NCBI GenBank assembly: GCA_021796455.1
Contig: JAKACA010000004.1
Location: 1-48,796 of the forward strand
DNA: 48,796 nt
Reading direction: 5' to 3'
From: Actinomycetes bacterium
GTDB taxonomy: Bacteria > Actinomycetota > Acidimicrobiia > Acidimicrobiales > Bog-793
This document shows, piece after piece, positions 1-48,796 of the stretch. A model generated the notes under the pieces. The model worked only from the letters and a program-made list of their open reading frames with translations. It was not told the origin of the DNA and did no database searches. The position numbers and the translations under genes were made by a program. The stretch's first letter is position 1, and each line of letters opens with the position of its first letter.

Positions 1-87
1 CCGAAGGAGATGATGGCGTCTCTCGCTTCTGCACTAGGCGAGGTGAGCGAGGAGATAAGCACATCCGGGGTGCCCCGGCGGACCTGA
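1..87 (+). CDS. 3' end of a CDS entering from the left edge (PKEMMASLASALGEVSEEISTSGVPRRT*); product unknown
   Basis: Frame 1 is open from base 1 to TGA at 85-87, converging on the next gene with a hairpin between them. Too short to assign. Confidence 0.45.
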   Translation, partial: PKEMMASLASALGEVSEEISTSGVPRRT

Positions 88-103
88 GGCGCCCCGGATG
101 TGC
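59..103. terminator. 16-bp inverted repeat, probable bidirectional terminator between convergent genes
   Basis: Arms GCACATCCGGGGTGCC (59-74) and GGCGCCCCGGATGTGC (88-103) pair with one G-U wobble. It lies at the ends of two convergent ORFs (stops at 85-87 and 110-112). Confidence 0.65.
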
Positions 104-109
104 AAAGGA

Positions 110-1744
110 TCAGGCGAACCAGAGGCTCCTGAAGTGGTAGTTGATCCAGGGGTTAGCAGTCTTTTGCGGTCCGGCGCCTTGCACGGCCTTCGACTGGCCC
201 GCGATGACCGGGGTGAACACGGGGATGATGTAGCCGCCCTCGGTCCAGTCCATCGTCATCATCTCGTGGACGAGCTCGTTCTGCTTCGCGGCGTCGACCG
301 TGCTGAGAGCTTCTTTGTAGAGTCTCAGGTATTTCGGAGCATAGGGACTGGTGTCCCAGTGCGTCTCGTCCCAGGGTGCTCCCGGGATCATCGAGTAGGC
401 TGCCTGGTGTAGATACGGGTAGCCGCTCCACCAGTCCTGTGCGAAGGTCCACTTCAGGTAGCTCGGGCCGAAGAAGGTCCCGCTCGTCACCGAGTCGAGA
501 TTGATCGTGACCCCGGCGGCGCTCGCCTGCTGCTTGAGGATCTCGGCCATCTGCACCGCGCCGGACTTGATCGGAGCGGTGACAAGAGTGGTCGTCAGGT
601 TCTCGTGACCCGCCTTTTTCAAGAGGAACTTGGCCTGGGCGATGTCCTGGTGACGCTGGGGAAGAGCCGTGTCGTAGTCGGGCTGGAGCACGCCGAAGAC
701 GTCGTTGCCGATCAGTCCGTAACCGCCGAAGGCGAGAAGGCGCATCTGCGGCCGGTTGACAAGAAGCCTCATGGCTTGGCGGACGCGCACGTCGTTGAAG
801 GGAGCCTGGTCGAGGCGCATCGTAAATGGCACCCAGCCTGGCCCTTCCCAGATCTCGATGGTCTTTCCGCCGGACTTGATCGGCGCCACGCTCGCGATCG
901 AGAGCTGGTCGACGACATCGGCTGCCCCAGAGAGCAGAGCGTTGACCTGAGAGGTCTCGTCGGTGAAGTCGGTGATCACGACCTCGTCGAAGTACGGCTC
1001 GCCGCTACGCCAGTAGTTGTCATTGCGGCTGAAGACGCTCTGCTGGCCGGGCGTGAAGGACTGGTACTTGAACGCTCCGGTACCGACAGGCTTCTTCGGG
1101 TCGTAGCCGACCGGCACGATGCTCATCTCGCCCTCGCCAATCAGCGTGAGCGGCATGATCGAGTACGCGGCATGCATCGGAATCCGCACCGTGTAGGCGT
1201 CGAGCTTCTTTGCTGCCGAGAGGTTCATGGAAGCCAGGGCGGAGGCCGAGGCGAACTTGTTCGTCACGATGCGGTTGAACGTGAAGAGCACGTCGTCGAT
1301 GTTGAGCTCCTTGCCGTTGTGGAACTCGATGCCCTTGCGCACCCGAATCGTCCACTCGGTCGAGCTCGCGTTTGGCGTCACCTCTTCGGCAAGTGCCAGC
1401 TGGGGAGTTGCGTTCGCATCCAGCTCCAGCAAGCAGTCGTAGAGCTGAGGTGCGCGAGCAAAGTCGAGGTTCTCCACGCAATTGTTGCCGTCAAGGGTGT
1501 CCGACGAGCCACCGCCTGTGCTCGCAAGGCGCAGCCTTCCTCCCCGCTTCGGCTTGGCTGTCGCCGGCCGCGCTAAGGCGCGCTCTGTGGCCGACCTTTG
1601 CGTCGGGTCAAGCCTCGCAGTCCCATGGGGGGCCAGCAGCCCACCCATCCCAAGGGCTGCCGCTCCACCGACCGTACCTTTCAAAAAGTCACGGCGCGAG
1701 TGCGACGCACCGTCTCTTGCCTGGCTGTCGTGGTCCTGCTCCAT
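110..1744 (-). CDS. ABC transporter solute-binding protein, family 5 (DppA/OppA/NikA-like), Tat signal (SBP-1)
   Basis: Twin-arginine SRRDFLK, then KRGGRLR, WTIRVRKGIEFHNGK, PVGTGAFK and PFNDVRVRQAM. Start placed at ATG 1744 (GGGGAG upstream); 1765 is an alternative. Confidence 0.9.
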   Translation of the reverse strand: MEQDHDSQARDGASHSRRDFLKGTVGGAAALGMGGLLAPHGTARLDPTQRSATERALARPATAKPKRGGRLRLASTGGGSSDTLDGNNCVENLDFARAPQLYDCLLELDANATPQLALAEEVTPNASSTEWTIRVRKGIEFHNGKELNIDDVLFTFNRIVTNKFASASALASMNLSAAKKLDAYTVRIPMHAAYSIMPLTLIGEGEMSIVPVGYDPKKPVGTGAFKYQSFTPGQQSVFSRNDNYWRSGEPYFDEVVITDFTDETSQVNALLSGAADVVDQLSIASVAPIKSGGKTIEIWEGPGWVPFTMRLDQAPFNDVRVRQAMRLLVNRPQMRLLAFGGYGLIGNDVFGVLQPDYDTALPQRHQDIAQAKFLLKKAGHENLTTTLVTAPIKSGAVQMAEILKQQASAAGVTINLDSVTSGTFFGPSYLKWTFAQDWWSGYPYLHQAAYSMIPGAPWDETHWDTSPYAPKYLRLYKEALSTVDAAKQNELVHEMMTMDWTEGGYIIPVFTPVIAGQSKAVQGAGPQKTANPWINYHFRSLWFA

Positions 1745-1972
1745 CCCCAGCTCCCCTTCCGTCATCGTGTCGCCGGCATGCTTCGACACGCTTTCGTCAC
1801 ATGACCCTGGGTATCGTAGTAACACAACCGCTACGACACAAGGCGCCCGCGCAAGAAGACGTAGGACGGCAGGTTACCTAGCTCGTGTGAGGAAGACGAG
1901 CTCGCACTTTGCCGGCACGAAATCCTTTCGCGCCAAGAGGTTCCGTCTCGCAGCCACCTCGAAGGGACACCG

Positions 1973-4900
1973 ATGATCCACCTCTGCAACGGCGAAGACC
2001 ACCGTCTCGACAGCTACTCCGAGCGCGACCGGAGGCTTCTCGCTCTCGTCGAGTCGTTCAACCGCCGGCTCATCGCGGCGTCACAGAGCGGTGCCGACAT
2101 CTCGAGGGTGCTCGCCGCTCTTGATCCAGACCCTGCGCGCTACACCTGGGTCGACGAGGGTGGCGGAGCCGTAGAAGACGTGCTCGATGAGGCCGAGGCG
2201 GAGCTGGCCTCGACACCATTGCTCCCCGGCTTCCGGCTACTTGCGAGCTTGTCGTTGCCGACGAGACTTCCATCGGCCCGGCCGGCAATCGCGCTTGGAC
2301 CCGACAGCTCGATGGTCGCGGCCTGGATCGAGTGGGAAGAGCACGTCGGTGAGAGGGTGCTGGCGCTCACCCTCGATAGCTCCGGCCAGCCTGTCACCGA
2401 TCCACAGGTCGTCTCGGGCGAGCCCGGTGACTGTCTCAGGCCGTCGGTCATCTTCGACGGCGACGGAGTCCCGTGGGTCTTCTTCGGGCAAAGGCGCGAC
2501 CGCGGTGTCGGCGTCTTCTACTCCCGGCTCTCGGGCAGCAGCTGGACGGCGGCCGCGCCCCTGAGCACGACGCCGCACCCTTCTTTCAACCAGGAGGTCG
2601 CCTGCCACCAAGATGGAAGCATCGAGTGCTGCTGGCAGGGCTACCGCGACGGGCGCTTTGGCATCTACAGCGCTCGCTCGGGTCGCGACGGCTTCAGCGC
2701 CGTCGAGCTCCTGAGCAGCGACAGCGAGAGAAACGTCTGGGATCCGGCGATCGTCGCCGGCGACGGCGGTGAGAGCCTGTACGCGTGGACGACCTACGGC
2801 GCCCGCGGATATGAGACGGCCCTTCTGCACACGAGCCCTGGCAGGCCGCCAGTACGCCAGACGATCGGCGCGCCAGGCGCTTACTCGCTTCATCCGAGCC
2901 TCGCGCGCGGCCCCGGCGGATCGCTGTGGTGCGCCTACGACGCGGTCGCCCTCGGGGGCCATGGCGGATCCGGGCCCACGGGCCTGCGGGCTCTCGAGGA
3001 GATCGAGCTACCACGGAAGACCGGCACCCGGCCCGACGGCAGGGCAGTTCCGGGAGACCTGGCACCCGACGTCCGAGCCGAGGTCGTCGTCCTTCGCCTG
3101 GACGAGATCGGTGCCACAGCCGAGCCCACAGGCGCCGTCGGCACGGGATCGCTCGTGTCGCCCGCGGGACTACCCCGGCTCGTCAGAGCCAGCGGCGACT
3201 CGATGGCCGTCGCCTACCGTTGCCTTCGACGCCTTCCTTTGATGCTTTACTTCTGGGACACGGTCGTGGAGTTTCACTCAGGGTCCGGCTGGGGAAGCTT
3301 TACGACGTTCGACAACCCAGATGGCCCTCTAGAGGAACCGGCGGTCGCGGCTCACCGTGATGGCGTTGTCGTCTCGTGGCAGGAGGATGGCCGCCGCGAG
3401 CGAGAGCTCGCTTGGACCGAGGGATTCGGCGGCGAGGAGTGTATCCGCCTCCGCGAGCACTATGGGGAGGTCGTGTGGCACTCCCTGCACAGTGGTGGTC
3501 GGATACGCATCGCCGAGGTCGCTTCGCCAAGCGATCGGCCGGCCGATGCGCCCCAGCATCCGCCGGTGCTCGAGACCGAGGCCCCAGGGACGAGGGCGAG
3601 GACCGGGCAAGTGCCGGGGTCGGGTTTCGAAGCTCTCCTGGACGCTCGCGCCTGGGCAAGGGCCCGCAAGACTCTCGGCTCGGAGCGGCACACGGCCGGC
3701 GACGGCGACCGGAGCTACTCGCTCTACTGGGGAGACCTCCACCGTCACTCCCTCATCAGTCGGTGCACTGCCGGAGACGAGCCCGAGCTCGACGACTTCT
3801 ACCGGTACTCTTTCGACGTTTGCGAGTACGACTTCTGGGCGGTCACAGATCACGCCGAGAACACTTCGCCCTACCAGTGGTGGTCAATCCAGAAGCTCGC
3901 GGACACGCTGTATGTGGACGGGCGCTTCGTTCCCTTCTATGGGTTCGAGTGGACTGCTGCGACCGGGCATCAGAACGTCATCTTCGAGTCTACGCGGCGC
4001 GGCGCTCCCATCTACTCCTCGACATCAGAGGGGACAAGGACGCCTGATCAGCTCTGGGCGCGCCTGCGCTCTGCCGGTCAGGCAAGCCTTACGATCCCGC
4101 ACCATCCCGGCTCGGCCATGGTGCCATTCGACTGGTCCTATCAAGGTGACGACCTCATGCGCCTCGTCGAGGTCTTCCAGGCGTGCCGCGGCAACTACGA
4201 GGACGACGGCTGCTTCCGCCAGTACTCCGATGGCACTCTGACTGGAACCTTCGTTGCCGATGGCCTGCGCGCCGGGCATCGTTTCGGGCTGATCGCCTCG
4301 TCGGACCACGGCAACGGAGCGAGCTACGTCGGGGCCTACGCAGAGGAGCTATCCCGCGAGAGCGTCTTTGCCGCGCTGCGGGCACGGCGCACGATCGCCG
4401 CCACCACCCGCGACATCGCCGTCGACTTTCGCCTCAACGGCTGCTTCATGGGCGGCGAGGCAGCCCCCGCGTCGCTGGCGCGCCTTACGGTGCAAGCGAG
4501 CGCCTACCGTGACATCGCGCGTCTCGATGTCATCTGCAACGGAGTCATCGCCCACAGCCTCGAGCCGGAGCTGGCGGTCGGCGACGGCGAGGTAGCCGTT
4601 CCCGTACGCGTCGAATGGACTACCGGAAAGACGCCGCTAACCGACTGGACCGGCTATCTCGAGGTCGACGGCGGTGAGATCGTACTGACCAAGTTCTGGT
4701 CGCCGGAGATAGTGGAGGTGAGCAAGCACAGGATTGGGTGGTCGGCCCACACGCGCAACTTCCGCTCGCAGTACGGCGCCCAGCGCGGAGGGGTCGAGCT
4801 CACCTTGGTGGGGCGGCCCGCCGCACAAGTGCGGATCTCCACTGCGGCACTGAGCGGCGCCACCACTCTCGGGGAGCTTGCCGCGCTCGGCGCGGTCGGC

Positions 4901-5089
4901 CTTTCGGAGAGCGACGAGGGGACTCTCAGGCTGCAGCGCGCCACGGGAGCTTTGCGCAGCCTCGGAACCGACAGGCTGACGACCTCCTTCGAGGACGTGG
5001 TGAAAGCACCGGCCTGGTACTACGCGCGCGTGACCCTGGAGGACGGCGAGATGGCCTGGTCCTCACCGATCTGGGTCACCCCGGCGTGA
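1973..5089 (+). CDS. DUF3604 / PHP-superfamily putative metallohydrolase with N-terminal beta-rich repeat region (1038 aa)
   Basis: PHP-type motifs YWGDLHRHS, DFWAVTDH, FYGFEWT..GHQNV, IPHHPG, RLVEVFQ and ASSDH; C-terminal WYYARV...MAWSSPIW. N-terminal repeats of the type P-x-hydrophobic...W...W suggest a propeller. AAGGGA RBS. Confidence 0.75.
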   Translation: MIHLCNGEDHRLDSYSERDRRLLALVESFNRRLIAASQSGADISRVLAALDPDPARYTWVDEGGGAVEDVLDEAEAELASTPLLPGFRLLASLSLPTRLPSARPAIALGPDSSMVAAWIEWEEHVGERVLALTLDSSGQPVTDPQVVSGEPGDCLRPSVIFDGDGVPWVFFGQRRDRGVGVFYSRLSGSSWTAAAPLSTTPHPSFNQEVACHQDGSIECCWQGYRDGRFGIYSARSGRDGFSAVELLSSDSERNVWDPAIVAGDGGESLYAWTTYGARGYETALLHTSPGRPPVRQTIGAPGAYSLHPSLARGPGGSLWCAYDAVALGGHGGSGPTGLRALEEIELPRKTGTRPDGRAVPGDLAPDVRAEVVVLRLDEIGATAEPTGAVGTGSLVSPAGLPRLVRASGDSMAVAYRCLRRLPLMLYFWDTVVEFHSGSGWGSFTTFDNPDGPLEEPAVAAHRDGVVVSWQEDGRRERELAWTEGFGGEECIRLREHYGEVVWHSLHSGGRIRIAEVASPSDRPADAPQHPPVLETEAPGTRARTGQVPGSGFEALLDARAWARARKTLGSERHTAGDGDRSYSLYWGDLHRHSLISRCTAGDEPELDDFYRYSFDVCEYDFWAVTDHAENTSPYQWWSIQKLADTLYVDGRFVPFYGFEWTAATGHQNVIFESTRRGAPIYSSTSEGTRTPDQLWARLRSAGQASLTIPHHPGSAMVPFDWSYQGDDLMRLVEVFQACRGNYEDDGCFRQYSDGTLTGTFVADGLRAGHRFGLIASSDHGNGASYVGAYAEELSRESVFAALRARRTIAATTRDIAVDFRLNGCFMGGEAAPASLARLTVQASAYRDIARLDVICNGVIAHSLEPELAVGDGEVAVPVRVEWTTGKTPLTDWTGYLEVDGGEIVLTKFWSPEIVEVSKHRIGWSAHTRNFRSQYGAQRGGVELTLVGRPAAQVRISTAALSGATTLGELAALGAVGLSESDEGTLRLQRATGALRSLGTDRLTTSFEDVVKAPAWYYARVTLEDGEMAWSSPIWVTPA

Positions 5090-5122
5090 GCGGACTATCT
5101 TGGGCTTGGTGATGGCCGGCTT

Positions 5123-6136
5123 GTGGTCAACAGCGACGCGCCTTTGGACACCGTGACAGCAAGACAGTCACACCCTCGCCTCGCGGTGTTCACCGATCCC
5201 GAAGAGCTGGACGTGTCGGAGGGCCGGGAGCTGCTTGAACGCAGTGGTTTCGAAGTCCGAGTTCTCGGCACGCGAGATCACAGTGAGATCATCGCATCGG
5301 CATCTTCTGCCACTGCGATGGTGATCGGCTACACCCGGGTCGATGAGGACCTGATCGCGGCGATGGGCAACTTGGCGATCGTCTCGACAATGTCGGTGGG
5401 CGTCGACACGATCGATATCGAGGCGGCCGTGCGACGAGGTGTCTGGATCACAAACGTTCCCGACGCTGCCAGCGAGGAGGTGTCCGTCCACGCGCTCTCG
5501 CTCGCTCTCTCCCTCGTTCGCGGTGTCGGGTTCCTCGACCGTCATGTGCGAAGTGGTGGTTGGGCTACTGACGCCGCCGAGTCCCTGACAAGACCGAGCC
5601 AGCTGAGCTTCGGCGTGATCGGCCTCGGGCGCATCGGCAGGCGCGTCGCTTCGCTCGCCGCGCCGATCTTTGGTCGGGTGCTCGGCCACGACCCCTTCGT
5701 CGCTGACGACGCATGGCCCACCGCAGTAGGACGCCTCTCCCTCGACAGCCTGCTCCGCCAGTCCGACGTCGTCTCGCTTCACCTGCCCGCCCTGGCAAAT
5801 GGCGAGGCAGTGCTCGACGGGGAGCGCCTCGCTCTCCTGCCGCGGGGCGCCTTCATAGTCAACGTCTCGAGGGGGAGCCTGCTCGACGAGCACGCTCTGA
5901 TCGAGGCACTCGACGCCGGCCAGGTTCGCGGAGCGGGTCTCGATGTTTGCGCTACAGAGCCCCCTGCCCTCGACGACCCTTTGAGACGACACCCCCGCGT
6001 CCTCATGACGCCGCATCTCGCTTACCTCTCCGAACAGAGCGCTCGATCCTATGCACTGCGAGCAGCTGAGAACGTGGCGCAATGGGCTAGGTGCGGCCGG
6101 CCCCACGACATAGTGAGCAAAGGACACGAGACATGA
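5123..6136 (+). CDS. D-isomer-specific 2-hydroxyacid dehydrogenase (NAD-binding)
   Basis: SVGVDTID, TNVPD, GVIGLGRIG, DVVSLHLP, VNVSRG, GLDVCATEP and TPHLA. Confidence 0.9.
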   Translation: MVNSDAPLDTVTARQSHPRLAVFTDPEELDVSEGRELLERSGFEVRVLGTRDHSEIIASASSATAMVIGYTRVDEDLIAAMGNLAIVSTMSVGVDTIDIEAAVRRGVWITNVPDAASEEVSVHALSLALSLVRGVGFLDRHVRSGGWATDAAESLTRPSQLSFGVIGLGRIGRRVASLAAPIFGRVLGHDPFVADDAWPTAVGRLSLDSLLRQSDVVSLHLPALANGEAVLDGERLALLPRGAFIVNVSRGSLLDEHALIEALDAGQVRGAGLDVCATEPPALDDPLRRHPRVLMTPHLAYLSEQSARSYALRAAENVAQWARCGRPHDIVSKGHET

Positions 6137-7740
6137 CAACAGGAGAACCGGAGATGGGCTACAGGACAGGCGGGCAGGTCGTGGTCGACAGCCTCGTGGC
6201 AAATGGGGTCGAGGTCGTCTTCGGCATCCCCGGTACCCACAGCCTGCCGATCTACAGGCACTTGCGCTCCTCTGGCATCACCCACGTCACCCCACGCCAT
6301 GAGCAAGGCGCCGGTTATGCCGCGGACGGCTACGCGCGCTCGAGTGGAAGGCCGGGAGTCTGCCTGGTCACGACGGGTCCTGGCGTCACGAACATCGCGA
6401 CAGCTGTCGCTCAGGCCTACTCGGATTCGATCCCCCTCCTCGTCGTGTCGCCGGGGGTGCCGTTTCGGATCGACGGAGGCGACCACGGATTCCTTCACGA
6501 GATGAAAAGCCAGATCGGCGTGACGGCCAGCATCACCGCCTGGAGCCGCCGCGTCACCTCGCACCAGGAGCTGGCCGACTCACTCAACCAGGCGTTCGCC
6601 TTCTTCGCGACGGGCAGAGCACGTCCTGTTCACATAGAGGTGCCCCTCGAGATACTCGATCAGCCCGGATATGTCGATGGCATCTGGAGAGCGCGCGGAG
6701 CGGTCGCGCCGCCGCTCGAATCCGAGATCGAACGCGCCGCGCAAGCGCTGCGCTCGGCTTCGACACGGGTCCTCGTCCTCGGTGGTGGAGCCAGGGGCGC
6801 AACAGACGTGGCGACTCGTCTCGTCGAGCGCCTCCAGATGCCGGCCATGACCACAATGAACGGGAAGGGAGTCGTCTCTGAGCGCAACCCCCTGTCTCTC
6901 GGCACCGCGATCATGGCGAGAGCCGCGCAACGCTACGTCGATGAGTGCGACGTGGTGCTCGCCGTCGGCACCGAGCTCGGAGATTCCGACCTTTGGGGCG
7001 GCACGCTGCGGCCCGCGGGCACGGTGATCCGGATCGACATCGATTCCGCCCAGCTGCAGAAGAATCTGGACGCCCACATCGTGGTGCAAGCGGACTCGAA
7101 ACTTGCCCTCGAAGCCCTAGAAGCGCGGCTCGTCACCGCCAGCCCGACGCCCCGAGCATCTTCGGCGCAAGTTGCTCGGATCCGCAGAGAGATCGACGAC
7201 GAGCTCGCGAGCGAGGTCGCACCGTGGCGGGAGATGCATGCAGAGCTCGAGAAGGTCCTCGACGCCAACGCGATCGTCGCGGGAGACGCCACGATGGCCT
7301 GCTACTTCGGCACCGGGTACCTTCTCCCTCTGGAGGGGCCATCGCAGTGGCTATATCCGACTGGCTTCTGCACGCTCGGCTATGGCCTGCCGGCCGCCAT
7401 CGGCGCCAAGATCGCCCACCCGGACCGCCAGGTCATCGCCGTCATGGGCGACGGAGGCGTCATGTTCACTCTGGGCGAGCTCGCGACCGCGGCCGAGCTG
7501 CATCTCGCGATCCCGCTCGTGGTAGTGACAAATGGTGGCTACGGCGAGATCCGAAGAGAGATGGAGGCGCTCGGATCCGAGCCACTCGGGACCGACTTCT
7601 CCAGCCCGGACTTCGTCATGGTGGCGCGGGGCCTGGGCGGCGAGGGCGTCCGCACGACTGCCGCCGGCCTGGCCCATGAAGCGGAGGAGGCCTTCACCCG
7701 TGATCGACCGACCCTCATCGAGCTCAATTACCCTCAGTAG
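6133..7740 (+). CDS. ThDP-dependent enzyme (acetolactate-synthase fold), resembles AruI-type 2-oxo acid decarboxylases
   Basis: FGIPGTH, RHEQGAGYAADGYAR, TTGPGVTN, GFLHE, TLGYGLPAAIGA and ThDP motif GDGG...NGGYG. ATGA overlap with the upstream stop. Confidence 0.85.
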   Translation: MTTGEPEMGYRTGGQVVVDSLVANGVEVVFGIPGTHSLPIYRHLRSSGITHVTPRHEQGAGYAADGYARSSGRPGVCLVTTGPGVTNIATAVAQAYSDSIPLLVVSPGVPFRIDGGDHGFLHEMKSQIGVTASITAWSRRVTSHQELADSLNQAFAFFATGRARPVHIEVPLEILDQPGYVDGIWRARGAVAPPLESEIERAAQALRSASTRVLVLGGGARGATDVATRLVERLQMPAMTTMNGKGVVSERNPLSLGTAIMARAAQRYVDECDVVLAVGTELGDSDLWGGTLRPAGTVIRIDIDSAQLQKNLDAHIVVQADSKLALEALEARLVTASPTPRASSAQVARIRREIDDELASEVAPWREMHAELEKVLDANAIVAGDATMACYFGTGYLLPLEGPSQWLYPTGFCTLGYGLPAAIGAKIAHPDRQVIAVMGDGGVMFTLGELATAAELHLAIPLVVVTNGGYGEIRREMEALGSEPLGTDFSSPDFVMVARGLGGEGVRTTAAGLAHEAEEAFTRDRPTLIELNYPQ

Positions 7741-7761
7741 AGGCTCAGCCTTTGCCGGTAT

Positions 7762-8793
7762 TTACGCGGCGCCTTCCCGCCGATCCTTGCCGCGGCCCGT
7801 CGCTTCCGCCCCACCAAGTCCAGGTACCAACGAGCCGGGGAAGCCGGGAGAGCGCAACGCTATACCCACCTCATCTTCGAGGAGCTGGACGACATGAGGT
7901 GACCAGGCGTCGCCACCGTAGCGATCGCGAGCCGCGACGAATCTCTGTTCTACGAGAGCCGCAATTTCCGTTGGCACGCCGAGGTCATCGGCCAACCGGT
8001 GAACCAGAGATAGATCCTTGCAAGCGAGATCGAGAGTGAAACCTATGTCGTAGGTGCCCGCGAGAATCACCTGGCTCTCTGTCTCGTGGACAAAGCTGTT
8101 GCCAGAGCTCGACCTCACAGACTCAAAGGCATCCCTCAGGTCAATTCCCGCTCGAGCGGCCAGCATGAGCGCCTCGCCCGCAGCCACGAGGTGTACGAAG
8201 GCCAGCATGTTTGTGATCACCTTCATCTTCGAGGCCTGGCCAAGCGCTCCAAGGTAGATCACCTTCGAGCCAATGCTGGCCAGAAGACGCTGGTGCCGCG
8301 CATATGTCGCCTCTGAGCCACCGACAAGCACGGTCAGCTCACCTGCAGCAGCCCTGTGAACACCCCCGGTCACAGGTGCTTCCAAGGCGCCCACACCAAG
8401 AGAGTGGGCGATGGAGCCGAGACGACACATTTCGCCCGCATCGTTGGTGCTCATGTCGATCCAGCACCCGCCCGAGCCAAGACTGCTCAGGACTCCGCCG
8501 ACGCCCGCCACTACTTCGCCCACGATGTCCACGCGCGGCAGACAGGTGATCACCGTCTCAGCACTTGCCGCCACCGCAGCCGGGCTTCGGGCCCACCTGG
8601 CCCCTGCCGCTATACAGGCACTGGCCGCGTCGCGGTCGGCGTCGTGGACAACCACCTCGTATCCCGCCTCCAACAGCCTCACGGCTATGGGGCTGCCAAG
8701 GTTACCGGTACCGATGAAACCAAGGCGCGATCCGCCGGGTAGGTCCTCATCTGACCCTCGATCTGACGCTTGCACTGCTCGCTCGTCTCTCAA
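7762..8793 (-). CDS. NAD(P)-dependent beta-hydroxyacid dehydrogenase (3-hydroxyisobutyrate/6-phosphogluconate dehydrogenase family)
   Basis: GFIGTGNLG, IDMSTN, EAPVTGG, catalytic K in MKVITN, and FTLDLACKDL. TTG start overlaps the SBP-2 stop; exact start uncertain. Confidence 0.85.
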   Translation of the reverse strand: MRDERAVQASDRGSDEDLPGGSRLGFIGTGNLGSPIAVRLLEAGYEVVVHDADRDAASACIAAGARWARSPAAVAASAETVITCLPRVDIVGEVVAGVGGVLSSLGSGGCWIDMSTNDAGEMCRLGSIAHSLGVGALEAPVTGGVHRAAAGELTVLVGGSEATYARHQRLLASIGSKVIYLGALGQASKMKVITNMLAFVHLVAAGEALMLAARAGIDLRDAFESVRSSSGNSFVHETESQVILAGTYDIGFTLDLACKDLSLVHRLADDLGVPTEIAALVEQRFVAARDRYGGDAWSPHVVQLLEDEVGIALRSPGFPGSLVPGLGGAEATGRGKDRREGAA

Positions 8794-10424
8794 TCGAGCC
8801 AGACCACGCCAAAGTTGTAATTGTCCAAGGACACTCCGACCTTCGACGGCAGCAAGCCATTGACGTTAGCTCTATAGCCGTCTATCACGGGGGGGAAATA
8901 TGGTATTATATACCCTCCTTCGTCGTAGTCTATAAGTTGCATCTCATGAATTATCTCTGTCCTCTTCGTGATATCTACAGTCCGAAGGGCTTCACTGTAG
9001 AGCAAGTCATAGCGACGATTGGCGAAATGGCATTCGTTGAAAGGCGCATTCGGCAGCGTCGCATCGCTTACCTGCGGCAAATAGTAAGCCGAGTACCAGT
9101 AGTCTTGGGCGAATGTCCATTTCAGGTAGTCACTCCCATAGAAGTCCGTCACGGTCACATTGCTGATCTCGACCGTCACGCCCGCCGCCGATGCCTGCTG
9201 GGCGAACACCTCGGCCGCGAGCACCGTACCTTGCGCAATATTGCTCGTGACAAGCTTCACCTTCAGATTGGACCGACCCGCAGCTTTGAGCAGGGATCTC
9301 GCTCGAGCGAGATCCTGCTGCCGCTGCGCGATTGCGTGATCGTATGACGGATCCCAGATGGAGAACAGGTCGTTACCAATTGTCCCCTTCCCGCCGAATA
9401 CGAGATCCATCATCTGCCTGCGATCAACTATGTAGCGCATGGCTTGGCGAACGCGGACGTCGTCGAAAGGCGGCATGTCGACGCGCATGGTAAACGGCGT
9501 CCACCCGCCGCCGTCAGCAATGAGGAGCTTGCCGCCGGATGAAGTCACCGTCGACATAGCTGCAACAGACAAGAGGTTTACCACGTCAAACTGCCCAGAT
9601 GCGAGGCCGTTTACCTGAGCAGTCTCGTCTGTTACGTCTATGAGAATGAGCTTGTCGACATAGGGAAGTCCCGATCTCCAGTAACTGTCGTACTTGAGAA
9701 AGACGCTCTGGACGCCGGGCGTGAAGGAACCGAACCTGAAGGGACCTGTCCCCACAGGTCGTGCCGGGTTGAAGCCGACCGGCACGATGTTCCCGTATCC
9801 TACCTGGGCAATCGTCTCTACGAAGGTAGAGAAAGGTACGTGGCAGGGTACGCGTACGGTCAGCTTGTCGAGCTTTTTCATCCCGGCCACATTCACCGGC
9901 ACGAGCCCAGGTGCGCCGGGCTTTGGCGCCTTGGGGTTCACCTCGCGTTGGAAGCTGTAGATGATATCGTCCGCAGTGAGATCCTTGCCATTGTGAAACG
10001 TGATGCCCGGGCGAAGACGGATGACCCACTCAGTCGCGTCCGTGTTGGGTGTGATTGACTCTGCTAGCACGAGCTGTACCTGCGACGAGCGGTTCATGCC
10101 GGCAAGCGGCTCAAAGAGCGAGTTGATACGAGCAAAGTCGGCGTTGGTGACAGGAGCCTGCCCGTCAAGGGTATCCGAGCTCGAGCCCCCGCTGATACCG
10201 CCGGTGAGTACACCCCCGCGCTTCGGGGTCTTGGAAAGAGATTGAGGCTCCGCTGCACGCACCCGTGACAGCGCGTTCCCAGTCCTTGCTAGCGCTCTGA
10301 TAGCCGGGATGGAGGCGGCAGCTGCTCCCCCAGCAAGCAGCTCCCGGCGGCTGAACCGTGCCTTGTAGATGCCTGCGTCGGTGTCCGTCGTCGCCAGACT
10401 ATCTGGTCTTACATGCTCGCCCAT
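8790..10424 (-). CDS. ABC transporter solute-binding protein, family 5, Tat signal (SBP-2)
   Basis: SRRELL twin-arginine, KRGGVL, LRPGITFHNGK, PVGTGPFR and PFDDVRVRQAM. GAGGGG RBS-like sequence upstream. Confidence 0.9.
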   Translation of the reverse strand: MGEHVRPDSLATTDTDAGIYKARFSRRELLAGGAAAASIPAIRALARTGNALSRVRAAEPQSLSKTPKRGGVLTGGISGGSSSDTLDGQAPVTNADFARINSLFEPLAGMNRSSQVQLVLAESITPNTDATEWVIRLRPGITFHNGKDLTADDIIYSFQREVNPKAPKPGAPGLVPVNVAGMKKLDKLTVRVPCHVPFSTFVETIAQVGYGNIVPVGFNPARPVGTGPFRFGSFTPGVQSVFLKYDSYWRSGLPYVDKLILIDVTDETAQVNGLASGQFDVVNLLSVAAMSTVTSSGGKLLIADGGGWTPFTMRVDMPPFDDVRVRQAMRYIVDRRQMMDLVFGGKGTIGNDLFSIWDPSYDHAIAQRQQDLARARSLLKAAGRSNLKVKLVTSNIAQGTVLAAEVFAQQASAAGVTVEISNVTVTDFYGSDYLKWTFAQDYWYSAYYLPQVSDATLPNAPFNECHFANRRYDLLYSEALRTVDITKRTEIIHEMQLIDYDEGGYIIPYFPPVIDGYRANVNGLLPSKVGVSLDNYNFGVVWLD

Positions 10425-10525
10425 AAGGTCTTGCCCCCTCCATTTGGTGAACGCGCCCCGTATGAATCGCGTCTGGATCCCCTACGCACCTTTTGCTCTC
10501 ACTGCCTCGATAGGCTCGCGCCGTC

Positions 10526-11305
10526 ATGCGCGAAGCCGGGGAGGCTGCCAATCGAAACGATCGGAGTCAGACAGTCGAACGCGCCCTTGGTCTCCTCGAT
10601 CTCGTAGCCTCGAGCGCCGTTCCGCTCACGACCCAGCAGCTCGCCGCTCTGAGCGGTCTTGCCCGGCCAACCGCCTACCGTCTTCTTCTCACCCTCGAGC
10701 AGCTTGGCTATCTCGACAGACTCCAGGATCACGCTTTTGCTCTCGGCTATAAGGCGACCCGCATGTCGGGCGTCCGCGGGTCTCAGCAGGCGCTCGCCCG
10801 CCGGGCCAGACCCGTTCTCGAAACCATCACGGCGGAGCTCTGCGATACCGTCAACCTGAGCGTCCCGGTCGGCACCGCTGTAGTTGAGATCGATCAGGTT
10901 GACCCTCCCCACCCCGTCAGGCAGATGAACTACATCAACGTGGCATTCCCCCTGCACTGCAGCTCCAACGGCAAGGTGATGCTCGCAAGCTTGTCGCCGT
11001 CGGAGCTCGAGTCCTTCCTGTCTCGCCCGCTCGAGCGCCGGACGTCGAGAACTGTCACCGACGCTGCAGCGCTGCGCGAACAGCTCGGCCGCGTTCGCGA
11101 GGACGGCTTCGGAACCTGTGTCGCCGAGCTCTACGACGGGATCAACGGCGTCTCGGCCGCCGTGGTCGACGAGAACCGTGCTCCGATCGCCTTCGTAAGC
11201 GTGTCGGGCCCCTCTTTCCGCCTGCCGGAGCAACGACTGAAGGAAGCCGCTCAGGTCGTGATCGAGGCGTGCGACGCAATCCGTCAACTTGTTCTACCCC
11301 CCTAG
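10526..11305 (+). CDS. IclR family transcriptional regulator
   Basis: QTVERALGLL...GLARPTAYRLLLTLEQLGYL HTH; PLHCSSNGKVMLA; VSVSGPSFR. Confidence 0.92.
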   Translation: MREAGEAANRNDRSQTVERALGLLDLVASSAVPLTTQQLAALSGLARPTAYRLLLTLEQLGYLDRLQDHAFALGYKATRMSGVRGSQQALARRARPVLETITAELCDTVNLSVPVGTAVVEIDQVDPPHPVRQMNYINVAFPLHCSSNGKVMLASLSPSELESFLSRPLERRTSRTVTDAAALREQLGRVREDGFGTCVAELYDGINGVSAAVVDENRAPIAFVSVSGPSFRLPEQRLKEAAQVVIEACDAIRQLVLPP

Positions 11306-11321
11306 CTGGACAATCGGTCTT

Positions 11322-11359
11322 GGTGTCCATTATATGGACACCTCGCTCATTAGATGAGC
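11322..11359. promoter_or_regulatory. Two tandem palindromic operators (IclR-like geometry)
   Basis: Perfect GGTGTCCAT-TAT-ATGGACACC (11322-11342) followed by GCTCAT-TAG-ATGAGC (11345-11359); both have a CAT-N3-ATG core. Confidence 0.65.
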
Positions 11360-11457
11360 AAAATAGCAGCTACCGTGACGGTCGTCAAGCTGGTCGCGCG
11401 CGAGGTCTTGGCCCTAGAGAGCGGGAGGGACGGATGCAACTTCGGAGGAGCTGGAGC

Positions 11458-12276
11458 TCAAGGCTCCCCGAGCACGGCGCCGTAGCGGCCGTCTCTCCAG
11501 GCGAGCGCCGCTCTCAACCCCTCTGAGTTCACGATCCGGTCAAACTCCTGCTGCTCGGGCGAGTCGAGCGAGTTCAGTATTGCCGAGAGATCGAGGTTCG
11601 CCTGCACAGCCTGTTCGAGGCCCGCGGCCTGCCACGCACGCTTTAGCGCGAGCTTGGTGAACTTGAGGACTTCCAAGGGAGCGAGCGCTATGCGCGTCGC
11701 GAGGTCTCGCCCCACTGACTCGACCTGCGCCGATGGCGCGACCTTGTTGACGAGCCCGAGCCTCTCTGCTTCCAGGGCATCGACGACATTGCCCGTGAAC
11801 AGGAGCTCGTTCGTCTTCTTCTGGCCGAGCACGAAGGGCATGAGAAGAGTGACTGGGCCCGAGCCATACCTGATCTCCGGCTCTCCAAAGCGCGCGTCGT
11901 CGGCGGCGATGATCATGTCGCATGCCATCGCGAGCTCACAAGCACCCGCCAGGCACCAGCCACGTACGACGGCGACCGTGGGCTTTGGAAAGGACCACAG
12001 CGCCATCGTCATCTCGACGTCACGCGCGAGAGTCTGGTGCCACCTGGCGGCCCCGGTGATCCGGTCGTTCGCCTCCGCGACGAGGTCGAAGCCGGAGGAG
12101 AACGATGAGCCTGCCCCCGCGATGAGAAGTACCTTCACTTCGTCGTCCGCCGCGGCTTCACGCAGCCTTGCGCCCATGGCATCGACGACGGCGTCGTTCA
12201 TGGCGTTGAGCTTCTCGGGCCGGTTGATTGTGATGAAGCCGAGTGGTCCTTCCCTGTTGTAGACAACTACGCTCAC
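11458..12276 (-). CDS. Enoyl-CoA hydratase/isomerase (crotonase) family protein
   Basis: ITINRPEKLNAM, FSSGFDL, GWCLAGACELAMACD and FGEPE. GTG start at 12276 just after the upstream stop, with GGAGG upstream. Confidence 0.9.
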   Translation of the reverse strand: MSVVVYNREGPLGFITINRPEKLNAMNDAVVDAMGARLREAAADDEVKVLLIAGAGSSFSSGFDLVAEANDRITGAARWHQTLARDVEMTMALWSFPKPTVAVVRGWCLAGACELAMACDMIIAADDARFGEPEIRYGSGPVTLLMPFVLGQKKTNELLFTGNVVDALEAERLGLVNKVAPSAQVESVGRDLATRIALAPLEVLKFTKLALKRAWQAAGLEQAVQANLDLSAILNSLDSPEQQEFDRIVNSEGLRAALAWRDGRYGAVLGEP

Positions 12277-12280
12277 GGTG

Positions 12281-14404
12281 TCAGGCTCTCCTCCCGGCGC
12301 GAGCGCCGTCTTCGGACCAGTCATCGCGGACAACGACCAACGCGTCGACGGCAACTATGCCTTCGCGTCCGACCACGAAAGGATTCACGTCTATCGCCTC
12401 GATCTCCTCGTGCTCGACGGCAATCAGCGACAGTGCAAGCAGTGCCGCGACGAGCTGTTCGTGCGCGACACTGCCAACCACGCGCTCGAGCCACGGCACC
12501 TCCGTGATGAGCTCCTCTGCCGTCGCGCGCGACAAAGGGGCCAGCGCGAGAGAGCCCAGCTCGGTCATCTCGGCGAGCGCGCCGCCGGCACCTAGGGCGA
12601 TCACCGGGCCGAAGCTCTGGTCGCGGTGCATGCCGCAGATGAGCTCCGGACCCGGAAGGACCTGGCGCGCGACGAGGACTGCCCCGTCCTCACCAGCGAT
12701 CCGTCGAACAGCCGCTTCGACCGCGGATGCGCTCTCGAGACCGAGAACGACTCCGCCAAGCGCGCTCTTGTGCGCGGGCCCGTCCAGCTTGACGACGACG
12801 GGAAAACCGAGCTGTTCGGCCGCCTCAGCCGCCTGTGCGGCGCCCTTGGCACGAGCCCGTTGCACGACCTCGATGCCGTAGCGCTCGAGGACCTGGGCCG
12901 ATTCGTGCTCTGGCATGGGACCGCTTCTCAAGAGATCGGCTATCTCGACGCCCGAGCGGCTGGGCGTCGGTGGCGGTTGTCGTGGCGTCCATGAGGCAAC
13001 TGCATCAAGAGCGCGCGCTGCCGCGCCGATGCCCCGGAGCAGGGCCAGGTCCGCTTGACGCGCGAAAGCGGCGATGTGCGGCGGTGGATCGTTGGCTTGG
13101 GACGAGACCACCGCGCCGAAGAGGTCTCGCCCGTCCACGGCTGCAGCCAGGGAACGGACGACTGTCTCGCACCAGCTCTGGTCGCGGTTGCTTCTGTACT
13201 GCGTCAGGTCCACCTGGGCCACGAGCACATCGAAGGCGCCTGAGGCGGCCAGCATCTCGAGCGAACGCGGGAAGACCTTGTCGGCTTCGTCGACAGCCCA
13301 GGCATCGAGTGGATTGCCCGGCTTGACGAAGTTCGGGAATTCCCGCTCCAGTCCCTGGGCAAGCTCGCGGGGAAGATCCTCCACGACAAGGCCGTTCGCG
13401 TGGGCGTGGTCCGCCAGCAGCTCCGCCTCACCGCCGGACTCAGAAATGGCTCCGATTCGCCTGCCCTTCGGCCAGCGCTGTCGACCAAGGATCTCAAGCG
13501 TCTCCACCATGTCGCAGAGATCGTCGACTTCGATGACCCCGTGCGCTCGCAAGAAGGCGGAGGTGGCTCGGGCGGAGCCGACCAGTGCCCCGCTATGAGC
13601 CAGGGCGACCCTGAGCGCGGCCTCCGAGCGCCCAGCCTTGAGGCAGACGACGGGTTTCCCGGACTCCGCGCACGACACGAGCGCTTTAGAGAAGACTTCA
13701 GGACGTCGTATCGTCTCAAGGAACAAGCCGACTGAGCGCGACTCCTCGTCTTTCGCGAAGTAGGCGAGGTAATCCGCGGCGTCTCGATTGAGCTCCCCGC
13801 CCGAGGAGATGATGGCCCGGAATCCGACCCGTCCTCCGAGCGAGACAAGACCCTCTGCGACCGAGCCTGACTCGGCTACCACCGAGACCGAGCCGCCCGC
13901 GAGGCTCGCGGGGATGCTTCCGATCCAAAGCGATACCTGGCCGGGACGAACATAGCCCATGCAGTTCGTGCCCAGAACCGCCACATCTGCCTGGGCCGTG
14001 ATGTCTCGGAGCTTGGAAGCGATCTCAGCACCCTCCCGGCCGGCCTCGGCACCGACTCCAGGAACGACAAGTCCTCGGACCCCGCCCGCTATCGCCTCCT
14101 CGGCCGCCGCAAGAACCCGCTTGTGCGAGACGAGCAGCACCGCGACCTCGGGTCGTTCAGGCAGTGAAGCAACCGAGGCAAAGCAGGCTGTGCCGAGCAC
14201 GGTGTCGTGATTGGGGTTGACGAGAAACGTCCTCGTCGGTGACGAGACGGCGTTCGCGACAACCGTCGGCGCCCGCTCACTCGCGCCGACGAGGACGACC
14301 GAGCGAGGAGCGAGGAGTCCAGCGACGTCGCGAACGGCCGGTTCGGCCGCCTGGTCAAGGGAGTCAGGTATCGGATCTTCGACACCTCCCGGCGGTGATG
14401 ACAC
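12281..14404 (-). CDS. ADP-forming acyl-CoA synthetase (acetate--CoA ligase family; CoA-binding + ATP-grasp, fused)
   Basis: PRSVVLVGAS, LGTNCMG, phospho-His region ALAHSGALVG, GNPLDAW, GFPVVVK..AHKSALGGV, FGPVIALG and DVNPF. Confidence 0.88.
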   Translation of the reverse strand: MSSPPGGVEDPIPDSLDQAAEPAVRDVAGLLAPRSVVLVGASERAPTVVANAVSSPTRTFLVNPNHDTVLGTACFASVASLPERPEVAVLLVSHKRVLAAAEEAIAGGVRGLVVPGVGAEAGREGAEIASKLRDITAQADVAVLGTNCMGYVRPGQVSLWIGSIPASLAGGSVSVVAESGSVAEGLVSLGGRVGFRAIISSGGELNRDAADYLAYFAKDEESRSVGLFLETIRRPEVFSKALVSCAESGKPVVCLKAGRSEAALRVALAHSGALVGSARATSAFLRAHGVIEVDDLCDMVETLEILGRQRWPKGRRIGAISESGGEAELLADHAHANGLVVEDLPRELAQGLEREFPNFVKPGNPLDAWAVDEADKVFPRSLEMLAASGAFDVLVAQVDLTQYRSNRDQSWCETVVRSLAAAVDGRDLFGAVVSSQANDPPPHIAAFARQADLALLRGIGAAARALDAVASWTPRQPPPTPSRSGVEIADLLRSGPMPEHESAQVLERYGIEVVQRARAKGAAQAAEAAEQLGFPVVVKLDGPAHKSALGGVVLGLESASAVEAAVRRIAGEDGAVLVARQVLPGPELICGMHRDQSFGPVIALGAGGALAEMTELGSLALAPLSRATAEELITEVPWLERVVGSVAHEQLVAALLALSLIAVEHEEIEAIDVNPFVVGREGIVAVDALVVVRDDWSEDGARAGRRA

Positions 14405-14405
14405 C

Positions 14406-16013
14406 TCAGCTGAGCCACAAGATCTTGAAGTCGTAGTTGAAAAGCGGGCGACCGACCTTGGCGGGAGCTACGCCATGCACCTTCGTGGTATGGCCGTCGA
14501 TCAGCGGTGGAAAGTACGGGATGATGTAACCGCCGGACTCGTAGTCGATGCGCTGCATCTCGTGGGCTATCTCGCTTCGCTTGGCGCCATCGACAGTCGC
14601 GAGCGCCTGGTTGTAAAGATCGATGTAGTGAGGATCGTCCCAGTGGGTCTCGTTGTACGGCGACGCCGGGAGAGTAGCAAAGCCAACCTGGGGCAGGTAG
14701 CCGTAGTAGCCCCAGAAGTCCTGGGCGAACGTCCACTTGAGATAATTCGGCCCGAAGAATGCCGTCGGCGTGACTTTGTTCAGGGCGACCTTAACGCCCG
14801 CGGCGCTCGCCTGCTGGGCGAACACCTCGGCGGCCTGGACGACACCTTCCGCGATGTCGCCAGTCACGATCTGTGTCGAGAGGTGCTCGTGGCCGGCCCT
14901 CTTCAAGAGATACTTCGCCTGCGCGATGTCCTGCTCGCGCTGGGGCAACGCGCGGTCGTACTCCGGATCGAAGATGCCAAAGACGTCGTTGCCCAACGTA
15001 CCGTAGCCCCCGAACACGACCTCCATCATCTGCCTCCGGTTCACGATCAACCGGAACGCCTGGCGCACTCGTACATCGCTGAAGGGGGCCTGGTCGACAC
15101 GCATGGTGAACGGCGTCCAGCCCCCGCCGTCAGAGATGACCACATCTGCGCCGCCGGAGCGGATACCGGCAATCGCGGGAGCCGAGAGGAGGTTCACGAC
15201 GTCGGCCTGGCCCGCAAGGAGCGCGTTGATCTGGCTGGTCTCGTCTGGGTAGTCGCTTATGACAACGGAGTCGACATAGGGCAGGCCATGCTGCCAGTAG
15301 TTGCTGTTCCTGATGAACGTGCTCTGCACTCCGGGGGTGAACGACTCGAACTTGAACGGCCCGGTGCCAACTGGATGGCGGGGGTCGAAGCCGACTGGGA
15401 TGATGCTGTAGTAGTAGAGGGGCATCGTCTCGTAAAATGTCGCGAACGGCCGCTTGCATGGGACTCGCACAGTGAGTTTGTCGAGCTTCTTCATGGCCCC
15501 GGCGTCCACGAAACTGATGGCGCTTGCCCCGGCCGCCGGTGCTTTCGGATCGAGGATCTGCCGGAAGGTATAGATGACGTCGTCAGCAGTGAGCGGCTTG
15601 CCATTGTGGAACTCGACACCAGAGCGCAGTCGGATGGTCCAGGCGGTCGCGTCGGAGTTGGGCGTGATCTCCTCCGCGAGTGCCAGCACCGGGCCCGCGT
15701 CCCGGTCCATTGCTACGAGGGAATCGTAGAGCTGGTAAACCCTTGCATAGTCCGTCTCGTTCAACGGGTTCAGGGGATCCACGGTGTCCGAGCTCGTTCC
15801 CCCTGAGAGACCGGCTCGAAGTGTCCCGCCCCTGCGCGCTTTGTTGGCCGTCACGTATGGGTCCGTGACGTTCGACCTGACAGAGCCGCGCGGCCTGATA
15901 AGCGACTGTGCGCCCAGCAGTACGCCGGCACCGACCGAGCCGGTGAGAAACTCTCTCCTCGAAAGCGAGGTGGCATGTAAGCCGGCTCCGCTGTGCCCTT
16001 CCAACTGTGCCAT
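14406..16013 (-). CDS. ABC transporter solute-binding protein, family 5, Tat signal (SBP-3)
   Basis: SRREFL twin-arginine, RRGGTLR, LRSGVEFHNGK, PVGTGPFK and PFSDVRVRQAF. ATG 16013 with AAGGGGAG RBS. Confidence 0.9.
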   Translation of the reverse strand: MAQLEGHSGAGLHATSLSRREFLTGSVGAGVLLGAQSLIRPRGSVRSNVTDPYVTANKARRGGTLRAGLSGGTSSDTVDPLNPLNETDYARVYQLYDSLVAMDRDAGPVLALAEEITPNSDATAWTIRLRSGVEFHNGKPLTADDVIYTFRQILDPKAPAAGASAISFVDAGAMKKLDKLTVRVPCKRPFATFYETMPLYYYSIIPVGFDPRHPVGTGPFKFESFTPGVQSTFIRNSNYWQHGLPYVDSVVISDYPDETSQINALLAGQADVVNLLSAPAIAGIRSGGADVVISDGGGWTPFTMRVDQAPFSDVRVRQAFRLIVNRRQMMEVVFGGYGTLGNDVFGIFDPEYDRALPQREQDIAQAKYLLKRAGHEHLSTQIVTGDIAEGVVQAAEVFAQQASAAGVKVALNKVTPTAFFGPNYLKWTFAQDFWGYYGYLPQVGFATLPASPYNETHWDDPHYIDLYNQALATVDGAKRSEIAHEMQRIDYESGGYIIPYFPPLIDGHTTKVHGVAPAKVGRPLFNYDFKILWLS

Positions 16014-16057
16014 GAGCACGACTCCCCTTGAAAGACTTGGCTGAACTGTCCTGCACA

Positions 16058-16081
16058 AGACTAACTACCGTTTGTTAGTCT
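16058..16081. promoter_or_regulatory. Palindromic operator in the divergent SBP-3/TetR promoter region
   Basis: Perfect inverted repeat AGACTAAC-N8-GTTAGTCT, 10 nt upstream of the TetR start. Confidence 0.7.
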
Positions 16082-16091
16082 AGTCAACACC

Positions 16092-16751
16092 ATGGTGGAC
16101 GTGCGGCTGCCGCGGGCAGAGCAGGTGAAGGTTCGCCCGGCCGGGACCGAGGAGCTCACGACCCGCGACCGCATCGTCGAGGTCGCGGCGCGCCTCTTCC
16201 ACCAGTACGGGTATCACGCCACGACGATGCGACAGATCGCCGGCGGCGTCGGCATCAAGGCCGCCAGTCTCTACAACCATTTCGCCAGCAAGCAAGAGCT
16301 CCTAACTACGATCTCCTACGGCACCATGTGCGAGATGCTCGCCTCGGTACAGACGGCACTGGCCGGGGTGCGCGATCCAGGCGAGCAGCTGCGTGCATTC
16401 GTCCGAGCCCATACCACCTACTGCATCGCCGAGCGGTATCGAGCTCGGGTCGCCGACGAGCTCCGCGACCTCGATCCGGAGAACCTCCTCGACGTCGTCG
16501 CGATGCGGGACCGCTACGAGGCTGTGCTGCGGGGCATCCTTGCGGCCCTCGACGCCTCGAGCGGCGGTGCTGTTGGGGACGTCACGCTCGTCGCGAACGC
16601 GATCGGCACGATGGCGAGCCAGGTGTCGACGTGGTACCGAGACGACGGGCGCCTGAGTCCCGACGAGATCGCCGATGTGTACGCCGCTCTGGCCCTGGGC
16701 GCTGCTCTGGCTGGCGTGAGCCAGTCAGGGGCCCGCGCACGCCCACGATGA
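16092..16751 (+). CDS. TetR/AcrR family regulator (KstR2-like C-terminal domain)
   Basis: RIVEVAARLFHQYGYHATTMRQIAGGVGIKAASLYNHFASKQELL and WYRDDGRLSPDEIAD. Confidence 0.92.
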   Translation: MVDVRLPRAEQVKVRPAGTEELTTRDRIVEVAARLFHQYGYHATTMRQIAGGVGIKAASLYNHFASKQELLTTISYGTMCEMLASVQTALAGVRDPGEQLRAFVRAHTTYCIAERYRARVADELRDLDPENLLDVVAMRDRYEAVLRGILAALDASSGGAVGDVTLVANAIGTMASQVSTWYRDDGRLSPDEIADVYAALALGAALAGVSQSGARARPR

Positions 16752-16759
16752 CCTGCCGC

Positions 16760-17560
16760 CTAGGTCCGGCCGTCGCCCTCTGGCACCGCGAGCTGAGGTC
16801 GCTGCTGCAGCGAGGCATAGGCGAGCTGCTCGACGAACAGAGCAACCGCTTTCGATGACTCTGCCGCGGCGTCGATCGCTCGCTTGGCCAACGACGTCGC
16901 AAGCGGCGGCAGGTGAGCCAGCTCACCGGCTAGGGCGAGCGCCCTGTCCAGGCTTTCTCCGACCGGTGTCACCTCGGTCAACAGTCCCAACCTGAGCGCG
17001 TCGGCAGCGGACAAGCGCGGGCGACCGAGGATCAGCTCGCGCGCCTTTGCCGTGCCGAGCATCGTGACCAGCCGGTAGATGCCTCCCGAGCTCGGCACGA
17101 TGCCGATGCCGACCTCGGGAAAGCCGAAAGTGGCCGACTCGTCGGCAACCCGCAGGTCCGTAGCGAGCGCTAGCTCGAGGCCACCTCCGAGGCAGTAGCC
17201 GCTGATGGCGCTCACGCTTGGCTGGCGCAACGACGCCAGCTTTTCATATACGCCACCGCTCCTCGCGTAGTACTCGAAGACAGCCGCGGGATCGAGGGCC
17301 GCAATCTCGGAGAGATCCGCTCCAGCCGAGAACACGTCGGATCCACCTGTCAGCACGACACAACGACTCGAACGCACTTCTTCGGTCTCGAGCGCATCGG
17401 CGAGTGCCGACTCCATGTGTGTCGAAAGAGCGTTCAGCTTCCGTCGTCTATCTAGACGCAGTACCGCCACCGAGCCGCTCACGAAGACGCGCACGTTCCC
17501 GTCGCTCGCCGCAGCCGGTTCGGCGGGTGCGTGACCACCCGACGGCCGGACCTCGCTCAT
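16760..17560 (-). CDS. Enoyl-CoA hydratase/isomerase (crotonase) family protein
   Basis: LDRRRKLNALS, FSAGADL, GYCLGGGLELALATD and FGFPEVGIGIVPSSGG. Start moved to ATG 17560, downstream of the acyl-CoA dehydrogenase stop. Confidence 0.88.
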   Translation of the reverse strand: MSEVRPSGGHAPAEPAAASDGNVRVFVSGSVAVLRLDRRRKLNALSTHMESALADALETEEVRSSRCVVLTGGSDVFSAGADLSEIAALDPAAVFEYYARSGGVYEKLASLRQPSVSAISGYCLGGGLELALATDLRVADESATFGFPEVGIGIVPSSGGIYRLVTMLGTAKARELILGRPRLSAADALRLGLLTEVTPVGESLDRALALAGELAHLPPLATSLAKRAIDAAAESSKAVALFVEQLAYASLQQRPQLAVPEGDGRT

Positions 17561-17576
17561 AGACAGAGAGCTTCTG

Positions 17577-18749
17577 TCATCCCGCTGACCACGGTGACAC
17601 AGTGGCGCCGACGTCGCGCTTGGTGATCTCGTTCGCGATGACAAGGCGCTGTATCTCCGAAGTCCCCTCCCAGATCCGATCGACACGGATGTCCCGGTAG
17701 AGGCGCTCGACGGCATACTCGCGCATGTAGCCTCTGCCGCCGAAGATTTGCACGGCGCGATCGATGACACGTCCGGCCGCCTCCGAAGCTGAGAGCTTCG
17801 CCATGGAGGCTTTGGCGTGCAGTAGCTTACGCGGCATCCCGGCATCGGCCTCCGATGCCACCTGGTAGGTAAAAGCCCTGTTAGTGGCAATCTCGACCGC
17901 GCTATCCGCGAGCATCGCCTGGATCATCTGGTTGTCGATGAGCCGACGCCCGAACTGCTCGCGGCTCTTCGCCCACTGCGTGGCCTCCCGCAGGGCACGC
18001 TCGGCGCCGCCGAGCGCTCGTGCCGCGATCATCATTCGCTCCTCGACAAACCACTCCCTTGTAAGGTCGGCTCCTCTGCCAATGCCTCCAAGGACGCTGT
18101 CCTCGCCTACGAAGACCCCGTCGAAGCGGAATATCGGATGCTTGTAGACAAAGGTGTGCATGAAGCGCGGCGTGCGCTCGATGCTCACCCCTGGCGCGTC
18201 TCGCTCCACGAGGAAGAGCGTCGGACTGGCCTCCGGCAGCACGACTGCCATCACGATCAGGAAGTCTGCGACGTCGCCAACCGTGACGAACCATTTCTCT
18301 CCGTCAACGCGGTAGCCGCCCGCGACCGGTGTCGCCGTTGTCTCGATGGAGGTGTAGTCAGATCCCGCTCCCGACTCGGTGACCGCGTAGCAGTCCCTCC
18401 GCTCTCCCCTGATGGCCGGGATCAGGTACCGATCTCGCTGCTCGGCAGTGCACGCCTTGAGCGCGTTGGCTGGCCGCCACACGGTGTCCCACAGCGCGTT
18501 CGTGAGGCAGCCAAGCTCCTCCTGGACGAGTACTTGATCGAGGATCGACAGACCGACGCCACCCCACTGCTCAGGCATGTTGATGGCGTTCAGCCCAGCG
18601 GCAAGGGTGCTCTTCTTTATCACCTCGAGCGCCTCTGCCGGCAGACCGTCCTCGGCTTCGCACTGGTCCTCAAAGCCCATGATCGACTCGGCTAGATCCC
18701 TCGCCCGTTGCTTGAGCTCGAGCTGGGAACCGGTGTAGGTCAAGTCCAT
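17577..18749 (-). CDS. Acyl-CoA dehydrogenase
   Basis: AVTESGAGSD, GEKWFVT, REQFGRRL, AVQIFGGRGYMREYAVERLYRD and IWEGTSEIQR. GGAGG RBS before ATG 18749. Confidence 0.93.
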   Translation of the reverse strand: MDLTYTGSQLELKQRARDLAESIMGFEDQCEAEDGLPAEALEVIKKSTLAAGLNAINMPEQWGGVGLSILDQVLVQEELGCLTNALWDTVWRPANALKACTAEQRDRYLIPAIRGERRDCYAVTESGAGSDYTSIETTATPVAGGYRVDGEKWFVTVGDVADFLIVMAVVLPEASPTLFLVERDAPGVSIERTPRFMHTFVYKHPIFRFDGVFVGEDSVLGGIGRGADLTREWFVEERMMIAARALGGAERALREATQWAKSREQFGRRLIDNQMIQAMLADSAVEIATNRAFTYQVASEADAGMPRKLLHAKASMAKLSASEAAGRVIDRAVQIFGGRGYMREYAVERLYRDIRVDRIWEGTSEIQRLVIANEITKRDVGATVSPWSAG

Positions 18750-19178
18750 GATCTTCCTCCTCGAAGCGGGACGACTCGTTGTTAATATAACACTCATATT
18801 ATTATCACTGCGCGGCCTTCTGACCAGCTGAGCAGGCGCGCTCTCGCCTTGTCAAAGGCACTCAGCTCAGCGCGTTGCGGGCGGAGCCCAGCAGCCGACC
18901 GAGACCAACTCGGGCGGAGCCGGACACTCGGGCGGCCACTCGCATTAGCGCGCCTTTGTGCTTTAGGATTCAACGTGGATTTTCGGCAAGCGCCAGGACA
19001 TAGACTTGGCCCTTACCAACAAGGAGATCTCCGTCAGATGGACAGGAGGACTCCCTTGGGCAAGTGACGATCAACCGTCAGTTGCTCCCGCTGTAGCGGC
19101 AAGTTAGATGCCCGCGCCCGCCGTCCGCCGCCGGCGCTCGACAGGCGAAGGGCGCTGAGACAGGCGAGAATCGAGACC

Positions 19179-21770
19179 ATGAGCCAGACGACACGCGACA
19201 CCACGCCGGATGCAACCGCGGGCGGCGCCCAGGAGGGGGTGGCTGCAGCGCGGCCAAGCACCTCGGCCCGAGCCGTCATCATCGGTGCGGGAATCGTGGG
19301 CAACAGCCTCGCCTACCACCTGGCCCGGCTTGGCTGGCGAGATCTCGTCCTTGTCGACAAGGGACCGATGCCGAATCCCGGCGGTTCGACAGGTCACGCC
19401 TCGAATTTCATCTTTCCCATCGACTACTCGAAGATGATGCTGGAGCTGACAGCCGACAGCACGGCGCAGTACAAGGAGCTGGGCGTCCACATCGAGTCGG
19501 GCGGCATAGAGGTCGCCCGCACCAAGGAGCGCGAAGAGGAATTCCGCAGGAGGCTCTCGGTCGCGAAAGCCTGGGGCATCGAGGCCGAGATCATCTCGCC
19601 GAGGGCCGTTGCCGAGCTGGTCCCCTACCTCGACCCAGATGTCATCTTGAGCGGTCTTCACTTCCCGACCTGCGGAGTGGTCGACTCACTTCGCGCGGGC
19701 ACGATCATGCGTGAGCGCGCGCAGGGTCTCGGTGCCCTCGAGGTCCGGGCCAACACTGAGGTGCTCGGAATCGAGACTGGCGCCAGCGGCCATCGTCACG
19801 TGAGACGTGTGCGCACTACGAGCGGGGATATCGAGACGGGCATTGTCGTGATCTGCTGCGGTGTCTGGAGCCCTCGGATCGCCACGATGGCTGGTGCCCA
19901 CATACCGCTCACCCCGATCGTCCACCAGATGATCAGTGTCGGGCCGATCCCTCTGTTCGCAGGTACGGTGGGCGAGATCGGCTACCCGATCGTGCGCGAC
20001 GTCGACACGAACATGTACGAGCGCCAGCACGGCGGCGACATCGAGGTGGGCTCATATGCTCACCGTCCCATCATCGTCCACCCGGATCAGATCCCCTCGA
20101 ACGAGGAGGCCTCCCTCTCTCCCACCGAGATGCCCTTCACGAAGGAGGACTTCGATCCCCAGCTCGCCCAGGCGCTCGAGCTCATGCCCGAGCTGCTCGG
20201 AGACGAGCGGGTCGGGATCCGCTATGCGATAAACGGCCTCATCTCGATCACGCCCGACGGGCACCCTGTCCTCGGGGAATCACCCGAGGTAGGGGGCCTG
20301 TGGTCCGCGGCGGCCAGCTGGATCAAGGAGGGGCCTGGCATAGGTCGTGCCGTCGCCGAATGGATGAACGGGGACAAGCCAGAGATCGACATCCACGAAG
20401 CCGACATCGATCGCTTCTACCCCTTCCAGACAACTGACCGCCATGTCGTCTCGCGCGCCTCTGAGAGCTTCAACAAGATGTACGGGATCGTGCATCCGGC
20501 TGAGCAGTGGGCGGACGAACGCGAGATACGACTCTCGCCAATGCACCAGGCCACGCGCGACCGTGGAGCGGTCTTCTTCCAAACAGCAGGTTGGGAGCGC
20601 CCCTCTTGGTACGAGAGCAACTCCTTGCTGCTCGATCGCTACGGCGCGAGGGTAATGCCGCGCGAGGCCGAGTGGGAGTCGAGATGGTGGTCGCCGATCA
20701 TAAATGCCGAGCACCTCGCGATGCGCGATGGCTGCGGACTCGTCGACCTCTCCGCCTTCGCTGTACTAGATGTCACGGGTCCCCGCGCCCTCGACTCCCT
20801 ACAGAACCTCGCCGTCGCCCAGCTTGATGTCGCTGACGGCAGGGTCGTCTACACGTCGTTCCTCGACGAGCTCGGCGGGTTCGTCGCCGACCTGACCGTG
20901 ATGAGGCTGTCTGGCGACCACTTCCGCGTCGTGACCGGAGGAGCGGGCGGCATGACCGATCGCCAGTGGATCGTGGACCACCTCCCGGCCGACGGCTCTG
21001 CCCAGCTCGCAGATTTGACCTCCGCATGGACGACCATCGGCCTGTGGGGTCCGAACGCCCGCCGCACCCTCGCGGCCACAACGCCGGACGACGTCTCCCA
21101 CGAGGCCTTTCCTTTCGGCACCTGCGCGAACATCGAGATCGCCGGAGTCGTCGGGCTCGCATCTCGGATCTCCTATGTCGGAGAGCTCGGCTGGGAGATA
21201 TATGTCCCTTTCGAGCAGGGGGCCCGCGTCTGGGCAGCCCTCTACGATGCCGGGCAGGCTTACGGGCTCGTGCCCGTCGGGATCGGCGTCTACGGCACGA
21301 CCGGCCGTCTCGAGAAGGGCTACCGGGCATTCGGAAACGAGCTCACGGCTGACTACAACCTCGTCGAAGCCGGCATGACACGCCCCTCGGTGAAGGCTCA
21401 GGAGTTCATCGGAAAGCGGGCCTACCTCTTGCAGCGCGACCAGCCAGCTACCGCAACACTTTGCAGCTTTGTCGTCGATGACCACACCGCCTCTGACGGG
21501 CGCAAGCGGTACATGCTCGGCGGCGAGCCCATCGTGAGCGCCACTGGCGAACGCATCGTTGACAAGAAGGGACGCCCTTCATATGTGACCAGTGCCGGGT
21601 CGGCTCCCTCGCTCGGGCAACACATCCTCCTTGGCTACCTGCCCAGTGAGCTGGCGGTAGTCGGTAACCGGCTGAGCGTCGAGTACATGAGCGAGCGCTT
21701 CCCGGTCACTGTCGCCGTGGCGGGCTCGACTCCGCTGTTCGACCCGGACAACGTGCGGGTGCGGTCGTGA
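19179..21770 (+). CDS. GcvT-family FAD-dependent oxidoreductase (dimethylglycine/sarcosine dehydrogenase-like, with C-terminal folate-binding domain)
   Basis: IIGAGIVG, GSTGHA (covalent-FAD His position of DMGO/DMGDH), ITPDGHPVLG, GWERPSWY, RISYVGELGWEIY and RLEKGYR. Confidence 0.9.
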   Translation: MSQTTRDTTPDATAGGAQEGVAAARPSTSARAVIIGAGIVGNSLAYHLARLGWRDLVLVDKGPMPNPGGSTGHASNFIFPIDYSKMMLELTADSTAQYKELGVHIESGGIEVARTKEREEEFRRRLSVAKAWGIEAEIISPRAVAELVPYLDPDVILSGLHFPTCGVVDSLRAGTIMRERAQGLGALEVRANTEVLGIETGASGHRHVRRVRTTSGDIETGIVVICCGVWSPRIATMAGAHIPLTPIVHQMISVGPIPLFAGTVGEIGYPIVRDVDTNMYERQHGGDIEVGSYAHRPIIVHPDQIPSNEEASLSPTEMPFTKEDFDPQLAQALELMPELLGDERVGIRYAINGLISITPDGHPVLGESPEVGGLWSAAASWIKEGPGIGRAVAEWMNGDKPEIDIHEADIDRFYPFQTTDRHVVSRASESFNKMYGIVHPAEQWADEREIRLSPMHQATRDRGAVFFQTAGWERPSWYESNSLLLDRYGARVMPREAEWESRWWSPIINAEHLAMRDGCGLVDLSAFAVLDVTGPRALDSLQNLAVAQLDVADGRVVYTSFLDELGGFVADLTVMRLSGDHFRVVTGGAGGMTDRQWIVDHLPADGSAQLADLTSAWTTIGLWGPNARRTLAATTPDDVSHEAFPFGTCANIEIAGVVGLASRISYVGELGWEIYVPFEQGARVWAALYDAGQAYGLVPVGIGVYGTTGRLEKGYRAFGNELTADYNLVEAGMTRPSVKAQEFIGKRAYLLQRDQPATATLCSFVVDDHTASDGRKRYMLGGEPIVSATGERIVDKKGRPSYVTSAGSAPSLGQHILLGYLPSELAVVGNRLSVEYMSERFPVTVAVAGSTPLFDPDNVRVRS

Positions 21771-22540
21771 TGGACATCCTTGTGTGCATTAAGCGTGTGC
21801 CGATGGTCGGTGGGCGCATCAGCCTCACCCCCGACGGGCGCGGGGTCGATACCGAGATGCTCGGTTTCACGATGAGCCCGCACGAGGAGTGCGCCGTAGA
21901 GGCAGCCGTTCGCCTCGTCGAGCGCGATGGTGGCTCGGTCACGGCCCTGACGCTCGGACCGCCCGAAGCAACCGATCAGCTCCGTGACGCGATCGCCGTT
22001 GGAGCAAATGCGGCGATCCTTCTCAAGACCGACGGCAGGGAGTGGGGCCCGACCGCGACTGCCGCCGCGATCACGGCCGTGGCCGAGCAGCACCAGGCTC
22101 AGACAGGGCGACCCTACGACCTGCTCCTCTTCGGAAACGAGGCAGCCGACACCGGCGACTACCAGGTTGCCGTGCGCGTGGCCCACCTGCTCGGCCATCC
22201 CTGTGCGACCGGGATCAAGCAGCTTGAGGTAGACGTCCACGGAGTGCACGCGAGACGCGAGTACCGCGGCGTCACCGAGCTGTTCGAGCTCCCACTCCCT
22301 GCCGTGCTGAGCGTGAAGGAGGGGATCAACCTGCCGAGATACCCATCGCTCCCGGGCCGCATGAGAGCGAAGAAGGCCCAGATCGACGAGGTGGACCCAG
22401 AGTGGCAGGGCGACGGCCTGAAGCTCGACGGATTGCGAGTCCCGATATCGGAGCGACGCCAGGCCGCAATCCTCGGTCATGGAGTCGAGGCCGTGCCGGC
22501 ACTCGTCGATCTGCTCGAGCGGCTTGGGGTGCTGTCATGA
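21770..22540 (+). CDS. etfB: Electron transfer flavoprotein beta subunit
   Basis: ILVCIKRVP, AVEAAVRL, LLFGNEAADTGDYQV and INLPRYPSL. TGATG coupling to the upstream gene. Confidence 0.9.
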   Translation: MDILVCIKRVPMVGGRISLTPDGRGVDTEMLGFTMSPHEECAVEAAVRLVERDGGSVTALTLGPPEATDQLRDAIAVGANAAILLKTDGREWGPTATAAAITAVAEQHQAQTGRPYDLLLFGNEAADTGDYQVAVRVAHLLGHPCATGIKQLEVDVHGVHARREYRGVTELFELPLPAVLSVKEGINLPRYPSLPGRMRAKKAQIDEVDPEWQGDGLKLDGLRVPISERRQAAILGHGVEAVPALVDLLERLGVLS

Positions 22541-23601
22541 GCGTCGTGTGCTTCGTGGAGCAAGACGCGGAGGGCGTGATCGTGGACTCCTCGCTGCGGG
22601 CCGTGACCTTTGCCCGTATGCTTTCAGACCAGAGCGGCGAGGAGATCGTCGCGGTGGCACTCTCGGCCAGAGCCCGTGGCTCGGGCGGCGCCGGACCAGG
22701 CAGCCTTGATGGCGCCGGGCGGAATCCGGCTGAGGGGAGCCTCTCCGAAGGTGTCGGGCAACAGGGCCATGAAGTCCTTGGGGCCTACGGCGTGGGTGAC
22801 GTCTGCCTACTGGTGCTGCCGCGCACGGTCGGCTACGCCCCGAGAGCGCTCGCGACCGGACTTGCCCAGCTCGCCGGCGCAGCCCGCGCATCGGCCGTAA
22901 TAGCAGCCTCCACGGACCACGGCAACGAGGTTATGGCGCACCTCGCGGCCCTCAGCCACCTCCCGATGGTTGCCAACTGCTCCGAAGCGAGGCGCGTAGG
23001 TCCTACTACCTTGCAGCTGAGCCGCCAGCGATGGGGAGGGAGCCTCATAGAGGACTCAGTCCTCGAGGCTGCGGTGGCTCTCCTCACTGTCGCCACGGAC
23101 GAAGTGGCACCGGTCCTCGCGCCGGCTGCCAGCGAGCCGGCGGCACGGACTTTCACCCCGGAGCTGGCCGAGACCGACATCGCCGTACGCGCGATCGAGT
23201 CTCGCGACGCCACCTCAGGGGTCTCCCTGGCCAATGCCAAGGTGGTGGTGAGTGGAGGACGAGGGATCGGTGGGGCTGAGGGTTTCGCGGCCGTCGAGCA
23301 GCTCGCGGGTCTCCTGGGTGGCGCAGTCGGCGTCTCGCGCGCGGTCACGAGCCTCGGCTGGAGGCCCCACTCGGAGCAGGTGGGCCAGACCGGCACGCGC
23401 GTCTCGCCTGATCTCTATATCGCGTGTGGGATCTCGGGCGCCATCCAGCACCTGGCCGGATGCCAGAGCGCCAAGGTGATGGTGGCGATCAACACCGACC
23501 CTCAGGCTCCGATCATGGGACGGGCGGACTACGCCGTCATCGGCGATGTGAACGCCATCCTGCCGGCGCTCGTGGACGCACTTTCCCAGAGGAGCCGCTA
23601 A
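22537..23601 (+). CDS. etfA: Electron transfer flavoprotein alpha subunit
   Basis: VVVSGGRG, QVGQTG, PDLYIACGISGAIQHLAG, INTDPQAPI and ADYAVIGD. ATGA overlap. Confidence 0.93.
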   Translation: MSVVCFVEQDAEGVIVDSSLRAVTFARMLSDQSGEEIVAVALSARARGSGGAGPGSLDGAGRNPAEGSLSEGVGQQGHEVLGAYGVGDVCLLVLPRTVGYAPRALATGLAQLAGAARASAVIAASTDHGNEVMAHLAALSHLPMVANCSEARRVGPTTLQLSRQRWGGSLIEDSVLEAAVALLTVATDEVAPVLAPAASEPAARTFTPELAETDIAVRAIESRDATSGVSLANAKVVVSGGRGIGGAEGFAAVEQLAGLLGGAVGVSRAVTSLGWRPHSEQVGQTGTRVSPDLYIACGISGAIQHLAGCQSAKVMVAINTDPQAPIMGRADYAVIGDVNAILPALVDALSQRSR

Positions 23602-24209
23602 CCGCCTGCCCTGCTTGACAGCCGCTCGAGCTCATCGGCAAGGCCCGTGATCCCGGTGTCGATGACCTCGAGCGGCAGGGAGAGCATCTCGGCTATCGCA
23701 TCTGCACGGAGCTCCAGATCGGCGGTGCGTCGCTGGGCCAGCCACACAACCCGGCGGTAGTTGCCGAAGTAGTCAGGCCAGAGCTCGGGGTAGCGGTCGA
23801 GTCCGAGCTCTTGGACCACCGTGCGCTCGAAGCTGCGCACGAGGAAGTCGGTAAGGACATAAGTCCCCGGCTCCTCCGCGAAGACCGCCTCCACCACCTT
23901 GGAGCCGGCGAACACGTCGTAGCAGTGAAGGCCCGCGAGACGCTCTATACCGAGAGAGGTGCAGATCTCGTCAAGAGCGCCATAGGTGCCACAGTCCGCG
24001 TAGGCGACGACAACAGTACGGCCTTCGCTTTGGAGCTGTCCCGCCATGCGCGCGACCTCGCCCGCAATGAGCTCGGGGTGATTGTGCAACAGCGGTGGGA
24101 GGGTCCGAACCTCGACCCCGTCACCGGCTCTTGCGCTTGACCGCAAAGCAGCACGCACTTCGGCGGCGATGGCACCGCAGGCTATGACGACAACGCCCGC
24201 GCGCGCCAC
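23598..24209 (-). CDS. DUF1638-domain protein (corrinoid methyltransferase/RamA-associated)
   Basis: VIACG..AEV, LPPLLHNHP, YADCGTYG, HCYDVFAG and PGTYVLTDFL. GTG start 24209 with GGAG RBS; the ORF-track start at 24350 overlaps the upstream gene. Confidence 0.8.
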   Translation of the reverse strand: MARAGVVVIACGAIAAEVRAALRSSARAGDGVEVRTLPPLLHNHPELIAGEVARMAGQLQSEGRTVVVAYADCGTYGALDEICTSLGIERLAGLHCYDVFAGSKVVEAVFAEEPGTYVLTDFLVRSFERTVVQELGLDRYPELWPDYFGNYRRVVWLAQRRTADLELRADAIAEMLSLPLEVIDTGITGLADELERLSSRAGG

Positions 24210-24273
24210 GTCGCTCTCCGCTTCCTTCGACGACCCATCAGGCGCACTTGCGTCGCCAAGCGCGGCTGACCCA

Positions 24274-26145
24274 TCAGGGCCCCGCGGTGGGGAACTGCAG
24301 CAACTCGACGAAGCGGTCGTTGAAGTCAGCGCGATCGGAGAGCTCCACATACTTCACCTCCTCGAGCAGTGCCATGGCTCCGGCGCGCTCGCGGATGCTT
24401 AGGAGCGCCATCTTCGCTCCCTCGCCGGCGACGTTGCCGGCGCTCACAACTCTGAGCACGGGGAGCTTCGGTACGAGTCCGAGCCGGACTGCATTTGCGG
24501 GCGAGAGGTAGCTCCCGAACGAGCCGGCGAGCAACACCTGCTGGACATCTCCTGGCACTATCCCGGCGTCCTCCAGCAAGAGGTTCCAGCCAGTGGCGAT
24601 CGCGGCCTTCGCGAACTGCAGCTCTCGCACGTCGCGCTGGGACAGGTAGATCGAGGAGCTCGCCTCTCCACGCCAGTGCAGGACAAAGACGCGCTCGGCG
24701 CCCACCGTCGTCAGCCGAGCCGCTACTCCCGGAGCGATACGCGCAGCCACCTCCTCGGCAACAAAACGCCCCGAGCGATCCACCAGTCCGCAAGCAACCA
24801 GCTCTGCCACCGCGTCCACGAGACCTGATCCGCATATCCCGATCGGTTCCGCGTCGCCGATCACGCGCAGCTCGAGTGCGTCGGGCGATATCCGCACCCC
24901 TTCGATCGCTCCGGTCGAGGCCCGCATCCCACATCTGATAGCCGCACCCTCGAACGCTGGACCCGCCGGGGCCGCCGTTGCGAGGATCCGCTCGCCGCTC
25001 GCGAGAACGATCTCGCAGTTGGTACCGATGTCGATGAAGAGGCGGGTCCGCGGGTCACGATCCATGCCCGACGCGAGCAGTCCTGAGATGATGTCACCGC
25101 CGACGTACGCCCCAAGTGCCGGGAACACCACGGCCCGAGCCCGCGGGTGAATCCGAACGCCGACGTCGCTCGCAAGAACCTCTGGCCACTTGCGCGCGGT
25201 CATCACAAACGGTGCCATGCCGAGCGGCTCGGGGTCGATGCCCAGCAGTATGTGGGTCATAGTGGCATTACCTGCGACAGCTACCTCGTAGACCTCGGCC
25301 GGGTCGACACCTCCTTCGCGGCAGACGTCGCGAGCCAACTCGTCGAGAGCTCCGTGAGCGAGGCCAGTCAGCCGTTCGAGGGCTCGCTCGTCCATCATTA
25401 TCGTGCTTATGCGAGTGATCACGTCTGCCCCGAAAGTCTGCTGGGGGTTGAGCTTCGAGGCCACCGCGACTGGTGTCCCGGTAACGAGGTCGAGGAGGGT
25501 CGCCACCACCGTCGTCGTGCCGAGATCGAAAGCAATGCCGAAAATCCGCTCGCTCGTGTCACCCGGCTCCAGGTCGATGAGGGCCTCATCTACCACCACC
25601 GCAGTCACGCCAGCCTCCGGGCCGGGGCTGTTCTGGTCGGCCCTGAGCAGCTTGCCGATCCGCCGGAGAGCGTAGAGATCCACCTTCAGCTCGAGATCGT
25701 CCATCGCGGCAAGGATCCGCTCGACGTCGCTCGTCTGGTCCGAGAGGGACGGAGTGCTCAAAAGGAGGTGGCGTTTTTGCACCGCTGGGCGGAGGATGAC
25801 CTTGCGTCCCACCCCGACGGTGGCGGCTTTGGGTCTCGTCTCGAGCGGTGGAACGTCGACGTCGAGGTCGGAGTGGACCTCGACGCGACAGGCGAGGCGC
25901 CACCCCTTCTTGAGCTGGTCGGGGAGAAAGGCCCGCGTGTCCAAGGCGGTAATCGGCGCGTCCCCCGCGAGGATCTGGACCTTGCACTTCTTGCACGTTC
26001 CGTGCCCACCGCAGGTGGAGTCGATCGCGATGCCGTTCCAGCTGGCGGCATCGAACAAGGTCACCCCTTCCGGGACGCGGACCTGACGACCACTCGGCTC
26101 GAAACGCAGATCGACCCGGCCGAGACCGTCGCGTACCGTGGTCAC
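24274..26145 (-). CDS. Reductive activator of corrinoid proteins (RACo/RamA-like; [2Fe-2S] + ASKHA ATPase, DUF4445)
   Basis: CGGHGTCKKC...RLAC, FDLGTTT, NPQQTFGADVITR, DIGTNCE, AGPAFEG, ICGSGLVD, QFAKAAI and AGSFG. Confidence 0.92.
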   Translation of the reverse strand: MTTVRDGLGRVDLRFEPSGRQVRVPEGVTLFDAASWNGIAIDSTCGGHGTCKKCKVQILAGDAPITALDTRAFLPDQLKKGWRLACRVEVHSDLDVDVPPLETRPKAATVGVGRKVILRPAVQKRHLLLSTPSLSDQTSDVERILAAMDDLELKVDLYALRRIGKLLRADQNSPGPEAGVTAVVVDEALIDLEPGDTSERIFGIAFDLGTTTVVATLLDLVTGTPVAVASKLNPQQTFGADVITRISTIMMDERALERLTGLAHGALDELARDVCREGGVDPAEVYEVAVAGNATMTHILLGIDPEPLGMAPFVMTARKWPEVLASDVGVRIHPRARAVVFPALGAYVGGDIISGLLASGMDRDPRTRLFIDIGTNCEIVLASGERILATAAPAGPAFEGAAIRCGMRASTGAIEGVRISPDALELRVIGDAEPIGICGSGLVDAVAELVACGLVDRSGRFVAEEVAARIAPGVAARLTTVGAERVFVLHWRGEASSSIYLSQRDVRELQFAKAAIATGWNLLLEDAGIVPGDVQQVLLAGSFGSYLSPANAVRLGLVPKLPVLRVVSAGNVAGEGAKMALLSIRERAGAMALLEEVKYVELSDRADFNDRFVELLQFPTAGP

Positions 26146-26239
26146 CGTGACCTCGAGTCATACAACTGCCATTTGCAGGGGCCGTAAAGATGAGCTCCGC
26201 GAACCAGGAACGGATCGACCACCTGTCTCACGGTGGCAA

Positions 26240-27187
26240 TCAGCTCGCGCCGAGCGACGCAGCCGGCCCGCCAACGGCGGTGCCTGCGCCCGGCTCGGCC
26301 TCGGCCGCTGCCTGCGCGGCCGCTGCCTGCGCGACCCCTACCTGCTCGGCACGGTGACGAGATATCCACGACGCGCCCCACGGGTCGCGGTCAAGCAGGA
26401 GGTCCGCCGCCTTGGCCGCCCTCACGATCTCTGGAGAGCGTGCGTCGACTATCGCGCTGGTCAGCCCTGCAACCATCGCCATCGGCAGGAAGGCGGCACC
26501 GATGGCAGACCGATTCGGCATCCCGAAGGAGACGTTGGAGGCACCAAGGGTCATGTTCAATCCGAACTCTGACCGTATGAGTGAGATTGTGTCGAGAGTG
26601 CGGCGGACAAGCACGGTGTCAGCGCCGATCGGCATCGCGAGGGGATCGATGACAATGTCCTCGAGTGGGATCTGGTACTTGCCGTTTGCCACGTCCAGGA
26701 TTTTGCGAACGAGCTCAAGCCTGCGCTCGGGCTGCTCGGGAATCTCCTCCTCGTCGTTGGGCAGGCAGATGATCGCCGCTCCGTGGCGCTTCACGAGCGG
26801 CAAGATCGCGTCCATCCTCTCGTCCTCGGCGGTGACGGAGTTGACGAGCGCCTTTCCCTCATATGTCGCTAGCCCTGCTTCGAGCACCTCGATTATCGAT
26901 GAGTCGATCACGAGGGGAAGATCGGTGAGGCTCTGGATGAGTCGGACGGCCTTTCTCATCAGCTCCGCCTCGTCGGCAAGGGGCACGCCCATGTTCACGT
27001 CGAGGACCATCGCACCCCCAGCCACTTGGTCGGCGACATCTCGCTCGATCCTGGAAAGATCGTCGGAGCGAAGCTGCTCCTGGAAGAGCTTGCGCCCCGT
27101 CGGGTTGATCCGCTCCCCGATTATGCAAAACGGCTGGTCTTCGCCGATTACGACCTCTTTGGAGGCCGAGCGGAGAACGGTGTGCAC
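26240..27187 (-). CDS. Pterin-binding methyltransferase (stand-alone MetH folate domain / methylcorrinoid:THF methyltransferase, MtgA/AcsE-like)
   Basis: IIGERINPTG, LDVNMG, PLVIDSS, LVNSVTAE, IDPLAMP and GASNVSFGMPNR. Confidence 0.88.
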   Translation of the reverse strand: MHTVLRSASKEVVIGEDQPFCIIGERINPTGRKLFQEQLRSDDLSRIERDVADQVAGGAMVLDVNMGVPLADEAELMRKAVRLIQSLTDLPLVIDSSIIEVLEAGLATYEGKALVNSVTAEDERMDAILPLVKRHGAAIICLPNDEEEIPEQPERRLELVRKILDVANGKYQIPLEDIVIDPLAMPIGADTVLVRRTLDTISLIRSEFGLNMTLGASNVSFGMPNRSAIGAAFLPMAMVAGLTSAIVDARSPEIVRAAKAADLLLDRDPWGASWISRHRAEQVGVAQAAAAQAAAEAEPGAGTAVGGPAASLGAS

Positions 27188-27239
27188 GTGATACCTGTCC
27201 TTCTTGTTGATCGAGGGGGATACCGGTTGACCCTGGAGC

Positions 27240-27905
27240 TCAGGCCTGGCCGACGAGACGGTGCTTCTTCACGAGCTCCTTCGCGCGGTTGACAGCGGTA
27301 GAGGCATCGGCCGCGTAGCCGTCCGCGCCGACCGCGTCGGCGTACTCCTGGGTGACCGGAGCACCGCCGACCATGACCATCACCTTGTCTCTGAGGCCCG
27401 CCTTCTCGAGAGCGTTGATGTTCGCCTTGAACATGGGCATCGTCGTCGTCAAGAACGCCGAGAAACCCACGATGTCCGGCTGGTGCTCCTCGACTGCTGC
27501 GACGAACTTCTCCGGCGCTACCTGGACTCCCAAGTCGACCACCTGGAATCCCGCGCCCTCCAGCATGATATTGCAGAGGTTCTTCCCGATGTCGTGGACG
27601 TCGCCCTTGACGGTCCCCATGACAAAGGTGCCGATCGACTCAACGCCGGTCTCGATCAGCAACGGTCTCAAGCGGTCCATCGCGCCGGCCATCGCTCTAC
27701 CAGCGATCAGCATCTCCGGCACGAAGAAGTCCCCGCGCTCGAAGCGCGCACCGACCTCCTCCAGGGAAGGAATGAGCGCGTTGAACAGCAACGCCTCGGG
27801 GCTGAGCCCCATCTCGAGGCCAACGTTGGTGAGCTCGAGCACCGCGGGCGCATTGCCGACGAGCGTCAGGTCGTAGAGCTGGGCCAGTAGCTCTTCTTCG
27901 TTCAT
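27240..27905 (-). CDS. Corrinoid (B12-binding) protein, MttC/MtgC-like
   Basis: Cap domain (FFVPEML) plus GTVKGDVHDIGKN (DxHxxG), SAFLTTT, VGGAPV and GADGY. Confidence 0.93.
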   Translation of the reverse strand: MNEEELLAQLYDLTLVGNAPAVLELTNVGLEMGLSPEALLFNALIPSLEEVGARFERGDFFVPEMLIAGRAMAGAMDRLRPLLIETGVESIGTFVMGTVKGDVHDIGKNLCNIMLEGAGFQVVDLGVQVAPEKFVAAVEEHQPDIVGFSAFLTTTMPMFKANINALEKAGLRDKVMVMVGGAPVTQEYADAVGADGYAADASTAVNRAKELVKKHRLVGQA

Positions 27906-28687
27906 GCGGCTCCCTCTCTTCGTGGTCGGTAACCAAGCAGGTGTGACAGGGCATTGCTCTCACGTACACAGGCGGCCACGGCGTCGCCCAGTCGCTTCGA
28001 ACTTAGACGGGTGACCGGACCCGAGACCGACAGCGCGGCTACGGCCGTGCCGCCATCGCTGTAGACAGGGGACGAGATCGCGACCAGGCCCGGCTCTAGC
28101 TCCTCGTCCGTCACCGCAAACCCGCGGCGGCGAACCTCGTCCAGCTGGGCCGACAGCACCGCTCTGCTCGTGATCGTGTTCGCGGTCAGGCGCTCGAGCC
28201 TCCCGGGCCGAAGCGCGGCAACACCGTGGGCGAGGAGCACTTTTCCTTGGGCACTGCAGTGCAGCGGTACGGCGCGTCCAACCCAGTTGGTGGCTCCGAG
28301 CACATAGGAGCTGTCGACCTGCGCTATCTGCTCTACAAAGCCCGCGCTCGCGACTCCAGGGTTGATGGTCTCGCGCGTCACCTCGCCCAGGCGCTCGAGA
28401 AAAGGTTGCGCGATCTCCACGAGATCCGGCTCACGTCCCTTCTTCCACGCGTAGCGGATGAAGACGGCACCGGGCAGGTAGCCACTGTTCGCCTCGCGCC
28501 TCACAAGGCCGTGGCGCTCGAGGGCGAACAGCAGGCGCGATGTCGTGCTCTTGGCAAGTCCGCTCGCCGCGGCCAGCTCGGAGAAGGTGAGCGCCTCGTT
28601 GGCGTCGACGATGTCGGTCAGCAAACGGGCAGCGCGATCCACTGCCTGCGTGCCTGTAGGGCTGGCGGAGCTGTTGGTGTTGGTCAT
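27902..28687 (-). CDS. IclR family transcriptional regulator, first gene of the corrinoid operon
   Basis: QAVDRAARLL...GLAKSTTSRLL, PLHCSAQGKVLLA and LSVSGP. Its stop overlaps the corrinoid-protein start (ATGA). Confidence 0.92.
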   Translation of the reverse strand: MTNTNSSASPTGTQAVDRAARLLTDIVDANEALTFSELAAASGLAKSTTSRLLFALERHGLVRREANSGYLPGAVFIRYAWKKGREPDLVEIAQPFLERLGEVTRETINPGVASAGFVEQIAQVDSSYVLGATNWVGRAVPLHCSAQGKVLLAHGVAALRPGRLERLTANTITSRAVLSAQLDEVRRRGFAVTDEELEPGLVAISSPVYSDGGTAVAALSVSGPVTRLSSKRLGDAVAACVRESNALSHLLGYRPRREGAA

Positions 28688-28737
28688 CGCATCTGGGAGA
28701 TCTTCTGGCTGGCAGCGGTAGTTCCACGTTCTGGCAG

Positions 28738-28775
28738 TTCCACGCTACGGAATGCTATCCTACTATGTGATAGCA
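28738..28775. promoter_or_regulatory. Candidate IclR operators in the divergent iclR/mttB promoter
   Basis: TTCC-N7-GGAA (28738-28752) directly followed by TGCTATC-N9-GATAGCA (28753-28775). AGTTCCACG occurs twice just upstream and overlapping. Confidence 0.5.
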
Positions 28776-28805
28776 CCTTACCACAGCCGAGACGACGAGG
28801 TAGTC

Positions 28806-30245
28806 ATGTTCGAGAACCGTATGCCCCGTTACGAGATACTTTCCGAAGACGCCATCGCCGTTCTCGACAAGGGGTGGCGGCGCATCGTGTCGGAGATCGG
28901 GGTCCAGTTCGCCAAGCCCGAGGCGGTCGAGCTTTTTGCCGCCGCCGGCCAGAAGATCGACGGCGAGGTGGTATATCTCGACCCCGACTTCGTGCTCGCC
29001 CAGGTGGCGCTCGCTCCTTCGGAGTTCGACGTGCAGGCTCGCAACCCGGCCAACTCGGTCCACATCGGGGGGAACAACATGGTCTTCTCCGGAGTCTACG
29101 GGCCGCCCTTCGTGCGCGAGGGCGACGTCCGGCGGGACGCGACGATGCAGGACTTCCGGCGTTTTTGCATGCTCGCTCAGAGCTTCGCCGAGCTCGACTC
29201 TGCGGGCGGAGTGATCTGCGAGCCGAGCGATGCTCCCCTGGACTCGCGCCACCTCGACATGATCTTCGCCCTTCAGACCCTCACCGACAAGATCTACATG
29301 GGCAACGTCGTATCGGGCCAAAATGCCCTCGACACGATAGCCATGACAGAGATCCTCTTCGGCGGCTCCGAGACGATCAGGCAGGCTCCGGCAACCATCT
29401 CTCTCATCAACTGCAACTCCCCGCTGCGATGGGACGACCGGATGCTCGATGCGCAGTTCGAGTACAACAAGGCGCACCAGCCCGTCGTGCTGACCCCGTT
29501 CCTCCTCATGGGCGCCATGTCCCCCGTGACGATCCCGGCTGCACTCGTACAGCAGCTCGCCGAGGCCCTATCGGGTATCGCCCTCTCACAGCTGATCGCC
29601 CCTGGGTGCCCTGTGATCTTCGGGTCTTTCCTTTCCAACATCGACATGCAGTCCGGCTCACCGACCTTCGGTACGCCGGAGTCTGCCATGGGGCTGCTCT
29701 GCACCGGCCAGCTCGCCCGTCACTTCGGGCTGCCCTTCCGCTCCGGAGGTGGCCTGACCTCTAGCCAGACGGCGGACGCCCAGGCCGGCTATGAGGCACT
29801 CATGACGCTGCTGCCGACATTCCTTGCCGGGACCAACTTCGTCATGCACGCGGCCGGTTGGCTCGAGGGTGGCCTCGTCAGCTGCTACGAGAAGTTCGTC
29901 ATAGACATCGAGCTCTTGAGGATGATGCAGGTGGAGTTCACGCCGCTCGAGATCGACGAGGATGCGCTGGCCTTCGGCGCGCACGAAGAAGTCGGGCACG
30001 GCGGCCACTTCCTCGGTGCCTCGCACACGATGGATCGCTTCCGCGACTGCTTCTACCGGCCGATCCTCTCTTCTTCCAAGAACTTCGAGCGCTGGAAGAG
30101 AGACGGGTCCTTAGATGCCGCCGCCCGCGCCTCGGATATCAGCAAGGAGACGCTCGATGCCTACGAGCCTCCCCCGCTCGACAGCGCCGTGCGCGAAGAG
30201 TTGGAGGACTATGTCACCCGACGGCGACGTGAGCTCGGAGACTGA
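28806..30245 (+). CDS. Trimethylamine methyltransferase superfamily, non-pyrrolysine member (MtgB glycine-betaine methyltransferase-like)
   Basis: NSPLRWD, GAMSPVT..ALVQ, DMQSGSPTFGTPE, PFRSGGGLTSSQTADAQAGYE (Leu at the Pyl position, no in-frame TAG), MHAAGWLEGG..SCYEKF and GGHFLG. ATG 28806 with GAGG. Confidence 0.92.
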   Translation: MFENRMPRYEILSEDAIAVLDKGWRRIVSEIGVQFAKPEAVELFAAAGQKIDGEVVYLDPDFVLAQVALAPSEFDVQARNPANSVHIGGNNMVFSGVYGPPFVREGDVRRDATMQDFRRFCMLAQSFAELDSAGGVICEPSDAPLDSRHLDMIFALQTLTDKIYMGNVVSGQNALDTIAMTEILFGGSETIRQAPATISLINCNSPLRWDDRMLDAQFEYNKAHQPVVLTPFLLMGAMSPVTIPAALVQQLAEALSGIALSQLIAPGCPVIFGSFLSNIDMQSGSPTFGTPESAMGLLCTGQLARHFGLPFRSGGGLTSSQTADAQAGYEALMTLLPTFLAGTNFVMHAAGWLEGGLVSCYEKFVIDIELLRMMQVEFTPLEIDEDALAFGAHEEVGHGGHFLGASHTMDRFRDCFYRPILSSSKNFERWKRDGSLDAAARASDISKETLDAYEPPPLDSAVREELEDYVTRRRRELGD

Positions 30246-30332
30246 GCCCGCCTTGTAAGCGGGGCCCTGCCGCCTTGGCGAGCGTCCTCGTCGAGGCCGC
30301 GTCCTCCTCGTGCACCCATTACCTTTCCTCAA

Positions 30333-30854
30333 GTGCCTCGCGACTCTCTCATCCTTATAAATACGGGCGACGGCAAGGGGAAGTCGTCGGCAGCCTTCGG
30401 CGTCATGGGCAGGGGGTGGGCCAGAGGTTGGACGGTGGCTGTCGTACAATTCGTGAAGAGCGGCAAGTGGAAGACCGGCGAACGCAAGCTCGCGGATCAT
30501 CTGGGCATCGAGTGGCATACTCTCGGAGACGGCTTCACCTGGGAGTCGACGGACCTTGACGAGACGGCGGCCAAGGGTCGGCACGCCTGGGACGTCACAG
30601 CCGCCAAGCTCGCGAGCGGCCAATACGACCTTCTCATATTGGACGAGATCACCTACGCGATGAAATACGGCTGGGTCCCCGTGGAAGAAGTCGTCTCCGC
30701 GCTCGTCGCTCGCAACCCTCGCACCAACGTCGTGCTCACCGGACGCGACGCGCCGCAGGAGATAATCGAGATCGCCGACACGGTGACCGAGATGCGCAAG
30801 CTCAAGCATGCTTACGACAGGGGCATCGTCGCGCGCAAGGGAATCGAGTACTGA
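30333..30854 (+). CDS. cobO: Cob(I)yrinic acid a,c-diamide adenosyltransferase (CobA/CobO/BtuR)
   Basis: NTGDGKGKSSAAFG, QFVKSG, GDGFTW, LILDEI, VVLTGR, ADTVTEM and KHAYDRG..ARKGIEY. Confidence 0.92.
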   Translation: MPRDSLILINTGDGKGKSSAAFGVMGRGWARGWTVAVVQFVKSGKWKTGERKLADHLGIEWHTLGDGFTWESTDLDETAAKGRHAWDVTAAKLASGQYDLLILDEITYAMKYGWVPVEEVVSALVARNPRTNVVLTGRDAPQEIIEIADTVTEMRKLKHAYDRGIVARKGIEY

Positions 30855-30958
30855 CGCGAGGCGTCGCCACGTCGGTTGGCAGCCCGCTTCGCCTCGACGT
30901 GCGGGCGCGACTTGGGCAGGTCGCCGAGCGACGATAATGAAAACATGCAGGAGTACTC

Positions 30959-31645
30959 ATGAGCAGCAACGGCGAGACCCATGTAGGTCGGCGCGCCGTG
31001 CTCGGGATGGCTGCTCTCGGTGCGGCGGGCATCGCCTTTGGAGCAAGTATCGACAATGCGGTGGGTGGCACCCTTACCCGGCTCAGCAACGACCTCGGAG
31101 CTCTCGGCGCCCTCGTGCCTGGCGCCGACGAGTTTCGTATCTACACCGTCACCGGCTCGATCCCGGTCATATCGCCGGCCTCTTACAGGCTCCGCGTCGG
31201 CGGCATGGTCAAGAGTCCGCTCGAGCTGTCGCTTGACGACCTGAGGGCGATGAAACGCACGAGGCTGGTCCACTACTTCCAGTGCGTGACAGGTTGGCGC
31301 GTGCCTTCAGTCCACTGGGAGGGCGTCCAGCTCTCAGAGATCCTCAGCCACGCGGGCGCGACCGAGTCGGCAACCGCTTTGCGCTTCTTGTCCGGAGACG
31401 GCGTGTACACCGAGTCGCTGACCATGAGCCAGGCACAGCTCCCTGACGTTCTCGTAGCGGACCGGATGATAGGCGACGACGTCACGCCAGACCACGGGGG
31501 TCCGGTCCGCCTCTACGTAGCCCCGATGTACGGCTACAAATCGATCAAGTGGCTCGACCGCATCGAAGTCAGCGACACGGTAGTCCCTGGGTATTGGGAG
31601 AACTTCGGCTACCCCGTGAACGGCTGGATCGGCGGCGTCGCTTGA
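30959..31645 (+). CDS. Molybdopterin-dependent oxidoreductase (short sulfite-oxidase family, MsrP/YuiH-like), Tat signal
   Basis: GRRAVLG, FQCVTGW (Mo-ligand Cys), WEGVQL, HGGPVRL..P.YGYKSIKW and GYWENFGY. Confidence 0.88.
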   Translation: MSSNGETHVGRRAVLGMAALGAAGIAFGASIDNAVGGTLTRLSNDLGALGALVPGADEFRIYTVTGSIPVISPASYRLRVGGMVKSPLELSLDDLRAMKRTRLVHYFQCVTGWRVPSVHWEGVQLSEILSHAGATESATALRFLSGDGVYTESLTMSQAQLPDVLVADRMIGDDVTPDHGGPVRLYVAPMYGYKSIKWLDRIEVSDTVVPGYWENFGYPVNGWIGGVA

Positions 31646-32307
31646 GCCTGAGAATCCGCCAGGATGAGGTAGCCCGGGGAGCGACCCGGGGCCACAATAT
31701 CTGGCTGGACCGCTTCGACGTGGTCGAACGAGTTGTCCACTGGACAACGGCAATATTGATGCTGGTGCTTCTGGCAACAGGTGCGATCCTCTACATCCCG
31801 TCGTTGTCGATAGCAGTAGGCCACCGCGCCGCCGTAGCGGGCATCCACGTGTTCGGCGGCATTGCCCTGCTCCTGCCACTCGCGCTCGGTGTGGCGGGGC
31901 CCTGGAGGCAAAGGCTGCTGCGAGATCTGCGACGATTGGACTGCTGGTCGGCGGCAGACTGGGAGTGGTTTCGCCGCCCCGGCCGGCGCCTCGGGCTGGC
32001 ACGGGGCAAGTTCAACGGAGGACAGAAGGCCGAAGCCGCATTCGTTGCCGGCGGCATGGTGGTCATGCTCGCCTCGGGGGTCATCATGGGCTATGCCCCA
32101 GCGCGCTGGATCTACTGGCAACAAGGAGCAACGCTCGTGCACGACTGCGGCTTTGTCGCGCTCGGCATTGGCATCGCTGTTCACATCTACTACGGCCTCA
32201 CGCGTCCCGAGCAGCTGCGCTCGATGCTGACAGGTCGCATCCCAAGATCCTGGGCGGCGAAGAACGCGCCGGTCTGGGCGGAGGAGGCCGAAAGCGGCCA
32301 GCCCTAA
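31642..32307 (+). CDS. Cytochrome b (FdnI/b561-like) membrane subunit
   Basis: RFDVVERVVHW, GIHVFGG, GKFNGGQK, LVHD, VHIY and SMLTG..W. TTG start overlaps the upstream stop. Confidence 0.85.
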   Translation: MSLRIRQDEVARGATRGHNIWLDRFDVVERVVHWTTAILMLVLLATGAILYIPSLSIAVGHRAAVAGIHVFGGIALLLPLALGVAGPWRQRLLRDLRRLDCWSAADWEWFRRPGRRLGLARGKFNGGQKAEAAFVAGGMVVMLASGVIMGYAPARWIYWQQGATLVHDCGFVALGIGIAVHIYYGLTRPEQLRSMLTGRIPRSWAAKNAPVWAEEAESGQP

Positions 32308-33503
32308 GCCAGGCCGAGCTCGGCCTCCACCGCGCTCGTGTGCTCGCCGAGACGGGGAGGGGCAATGCGGTACGAGACGGGTGTCCGGGAGAAACCCATC
32401 GGGTTGCGCACCTGCGACTGCGGAGATGGATCGGCCGCAGCCGCCGGTCGAGCCACGCTGTCGCGTTCCAGGTGCACGACCGGTCCGAGGCCGAGATGCT
32501 CAGCCAGATCGAAGGCCTGCGCGATGTCGTTGACGACGCCACAGGGGATCCCGGCAGCTTGAATCCGAGATACCCAGTCGGCCGCCGGCCGTAGCACGAG
32601 CTCGGCCTCGAGGACCTCGACGAGAGCCTCGCGGTTGGCGACCCGGTCAGCGTTGGATCTGAAACGGTCGTCGCTGGCAAGTGCGGAAAGGCCCACCGCT
32701 TTGGCGAAAGCCACGAACTGAGCGTCGTTCGCGACTGCGACGAGAACTGGGCCGTCCTTGGCCCGCAGTGTCTCGTATGGAGCGATGCTGGGGTGACGGT
32801 TGCCCATGGCACGAGGAACCGTGCCGGTGGTTATATAAGTCGAGGCTTGATTGATGAGAGCCGACAGGACCGACGAGAGCAGGTTCACCTCTACGCGCTG
32901 TCCGAGCCCGGATCGCTCTCGCTCGAAGATGGCCGCGAGGATCGCGTTCGCGGCGAACTGCGCTGTGAGCACGTCGACCACGGCAACCCCGACCTTGCGC
33001 GGTTCGCTTCCCGGATCACCGGTGATCGACATGAGACCGCCGACTCCTTGGACGAGGAAGTCGTATCCCGGGAGCGCGGCACCCTCACCCGAAGTGCCGA
33101 ATCCGGACACCGAGCAGTAGATCACCCTCGGGTTGACCGCGGCGATGTCCTCATAGCCGAGGCCGAGTCGTGCCGCCGTCCCCGGCCGGAAGTTCTCGAC
33201 AACGACGTCGGCGCGCTGGGCGAGCGCCACTGCCTTGCCTTTGCCGTCATCGCTTGCGAGATCCCAGGCGACGCTACGCTTGTTGCGATTTATCGCCAGG
33301 TAGTAGGAGCTTTCCCCACCGGTGAACGGCGGCCCGAAGCCCCGCGTGTCGTCACCTTGGCCCGGCCGCTCCACCTTGATGACGTCGGCTCCAAGGTCGC
33401 CCAGCAGCATCGTGGCAAAAGGGCCGGCCACCACCCGCGAGAAGTCGGCGACGACGATCCCCTCGAGCGGGCCACGTGCCTCGCCGGCGCGTCGCTCGAT
33501 CAC
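32304..33503 (-). CDS. Class III CoA transferase (CaiB/BaiF family)
   Basis: PLEGIVVADFSRVVAGPF, DLGADVIKVE, NRNKRS, VENFRPG, PGYDFLVQ and PPRLGEHT. GTG 33503 overlaps the upstream stop. Confidence 0.92.
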   Translation of the reverse strand: MIERRAGEARGPLEGIVVADFSRVVAGPFATMLLGDLGADVIKVERPGQGDDTRGFGPPFTGGESSYYLAINRNKRSVAWDLASDDGKGKAVALAQRADVVVENFRPGTAARLGLGYEDIAAVNPRVIYCSVSGFGTSGEGAALPGYDFLVQGVGGLMSITGDPGSEPRKVGVAVVDVLTAQFAANAILAAIFERERSGLGQRVEVNLLSSVLSALINQASTYITTGTVPRAMGNRHPSIAPYETLRAKDGPVLVAVANDAQFVAFAKAVGLSALASDDRFRSNADRVANREALVEVLEAELVLRPAADWVSRIQAAGIPCGVVNDIAQAFDLAEHLGLGPVVHLERDSVARPAAAADPSPQSQVRNPMGFSRTPVSYRIAPPRLGEHTSAVEAELGLA

Positions 33504-35695
33504 TGGTCGTCGAAGGCGAGCTGGTGGGCGAGCATGCCCGCTACCGTACCCGGCCCCCCGCCGTCGTCGCCCACGATGCGGGCGCCGGCCTCCGCCATCG
33601 CGCGCAGGGCCCGCTCGGCGCTCTCGTGTCGCACTCCCGCAGTAAGCCCCACAAGCACGTCCACTTCGAAGCCGAGCTGACGTGCGTCGAGCACCGTGGC
33701 CCGCACGCAGTAGTCCGTGGCTATCCCGCAGATCTCCAGCCGGTCGATACCGTTGTCGAGGAGCCACGTTGCAAGGCTGGCTCCGGACGGTTCTCGCCCC
33801 TCGAAGGCAGAAAAGGCAGCCGCGTCGAGGCCCTTGTCGAACACTGCGCCCCACTCGACGTCCGCGAGGGTCGGGTGGATCTCGGCCCCCTGGCTCCCGG
33901 CGACACAGTGAACAGGCCATGAGGTCTCGAAGTCCGGCAGGGCCCCGCTCGCGGCGAAATGGGCACCGGGGTTGACATGGCGGTCACGTGAAGCGATCAC
34001 GGCGCGGTATCGTCCCCGGTTCTTCGAGATGAGCTCGCGCACGCGCCTTGCTACGAGGCTGCCACCGGCAACAGCCAGCGTGCCCCCCTCGCAGAAGTCA
34101 TTCTGAACGTCGACCACGAGCAGGGCGGTTGCGGGCCGGGGGGAGCCACCCGGGGCGGAGCGGGGCAGTCGACCGGCCCCGGGGAATATCTCGCTCACAG
34201 TGGCGATCGGTCGCTCGCCCTCGCGAGGCTCCCGATCGTCTCCGGCACCTCGGCCGTAGCGCGTCGGGATGACAGGAGGGCCAGGGTGCAGGTCGAAGGC
34301 TTCGGCCCCGAGCTCACGCAACGCCCAGCGGTGATGCTCGCGAGCGTCGCCCATGCTCGGAGGCTCACCGACAAGGACTCCCTCGGAGATCCAGCGTCGC
34401 TGGAGCTCACGGGCTTCCCACCCTTCGGGGAGCTCATCGGCATCCGCCGGCAGCCTCCGTAGCCTGCCCTTGCCGGCGATGCTCGAGCTACCCGCCCCGG
34501 CCTCGACCTCCCAGCTGCTCGACGCGGTGCCGTCGGCTCCAGCCACGTCGGTGCCATCGGCGACCGGCTTCACGAACTCGATGCGAGCACGTCCCTCCTC
34601 GTCGATCCAGCGCGAGGCGCGCTTGCGCGCGCCGAGGGTGTGCTTGGCCGGGGAGCGCTTCTCGACCGGGATGAGCTTGGCGAGCCGTCCGTTCTCCGAG
34701 GCGACGGCAACGAGCTTGTAGACAAAGCCCGCCGACGGCGCGCCGGAGCCGTTCACAAGCCTTGTACCCACGCCGTAGCCGTCTATCGGAGCCGACGCGA
34801 GGGCTGCGATCGCATACTCATCCAAGTCGGACGTGACGATGATTCCCGTGGATGTCGCTCCAAGCTCGTCCAGCAGCGTCCGCGCGCGCACTGCTTGGTC
34901 GAGAAGATCGCCGGAGTCAAGCCGGATCGCACCAGGTCCGTCGGCTCCCCGTTCGCGGCACAGCTCGACGGCTCGCGCAATCGCCTTCGCGACATCGTAG
35001 GTATCGACGAGAAGAGTCGTGCTCGTGCCCATGGTGTCGAGCTGGGCGGCGAAAGCCGCGCCCTCGTCGGGGTGTGCCAGCACGAAAGCGTGTGCCGCGG
35101 TGCCAGCAGTCGGTACACCATAGAGTCGTCCCGCCGCAAGGTTGGAGGTGGAAGCGCACCCAGCTATATAAGCGGCTCGAGCCGCTGCCACTGCCGCGTA
35201 CTCGTGAGTTCGGCGCGCTCCCATCTCGATCACCGGCCTGCCTTCGGCAGCTCCGACGATGCGCGAAGCCGCTGCGGCCACCGCAGAGTCAAAGTTGAGA
35301 ATCGAGAGAACCACCGTCTCGAGCAACACGGCCTCGCCGAAGCTCGACTCGACGGTGAGCACGGGGCTACCAGGAAAGTAGCACTCGCCTTCGGCATACG
35401 CGTCCAAGTTGCCCGAGAACCGGAACGACCTCAACCACTCCCCGGTCTCCTCCGAGACTATGCCGTCACCTACCAGCCAGGCAACTTCGTCGCCACCGAA
35501 TCGGAAGCGCTCGAGGGCGTCAATGACGCGCCCCACGCCGGCGAGGACGCCATAACGGCGCCCAGGCGGAAGCGATCTCGCGAACACCTCGAAGACCGCG
35601 CGCCGGCCTGCGACTCCTGACTCGATGGCAGCATCGAGCATCGTGAGCTCGTAGCGGTCCGTCAGCAGCGCCGTCGAGGGCGTCGTGTCAATCAC
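33500..35695 (-). CDS. pncB: Nicotinate phosphoribosyltransferase (PncB) fused in frame to nicotinamidase (PncA)
   Basis: N-terminal LLTDRYELTM, EMGARRTH, GTAAHAF, LVDTYD, IRLDSGD, DGYGVGT and FVYKLV. C-terminal LLVVDVQNDFCEGG, RDRH, WPVHCV, FDKG and GIATDYCVRAT. Confidence 0.9.
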   Translation of the reverse strand: MIDTTPSTALLTDRYELTMLDAAIESGVAGRRAVFEVFARSLPPGRRYGVLAGVGRVIDALERFRFGGDEVAWLVGDGIVSEETGEWLRSFRFSGNLDAYAEGECYFPGSPVLTVESSFGEAVLLETVVLSILNFDSAVAAAASRIVGAAEGRPVIEMGARRTHEYAAVAAARAAYIAGCASTSNLAAGRLYGVPTAGTAAHAFVLAHPDEGAAFAAQLDTMGTSTTLLVDTYDVAKAIARAVELCRERGADGPGAIRLDSGDLLDQAVRARTLLDELGATSTGIIVTSDLDEYAIAALASAPIDGYGVGTRLVNGSGAPSAGFVYKLVAVASENGRLAKLIPVEKRSPAKHTLGARKRASRWIDEEGRARIEFVKPVADGTDVAGADGTASSSWEVEAGAGSSSIAGKGRLRRLPADADELPEGWEARELQRRWISEGVLVGEPPSMGDAREHHRWALRELGAEAFDLHPGPPVIPTRYGRGAGDDREPREGERPIATVSEIFPGAGRLPRSAPGGSPRPATALLVVDVQNDFCEGGTLAVAGGSLVARRVRELISKNRGRYRAVIASRDRHVNPGAHFAASGALPDFETSWPVHCVAGSQGAEIHPTLADVEWGAVFDKGLDAAAFSAFEGREPSGASLATWLLDNGIDRLEICGIATDYCVRATVLDARQLGFEVDVLVGLTAGVRHESAERALRAMAEAGARIVGDDGGGPGTVAGMLAHQLAFDDQ

Positions 35696-35845
35696 CTAGT
35701 TCACGCTAGGGCGGCCCGGCAAGCGCTGTGCATGGCCTTCGATATCCGAGGGGGCAGAGGTGCGCGAGATAAACGAGTCTCGCGCACCACGCCGCGGGCG
35801 AGACTGTCACACCCCACGGTGACTTGCCACTTCCTACCAGCTGGC

Positions 35846-36967
35846 TCAGGCCGCCACAGCCGCCTCGATCGACGCGGCCACTGCACAAAGCAGCGCCTCG
35901 CTGCCGGGCAGCCCGACGAGCTGGAGGCCGCAAGATGGCCGCGAAGGGCCAACTGGTACCGGAAGCGAGATCGCGGGGAACCCGGCAAGGTTCACCGGGG
36001 CCGTCAGGACGTTGAAACCCGGGCCGAACTCCTCGAGACGGGGTGGCCGTAGTGCCAGGGTTGGCAGCGCAAGGACCCCGTAGCGACCGACTGCTGCCCC
36101 GAGGTGGTCCGCGAACCTCCTGCCGAACGCCCGCGCGTCGTCGAGCTCGCGGGCGCTCGCGTTGCGGCCAAGCTCGAAGCGGGGTCGTAGCTCACGGCTC
36201 ACCCCTCGTCCCCCATCGAGCTCCAGAAGATGGCGGTCGGACTGGTAGGCCTCGTGGGCGAGCACGAGCTGCTGGTGCCGGTGGGCCTCCGCCCACGCCT
36301 CGAGACGGACTGGCTCTGTCACAAGACCGGCCGCGGCCAGGGCACTTTCGACAGCCGCCTCGATCACGGGATCGACCGGCACCCTGGCAGGAAGCAGTGC
36401 GCGGGCCAGCACCGCGGGCAGAGCCCGGTGAGCCATATCGACGCCGAGCATCTCCATACCGAGCACCACTCGAGCGACGTCGCGTGCCAGCACTCCGACG
36501 GTGTCGTAGCTCGGAGCGAGGGGCCACACACCCTGCGTCGAGATGAGCCCCGTGGTCGTCTTCAGGCCTACGACCGCGCAGCAAGCAGCCGGGATACGCA
36601 CTGATCCACCCGTGTCCGAGCCGAGGGCGATATCGGCCTCACCGAGCGCGACGGCGACAGCCGACCCCGAGGAGGAGCCGCCAGGGACCCGTCCCGGGTC
36701 GACCGGGTTCGGTGGAGTCCCGAACCACGGGTTGATCCCGCTCGTGCCGAACGCGAGCTCGTGGAGGTTCACCTTCCCCACCAGCCGCCCGCCGGCTTTC
36801 CGGATCGCTGCTATGCAGGACGCATCGGCAAGGGCAGGCACGCCGAGATCTGCGAGGGCTCGGCATCCAGCCGTCGTGATGGAGCCCTCGACATCGATGA
36901 GATCCTTGACTGCCACAGTGGGGCCGCTACCACTCCCCGCGGGCCACCGCTCCAACCACGTCGTCAC
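35846..36967 (-). CDS. Amidase signature family protein
   Basis: VAVKDLIDV, GKVNLHELAFG and PGGSSSGSAVAVA...LGSDTGGSVRIPAACC. Confidence 0.9.
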   Translation of the reverse strand: MTTWLERWPAGSGSGPTVAVKDLIDVEGSITTAGCRALADLGVPALADASCIAAIRKAGGRLVGKVNLHELAFGTSGINPWFGTPPNPVDPGRVPGGSSSGSAVAVALGEADIALGSDTGGSVRIPAACCAVVGLKTTTGLISTQGVWPLAPSYDTVGVLARDVARVVLGMEMLGVDMAHRALPAVLARALLPARVPVDPVIEAAVESALAAAGLVTEPVRLEAWAEAHRHQQLVLAHEAYQSDRHLLELDGGRGVSRELRPRFELGRNASARELDDARAFGRRFADHLGAAVGRYGVLALPTLALRPPRLEEFGPGFNVLTAPVNLAGFPAISLPVPVGPSRPSCGLQLVGLPGSEALLCAVAASIEAAVAA

Positions 36968-37074
36968 CGACCAGGCACCTCTCCCACCGCTTTGTCCCCA
37001 CCGGTCTGCGTCTCGGGACCCACCTTAGGTCCCCTGCACAGCAAGCTGAGCCATAGACACGGCTGCGAGTCCCG

Positions 37075-37602
37075 CTAGGCCCAGTCCCCGAACAGCACCG
37101 TCGCGCGCCTGGGACCACCCTTCCCCAGAGCGGATCTGATGGCCGCACGGATCGCGCGCGGGCGTACGACCAGGAGCCTGACCACAGGATCCGTCCACGG
37201 GAGGGGCACGATCTCTCCGGCGTGGAACAAGTGCTCGCTGTCCACCCATGCAGCTCCGACGTCGGGAAGGACGGCAAGGCGCGCCCCATTGGCCACCCAG
37301 GCCACCTTGGGTCGCGCGGGCGCGGCGCGGCGAGATGACGCCGTTATGCGCCGGGTGCCCAAGCCCGGAGCCGCGAGACGGGTTTCGAGTCCCGCCGGCT
37401 TTGCTACGCAGACGAAGACGCCTGTCCGACCAAGGTCGGCATGCACGCTCGAGAGATCCGCCGCGCTCACGTCGCCCGAGCCGACTAGCTCGAATCGACC
37501 GGCAGCCGCCAAGTACCAGTCCGTCCCGAAAGCGAGACGAACGGCTCTCGGCCGGCGCTGACCGTCGACCAGATGTCCAGGCGGCGGAGCGGAGCGTGTC
37601 AT
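37075..37602 (-). CDS. Hypothetical protein (about 175 aa)
   Basis: ORF fills the gap between the amidase and DUF3048 genes and has W/F/Y content typical of a real protein. No motif recognised; an overlapping + strand ORF (37139-37561) is an alternative. Confidence 0.5.
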   Translation of the reverse strand: MTRSAPPPGHLVDGQRRPRAVRLAFGTDWYLAAAGRFELVGSGDVSAADLSSVHADLGRTGVFVCVAKPAGLETRLAAPGLGTRRITASSRRAAPARPKVAWVANGARLAVLPDVGAAWVDSEHLFHAGEIVPLPWTDPVVRLLVVRPRAIRAAIRSALGKGGPRRATVLFGDWA

Positions 37603-37619
37603 CGTCCGCAATCTTTGCT

Positions 37620-37670
37620 CACTGCCCCGCCTCGCCACTGCCCCGCCTCGCCACTGCCCCGCCTCGCCAC
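37620..37670. repeat. 16-bp tandem repeat, 3 full copies plus CAC
   Basis: CACTGCCCCGCCTCGC at 37620, 37636 and 37652. Confidence 0.9.
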
Positions 37671-37790
37671 GATCCCGCCTGGGGGGGGTCCCCCGCGGAC
37701 ACGAGCGCGTCCGGTACGGTCGCGACTGCTCTCTTGACCGCTTCAGCCTTCAAGAGGCGTCGACACCGGACGTGAAGGAAATATCAGCAA

Positions 37791-38945
37791 ATGCCAAAGT
37801 CATCTTCTCACTCGCGCCCGAGCGGGCTTGCCAGGCTTCGTTCGAAGCTGGGCCTGCGATGGCGACGCGCCGGGACCAAGACCCGGGTCACGGCCTCTGT
37901 TGCCGTTGTGGTCGTGCTGGCCGTCATCGTTGCCGGCGTCATCTCGGCTGCCTCGACACCTCACCGGAAGGCGGCAGCGGGCAGCAGCTCCACCACATCG
38001 ACCACGACGACGACCGCGCCGAGGGCTAAGGCCAAGGCGCAGCTATGTCCTCTCACCCACACCCCGGCTCCCCATGGCCGTGTGCCCCGGCGTCCCGCAC
38101 TAGCGGTGAAGATCGGGAACGACCCGGCGTCGCGACCTCAGACGGGCCTGCCCGAAGCAGACATCGTCTACGAGCAGATGGCTGAGGGAGGCATCACCCG
38201 CTACATGGCGATCTTCCAGTGCCAGGAGGCACCCGTCATAGGACCTGTCCGCTCGGTCAGATGGGACGACTGGCACGAGCTCGAGCCCTATGGCCACCCC
38301 ATCTTGGCGATCTCCGGCGGCATCATCCCCTGGGACAACAAGGTCGCGAGCCTCACTTGGCTTTACGATGCCAACGCCTCGGAAGGACCGGCCGTCGGCG
38401 CGTTCTACAGGACGTCCAACCGCGTGCCGCCCTGGAACCTTTACACCTCCTCCAAGACGCTCTGGTCGCTCGATCCGAACCACCAGCCGCCTCCGCCGCA
38501 GTTCTCTTACTCCAAGCTCACTCCGAGCGAGGCGACCACCGCCAAGGCGGCGACAATCACCAACTTCGCCGCCGGCGCCACGGTTCAGTGGACCTGGAGC
38601 GCCCGGCTCGGCGTCTGGCTCCGCTCTATCGGCGGGGTTCCGGACCTCGACTCGAGCGGATCGCAGCTACAGGCAAAGAACGTCATCATCGAGATGGTGC
38701 CAACCCGACCCGGACCGTATGCCGAGAGCGGCACGACACCCGACGTGGAGAGTCTTACGGTTGGCTCGGGACCCGCGTGGGTGCTGCGCGACGGCAAGGT
38801 CGAGAAAGGCACCTGGAACTCAGCGGGTTACGCGGACCTGACCCACTACAGGTTCCCCGACGGCAACACGATGACCCTCACACCGGGCAATACCTGGGTG
38901 GAGCTCGTACCCAACCAGTTCTATCCAGTCGCGATCCAGCGCTGA
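37791..38945 (+). CDS. DUF3048 (YerB-like) membrane-anchored extracellular protein
   Basis: TM helix, Thr-rich linker, CPLT, RPALAVKIGN..ASRPQTGL..ADIVYE..EGGITR, GPVRSVR, PPWNLY and LTPGNTWVELVP. Confidence 0.85.
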   Translation: MPKSSSHSRPSGLARLRSKLGLRWRRAGTKTRVTASVAVVVVLAVIVAGVISAASTPHRKAAAGSSSTTSTTTTTAPRAKAKAQLCPLTHTPAPHGRVPRRPALAVKIGNDPASRPQTGLPEADIVYEQMAEGGITRYMAIFQCQEAPVIGPVRSVRWDDWHELEPYGHPILAISGGIIPWDNKVASLTWLYDANASEGPAVGAFYRTSNRVPPWNLYTSSKTLWSLDPNHQPPPPQFSYSKLTPSEATTAKAATITNFAAGATVQWTWSARLGVWLRSIGGVPDLDSSGSQLQAKNVIIEMVPTRPGPYAESGTTPDVESLTVGSGPAWVLRDGKVEKGTWNSAGYADLTHYRFPDGNTMTLTPGNTWVELVPNQFYPVAIQR

Positions 38946-38999
38946 ACATGGCGCCGACATGGCCATGGGTGCACTCTGTCTGAAGATGGAGATCGTCGC

Positions 39000-40226
39000 T
39001 TGAAAGTGCTGCTGCTCGGCGCCGGCGGAGTAGGCGAGGCGGTGGCCGTGCTCGCCGGATCCAGGGGTTTCCTGGAGGAGCTCATAGTCGCCGACATCAA
39101 TGTCGAGCGAGCGGCCAGGGTGGCCGCCAGGTTCGCAGCTGCCGGGACGAGGGTTGCCTCCGACAGCATGCGGCTCGACGCCGGTGATGCCGACGCCATC
39201 AGCAAGCTCGCGAGCGCGAGGGGCGTCGACGTGATATTCAACGCCTGTGACCCTCGCTTCGTGCCGAGCATATTCAAAGCGGCAACTGATGCGGGCACCG
39301 ACTACCTGGACCTGGCGATGTCGCTGTCGCTCCCCCATCCCGAGGTCCCCTACGAGCGAGTTGGGACTATCCTCGGCGAGCAGCAGCTTGCGGCCGATGC
39401 CATGTTTCGCGACAGAGGCCGCCTCGCCCTCGTCGGATGTGGCGTCGGACCTGGGCTCTCCGACATCTTCGCGCGCTATGCCGCCGACCACCTCTTCGAA
39501 GCTCTCGATGAAGTCGGAGTTCGCACTGGGGCGAACCTCGTCGTCGAGGGTTTTGATTTCGCGCCGACCTTCAACATCTGGTCGACGATCGAGGAGTGCC
39601 TCAATCCGCCCGTGATCTTCGAGCGCGATCGCGGTTGGTTCACGACCGAGCCATTTTCCGAGCCAGAGGTATTCGACTTTCCCGCAGACATCGGCGAGGT
39701 CACGTGCGTGAACGTCGAGCACGAAGAGGTTCTCCTCATCCCTCGATGGATCGAGGCCGGCCGTGTGACCTTCAAGTACGGCTTGGGCAACGACTTCATA
39801 AGCGTGCTCCAGACCCTGCACAAGCTCGGCCTCGACTCGACCCGGCCAGTGACAGTGCGAGGTCAGGAGGTGGTCCCACGCGACGTCGTGGCGGCATGCC
39901 TGCCAGATCCATCGACCCTCGGCGACAAGATGAGCGGGCGGACCTGCGCGGGTACCCATGTGCGAGGTACTGGCAAGGACGGGAGCTACCGCCAATCCTA
40001 CCTGTACCACGTGTCCGACAACGCCGAGACGATGGGCCTCCACGGCTGCCAAGCTGTCTTGTGGCAGACCGCGCTCACGCCTGTCGCCGCGCTCGAGCTG
40101 CGAGCAAACGGGCAGTGGCAGGGATCAGGCGTGCTCGGCTGTGAAGCTTTCGACGCGGCTCCGCTGCTCGACATGCTCTGCGCCTACGGAGAGCCGTGGC
40201 ACCTCCGAGACGAGGCCCCCGAATAG
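39000..40226 (+). CDS. Saccharopine dehydrogenase / carboxy(nor)spermidine dehydrogenase-like oxidoreductase
   Basis: LLGAGGVG, DYLDLA, GCGVGPGLSD, FAPTFNIWSTIEEC and VEHEEV. TTG start with GGAG RBS. Confidence 0.82.
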   Translation: MKVLLLGAGGVGEAVAVLAGSRGFLEELIVADINVERAARVAARFAAAGTRVASDSMRLDAGDADAISKLASARGVDVIFNACDPRFVPSIFKAATDAGTDYLDLAMSLSLPHPEVPYERVGTILGEQQLAADAMFRDRGRLALVGCGVGPGLSDIFARYAADHLFEALDEVGVRTGANLVVEGFDFAPTFNIWSTIEECLNPPVIFERDRGWFTTEPFSEPEVFDFPADIGEVTCVNVEHEEVLLIPRWIEAGRVTFKYGLGNDFISVLQTLHKLGLDSTRPVTVRGQEVVPRDVVAACLPDPSTLGDKMSGRTCAGTHVRGTGKDGSYRQSYLYHVSDNAETMGLHGCQAVLWQTALTPVAALELRANGQWQGSGVLGCEAFDAAPLLDMLCAYGEPWHLRDEAPE

Positions 40227-40232
40227 CTGGGC

Positions 40233-41948
40233 TCACGAGCCCGCAGGTACGACCGTCAGCCAGTGCGGCACTGATGGGATGATCCGTCCGGCGGGACCTT
40301 GGCCGAAGAGCCACAACAGGTTCCCTGTTATCTTCTGCACCGCAGGAGCCGCGCAAGTCGAGATGTGCCTAGTGCAGGGTGTCAGGGAGTTGATCCAGTT
40401 GTTGTCGCCCGTGTCGAGCACGCCCGCCTTCGACGACCGCGACGTGTAATAGGTCATGTCGGAGTAGGTATAGCCACCCCACTGCCCCTGATCTGTCTGA
40501 GAGTTGGCAAGCGGTATCGGCGAGTGACCGAGGACCTGCAGATCCGAGGGCATGGGCCAGCTCGGGGCGACATGGTCGAAGTCGGCCTGGATGACGTTCG
40601 GAAGCTGTGACCCGTTATGGAGTCCAGTGCCCTTGAATATCCAAGAGCTCGCGTCGTAGACGACAAAAGCCGATGGCGGAGACCACGGCTCTATGAAACC
40701 CGCGTACATCTCGCCGACAAACCCGCTCTCGGGCCAGTTAGTCGGAGGCGAGAACCAGGTGTTGCCCGTCACTCGTAATGGACTGCCCTTCCCATTCAGG
40801 GGGTCCTCGGCCGCGTCCCGGTAGTCGACAACCTCCCTGTCGGGACCGAGCGGAGAGCTCTGCAGGCGAACGTGGCGCAAGATCGCGCTCGCGCCGAAGA
40901 AGACCATATTGACACCAGCAGCCATCGCCGACTGCGCAGCTCGGCGCTCGGTCAGCGACCAGCATTCGTCGTGGCCGAGCGACAACAGGGCACGGTGGCG
41001 CAGGAGGAACCTAGGGTGCTGCTGGAGAGTCACGTCGGTGGCATATGTGACATCCAGGCCGTGCTCCTCGGCGAAGCGGACAAGGGGATACTCGTTGCTG
41101 AAGAAGTCCGCAGCGCCGTTGCCAGCAAAGGGCCGATCGAAGGACACGACCCTCGCCCGGTTGCATGGCGGATAGATACCTGGCGCGCAGGTTCCGAGGC
41201 CCTGGTAGAGATCGTAGCCACCGTAGGTGTTCCACGCCTCCTCTGTGTAGACGTCATCTTTGATCACGTACGCGGCCGTGCTCGTCGGATCCCAGATCGT
41301 GAGGAGCACATAGCTCTGCTCGTTCCCACTGCCGACAAGGCGGAGCACGTAGTCGCCCGGTAGAAATGCGTGGCCCACGACGAAGGAGAGCGACGGTGAC
41401 CAGTTGTCACACGAGACCATGTTGGTAACGGGCGTGACAGGACAAGCCGGTTGATCACGTCCGGCGACTTCGCGCGACCGCCAGATGAAGCGACCGCCCG
41501 CCCCACCGTAGTAGCCCATCCGGTAGGCCATCACGTGAAACCGAGGGGCCGTCGTGCTCACGTAAAGGGTGACGCGGTTGCCCACAGCCGCGTATGTGAC
41601 GTTCGCGAAGCCGGCGATCGATCCTGTCTTCGGCTGATGCCTGATCTGCCAGCCGGTCGTGCCCGGCAGCTTGTTCTCCGCGATCACCCAGGATGCCTCG
41701 ACGCCGTAAGGACCTAGAAAGCTACGGCTGTTCGCGGGATTGGGAACGGCCGCGACCTGCCGGGACGCCGATTTTCTGGCTTTGGTTGCGCTCGCTCTCG
41801 GCGCCGGACGCGCAGCGGAGCCACCTACAAGAGCTCCGATTGCACCGATGACGGCGACGACGACGAGCAGGCTCACAGAGACGAGCAGGGGTCGCCGCCT
41901 CAACTGGCGCCTGTGTCGCGCTCCCCCCTCTTTCGCCGCAGCCGTCAT
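40233..41948 (-). CDS. Exported protein of the N,N-dimethylformamidase beta-subunit-like family (DUF6605)
   Basis: N-terminal TM segment, EN..PG..W, YRMGYYGG.GGR, AWNTYGGYDLY, VSFDRP, EYPLVRF.E..G.DV.Y and SLGHDECWS. Confidence 0.75.
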   Translation of the reverse strand: MTAAAKEGGARHRRQLRRRPLLVSVSLLVVVAVIGAIGALVGGSAARPAPRASATKARKSASRQVAAVPNPANSRSFLGPYGVEASWVIAENKLPGTTGWQIRHQPKTGSIAGFANVTYAAVGNRVTLYVSTTAPRFHVMAYRMGYYGGAGGRFIWRSREVAGRDQPACPVTPVTNMVSCDNWSPSLSFVVGHAFLPGDYVLRLVGSGNEQSYVLLTIWDPTSTAAYVIKDDVYTEEAWNTYGGYDLYQGLGTCAPGIYPPCNRARVVSFDRPFAGNGAADFFSNEYPLVRFAEEHGLDVTYATDVTLQQHPRFLLRHRALLSLGHDECWSLTERRAAQSAMAAGVNMVFFGASAILRHVRLQSSPLGPDREVVDYRDAAEDPLNGKGSPLRVTGNTWFSPPTNWPESGFVGEMYAGFIEPWSPPSAFVVYDASSWIFKGTGLHNGSQLPNVIQADFDHVAPSWPMPSDLQVLGHSPIPLANSQTDQGQWGGYTYSDMTYYTSRSSKAGVLDTGDNNWINSLTPCTRHISTCAAPAVQKITGNLLWLFGQGPAGRIIPSVPHWLTVVPAGS

Positions 41949-42035
41949 CGACTCCGACCTCTCAGCGCAGACGGGAGATGTTTCCTTGGCACCGGCGGAT
42001 CATACAAACCCGCTGGCGCAAGTAGTGATCGCGCC

Positions 42036-43484
42036 TCAGTCGAGCGCGCTCATGACGTGCTTGACTCTCGTGTAGTCATCGAAACCGTACATCGACAGAT
42101 CCTTTCCATACCCCGAGTGCTTGAATCCGCCATGCGGCATCTCGGCCACGATCGGGATGTGCGTGTTGATCCACACGCATCCAAAGTCGAGCCGTCGAGC
42201 CATGCGCATCGCCCGCCCGTGATCACGGGTCCAGACACTCGAAGCCAGTCCGTACTTGACGCCATTTGCCCAGGAGAGCGCCTGCTCCTCGTCGGAGAAG
42301 CGCTGCACGGTTATGACGGGCCCGAACACCTCGTCCTGGACCATCTCGTCATCTTGCCGAAGTCCCGCCACCACGGTCGGCTCGAACAGGTAGCCTCGAT
42401 CGCCTACGTGGTGCCCGCCGTGACGCACCTCGGCGTGCGCGGGGGTGCGCTCGATGAACCCGCTCACCCTTGCAAGCTGGTCGGCGTTGTTGAGGGGACC
42501 GTACAGGGCGTCTTCGTTCTCTGGCCCCGCAGTCACAGTGGCCTCGGCCTGGGCAACCAGTGCGGCGAGGAACTCGTCATGGACACCCGGGCCAGCCAGC
42601 ACACGGGTCGCAGCCGTGCAGTCTTGCCCGGCGTTGAAGTATCCGGCCAGAGCAATGGCTTCCGCTGCCTTCTCGACGTCCGCGTCGTCGAAGATGATCA
42701 CGGGCGCCTTGCCGCCAAGCTCCAGGTGGACCCTCTTCAGATCATGCGCGGCGGACTCGGCCACTTCCATCCCTGCACGTACTGACCCGGTTATCGAGAC
42801 CATCCGCGGCGTCGGATGGGCGACCAGTGCGCGTCCGGTGTCCCGATCGCCACAGATCACGTTGAAGACACCCGGCGGCAGGTGCTCGGCCATTATTTCG
42901 GCCATGAGGAGCGTGGAGGCGGGCGTCGTGTCCGAGGGCTTGAGGACGGTCGAGTTGCCCGCCGCGATCGCGGGCGCCCATTTCCACACCGCCATCATCA
43001 TCGGATAGTTCCACGGAGTCACCTGGGCGCAGACTCCGATGGGCTCGCGACGGATCATCGAGGTGTGCCCGCTCATGTACTCACCCGCGGAGCGCCCCTC
43101 GAGAACGCGAGCAGCTCCGGCGAAGAACCGTATCTGGTCCACCATCGGAGGGATCTCCTCCGAGAGCGTCAGACCGATTGGCTTGCCCGTGTTCTCACTC
43201 TCGACTCGAACCAGCTCTTCGGCCCTCGCCTCGATTGCATCTGCGATCTTCAGGAGCGCCCGCCCCCGCTCGGCGGGCGTCGCGTCCCGCCACACCTCGA
43301 AGGCGCTGGCGGCCGCCTCGAAGGCGGCGTCGACGTCGTCAGATTCAGAAACGGGTGCCTCGGCAAAGACGTCGCCGGTGCTGGGGTTGATGAGGTGGCT
43401 CGTACGGCCCGACTTCGCGTCGACATAATCGCCGTTCACAAAGTTCTGCAGCCGACGCAGCTCACTTCCGTTCTCGTTTGCCAT
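42036..43484 (-). CDS. Gamma-aminobutyraldehyde dehydrogenase (PatD/YdcW-like ALDH)
   Basis: [50 protein letters not shown] and [15 protein letters not shown]. Confidence 0.9.
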
Positions 43485-43578
43485 ATCGCGATCCTGGCAG
43501 AGATTTGCGCGCCCGACAAGGGCTCGAGCAGGCCGAACACTGCGGAATTCGTCGTTGAAGGGCCGCTAGTGTGCAGCT

Positions 43579-45009
43579 ATGGGCGCCCAGACCTCTTCAG
43601 GCTACTCAGCTGGATCCAGGTGGCGAGAGTTGTCCTACTGGTTCGACACGCTCCCGGAGCCGGTAGGGGCGCGGCCGGCTCTCGCAGCAGACATCGACGT
43701 CGACGTCGCGATCGTAGGAGCAGGCTACACCGGCCTGTGGACCGCGTACTACCTCGCCAGGGCAGATCCGGGCTTGCGTGTCGCCGTCGTTGAGAGAGAG
43801 GTTGCCGGTTACGGCGCGTCGGGGCGCAACGGCGGTTGGTGCTCGGCTTTCTTCGCCATCTCCGACGCCGTCTTGGCGAGAGAAGTCGGTCTCGGGGGCA
43901 TGCATGCCATGCGGCGAGCCATGCAGGAATCGGTCGACGAGGTCGGTGCCGTCGCAGCAAGCGAGAATATCGATTGCCACTACCGCAAGGGAGGCTCGAT
44001 CAGCCTCGCGCGCTCGAGCACTCAGGTACGGGCCGGGCTGGCCGAGGTGGAGCAGGCGAGATCGCTTGGCCTTCGCGAGGACGACATCTGCTGGTACACA
44101 GGCGCCGAGGCGTGCGCGCTCGTCGGTGCGACATCGGTGCTCGGAGGCGTCTATACACCGCATTGCGCCTCGCTCCATCCAGCTCGCCTGGCGCGTGGCC
44201 TGGCGGCAGCAGTCGAGCGCCGGGGCGTGACCATCTACGAGCAGAGCCCCGTGACACGGATATCACGCGCCGGTCCGAGCGGAGCGGTGAACCGGCTGGA
44301 GACTCCCGGCGGCCGTGTTCGGGCCGAGATCGTCGTCCAGGCGACCGAGGGCTACAGCGCGGAGCTACCGGGCAAGCGGCGTGAGGTCGTACCTCTCTAT
44401 TCGCTAATGGTCGCCACCGAGCCGCTCCCCACGAAAGCCTTGGAATCAATTCGCCTGAGAGGAGGACTCACCTTCACTGACGGGCGCCACCTCATCATCT
44501 ACGGCCAGCTGACAGTCGACGGGAGGTTGGCCTTTGGGGGCCGCGGCGCGCCTTATCACTTCGCGTCCGGCATCGAGACGTCCTTCGAACTCGTCCCAAA
44601 GGTTCACGACGGGCTCCGCGCGACTCTCGTCGAGCTCTTTCCGGAGATAGAACGCGTGGAGATAACCCATAGGTGGGGTGGTCCACTTGGCGTCCACCGG
44701 GACTGGTACCCGTCAGTCAACTACGACAGGGCGGGCGGGCGGGCCTCGGCCGGAGCCTACGCCGGAGACGGCGTGTCTACGACCAACCTTGCCGGCCGCA
44801 CCTTGGCGGACCTCATCGCGGGAAGAGACACGCCCGAGACCCACCTGTGCTGGGTCGGGCACCGCTCACCGGCCTGGGAGCCGGAGCCGCTTCGCTGGAT
44901 CGGTGTCAATACCGGCCTTGCCGCCATGAGACTGGCTGACAGATCAGAGAGCCGTAGTGGGCGACCGTCCCGCCTCGCTGCCGTGGTGGACCGCTTGACA
45001 GGGCACTGA
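43579..45009 (+). CDS. FAD-dependent amine oxidoreductase (PuuB/OrdL, DAO family)
   Basis: SYW, DVAIVGAGYTGLWTAY, GASGRNGG, LHPARL, ATEGY, WGGP and YAGDGV. Confidence 0.85.
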   Translation: MGAQTSSGYSAGSRWRELSYWFDTLPEPVGARPALAADIDVDVAIVGAGYTGLWTAYYLARADPGLRVAVVEREVAGYGASGRNGGWCSAFFAISDAVLAREVGLGGMHAMRRAMQESVDEVGAVAASENIDCHYRKGGSISLARSSTQVRAGLAEVEQARSLGLREDDICWYTGAEACALVGATSVLGGVYTPHCASLHPARLARGLAAAVERRGVTIYEQSPVTRISRAGPSGAVNRLETPGGRVRAEIVVQATEGYSAELPGKRREVVPLYSLMVATEPLPTKALESIRLRGGLTFTDGRHLIIYGQLTVDGRLAFGGRGAPYHFASGIETSFELVPKVHDGLRATLVELFPEIERVEITHRWGGPLGVHRDWYPSVNYDRAGGRASAGAYAGDGVSTTNLAGRTLADLIAGRDTPETHLCWVGHRSPAWEPEPLRWIGVNTGLAAMRLADRSESRSGRPSRLAAVVDRLTGH

Positions 45010-45044
45010 GCCCATGCGGGCCGGGAGCTCCGAAGTCAGGCTGC

Positions 45045-46391
45045 TCAGAGCGAGCGCAGCGCCTTCTCCAGGATCTCAACGCCCTCGCTAAGAAGATCCT
45101 CTCCGATCACAAGTGGTGGGAGGATTCTGACGACGTTGTCGAACGTGCCCGCCTTCAACATGATCACGCCTTCGCTGTGGCAGCGAGCGAGCACCTTGGT
45201 GACCGCAGCGGGATCGGGGGTCTTACGAGCCCGGTCAGACACGAGCTCGACGGCCGCCATCCCTCCTATCACGCGTACATCGCCGACGGCGGCCACCTCG
45301 TCTACCAAGGGCCGCAGCCTCTGCTCTAGGACCTCACCGATTCTCTGAGCTGCCTCGACCAGACCACCACGTTCTACCTCGGCTATCGAAGCCAGCGCAG
45401 CCGCACACGACACTGGATTGCCTCCGAAAGTGCTGCCGAGGCCGCCGGGGTGGATCCTGTCGACAATGTCGGCGCGCGCTGTCACACCGCCGATCGGCAG
45501 GCCGCCTCCGAGTCCCTTGGCCGTCGTCACGATGTCCGGGATGATGCCGGAATGCTCCGACGCGAACCAGCGGCCCGTTCGCGCGAAGCCAGCCTGGACT
45601 TCGTCTGCCACGAAGACGATCCCGTTCGCGGCACAGTACTCGGCCAGAGCCGGGAGGAAGCCAGCACCGGGAATGACGACTCCTCCCTCGCCAAGCACCG
45701 GTTCGATCACGAGAGCTGCGATCCGCTCCCCGCCGATCTGGCGGTCCATCGCAGTGATGGCAGCCTCCGCGCACGCAGGTCCACACGCCTCCGGCGAGGC
45801 TCCGACCGCGCACCGGTACGGGTAGCTGAACGGCAGCCGGTAGATCTCCGGCGCGAGCGGCCCGAAGCTCTCCTTGTACGGCATGGCCTTGGAGGTCAAG
45901 CTCATCGCCAGCAGGGTCCGCCCGTGGAACGCGTGATCGAAGGCGACCACGGCCTGACGACCCGTCGCCGACCTCGCGATCTTCACCGCGTTCTCCACTG
46001 CCTCGGCGCCGGAGTTGACAAAGAAGGTGCGCCTCTCGACATTGCCGGGCACGAGGAGGTTCAGGCGCTCGGCAAGCTCGACGTAGCTCTCGTACGGGGT
46101 CACCTGGAAGCAGGTATGGGTGAAACGCGCCGCCTGCTCGGCGATGGCAGCCGCGACGAGCTCGGCGCTCGAGCCCACGTTGAGCACGGCGATGCCAGCG
46201 CCCAGATCGATGAAGGAGTTCCCGTCGACGTCCACTACGACCCCGCCGGCTGCTCGCTCTGCGAAGACCGGCAGGGTTCCGCCGACCCCGCGCGGCACGG
46301 CTGCATGTCGCCTGACCATCAGCTCTGAAGAGCGCGGGCCGGGTAGCTCGGTGACGATCTGCCTTTTTTGCGCGACTTTGGAGATCTCCAC
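45045..46391 (-). CDS. gabT: 4-aminobutyrate--2-oxoglutarate transaminase
   Basis: FTHTCFQV, NSGAEAVENAVK, FHGRTL, EPVLGEGG, DEVQAGFARTG, TAKGLGGG and GSTFGGNP. GTG 46391 with GAGGGAG RBS; 46427 is an alternative. Confidence 0.9.
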   Translation of the reverse strand: MEISKVAQKRQIVTELPGPRSSELMVRRHAAVPRGVGGTLPVFAERAAGGVVVDVDGNSFIDLGAGIAVLNVGSSAELVAAAIAEQAARFTHTCFQVTPYESYVELAERLNLLVPGNVERRTFFVNSGAEAVENAVKIARSATGRQAVVAFDHAFHGRTLLAMSLTSKAMPYKESFGPLAPEIYRLPFSYPYRCAVGASPEACGPACAEAAITAMDRQIGGERIAALVIEPVLGEGGVVIPGAGFLPALAEYCAANGIVFVADEVQAGFARTGRWFASEHSGIIPDIVTTAKGLGGGLPIGGVTARADIVDRIHPGGLGSTFGGNPVSCAAALASIAEVERGGLVEAAQRIGEVLEQRLRPLVDEVAAVGDVRVIGGMAAVELVSDRARKTPDPAAVTKVLARCHSEGVIMLKAGTFDNVVRILPPLVIGEDLLSEGVEILEKALRSL

Positions 46392-46441
46392 GCTCTGGCT
46401 CCCTCTCGAGTGGTCCTGGACATCCATGGCAAGCGCAGCAC

Positions 46442-46514
46442 CTGCTAAATCTGTTGACATGGAGCTTATATGCAACGGATTTCATTGACAATGGCGCGCG
46501 TGGCTGGGAATATT
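46442..46514. promoter_or_regulatory. Candidate Lrp-type boxes and sigma-70-like promoter for the regulator
   Basis: 15-bp boxes CTGCTAAATCTGTTG (46442-46456) and CAACGGATTTCATTG (46473-46487), centres 31 bp apart. TTGACA at 46485-46490 and AATATT at 46509-46514, just before ATG 46522. Confidence 0.5.
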
Positions 46515-46521
46515 AGCCGCC

Positions 46522-47004
46522 ATGGCGAAAGCAATCGGGGCCTCGACTCTGCACGCGCCGACGTTGGACGAGGTCTCCAAGCGGCTCGTCGAGGAGCTTC
46601 AGCACGACGGGCGCAAATCGTACACCGATCTTGCCAAGTCGGTGGGGCTCTCGGAAGCAGCAGTCAGACAAAGGGTGCGCCGACTCTTGGATGAAGGCGT
46701 CATGCAGATCGTCGCGGTCACCGACCCGACGACAGTCGGTTTCTCACGCCAAGCCATGGTCGGGATAAGGGCACAGGGCGACCTGCGCGAGATCGCGAGG
46801 CGGCTGAGCGCTCTACCCGAGCTCGAGTACGTCGTGCTGTGCGCAGGCTCCTTCGACATCCTCGTGGAGCTCGTGTGCGAGGACGACGAACGACTGCTCG
46901 ACCTGCTCGACGAGTCGATCCGCTCGATCGAAGGCGTGCGGGAGACAGAGACCTTCATCTACCTCCGGCTGGTGAAGCAGACCTATGCGTGGGGCACCCG
47001 ATGA
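46522..47004 (+). CDS. Lrp/AsnC family transcriptional regulator
   Basis: LDEVSKRLVEELQHDGRKSYTDLAKSVGLSEAAVRQRVRRL, AGSFDILVE and ETETF. Confidence 0.93.
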   Translation: MAKAIGASTLHAPTLDEVSKRLVEELQHDGRKSYTDLAKSVGLSEAAVRQRVRRLLDEGVMQIVAVTDPTTVGFSRQAMVGIRAQGDLREIARRLSALPELEYVVLCAGSFDILVELVCEDDERLLDLLDESIRSIEGVRETETFIYLRLVKQTYAWGTR

Positions 47005-47014
47005 GAAGTGCCGG

Positions 47015-47044
47015 CCCGAGCGGGACAATCCCGAGCGGGACAAT
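47015..47044. repeat. 15-bp tandem duplication
   Basis: CCCGAGCGGGACAAT twice, intergenic. Confidence 0.85.
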
Positions 47045-47062
47045 GACGAGACAAGAGGCGAG

Positions 47063-48451
47063 ATGACCGACAGCCACCACATCCAAGACGACCTCGCCGC
47101 CCAGCAGGCCAACGCCCGTGAGCACCTGTGGCTCCACTTCACGCGGATGGGTGCCTACACGCCCGAGCACGAGATACCCATAATCGAGCGAGGTGAGGGC
47201 GCCTACGTGTACGACAACAAGGGCAAGCGGTACCTTGACGGGCTCTCGGGGCTTTTCGTCGTCCAACTCGGGCACGGCCGACATGACCTTGCCGAGGCGG
47301 CTCGCAAGCAGGCCGAAAAGCTCGCGTACTTCCCGCTCTGGTCCTACGCACATCCAGCGAGCATCGAGCTGGCCGATCGGCTAGCCGGCTATGCCCCTGG
47401 CGACCTCAACCGCATCTTCTTCACCACTGGAGGCAGCGAGGCCGTCGAGTCCGCGTGGAAGCTGTCCCGCCAGTACTTCAAGGCGATCGGGCAGCCGAGC
47501 CGCTACAAGGTTATAAGCCGGAACATCGCCTATCATGGAACGTCGCTCGGTGCTCTTTCCATCACCGGCATACCGTCGGCTCGCGTGCCTTTCGAGCCGC
47601 TCGTGCCCGGAGCCCGCAAAGCGATGAACACCAATCGGTACCGCTGCCCCGACTGCGCAAGTCTCGACCACTGCACGATGCGTTGCGCCGACTCTATAGA
47701 GCAGATCATCGAATTCGAGGGGCCGGAGACGGTCGCGGCAGTGTTCGTCGAACCGGTCCAGAACTCAGGCGGCTGCTTCCCCCCTCCGGAGGGCTACCTG
47801 CCTTATGTACGCGACATATGCGACCGCCACGGTGTCCTTATGGTCTCCGACGAGGTGATATGCGCTTTCGGGCGAATCGGCGAGATGTTCGCGTGCGACC
47901 GGTACGGATATGTGCCCGACATGATCACGTGCGCCAAGGGCATGACGAGCGGATACTCGCCGATCGGAGCGATGATCGCGCGTGAGGTGATCATGGAGCC
48001 TTTCCTCGAGCGCGCGGCGAGCTTCGCCCATGGCATCACGTTCGGGGGCCACCCTGTCTCAGCCGCTGTCGCCCTTTCCAACCTCGACGCGTTCGAGCGA
48101 GAGGGGATCATCGAGCACGTGCGACGCAATGAGCCGGGTTTCCGGGCCGCTCTCGAAGGGCTGAGCGACTTGCCCATAGTGGGAGACGTTCGCGGCGCCG
48201 GGTACTTCTATGGAATCGAGCTCGTGAAGGACAAGAAGACGAAGGAGACATTCTCTCAAGACGAGGCAGAACACCTCCTCCGCGGCTTTCTCTCCCCTGC
48301 CCTTTTCGACAACGGGCTCATATGCCGTGCCGACGACCGCGGCGATCCAGTGATCCAGCTCTCCCCTCCGCTCATCTGCGAGCAGGAGCACTTCGACGAG
48401 ATCGCCGCGATCCTCCGACGGGTGCTCGAGGAGGCCTGGGCCCGGATCTAG
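47063..48451 (+). CDS. Class III aminotransferase (putrescine/omega-amine--pyruvate transaminase, SpuC-like)
   Basis: HLWLHFT, YLDGLSGLF, TTGGSEAVESAWK, AYHGT, EPVQNSGG, DEVICAFGR, CAKGMTSGYSP and HGITFGGHP. Confidence 0.88.
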   Translation: MTDSHHIQDDLAAQQANAREHLWLHFTRMGAYTPEHEIPIIERGEGAYVYDNKGKRYLDGLSGLFVVQLGHGRHDLAEAARKQAEKLAYFPLWSYAHPASIELADRLAGYAPGDLNRIFFTTGGSEAVESAWKLSRQYFKAIGQPSRYKVISRNIAYHGTSLGALSITGIPSARVPFEPLVPGARKAMNTNRYRCPDCASLDHCTMRCADSIEQIIEFEGPETVAAVFVEPVQNSGGCFPPPEGYLPYVRDICDRHGVLMVSDEVICAFGRIGEMFACDRYGYVPDMITCAKGMTSGYSPIGAMIAREVIMEPFLERAASFAHGITFGGHPVSAAVALSNLDAFEREGIIEHVRRNEPGFRAALEGLSDLPIVGDVRGAGYFYGIELVKDKKTKETFSQDEAEHLLRGFLSPALFDNGLICRADDRGDPVIQLSPPLICEQEHFDEIAAILRRVLEEAWARI

Positions 48452-48529
48452 GTCATCGCTACCGGCTCGACCCCGCCTGTGCCGCGCTGCAACGCCCTAA
48501 CGTCGTCGTATGCGGCCGGACCCTCCCGT

Positions 48530-48563
48530 CATGTCGGCGACACCAACATGTCGGCCACACCAA
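48530..48563. repeat. 17-bp tandem duplication with one mismatch
   Basis: CATGTCGGCGACACCAA / CATGTCGGCCACACCAA. Confidence 0.8.
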
Positions 48564-48610
48564 GAGTCCATGACGTGACCGACCCGAGCTCCTCAAAGCC
48601 AGTCAGAGCG

Positions 48611-48796
48611 ATGCCACTGCCTGACGGTGACCGTAGGGTGAGCGTGATCGGCGACGTGCAGATCCCGGGTGGTCCGCTCATCCCCGAGAGCGAGTTGCGT
48701 TGGAGGTACTCCGCGAGCGGCGGACCGGGTGGTCAGCATGTCAACACGTCGAACACCCGCGTAGAGGTTGTCTTCGACGCCAGTGCCTCTTCGGCG
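48611..48796 (+). CDS. arfB: Alternative ribosome-rescue peptidyl-tRNA hydrolase ArfB, partial (runs off the window)
   Basis: Not in the ORF track. Manual translation gives ...IPESELRWRYSASGGPGGQHVNTSNTRVEVVFD..., with the GGQ motif. Start at ATG 48611 or GTG 48638/48644. Confidence 0.88.
   Translation, partial: MPLPDGDRRVSVIGDVQIPGGPLIPESELRWRYSASGGPGGQHVNTSNTRVEVVFDASASSA

Follow-up and report, generated by a model that had tools for sequence, protein, structure and literature searches.

The locus at 19179-30854 of the window (the whole stretch of 48,796 nucleotides that was analysed) raises the question of whether an actinobacterium can strip methyl groups, one after another, from a quaternary amine, and if so, from which one. 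A first-pass annotation had read the locus as a B12-dependent betaine/methylamine demethylation system joined to a dimethylglycine dehydrogenase/ETF arm in an apparent actinobacterium. Each gene it listed was detected by Pfam between these coordinates, and the nearest relatives are MAGs of Acidimicrobiales or Acidimicrobiaceae, so the placement in the phylum holds. We consider, with a probability of roughly 0.6, that the locus encodes the aerobic MtgBCD route as it occurs in an uncultured actinobacterium of the Acidimicrobiia type; its gene set probably demethylates first glycine betaine and then dimethylglycine. This functional reading is supported by a complete module, by the co-conservation of the two arms, and by a host genome that encodes cytochrome oxidase (COX1).

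The core module is a minus-strand operon, iclR-corrinoid protein-pterin methyltransferase-RACo-DUF1638, with mttB divergent from it. The first gene of the operon encodes an IclR-family regulator (27902-28687; HTH_IclR and IclR_C), and its stop codon shares an ATGA (27902-27905) with the start of the gene for an MtgC-like corrinoid protein (27240-27905; B12-binding_2 and B12-binding), which carries the DxHxxG motif as DVHDIG at residue 102. These are followed by a predicted methylcobalamin:tetrahydrofolate methyltransferase of the MeTr/MetH-folate-domain (MtgD) type (26240-27187; Pterin_bind), a RACo-type reductive activase of corrinoid proteins (24274-26145; Fer2, RACo_linker, Raco_middle, and RACo_C_ter, i.e., a 2Fe-2S domain and an ASKHA ATPase), and, as the last gene, a DUF1638 protein (23598-24350; 76 bits), whose called start is tentative, since it gives a 77-nt overlap with RACo. 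On the plus strand, a non-pyrrolysine MttB-superfamily methyltransferase (MTTB, 621.6 bits) was called at 28752-30245, an ORF with no in-frame stops; its start is most likely at 28803 (M18), giving a protein of 480 aa (28803-30245), since most of the 120 orthologues listed are 479 aa long and a conserved operator overlaps the earlier ATG. The predicted module is therefore complete, with a substrate methyltransferase, a corrinoid protein, a THF methyltransferase, an ATP-dependent reductive activase, and DUF1638. Genes for a CaiB-like CoA-transferase, an acyl-CoA dehydrogenase, and an enoyl-CoA hydratase also lie nearby within the window.

We surveyed synteny in 80 related loci: the IclR gene is found in 77 of them, the corrinoid protein and the pterin methyltransferase in 75 each, RACo in 70, and DUF1638 in 62. 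The CobO/BtuR ATP:corrinoid adenosyltransferase listed by the first-pass annotation is indeed present (30333-30854, plus strand; CobA_CobO_BtuR, 210.9 bits), but it lies near mttB in only three of the 80 loci, and is a local accessory gene outside the conserved module. Ahead of mttB there is an inverted repeat, GTTCCAYNYTRCGGAAY (28737-28753, plus strand), followed by a TACTAT-like element; the motif occurs a single time in the window, where 0.01 matches would be expected by chance, and 44 of the 80 loci likewise have it just once, in every case immediately upstream of mttB. From this count and the conservation in the alignment, we propose that the region comprises the IclR operator and the mttB promoter.

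The closest solved relative of the window MttB is 4yyc (443 bits), ahead of Desulfitobacterium hafniense MtgB (401 bits) and the pyrrolysine-type MttB (133 bits), and its TIGR02369 score is under the cut-off (277 vs 525 bits). PDB 4YYC is the MttB of a Sinorhizobium meliloti cluster (1189.9 bits over 524 aa) that has counterparts of the whole module: identities are 44.4% for MttB, 46.8% for the corrinoid protein, 42.6% for the pterin methyltransferase, 32.2% for RACo, and 40.5% for DUF1638. The same cluster also encodes MTHFR and a formyl transferase, along with bmt and a glycine betaine/proline ABC transporter. The corrinoid protein, the only stand-alone copy found in the host genome (as RACo is the sole copy found), has its best NCBIfam score with the MtgC models (201.6 bits, under their cut-off of 370), and the pterin methyltransferase passes PRK07535 (286 bits, cut-off 259). 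The best PDB match of the latter is MeTr 2yck, and no MtgA entries are among its PDB matches at E <= 0.001; MtgA has no sequence identity to MeTr and MetH (PMC7154762).

Which amine would this MttB demethylate? The betaine contacts of MtgB include Y97, R312, and H348 (PMC13080624), which correspond to Y116, R330, and H366 in the window MttB and are invariant in 80 of 80 orthologues. The fourth contact, F356, is replaced by Gly374, and 4YYC and each of the 80 orthologues likewise have glycine there; 4YYC and the window MttB also have the pocket motif HAAGWLEGGLVS in common. W370 might take over the role of F356, although this is a guess. Three of the four contacts are thus kept. The first-pass annotation was right to warn that sequence does not reveal the substrate; glycine betaine is a likely candidate. 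The same machinery could instead serve another MttB substrate (proline betaine, carnitine, gamma-butyrobetaine, choline/phosphocholine, or trigonelline), with the flavoprotein acting on its demethylated product or on sarcosine. We regard this as possible but rather unlikely. It would fit the replacement of F356, the retention of R312 and H348 also in MtcB, MtpB, MthB, and MtyB (PMC13080624), and the differing preferences of MtyB and MtcB, which are 53% identical (PMC8604678). It would also fit the lack of a match to the canonical betaine transporter domains BCCT and OpuAC in the 93%-complete genome, and the CoA-metabolism genes nearby. These neighbours, however, are not conserved with the module (among the 80 loci, ECH, SBP, ACS, and TetR are found in none, ACAD in one, at 28% identity, and CoA-transferase in two); conserved instead are the enzyme of dimethylglycine oxidase (DMGO) type, an MTHFR-like gene (50 of 80), and BetA-like GMC oxidoreductases (7 of 80), while PurU is found in eight. 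Moreover, Y97, which is not conserved in non-betaine enzymes (PMC13080624), is invariant here. The genome has two MttB genes (on contigs C4 and C146), 41% identical to each other, and the C146 paralogue lacks the Tyr matching Y97. The genome also encodes a BetA whose score exceeds the equivalog cut-off (827 vs 732 bits), adjoining an aldehyde dehydrogenase; the MTHFR-like gene is absent from the window, and the only candidate in the genome (on C150) shares 40% identity with the one linked to the cluster.

Betaine demethylation is not the only role known for such proteins: according to Mausz et al. (2025, PMC12478193), MtgC and MtgD of Ruegeria pomeroyi are dual-function, acting in betaine demethylation and in a split methionine synthase. 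Since the MtgC and MtgD counterparts of S. meliloti are homologues of the window corrinoid protein and pterin methyltransferase, the module might chiefly be a split methionine synthase as in Phaeobacter/Ruegeria, passing methyls from methyl-THF via the corrinoid protein to homocysteine, with MttB as a side entry. This is very improbable, because the single S-methyl_trans match in the genome lies inside a 1393-aa frame that also has pterin and B12 domains, and hence is a classical MetH; the only match of S. meliloti bmt (MtgE) is to this MetH region, and no separate MtgE/homocysteine module was found in the genome. The module, which appears to be regulated together with mttB and is linked to a dimethylglycine-type dehydrogenase, would thus be catabolic.

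The second arm is a plus-strand operon that converges on the first. Its flavoprotein (19179-21770; 863 aa; DAO, FAO_M, GCV_T, and GCV_T_C) has N,N-dimethylglycine oxidase (1pj5) as its best solved relative (526 bits, vs 275 bits for mammalian DMGDH). H48, H225, and Y259 of DMGO, which we take to be key residues (H48 presumably being the covalent-FAD position), are retained as H73, H249, and an aligned Tyr. The flavoprotein is followed by etfB (ETF beta subunit, 21767-22540; ETF, 110 bits) and etfA (ETF alpha subunit, 22537-23601; ETF and ETF_alpha). The translational coupling claimed for these three genes can be read directly in the sequence: the dehydrogenase TGA is overlapped by the etfB start (GTG 21767 or ATG 21770), and the etfB TGA and the etfA ATG share an ATGA at 22537. 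The stop codons at the convergent ends of the two arms overlap at 23598-23601; an assembly artefact at this junction is excluded, as contigs from the runs of two studies (X3 record 11 and X5 record 21; 21269-26049) span it. We propose that the flavoprotein is an ETF-linked, THF-dependent dimethylglycine dehydrogenase. Because the DMGO of Arthrobacter globiformis is an oxidase, we infer the ETF dependence from gene coupling alone: the coupling to etfB-etfA suggests a dehydrogenase like mitochondrial DMGDH. Fer4_ETF_QO and CbiC, which bear on the ETF acceptor and the corrinoid supply, have no match in the genome, which is 93% complete.

The link between the two arms is genuine. The dehydrogenase-etfB-etfA operon lies within 10 kb of the module in 39 of the 80 loci, in three arrangements (26 upstream on the plus strand, 6 on the strand of mttB and immediately following it, and 7 upstream on the minus strand), with its gene order retained in all three. 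Another 24 loci have full flanks without the arm, and 22 of their genomes encode a 71-75% identical dehydrogenase, 11-29 kb away and apparently on the same contig in 20 of them, so that the arm is within about 30 kb of the module in about 59 of the 80 loci; in 17 loci the flanks are too short to judge. Among the arm-less loci, G422 yielded only a 36% identical dehydrogenase paralogue, and G423 no dehydrogenase match at E <= 1e-100. Peat Actinobacteriota express methylated-amine methyltransferase genes, according to Ellenbogen et al. (2023, PMC10805028). A module for anaerobic methylotrophy, as assumed for those bacteria, beside an unrelated dehydrogenase/ETF operon, would agree with the oxygen sensitivity of corrinoid three-component systems and with the treatment of bacterial mtxB genes as markers in that study, but is hardly credible given this linkage (in three gene orders, six loci having the arm directly downstream of mttB), the COX1 gene, which indicates that the host respires with oxygen, and the origin of the closest full system from an aerobe (S. 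meliloti).

Under the preferred reading, an aerobic MtgBCD route, MttB would take one methyl off a quaternary amine that bears a carboxylate (most likely glycine betaine) and pass it to the Co(I) of the corrinoid protein, from which the pterin methyltransferase would transfer it to tetrahydrofolate. RACo, probably with DUF1638, would spend ATP to re-reduce Co(II) formed by oxidation, a repair that matters in an oxygen-respiring host. The DMGO-type flavoprotein would then oxidise the product, dimethylglycine, delivering the second methyl to THF as methylene-THF and the electrons to the dedicated EtfBA pair (21767-23601) rather than to O2. IclR probably controls the divergent promoters via the conserved GTTCC-N7-GGAAC site.

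Compared with known systems, the Eubacterium limosum enzymes MtpB, MtcB, MtyB, and MthB share one corrinoid protein, MtqC, and are similar by description, since the two MttB paralogues here may likewise use a common corrinoid protein (the genome has a single stand-alone one, and a single RACo); those systems, however, have biochemically proven substrates and feed the Wood-Ljungdahl pathway of an anaerobic acetogen. The anaerobic glycine betaine:THF methyl transfer of D. hafniense (MtgB/MtgC/MtgA with RamA) has an MttB about 48% identical to ours (49 of 102 positions, one block counted by eye) and with the same Tyr, Arg, and His; in the window, by contrast, F356 is Gly, the THF methyltransferase belongs to a type other than MtgA, the host is aerobic, and dimethylglycine would be oxidised further instead of being the end product. 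The window flavoprotein shares the four-domain architecture of A. globiformis DMGO over a full-length alignment, including the His at the covalent-FAD position; that enzyme gives its electrons to O2, whereas the window gene is translationally coupled to etfB-etfA, even though mitochondrial DMGDH is the weaker match. We know of no aerobic-type MtgB with an enzyme assay.

The novelty first claimed for the pathway was overstated, since the aerobic MtgBCD route has already been shown in R. pomeroyi (Mausz et al., 2025), where, as that study describes it, mtgC and mtgD are genetically required for growth on betaine and the MtgB candidates rest on proteomics. The same study reports that, in Alpha-, Gamma-, and Deltaproteobacteria, mtg genes lie together with those for the later demethylation steps, and it attributes 5% of the mtgC reads from the ocean to Actinomycetota (PMC12478193). 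A full-text literature search found no characterisation of such a system in Actinomycetota, in line with the first-pass annotation. The locus has the same component set as the aerobic MtgBCD(E) systems of R. pomeroyi, Phaeobacter inhibens, and S. meliloti (an MttB-family MtgB, a stand-alone corrinoid protein, a MeTr/MetH-like pterin methyltransferase, a RamA/RACo-type activase, and DUF1638; 32-47% identical to the S. meliloti cluster proteins), and in both, mttB is divergent from the corrinoid-protein gene, later demethylation genes are nearby, and the host is aerobic. It differs in having an IclR gene at the head of the operon and, for the predicted dimethylglycine step, a DMGO-type enzyme with its own EtfBA; the host also has a classical MetH and no separate MtgE, so a dual role in methionine synthesis is not expected. 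What is new, then, is the lineage, Actinomycetota, for a route already known from aerobic proteobacteria.

We identified every gene that the first-pass annotation had named within 19179-30854, by ORF listing and Pfam. The plus-strand arm consists of genes for an 863-aa flavoprotein (19179-21770; DAO, FAO_M, GCV_T and GCV_T_C, all above their Pfam cut-offs, which is the DMGO/DMGDH architecture), EtfB (21767-22540) and EtfA (22537-23601). The minus strand carries genes for DUF1638 (23598-24350), RACo (24274-26145; 2Fe-2S N-terminus, linker, middle domain and C-terminal ASKHA ATPase all matched by Pfam), a Pterin_bind methyltransferase (26240-27187), a corrinoid protein (27240-27905; B12-binding_2 and B12-binding, with DVHDIG at residue 102) and IclR (27902-28687); mttB (called ORF 28752-30245; PF06253) diverges from iclR on the plus strand and is followed by cobO (30333-30854, also plus). 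The proposed translational coupling of the dehydrogenase-etfB-etfA operon is borne out by the junction sequences, with a stop/start overlap between dehydrogenase and etfB and an ATGA shared by etfB and etfA at 22537; iclR and the corrinoid protein gene likewise share an ATGA at 27902-27905. The two arms do converge, their stop codons overlapping at 23598-23601, and since contigs from sequencing runs of two studies (X3 record 11 and X5 record 21) span 21269-26049, this junction is no assembly artefact.

The start of mttB is probably at 28803 (M18): among the 120 listed orthologues a length of 479 aa prevails, and the more upstream ATG is overlapped by a conserved non-coding motif. The iclR-mttB spacer contains GTTCCACGCTACGGAAT at 28737-28753, followed by a conserved TACTAT-like element; the degenerate pattern GTTCCAYNYTRCGGAAY has one match in the window (0.01 expected by chance) and exactly one match in 44 of the 80 loci surrounding the best relatives of the window MttB, always immediately 5′ of mttB. 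We infer that IclR would bind this motif as an operator, and that the site overlaps with the promoter of mttB. An Rfam search of the window gave no family at gathering score and no cobalamin riboswitch, and in a consensus promoter and terminator scan of 18700-31100 the matches were no commoner than in shuffled sequence.

Several other genes lie beyond the module. An MsrP/MsrQ-like pair (Oxidored_molyb and cytochrome b561; 30959-32307) directly follows cobO, and its position next to mttB is conserved in only 2 of the 80 related loci. On the minus strand at 32304-35695, a called CoA-transferase III ORF overlaps by 420 nt a 731-aa ORF with an NAPRTase N-terminal domain and an isochorismatase domain; the latter may be a fused PncB-PncA, and the true start of the CoA-transferase is probably further downstream than called. 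An amine-catabolism-like group at 38820-46475 holds a saccharopine dehydrogenase-like protein, a DMFA2_C protein (N,N-dimethylformamidase beta-like), an aldehyde dehydrogenase, a DAO flavoprotein and a class-III aminotransferase.

The window MttB matches the PF06253 TIM barrel over its full length (621.6 bits, profile positions 21-500 of 500), and its frame has neither an internal stop nor an in-frame UAG (pyrrolysine). It scores 276.7 bits against TIGR02369, the TMA methyltransferase equivalog, under the cut-off of 525, and only 133 bits against the pyrrolysine enzyme 7xcl; its best solved match is 4YYC (443 bits). These matches place it in the non-pyrrolysine branch of the MttB superfamily (PF06253).

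In Desulfitobacterium hafniense MtgB, glycine betaine is contacted by the carboxylate-binding pair R312 and H348 and by the aromatic pair Y97 and F356, which makes the cation-pi contact; R312 and, to a lesser extent, H348 are also found in non-betaine enzymes, in which the aromatic pair does not recur (Picking et al., 2026, PMC13080624). We aligned the window protein to 9yce (native numbering is chain numbering + 2), following the first-pass suggestion to check these residues: Y97, R312 and H348 are kept, as Y116, R330 and H366, but F356 is replaced by a glycine, G374, so that only the tyrosine of the aromatic pair is present; W370 lies four residues upstream of G374. All five window residues (Y116, R330, H366, W370 and G374) are invariant in 80/80 orthologues, and 4YYC shows the same pattern at the five positions, including Gly for F356. 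Overall identity to D. hafniense MtgB is about 48% (49/102 in one block counted by eye), which at the sequence level is no proof of specificity. MtyB and MtcB differ in their preferences at 53% identity (PMC8604678), and M. vulcani MtgB is 65% identical to that of D. hafniense (PMC6855144).

Since identity to MtgB does not prove specificity, the strongest pointer to glycine betaine is gene context: this reading of the window MttB would lean most on the flavoprotein and on the BetA-like, MTHFR-like and PurU genes that are neighbours in related loci. An MTHFR-like gene occurs in 50 of the 80 loci, PurU in 8 and a GMC oxidoreductase gene in 7; the MTHFR-like gene is absent from the window. For example, in L024, a related locus on a complete chromosome, an MTHFR-like gene comes after DUF1638 in the minus-strand operon, mttB is followed by dehydrogenase-etfB-etfA and a GMC oxidoreductase gene, and a PurU-like formyl transferase gene is close by. 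The host genome (3.57 Mb, 334 contigs, 93% complete) also encodes, on contig C92 (region 1453-6956 of its record, L092), a BetA choline dehydrogenase above the NCBIfam equivalog cut-off (826.9 vs 732.1 bits), and since its gene adjoins an aldehyde dehydrogenase gene, choline could be an internal source of glycine betaine. The opposite strand of C92 carries an Oxidored_FMN and Pyr_redox_2 protein cut by the contig end. Searches of the same 93%-complete genome gave no match to Fer4_ETF_QO, BCCT, OpuAC or CbiC, and the missing BCCT/OpuAC transporter would count against glycine betaine. A carnitine-like substrate, suggested by window genes for a CaiB-like CoA-transferase (32304-33920), an acyl-CoA dehydrogenase and enoyl-CoA hydratases, was dropped because these CoA-metabolism neighbours are found in 0-2 of the 80 related loci (CoA-transferase in 2; acyl-CoA dehydrogenase in 1, at 28% identity; SBP, ECH, ACS and TetR in 0 each). 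A CoA-transferase 49% identical to that of the window recurs in the related locus L006; most ORFs picked in L006 and in a second locus, L020, had no Pfam match.

MttB enzymes and their corrinoid proteins are classic partners. The host encodes a second MttB on contig C146, of 513 aa and 41% identical to the first, with Gly at the position of Y116; its gene is followed by that of a stand-alone GcvT-like protein of 399 aa, the two lying at 8962-11906 of the contig record, L083. With a single stand-alone corrinoid protein and a single RACo in the genome, both MttBs may share these partners. The RACo scores 422.5 bits against NCBIfam AcsV, under the cut-off of 800. Matches of the pterin methyltransferase in PDB are MeTr, MetH and 4o0q, with no MtgA entry at E <= 0.001; MtgA is described as having no sequence identity to MeTr and MetH (PMC7154762).

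For the flavoprotein, dimethylglycine oxidase is by far the best match in PDB (526 vs 275 bits), and H48, H225 and Y259 of DMGO (1pj5) align with identical residues; we take these to be the flavinylation histidine and the active-site histidine and tyrosine. The coupling to etfBA points to dimethylglycine as a putative substrate and ETF as a putative acceptor. Three more DAO and GcvT fusion proteins, 28-36% identical to that of the window, are encoded on contigs C244 (1327-7302 of its record, L085) and C63 (14936-17362 of its record, L084), two of them flanking a choline-kinase-like gene; they are candidate sarcosine or other N-methyl dehydrogenases.

The first-pass annotation had named a lack of co-conservation of the two arms as a refuting condition, and the related loci indicate that they are conserved together. 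We searched the 80 loci with the window proteins by tblastn, counting matches of single genes at >= 50% and the dehydrogenase/ETF arm at >= 30% query coverage. IclR was found in 77 loci, the corrinoid protein and the pterin methyltransferase in 75 each, RACo in 70 and DUF1638 in 62, the missed core genes being mostly on contigs that end early; CobO was found in 3. In 39 of the 80 loci the dehydrogenase/ETF arm is no more than 10 kb away, and three arrangements occur: on the plus strand and upstream, like the window (26 loci), on the minus strand and upstream (7 loci), or directly 3′ of mttB on the same strand (6 loci: L009, L024, L026, L027, L034 and L070). The remainder comprises 17 loci too truncated to judge and 24 with full flanks and no arm. 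Twenty-two of these 24 genomes have a 71-75% identical dehydrogenase (one split in two pieces, one partial and one with an internal TGA), and 20 of the 22 copies share their contig number with the mttB record, 11-29 kb from mttB by subtraction of coordinates; of the other two genomes, G422 has only a 36% identical paralogue and G423 no dehydrogenase match at E <= 1e-100. Linkage kept through three rearrangements is good evidence of shared function.

The host respires with oxygen, as its genome encodes COX1 (519.9 bits). The single S-methyl_trans match in the genome is in a 1393-aa frame on contig C51 that also has the pterin and B12 domains, and is thus a classical MetH; the Sinorhizobium meliloti bmt (MtgE) matches only this frame, and no separate MtgE was found in the 93%-complete genome. 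MTHFR matches are weak, the best (52 bits) being a gene on contig C150 that is 40% identical to the cluster-linked one. Runs from several studies, labelled mine drainage or sediment metagenome, contain almost all of the window DNA, and four of these runs cover 28-30 of its 30 bins; no RNA run is listed among the runs that contain it.

The best 80 relatives of the window MttB, 79-97% identical, are all from MAGs titled Acidimicrobiales, Acidimicrobiaceae, Actinomycetes, Actinomycetota, Streptosporangiaceae or Nocardiopsaceae. Orthologues occur in 8 of 9 other genomes of the genus (83-97% identity; one of the eight is the unpublished G426) and in 14 of 24 genomes of the family, and outside the family but within the order 3 of 16 genomes gave a match, with identity of <= 46%. 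Of 400 evenly sampled Actinomycetota genomes, 48 matched the MttB family at E <= 1e-50, only 3 of them at 71-72% identity. A large protein collection yielded at least 8000 clusters (90% identity) at E <= 1e-20, all 8000 of which were scored; the best 120 listed are 82-96% identical and carry generic names only. Orthologues 80-84% identical were also seen in MAGs titled Streptosporangiaceae, Nocardiopsaceae and Gemmatimonadota (L010, L014, L023, L028-L029 and P0055, among others), some of them with genomes of 5-9 Mb. Such identity under distant titles, against <= 46% in other families of the own order, suggests horizontal spread or loose taxonomic labels.

Full-text searches of the literature yielded no characterisation of this system in Actinomycetota; the supplementary genome lists of PMC12478193 and PMC10805028 may include Actinomycetota with the cluster, which could make it less novel still. 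Peat Actinobacteriota express genes for methylated-amine demethylation, which that study frames as anaerobic methylotrophy (Ellenbogen et al., 2023, PMC10805028). A more far-reaching reading, with a probability of roughly 0.3, is that the orthogroup could be a major aerobic B12-dependent betaine sink in soil, peat and mine-site Actinomycetota. Its pocket would then be unlike that of D. hafniense MtgB, Trp370 replacing Phe356; the dedicated ETF would turn a DMGO-type oxidase into a respiratory dehydrogenase; and the host, with no CbiC match, would be unable to make corrinoids and would use external B12, so that in these soils other organisms would have to supply the B12 for betaine turnover. 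The betaine reading of the module would by itself extend the recently described aerobic cobalamin-dependent glycine betaine route from marine Proteobacteria to uncultured Acidimicrobiia-type Actinomycetota of mine-drainage, sediment, soil- or peat-type metagenomes, and very many genes named "trimethylamine methyltransferase family protein" would gain a testable function, as marks of aerobic osmolyte catabolism and B12 dependence, not of anaerobic methylotrophy.

The functional reading of the first-pass annotation is thus supported, but it overstates the novelty: a pathway of this type was already reported from aerobic Proteobacteria in 2025, so that the mechanism is known and the lineage is what is new. 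In that work MtgB candidates, RamA and DUF1638 were induced on N-osmolytes, genes of later demethylation steps frequently shared the locus in marine Alpha-, Gamma- and Deltaproteobacteria, and Actinomycetota accounted for 5% of ocean mtgC reads (Mausz et al., 2025, PMC12478193). In the S. meliloti locus (CP090106.1), which represents this same system, a cobalamin-binding protein gene is divergent from the MttB-family gene, whose product is PDB 4YYC (1189.9 bits over 524 residues), and the locus also has genes for DUF1638, a formyl transferase, MTHFR, a methyl-THF:cobalamin methyltransferase, an ASKHA protein, bmt and a glycine betaine/proline ABC transporter. The record is titled plasmid pSymB and, given its length of 3.72 Mb, may be a mislabelled chromosome; among plasmid records, tblastn found MttB homologues of <= 46% identity in 141, from Paracoccus, Sinorhizobium, Rhizobium, Leisingera, Ruegeria and others. 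The THF methyltransferase of the window belongs to another family than that of the anaerobic D. hafniense MtgBCA and is not of the MtgA type. Like the aerobic MtgBCD(E) system, it has MtgB-, MtgC- and MtgD-type proteins, a RamA/RACo activase and DUF1638, corresponding one-to-one with S. meliloti (44.4% identity for MttB, 46.8% for the corrinoid protein, 42.6% for the pterin methyltransferase, 32.2% for RACo and 40.5% for DUF1638), and an aerobic host, as judged by COX1. Dual-role MtgBCD(E) systems with MtgE are usually found in genomes without MetH, whereas the window genome has MetH and no separate MtgE. Unlike MtgBCD(E) of Proteobacteria, the window system has an IclR gene at the head of its operon, takes its next step with a DMGO-type enzyme that has its own EtfBA, and belongs to Actinomycetota.
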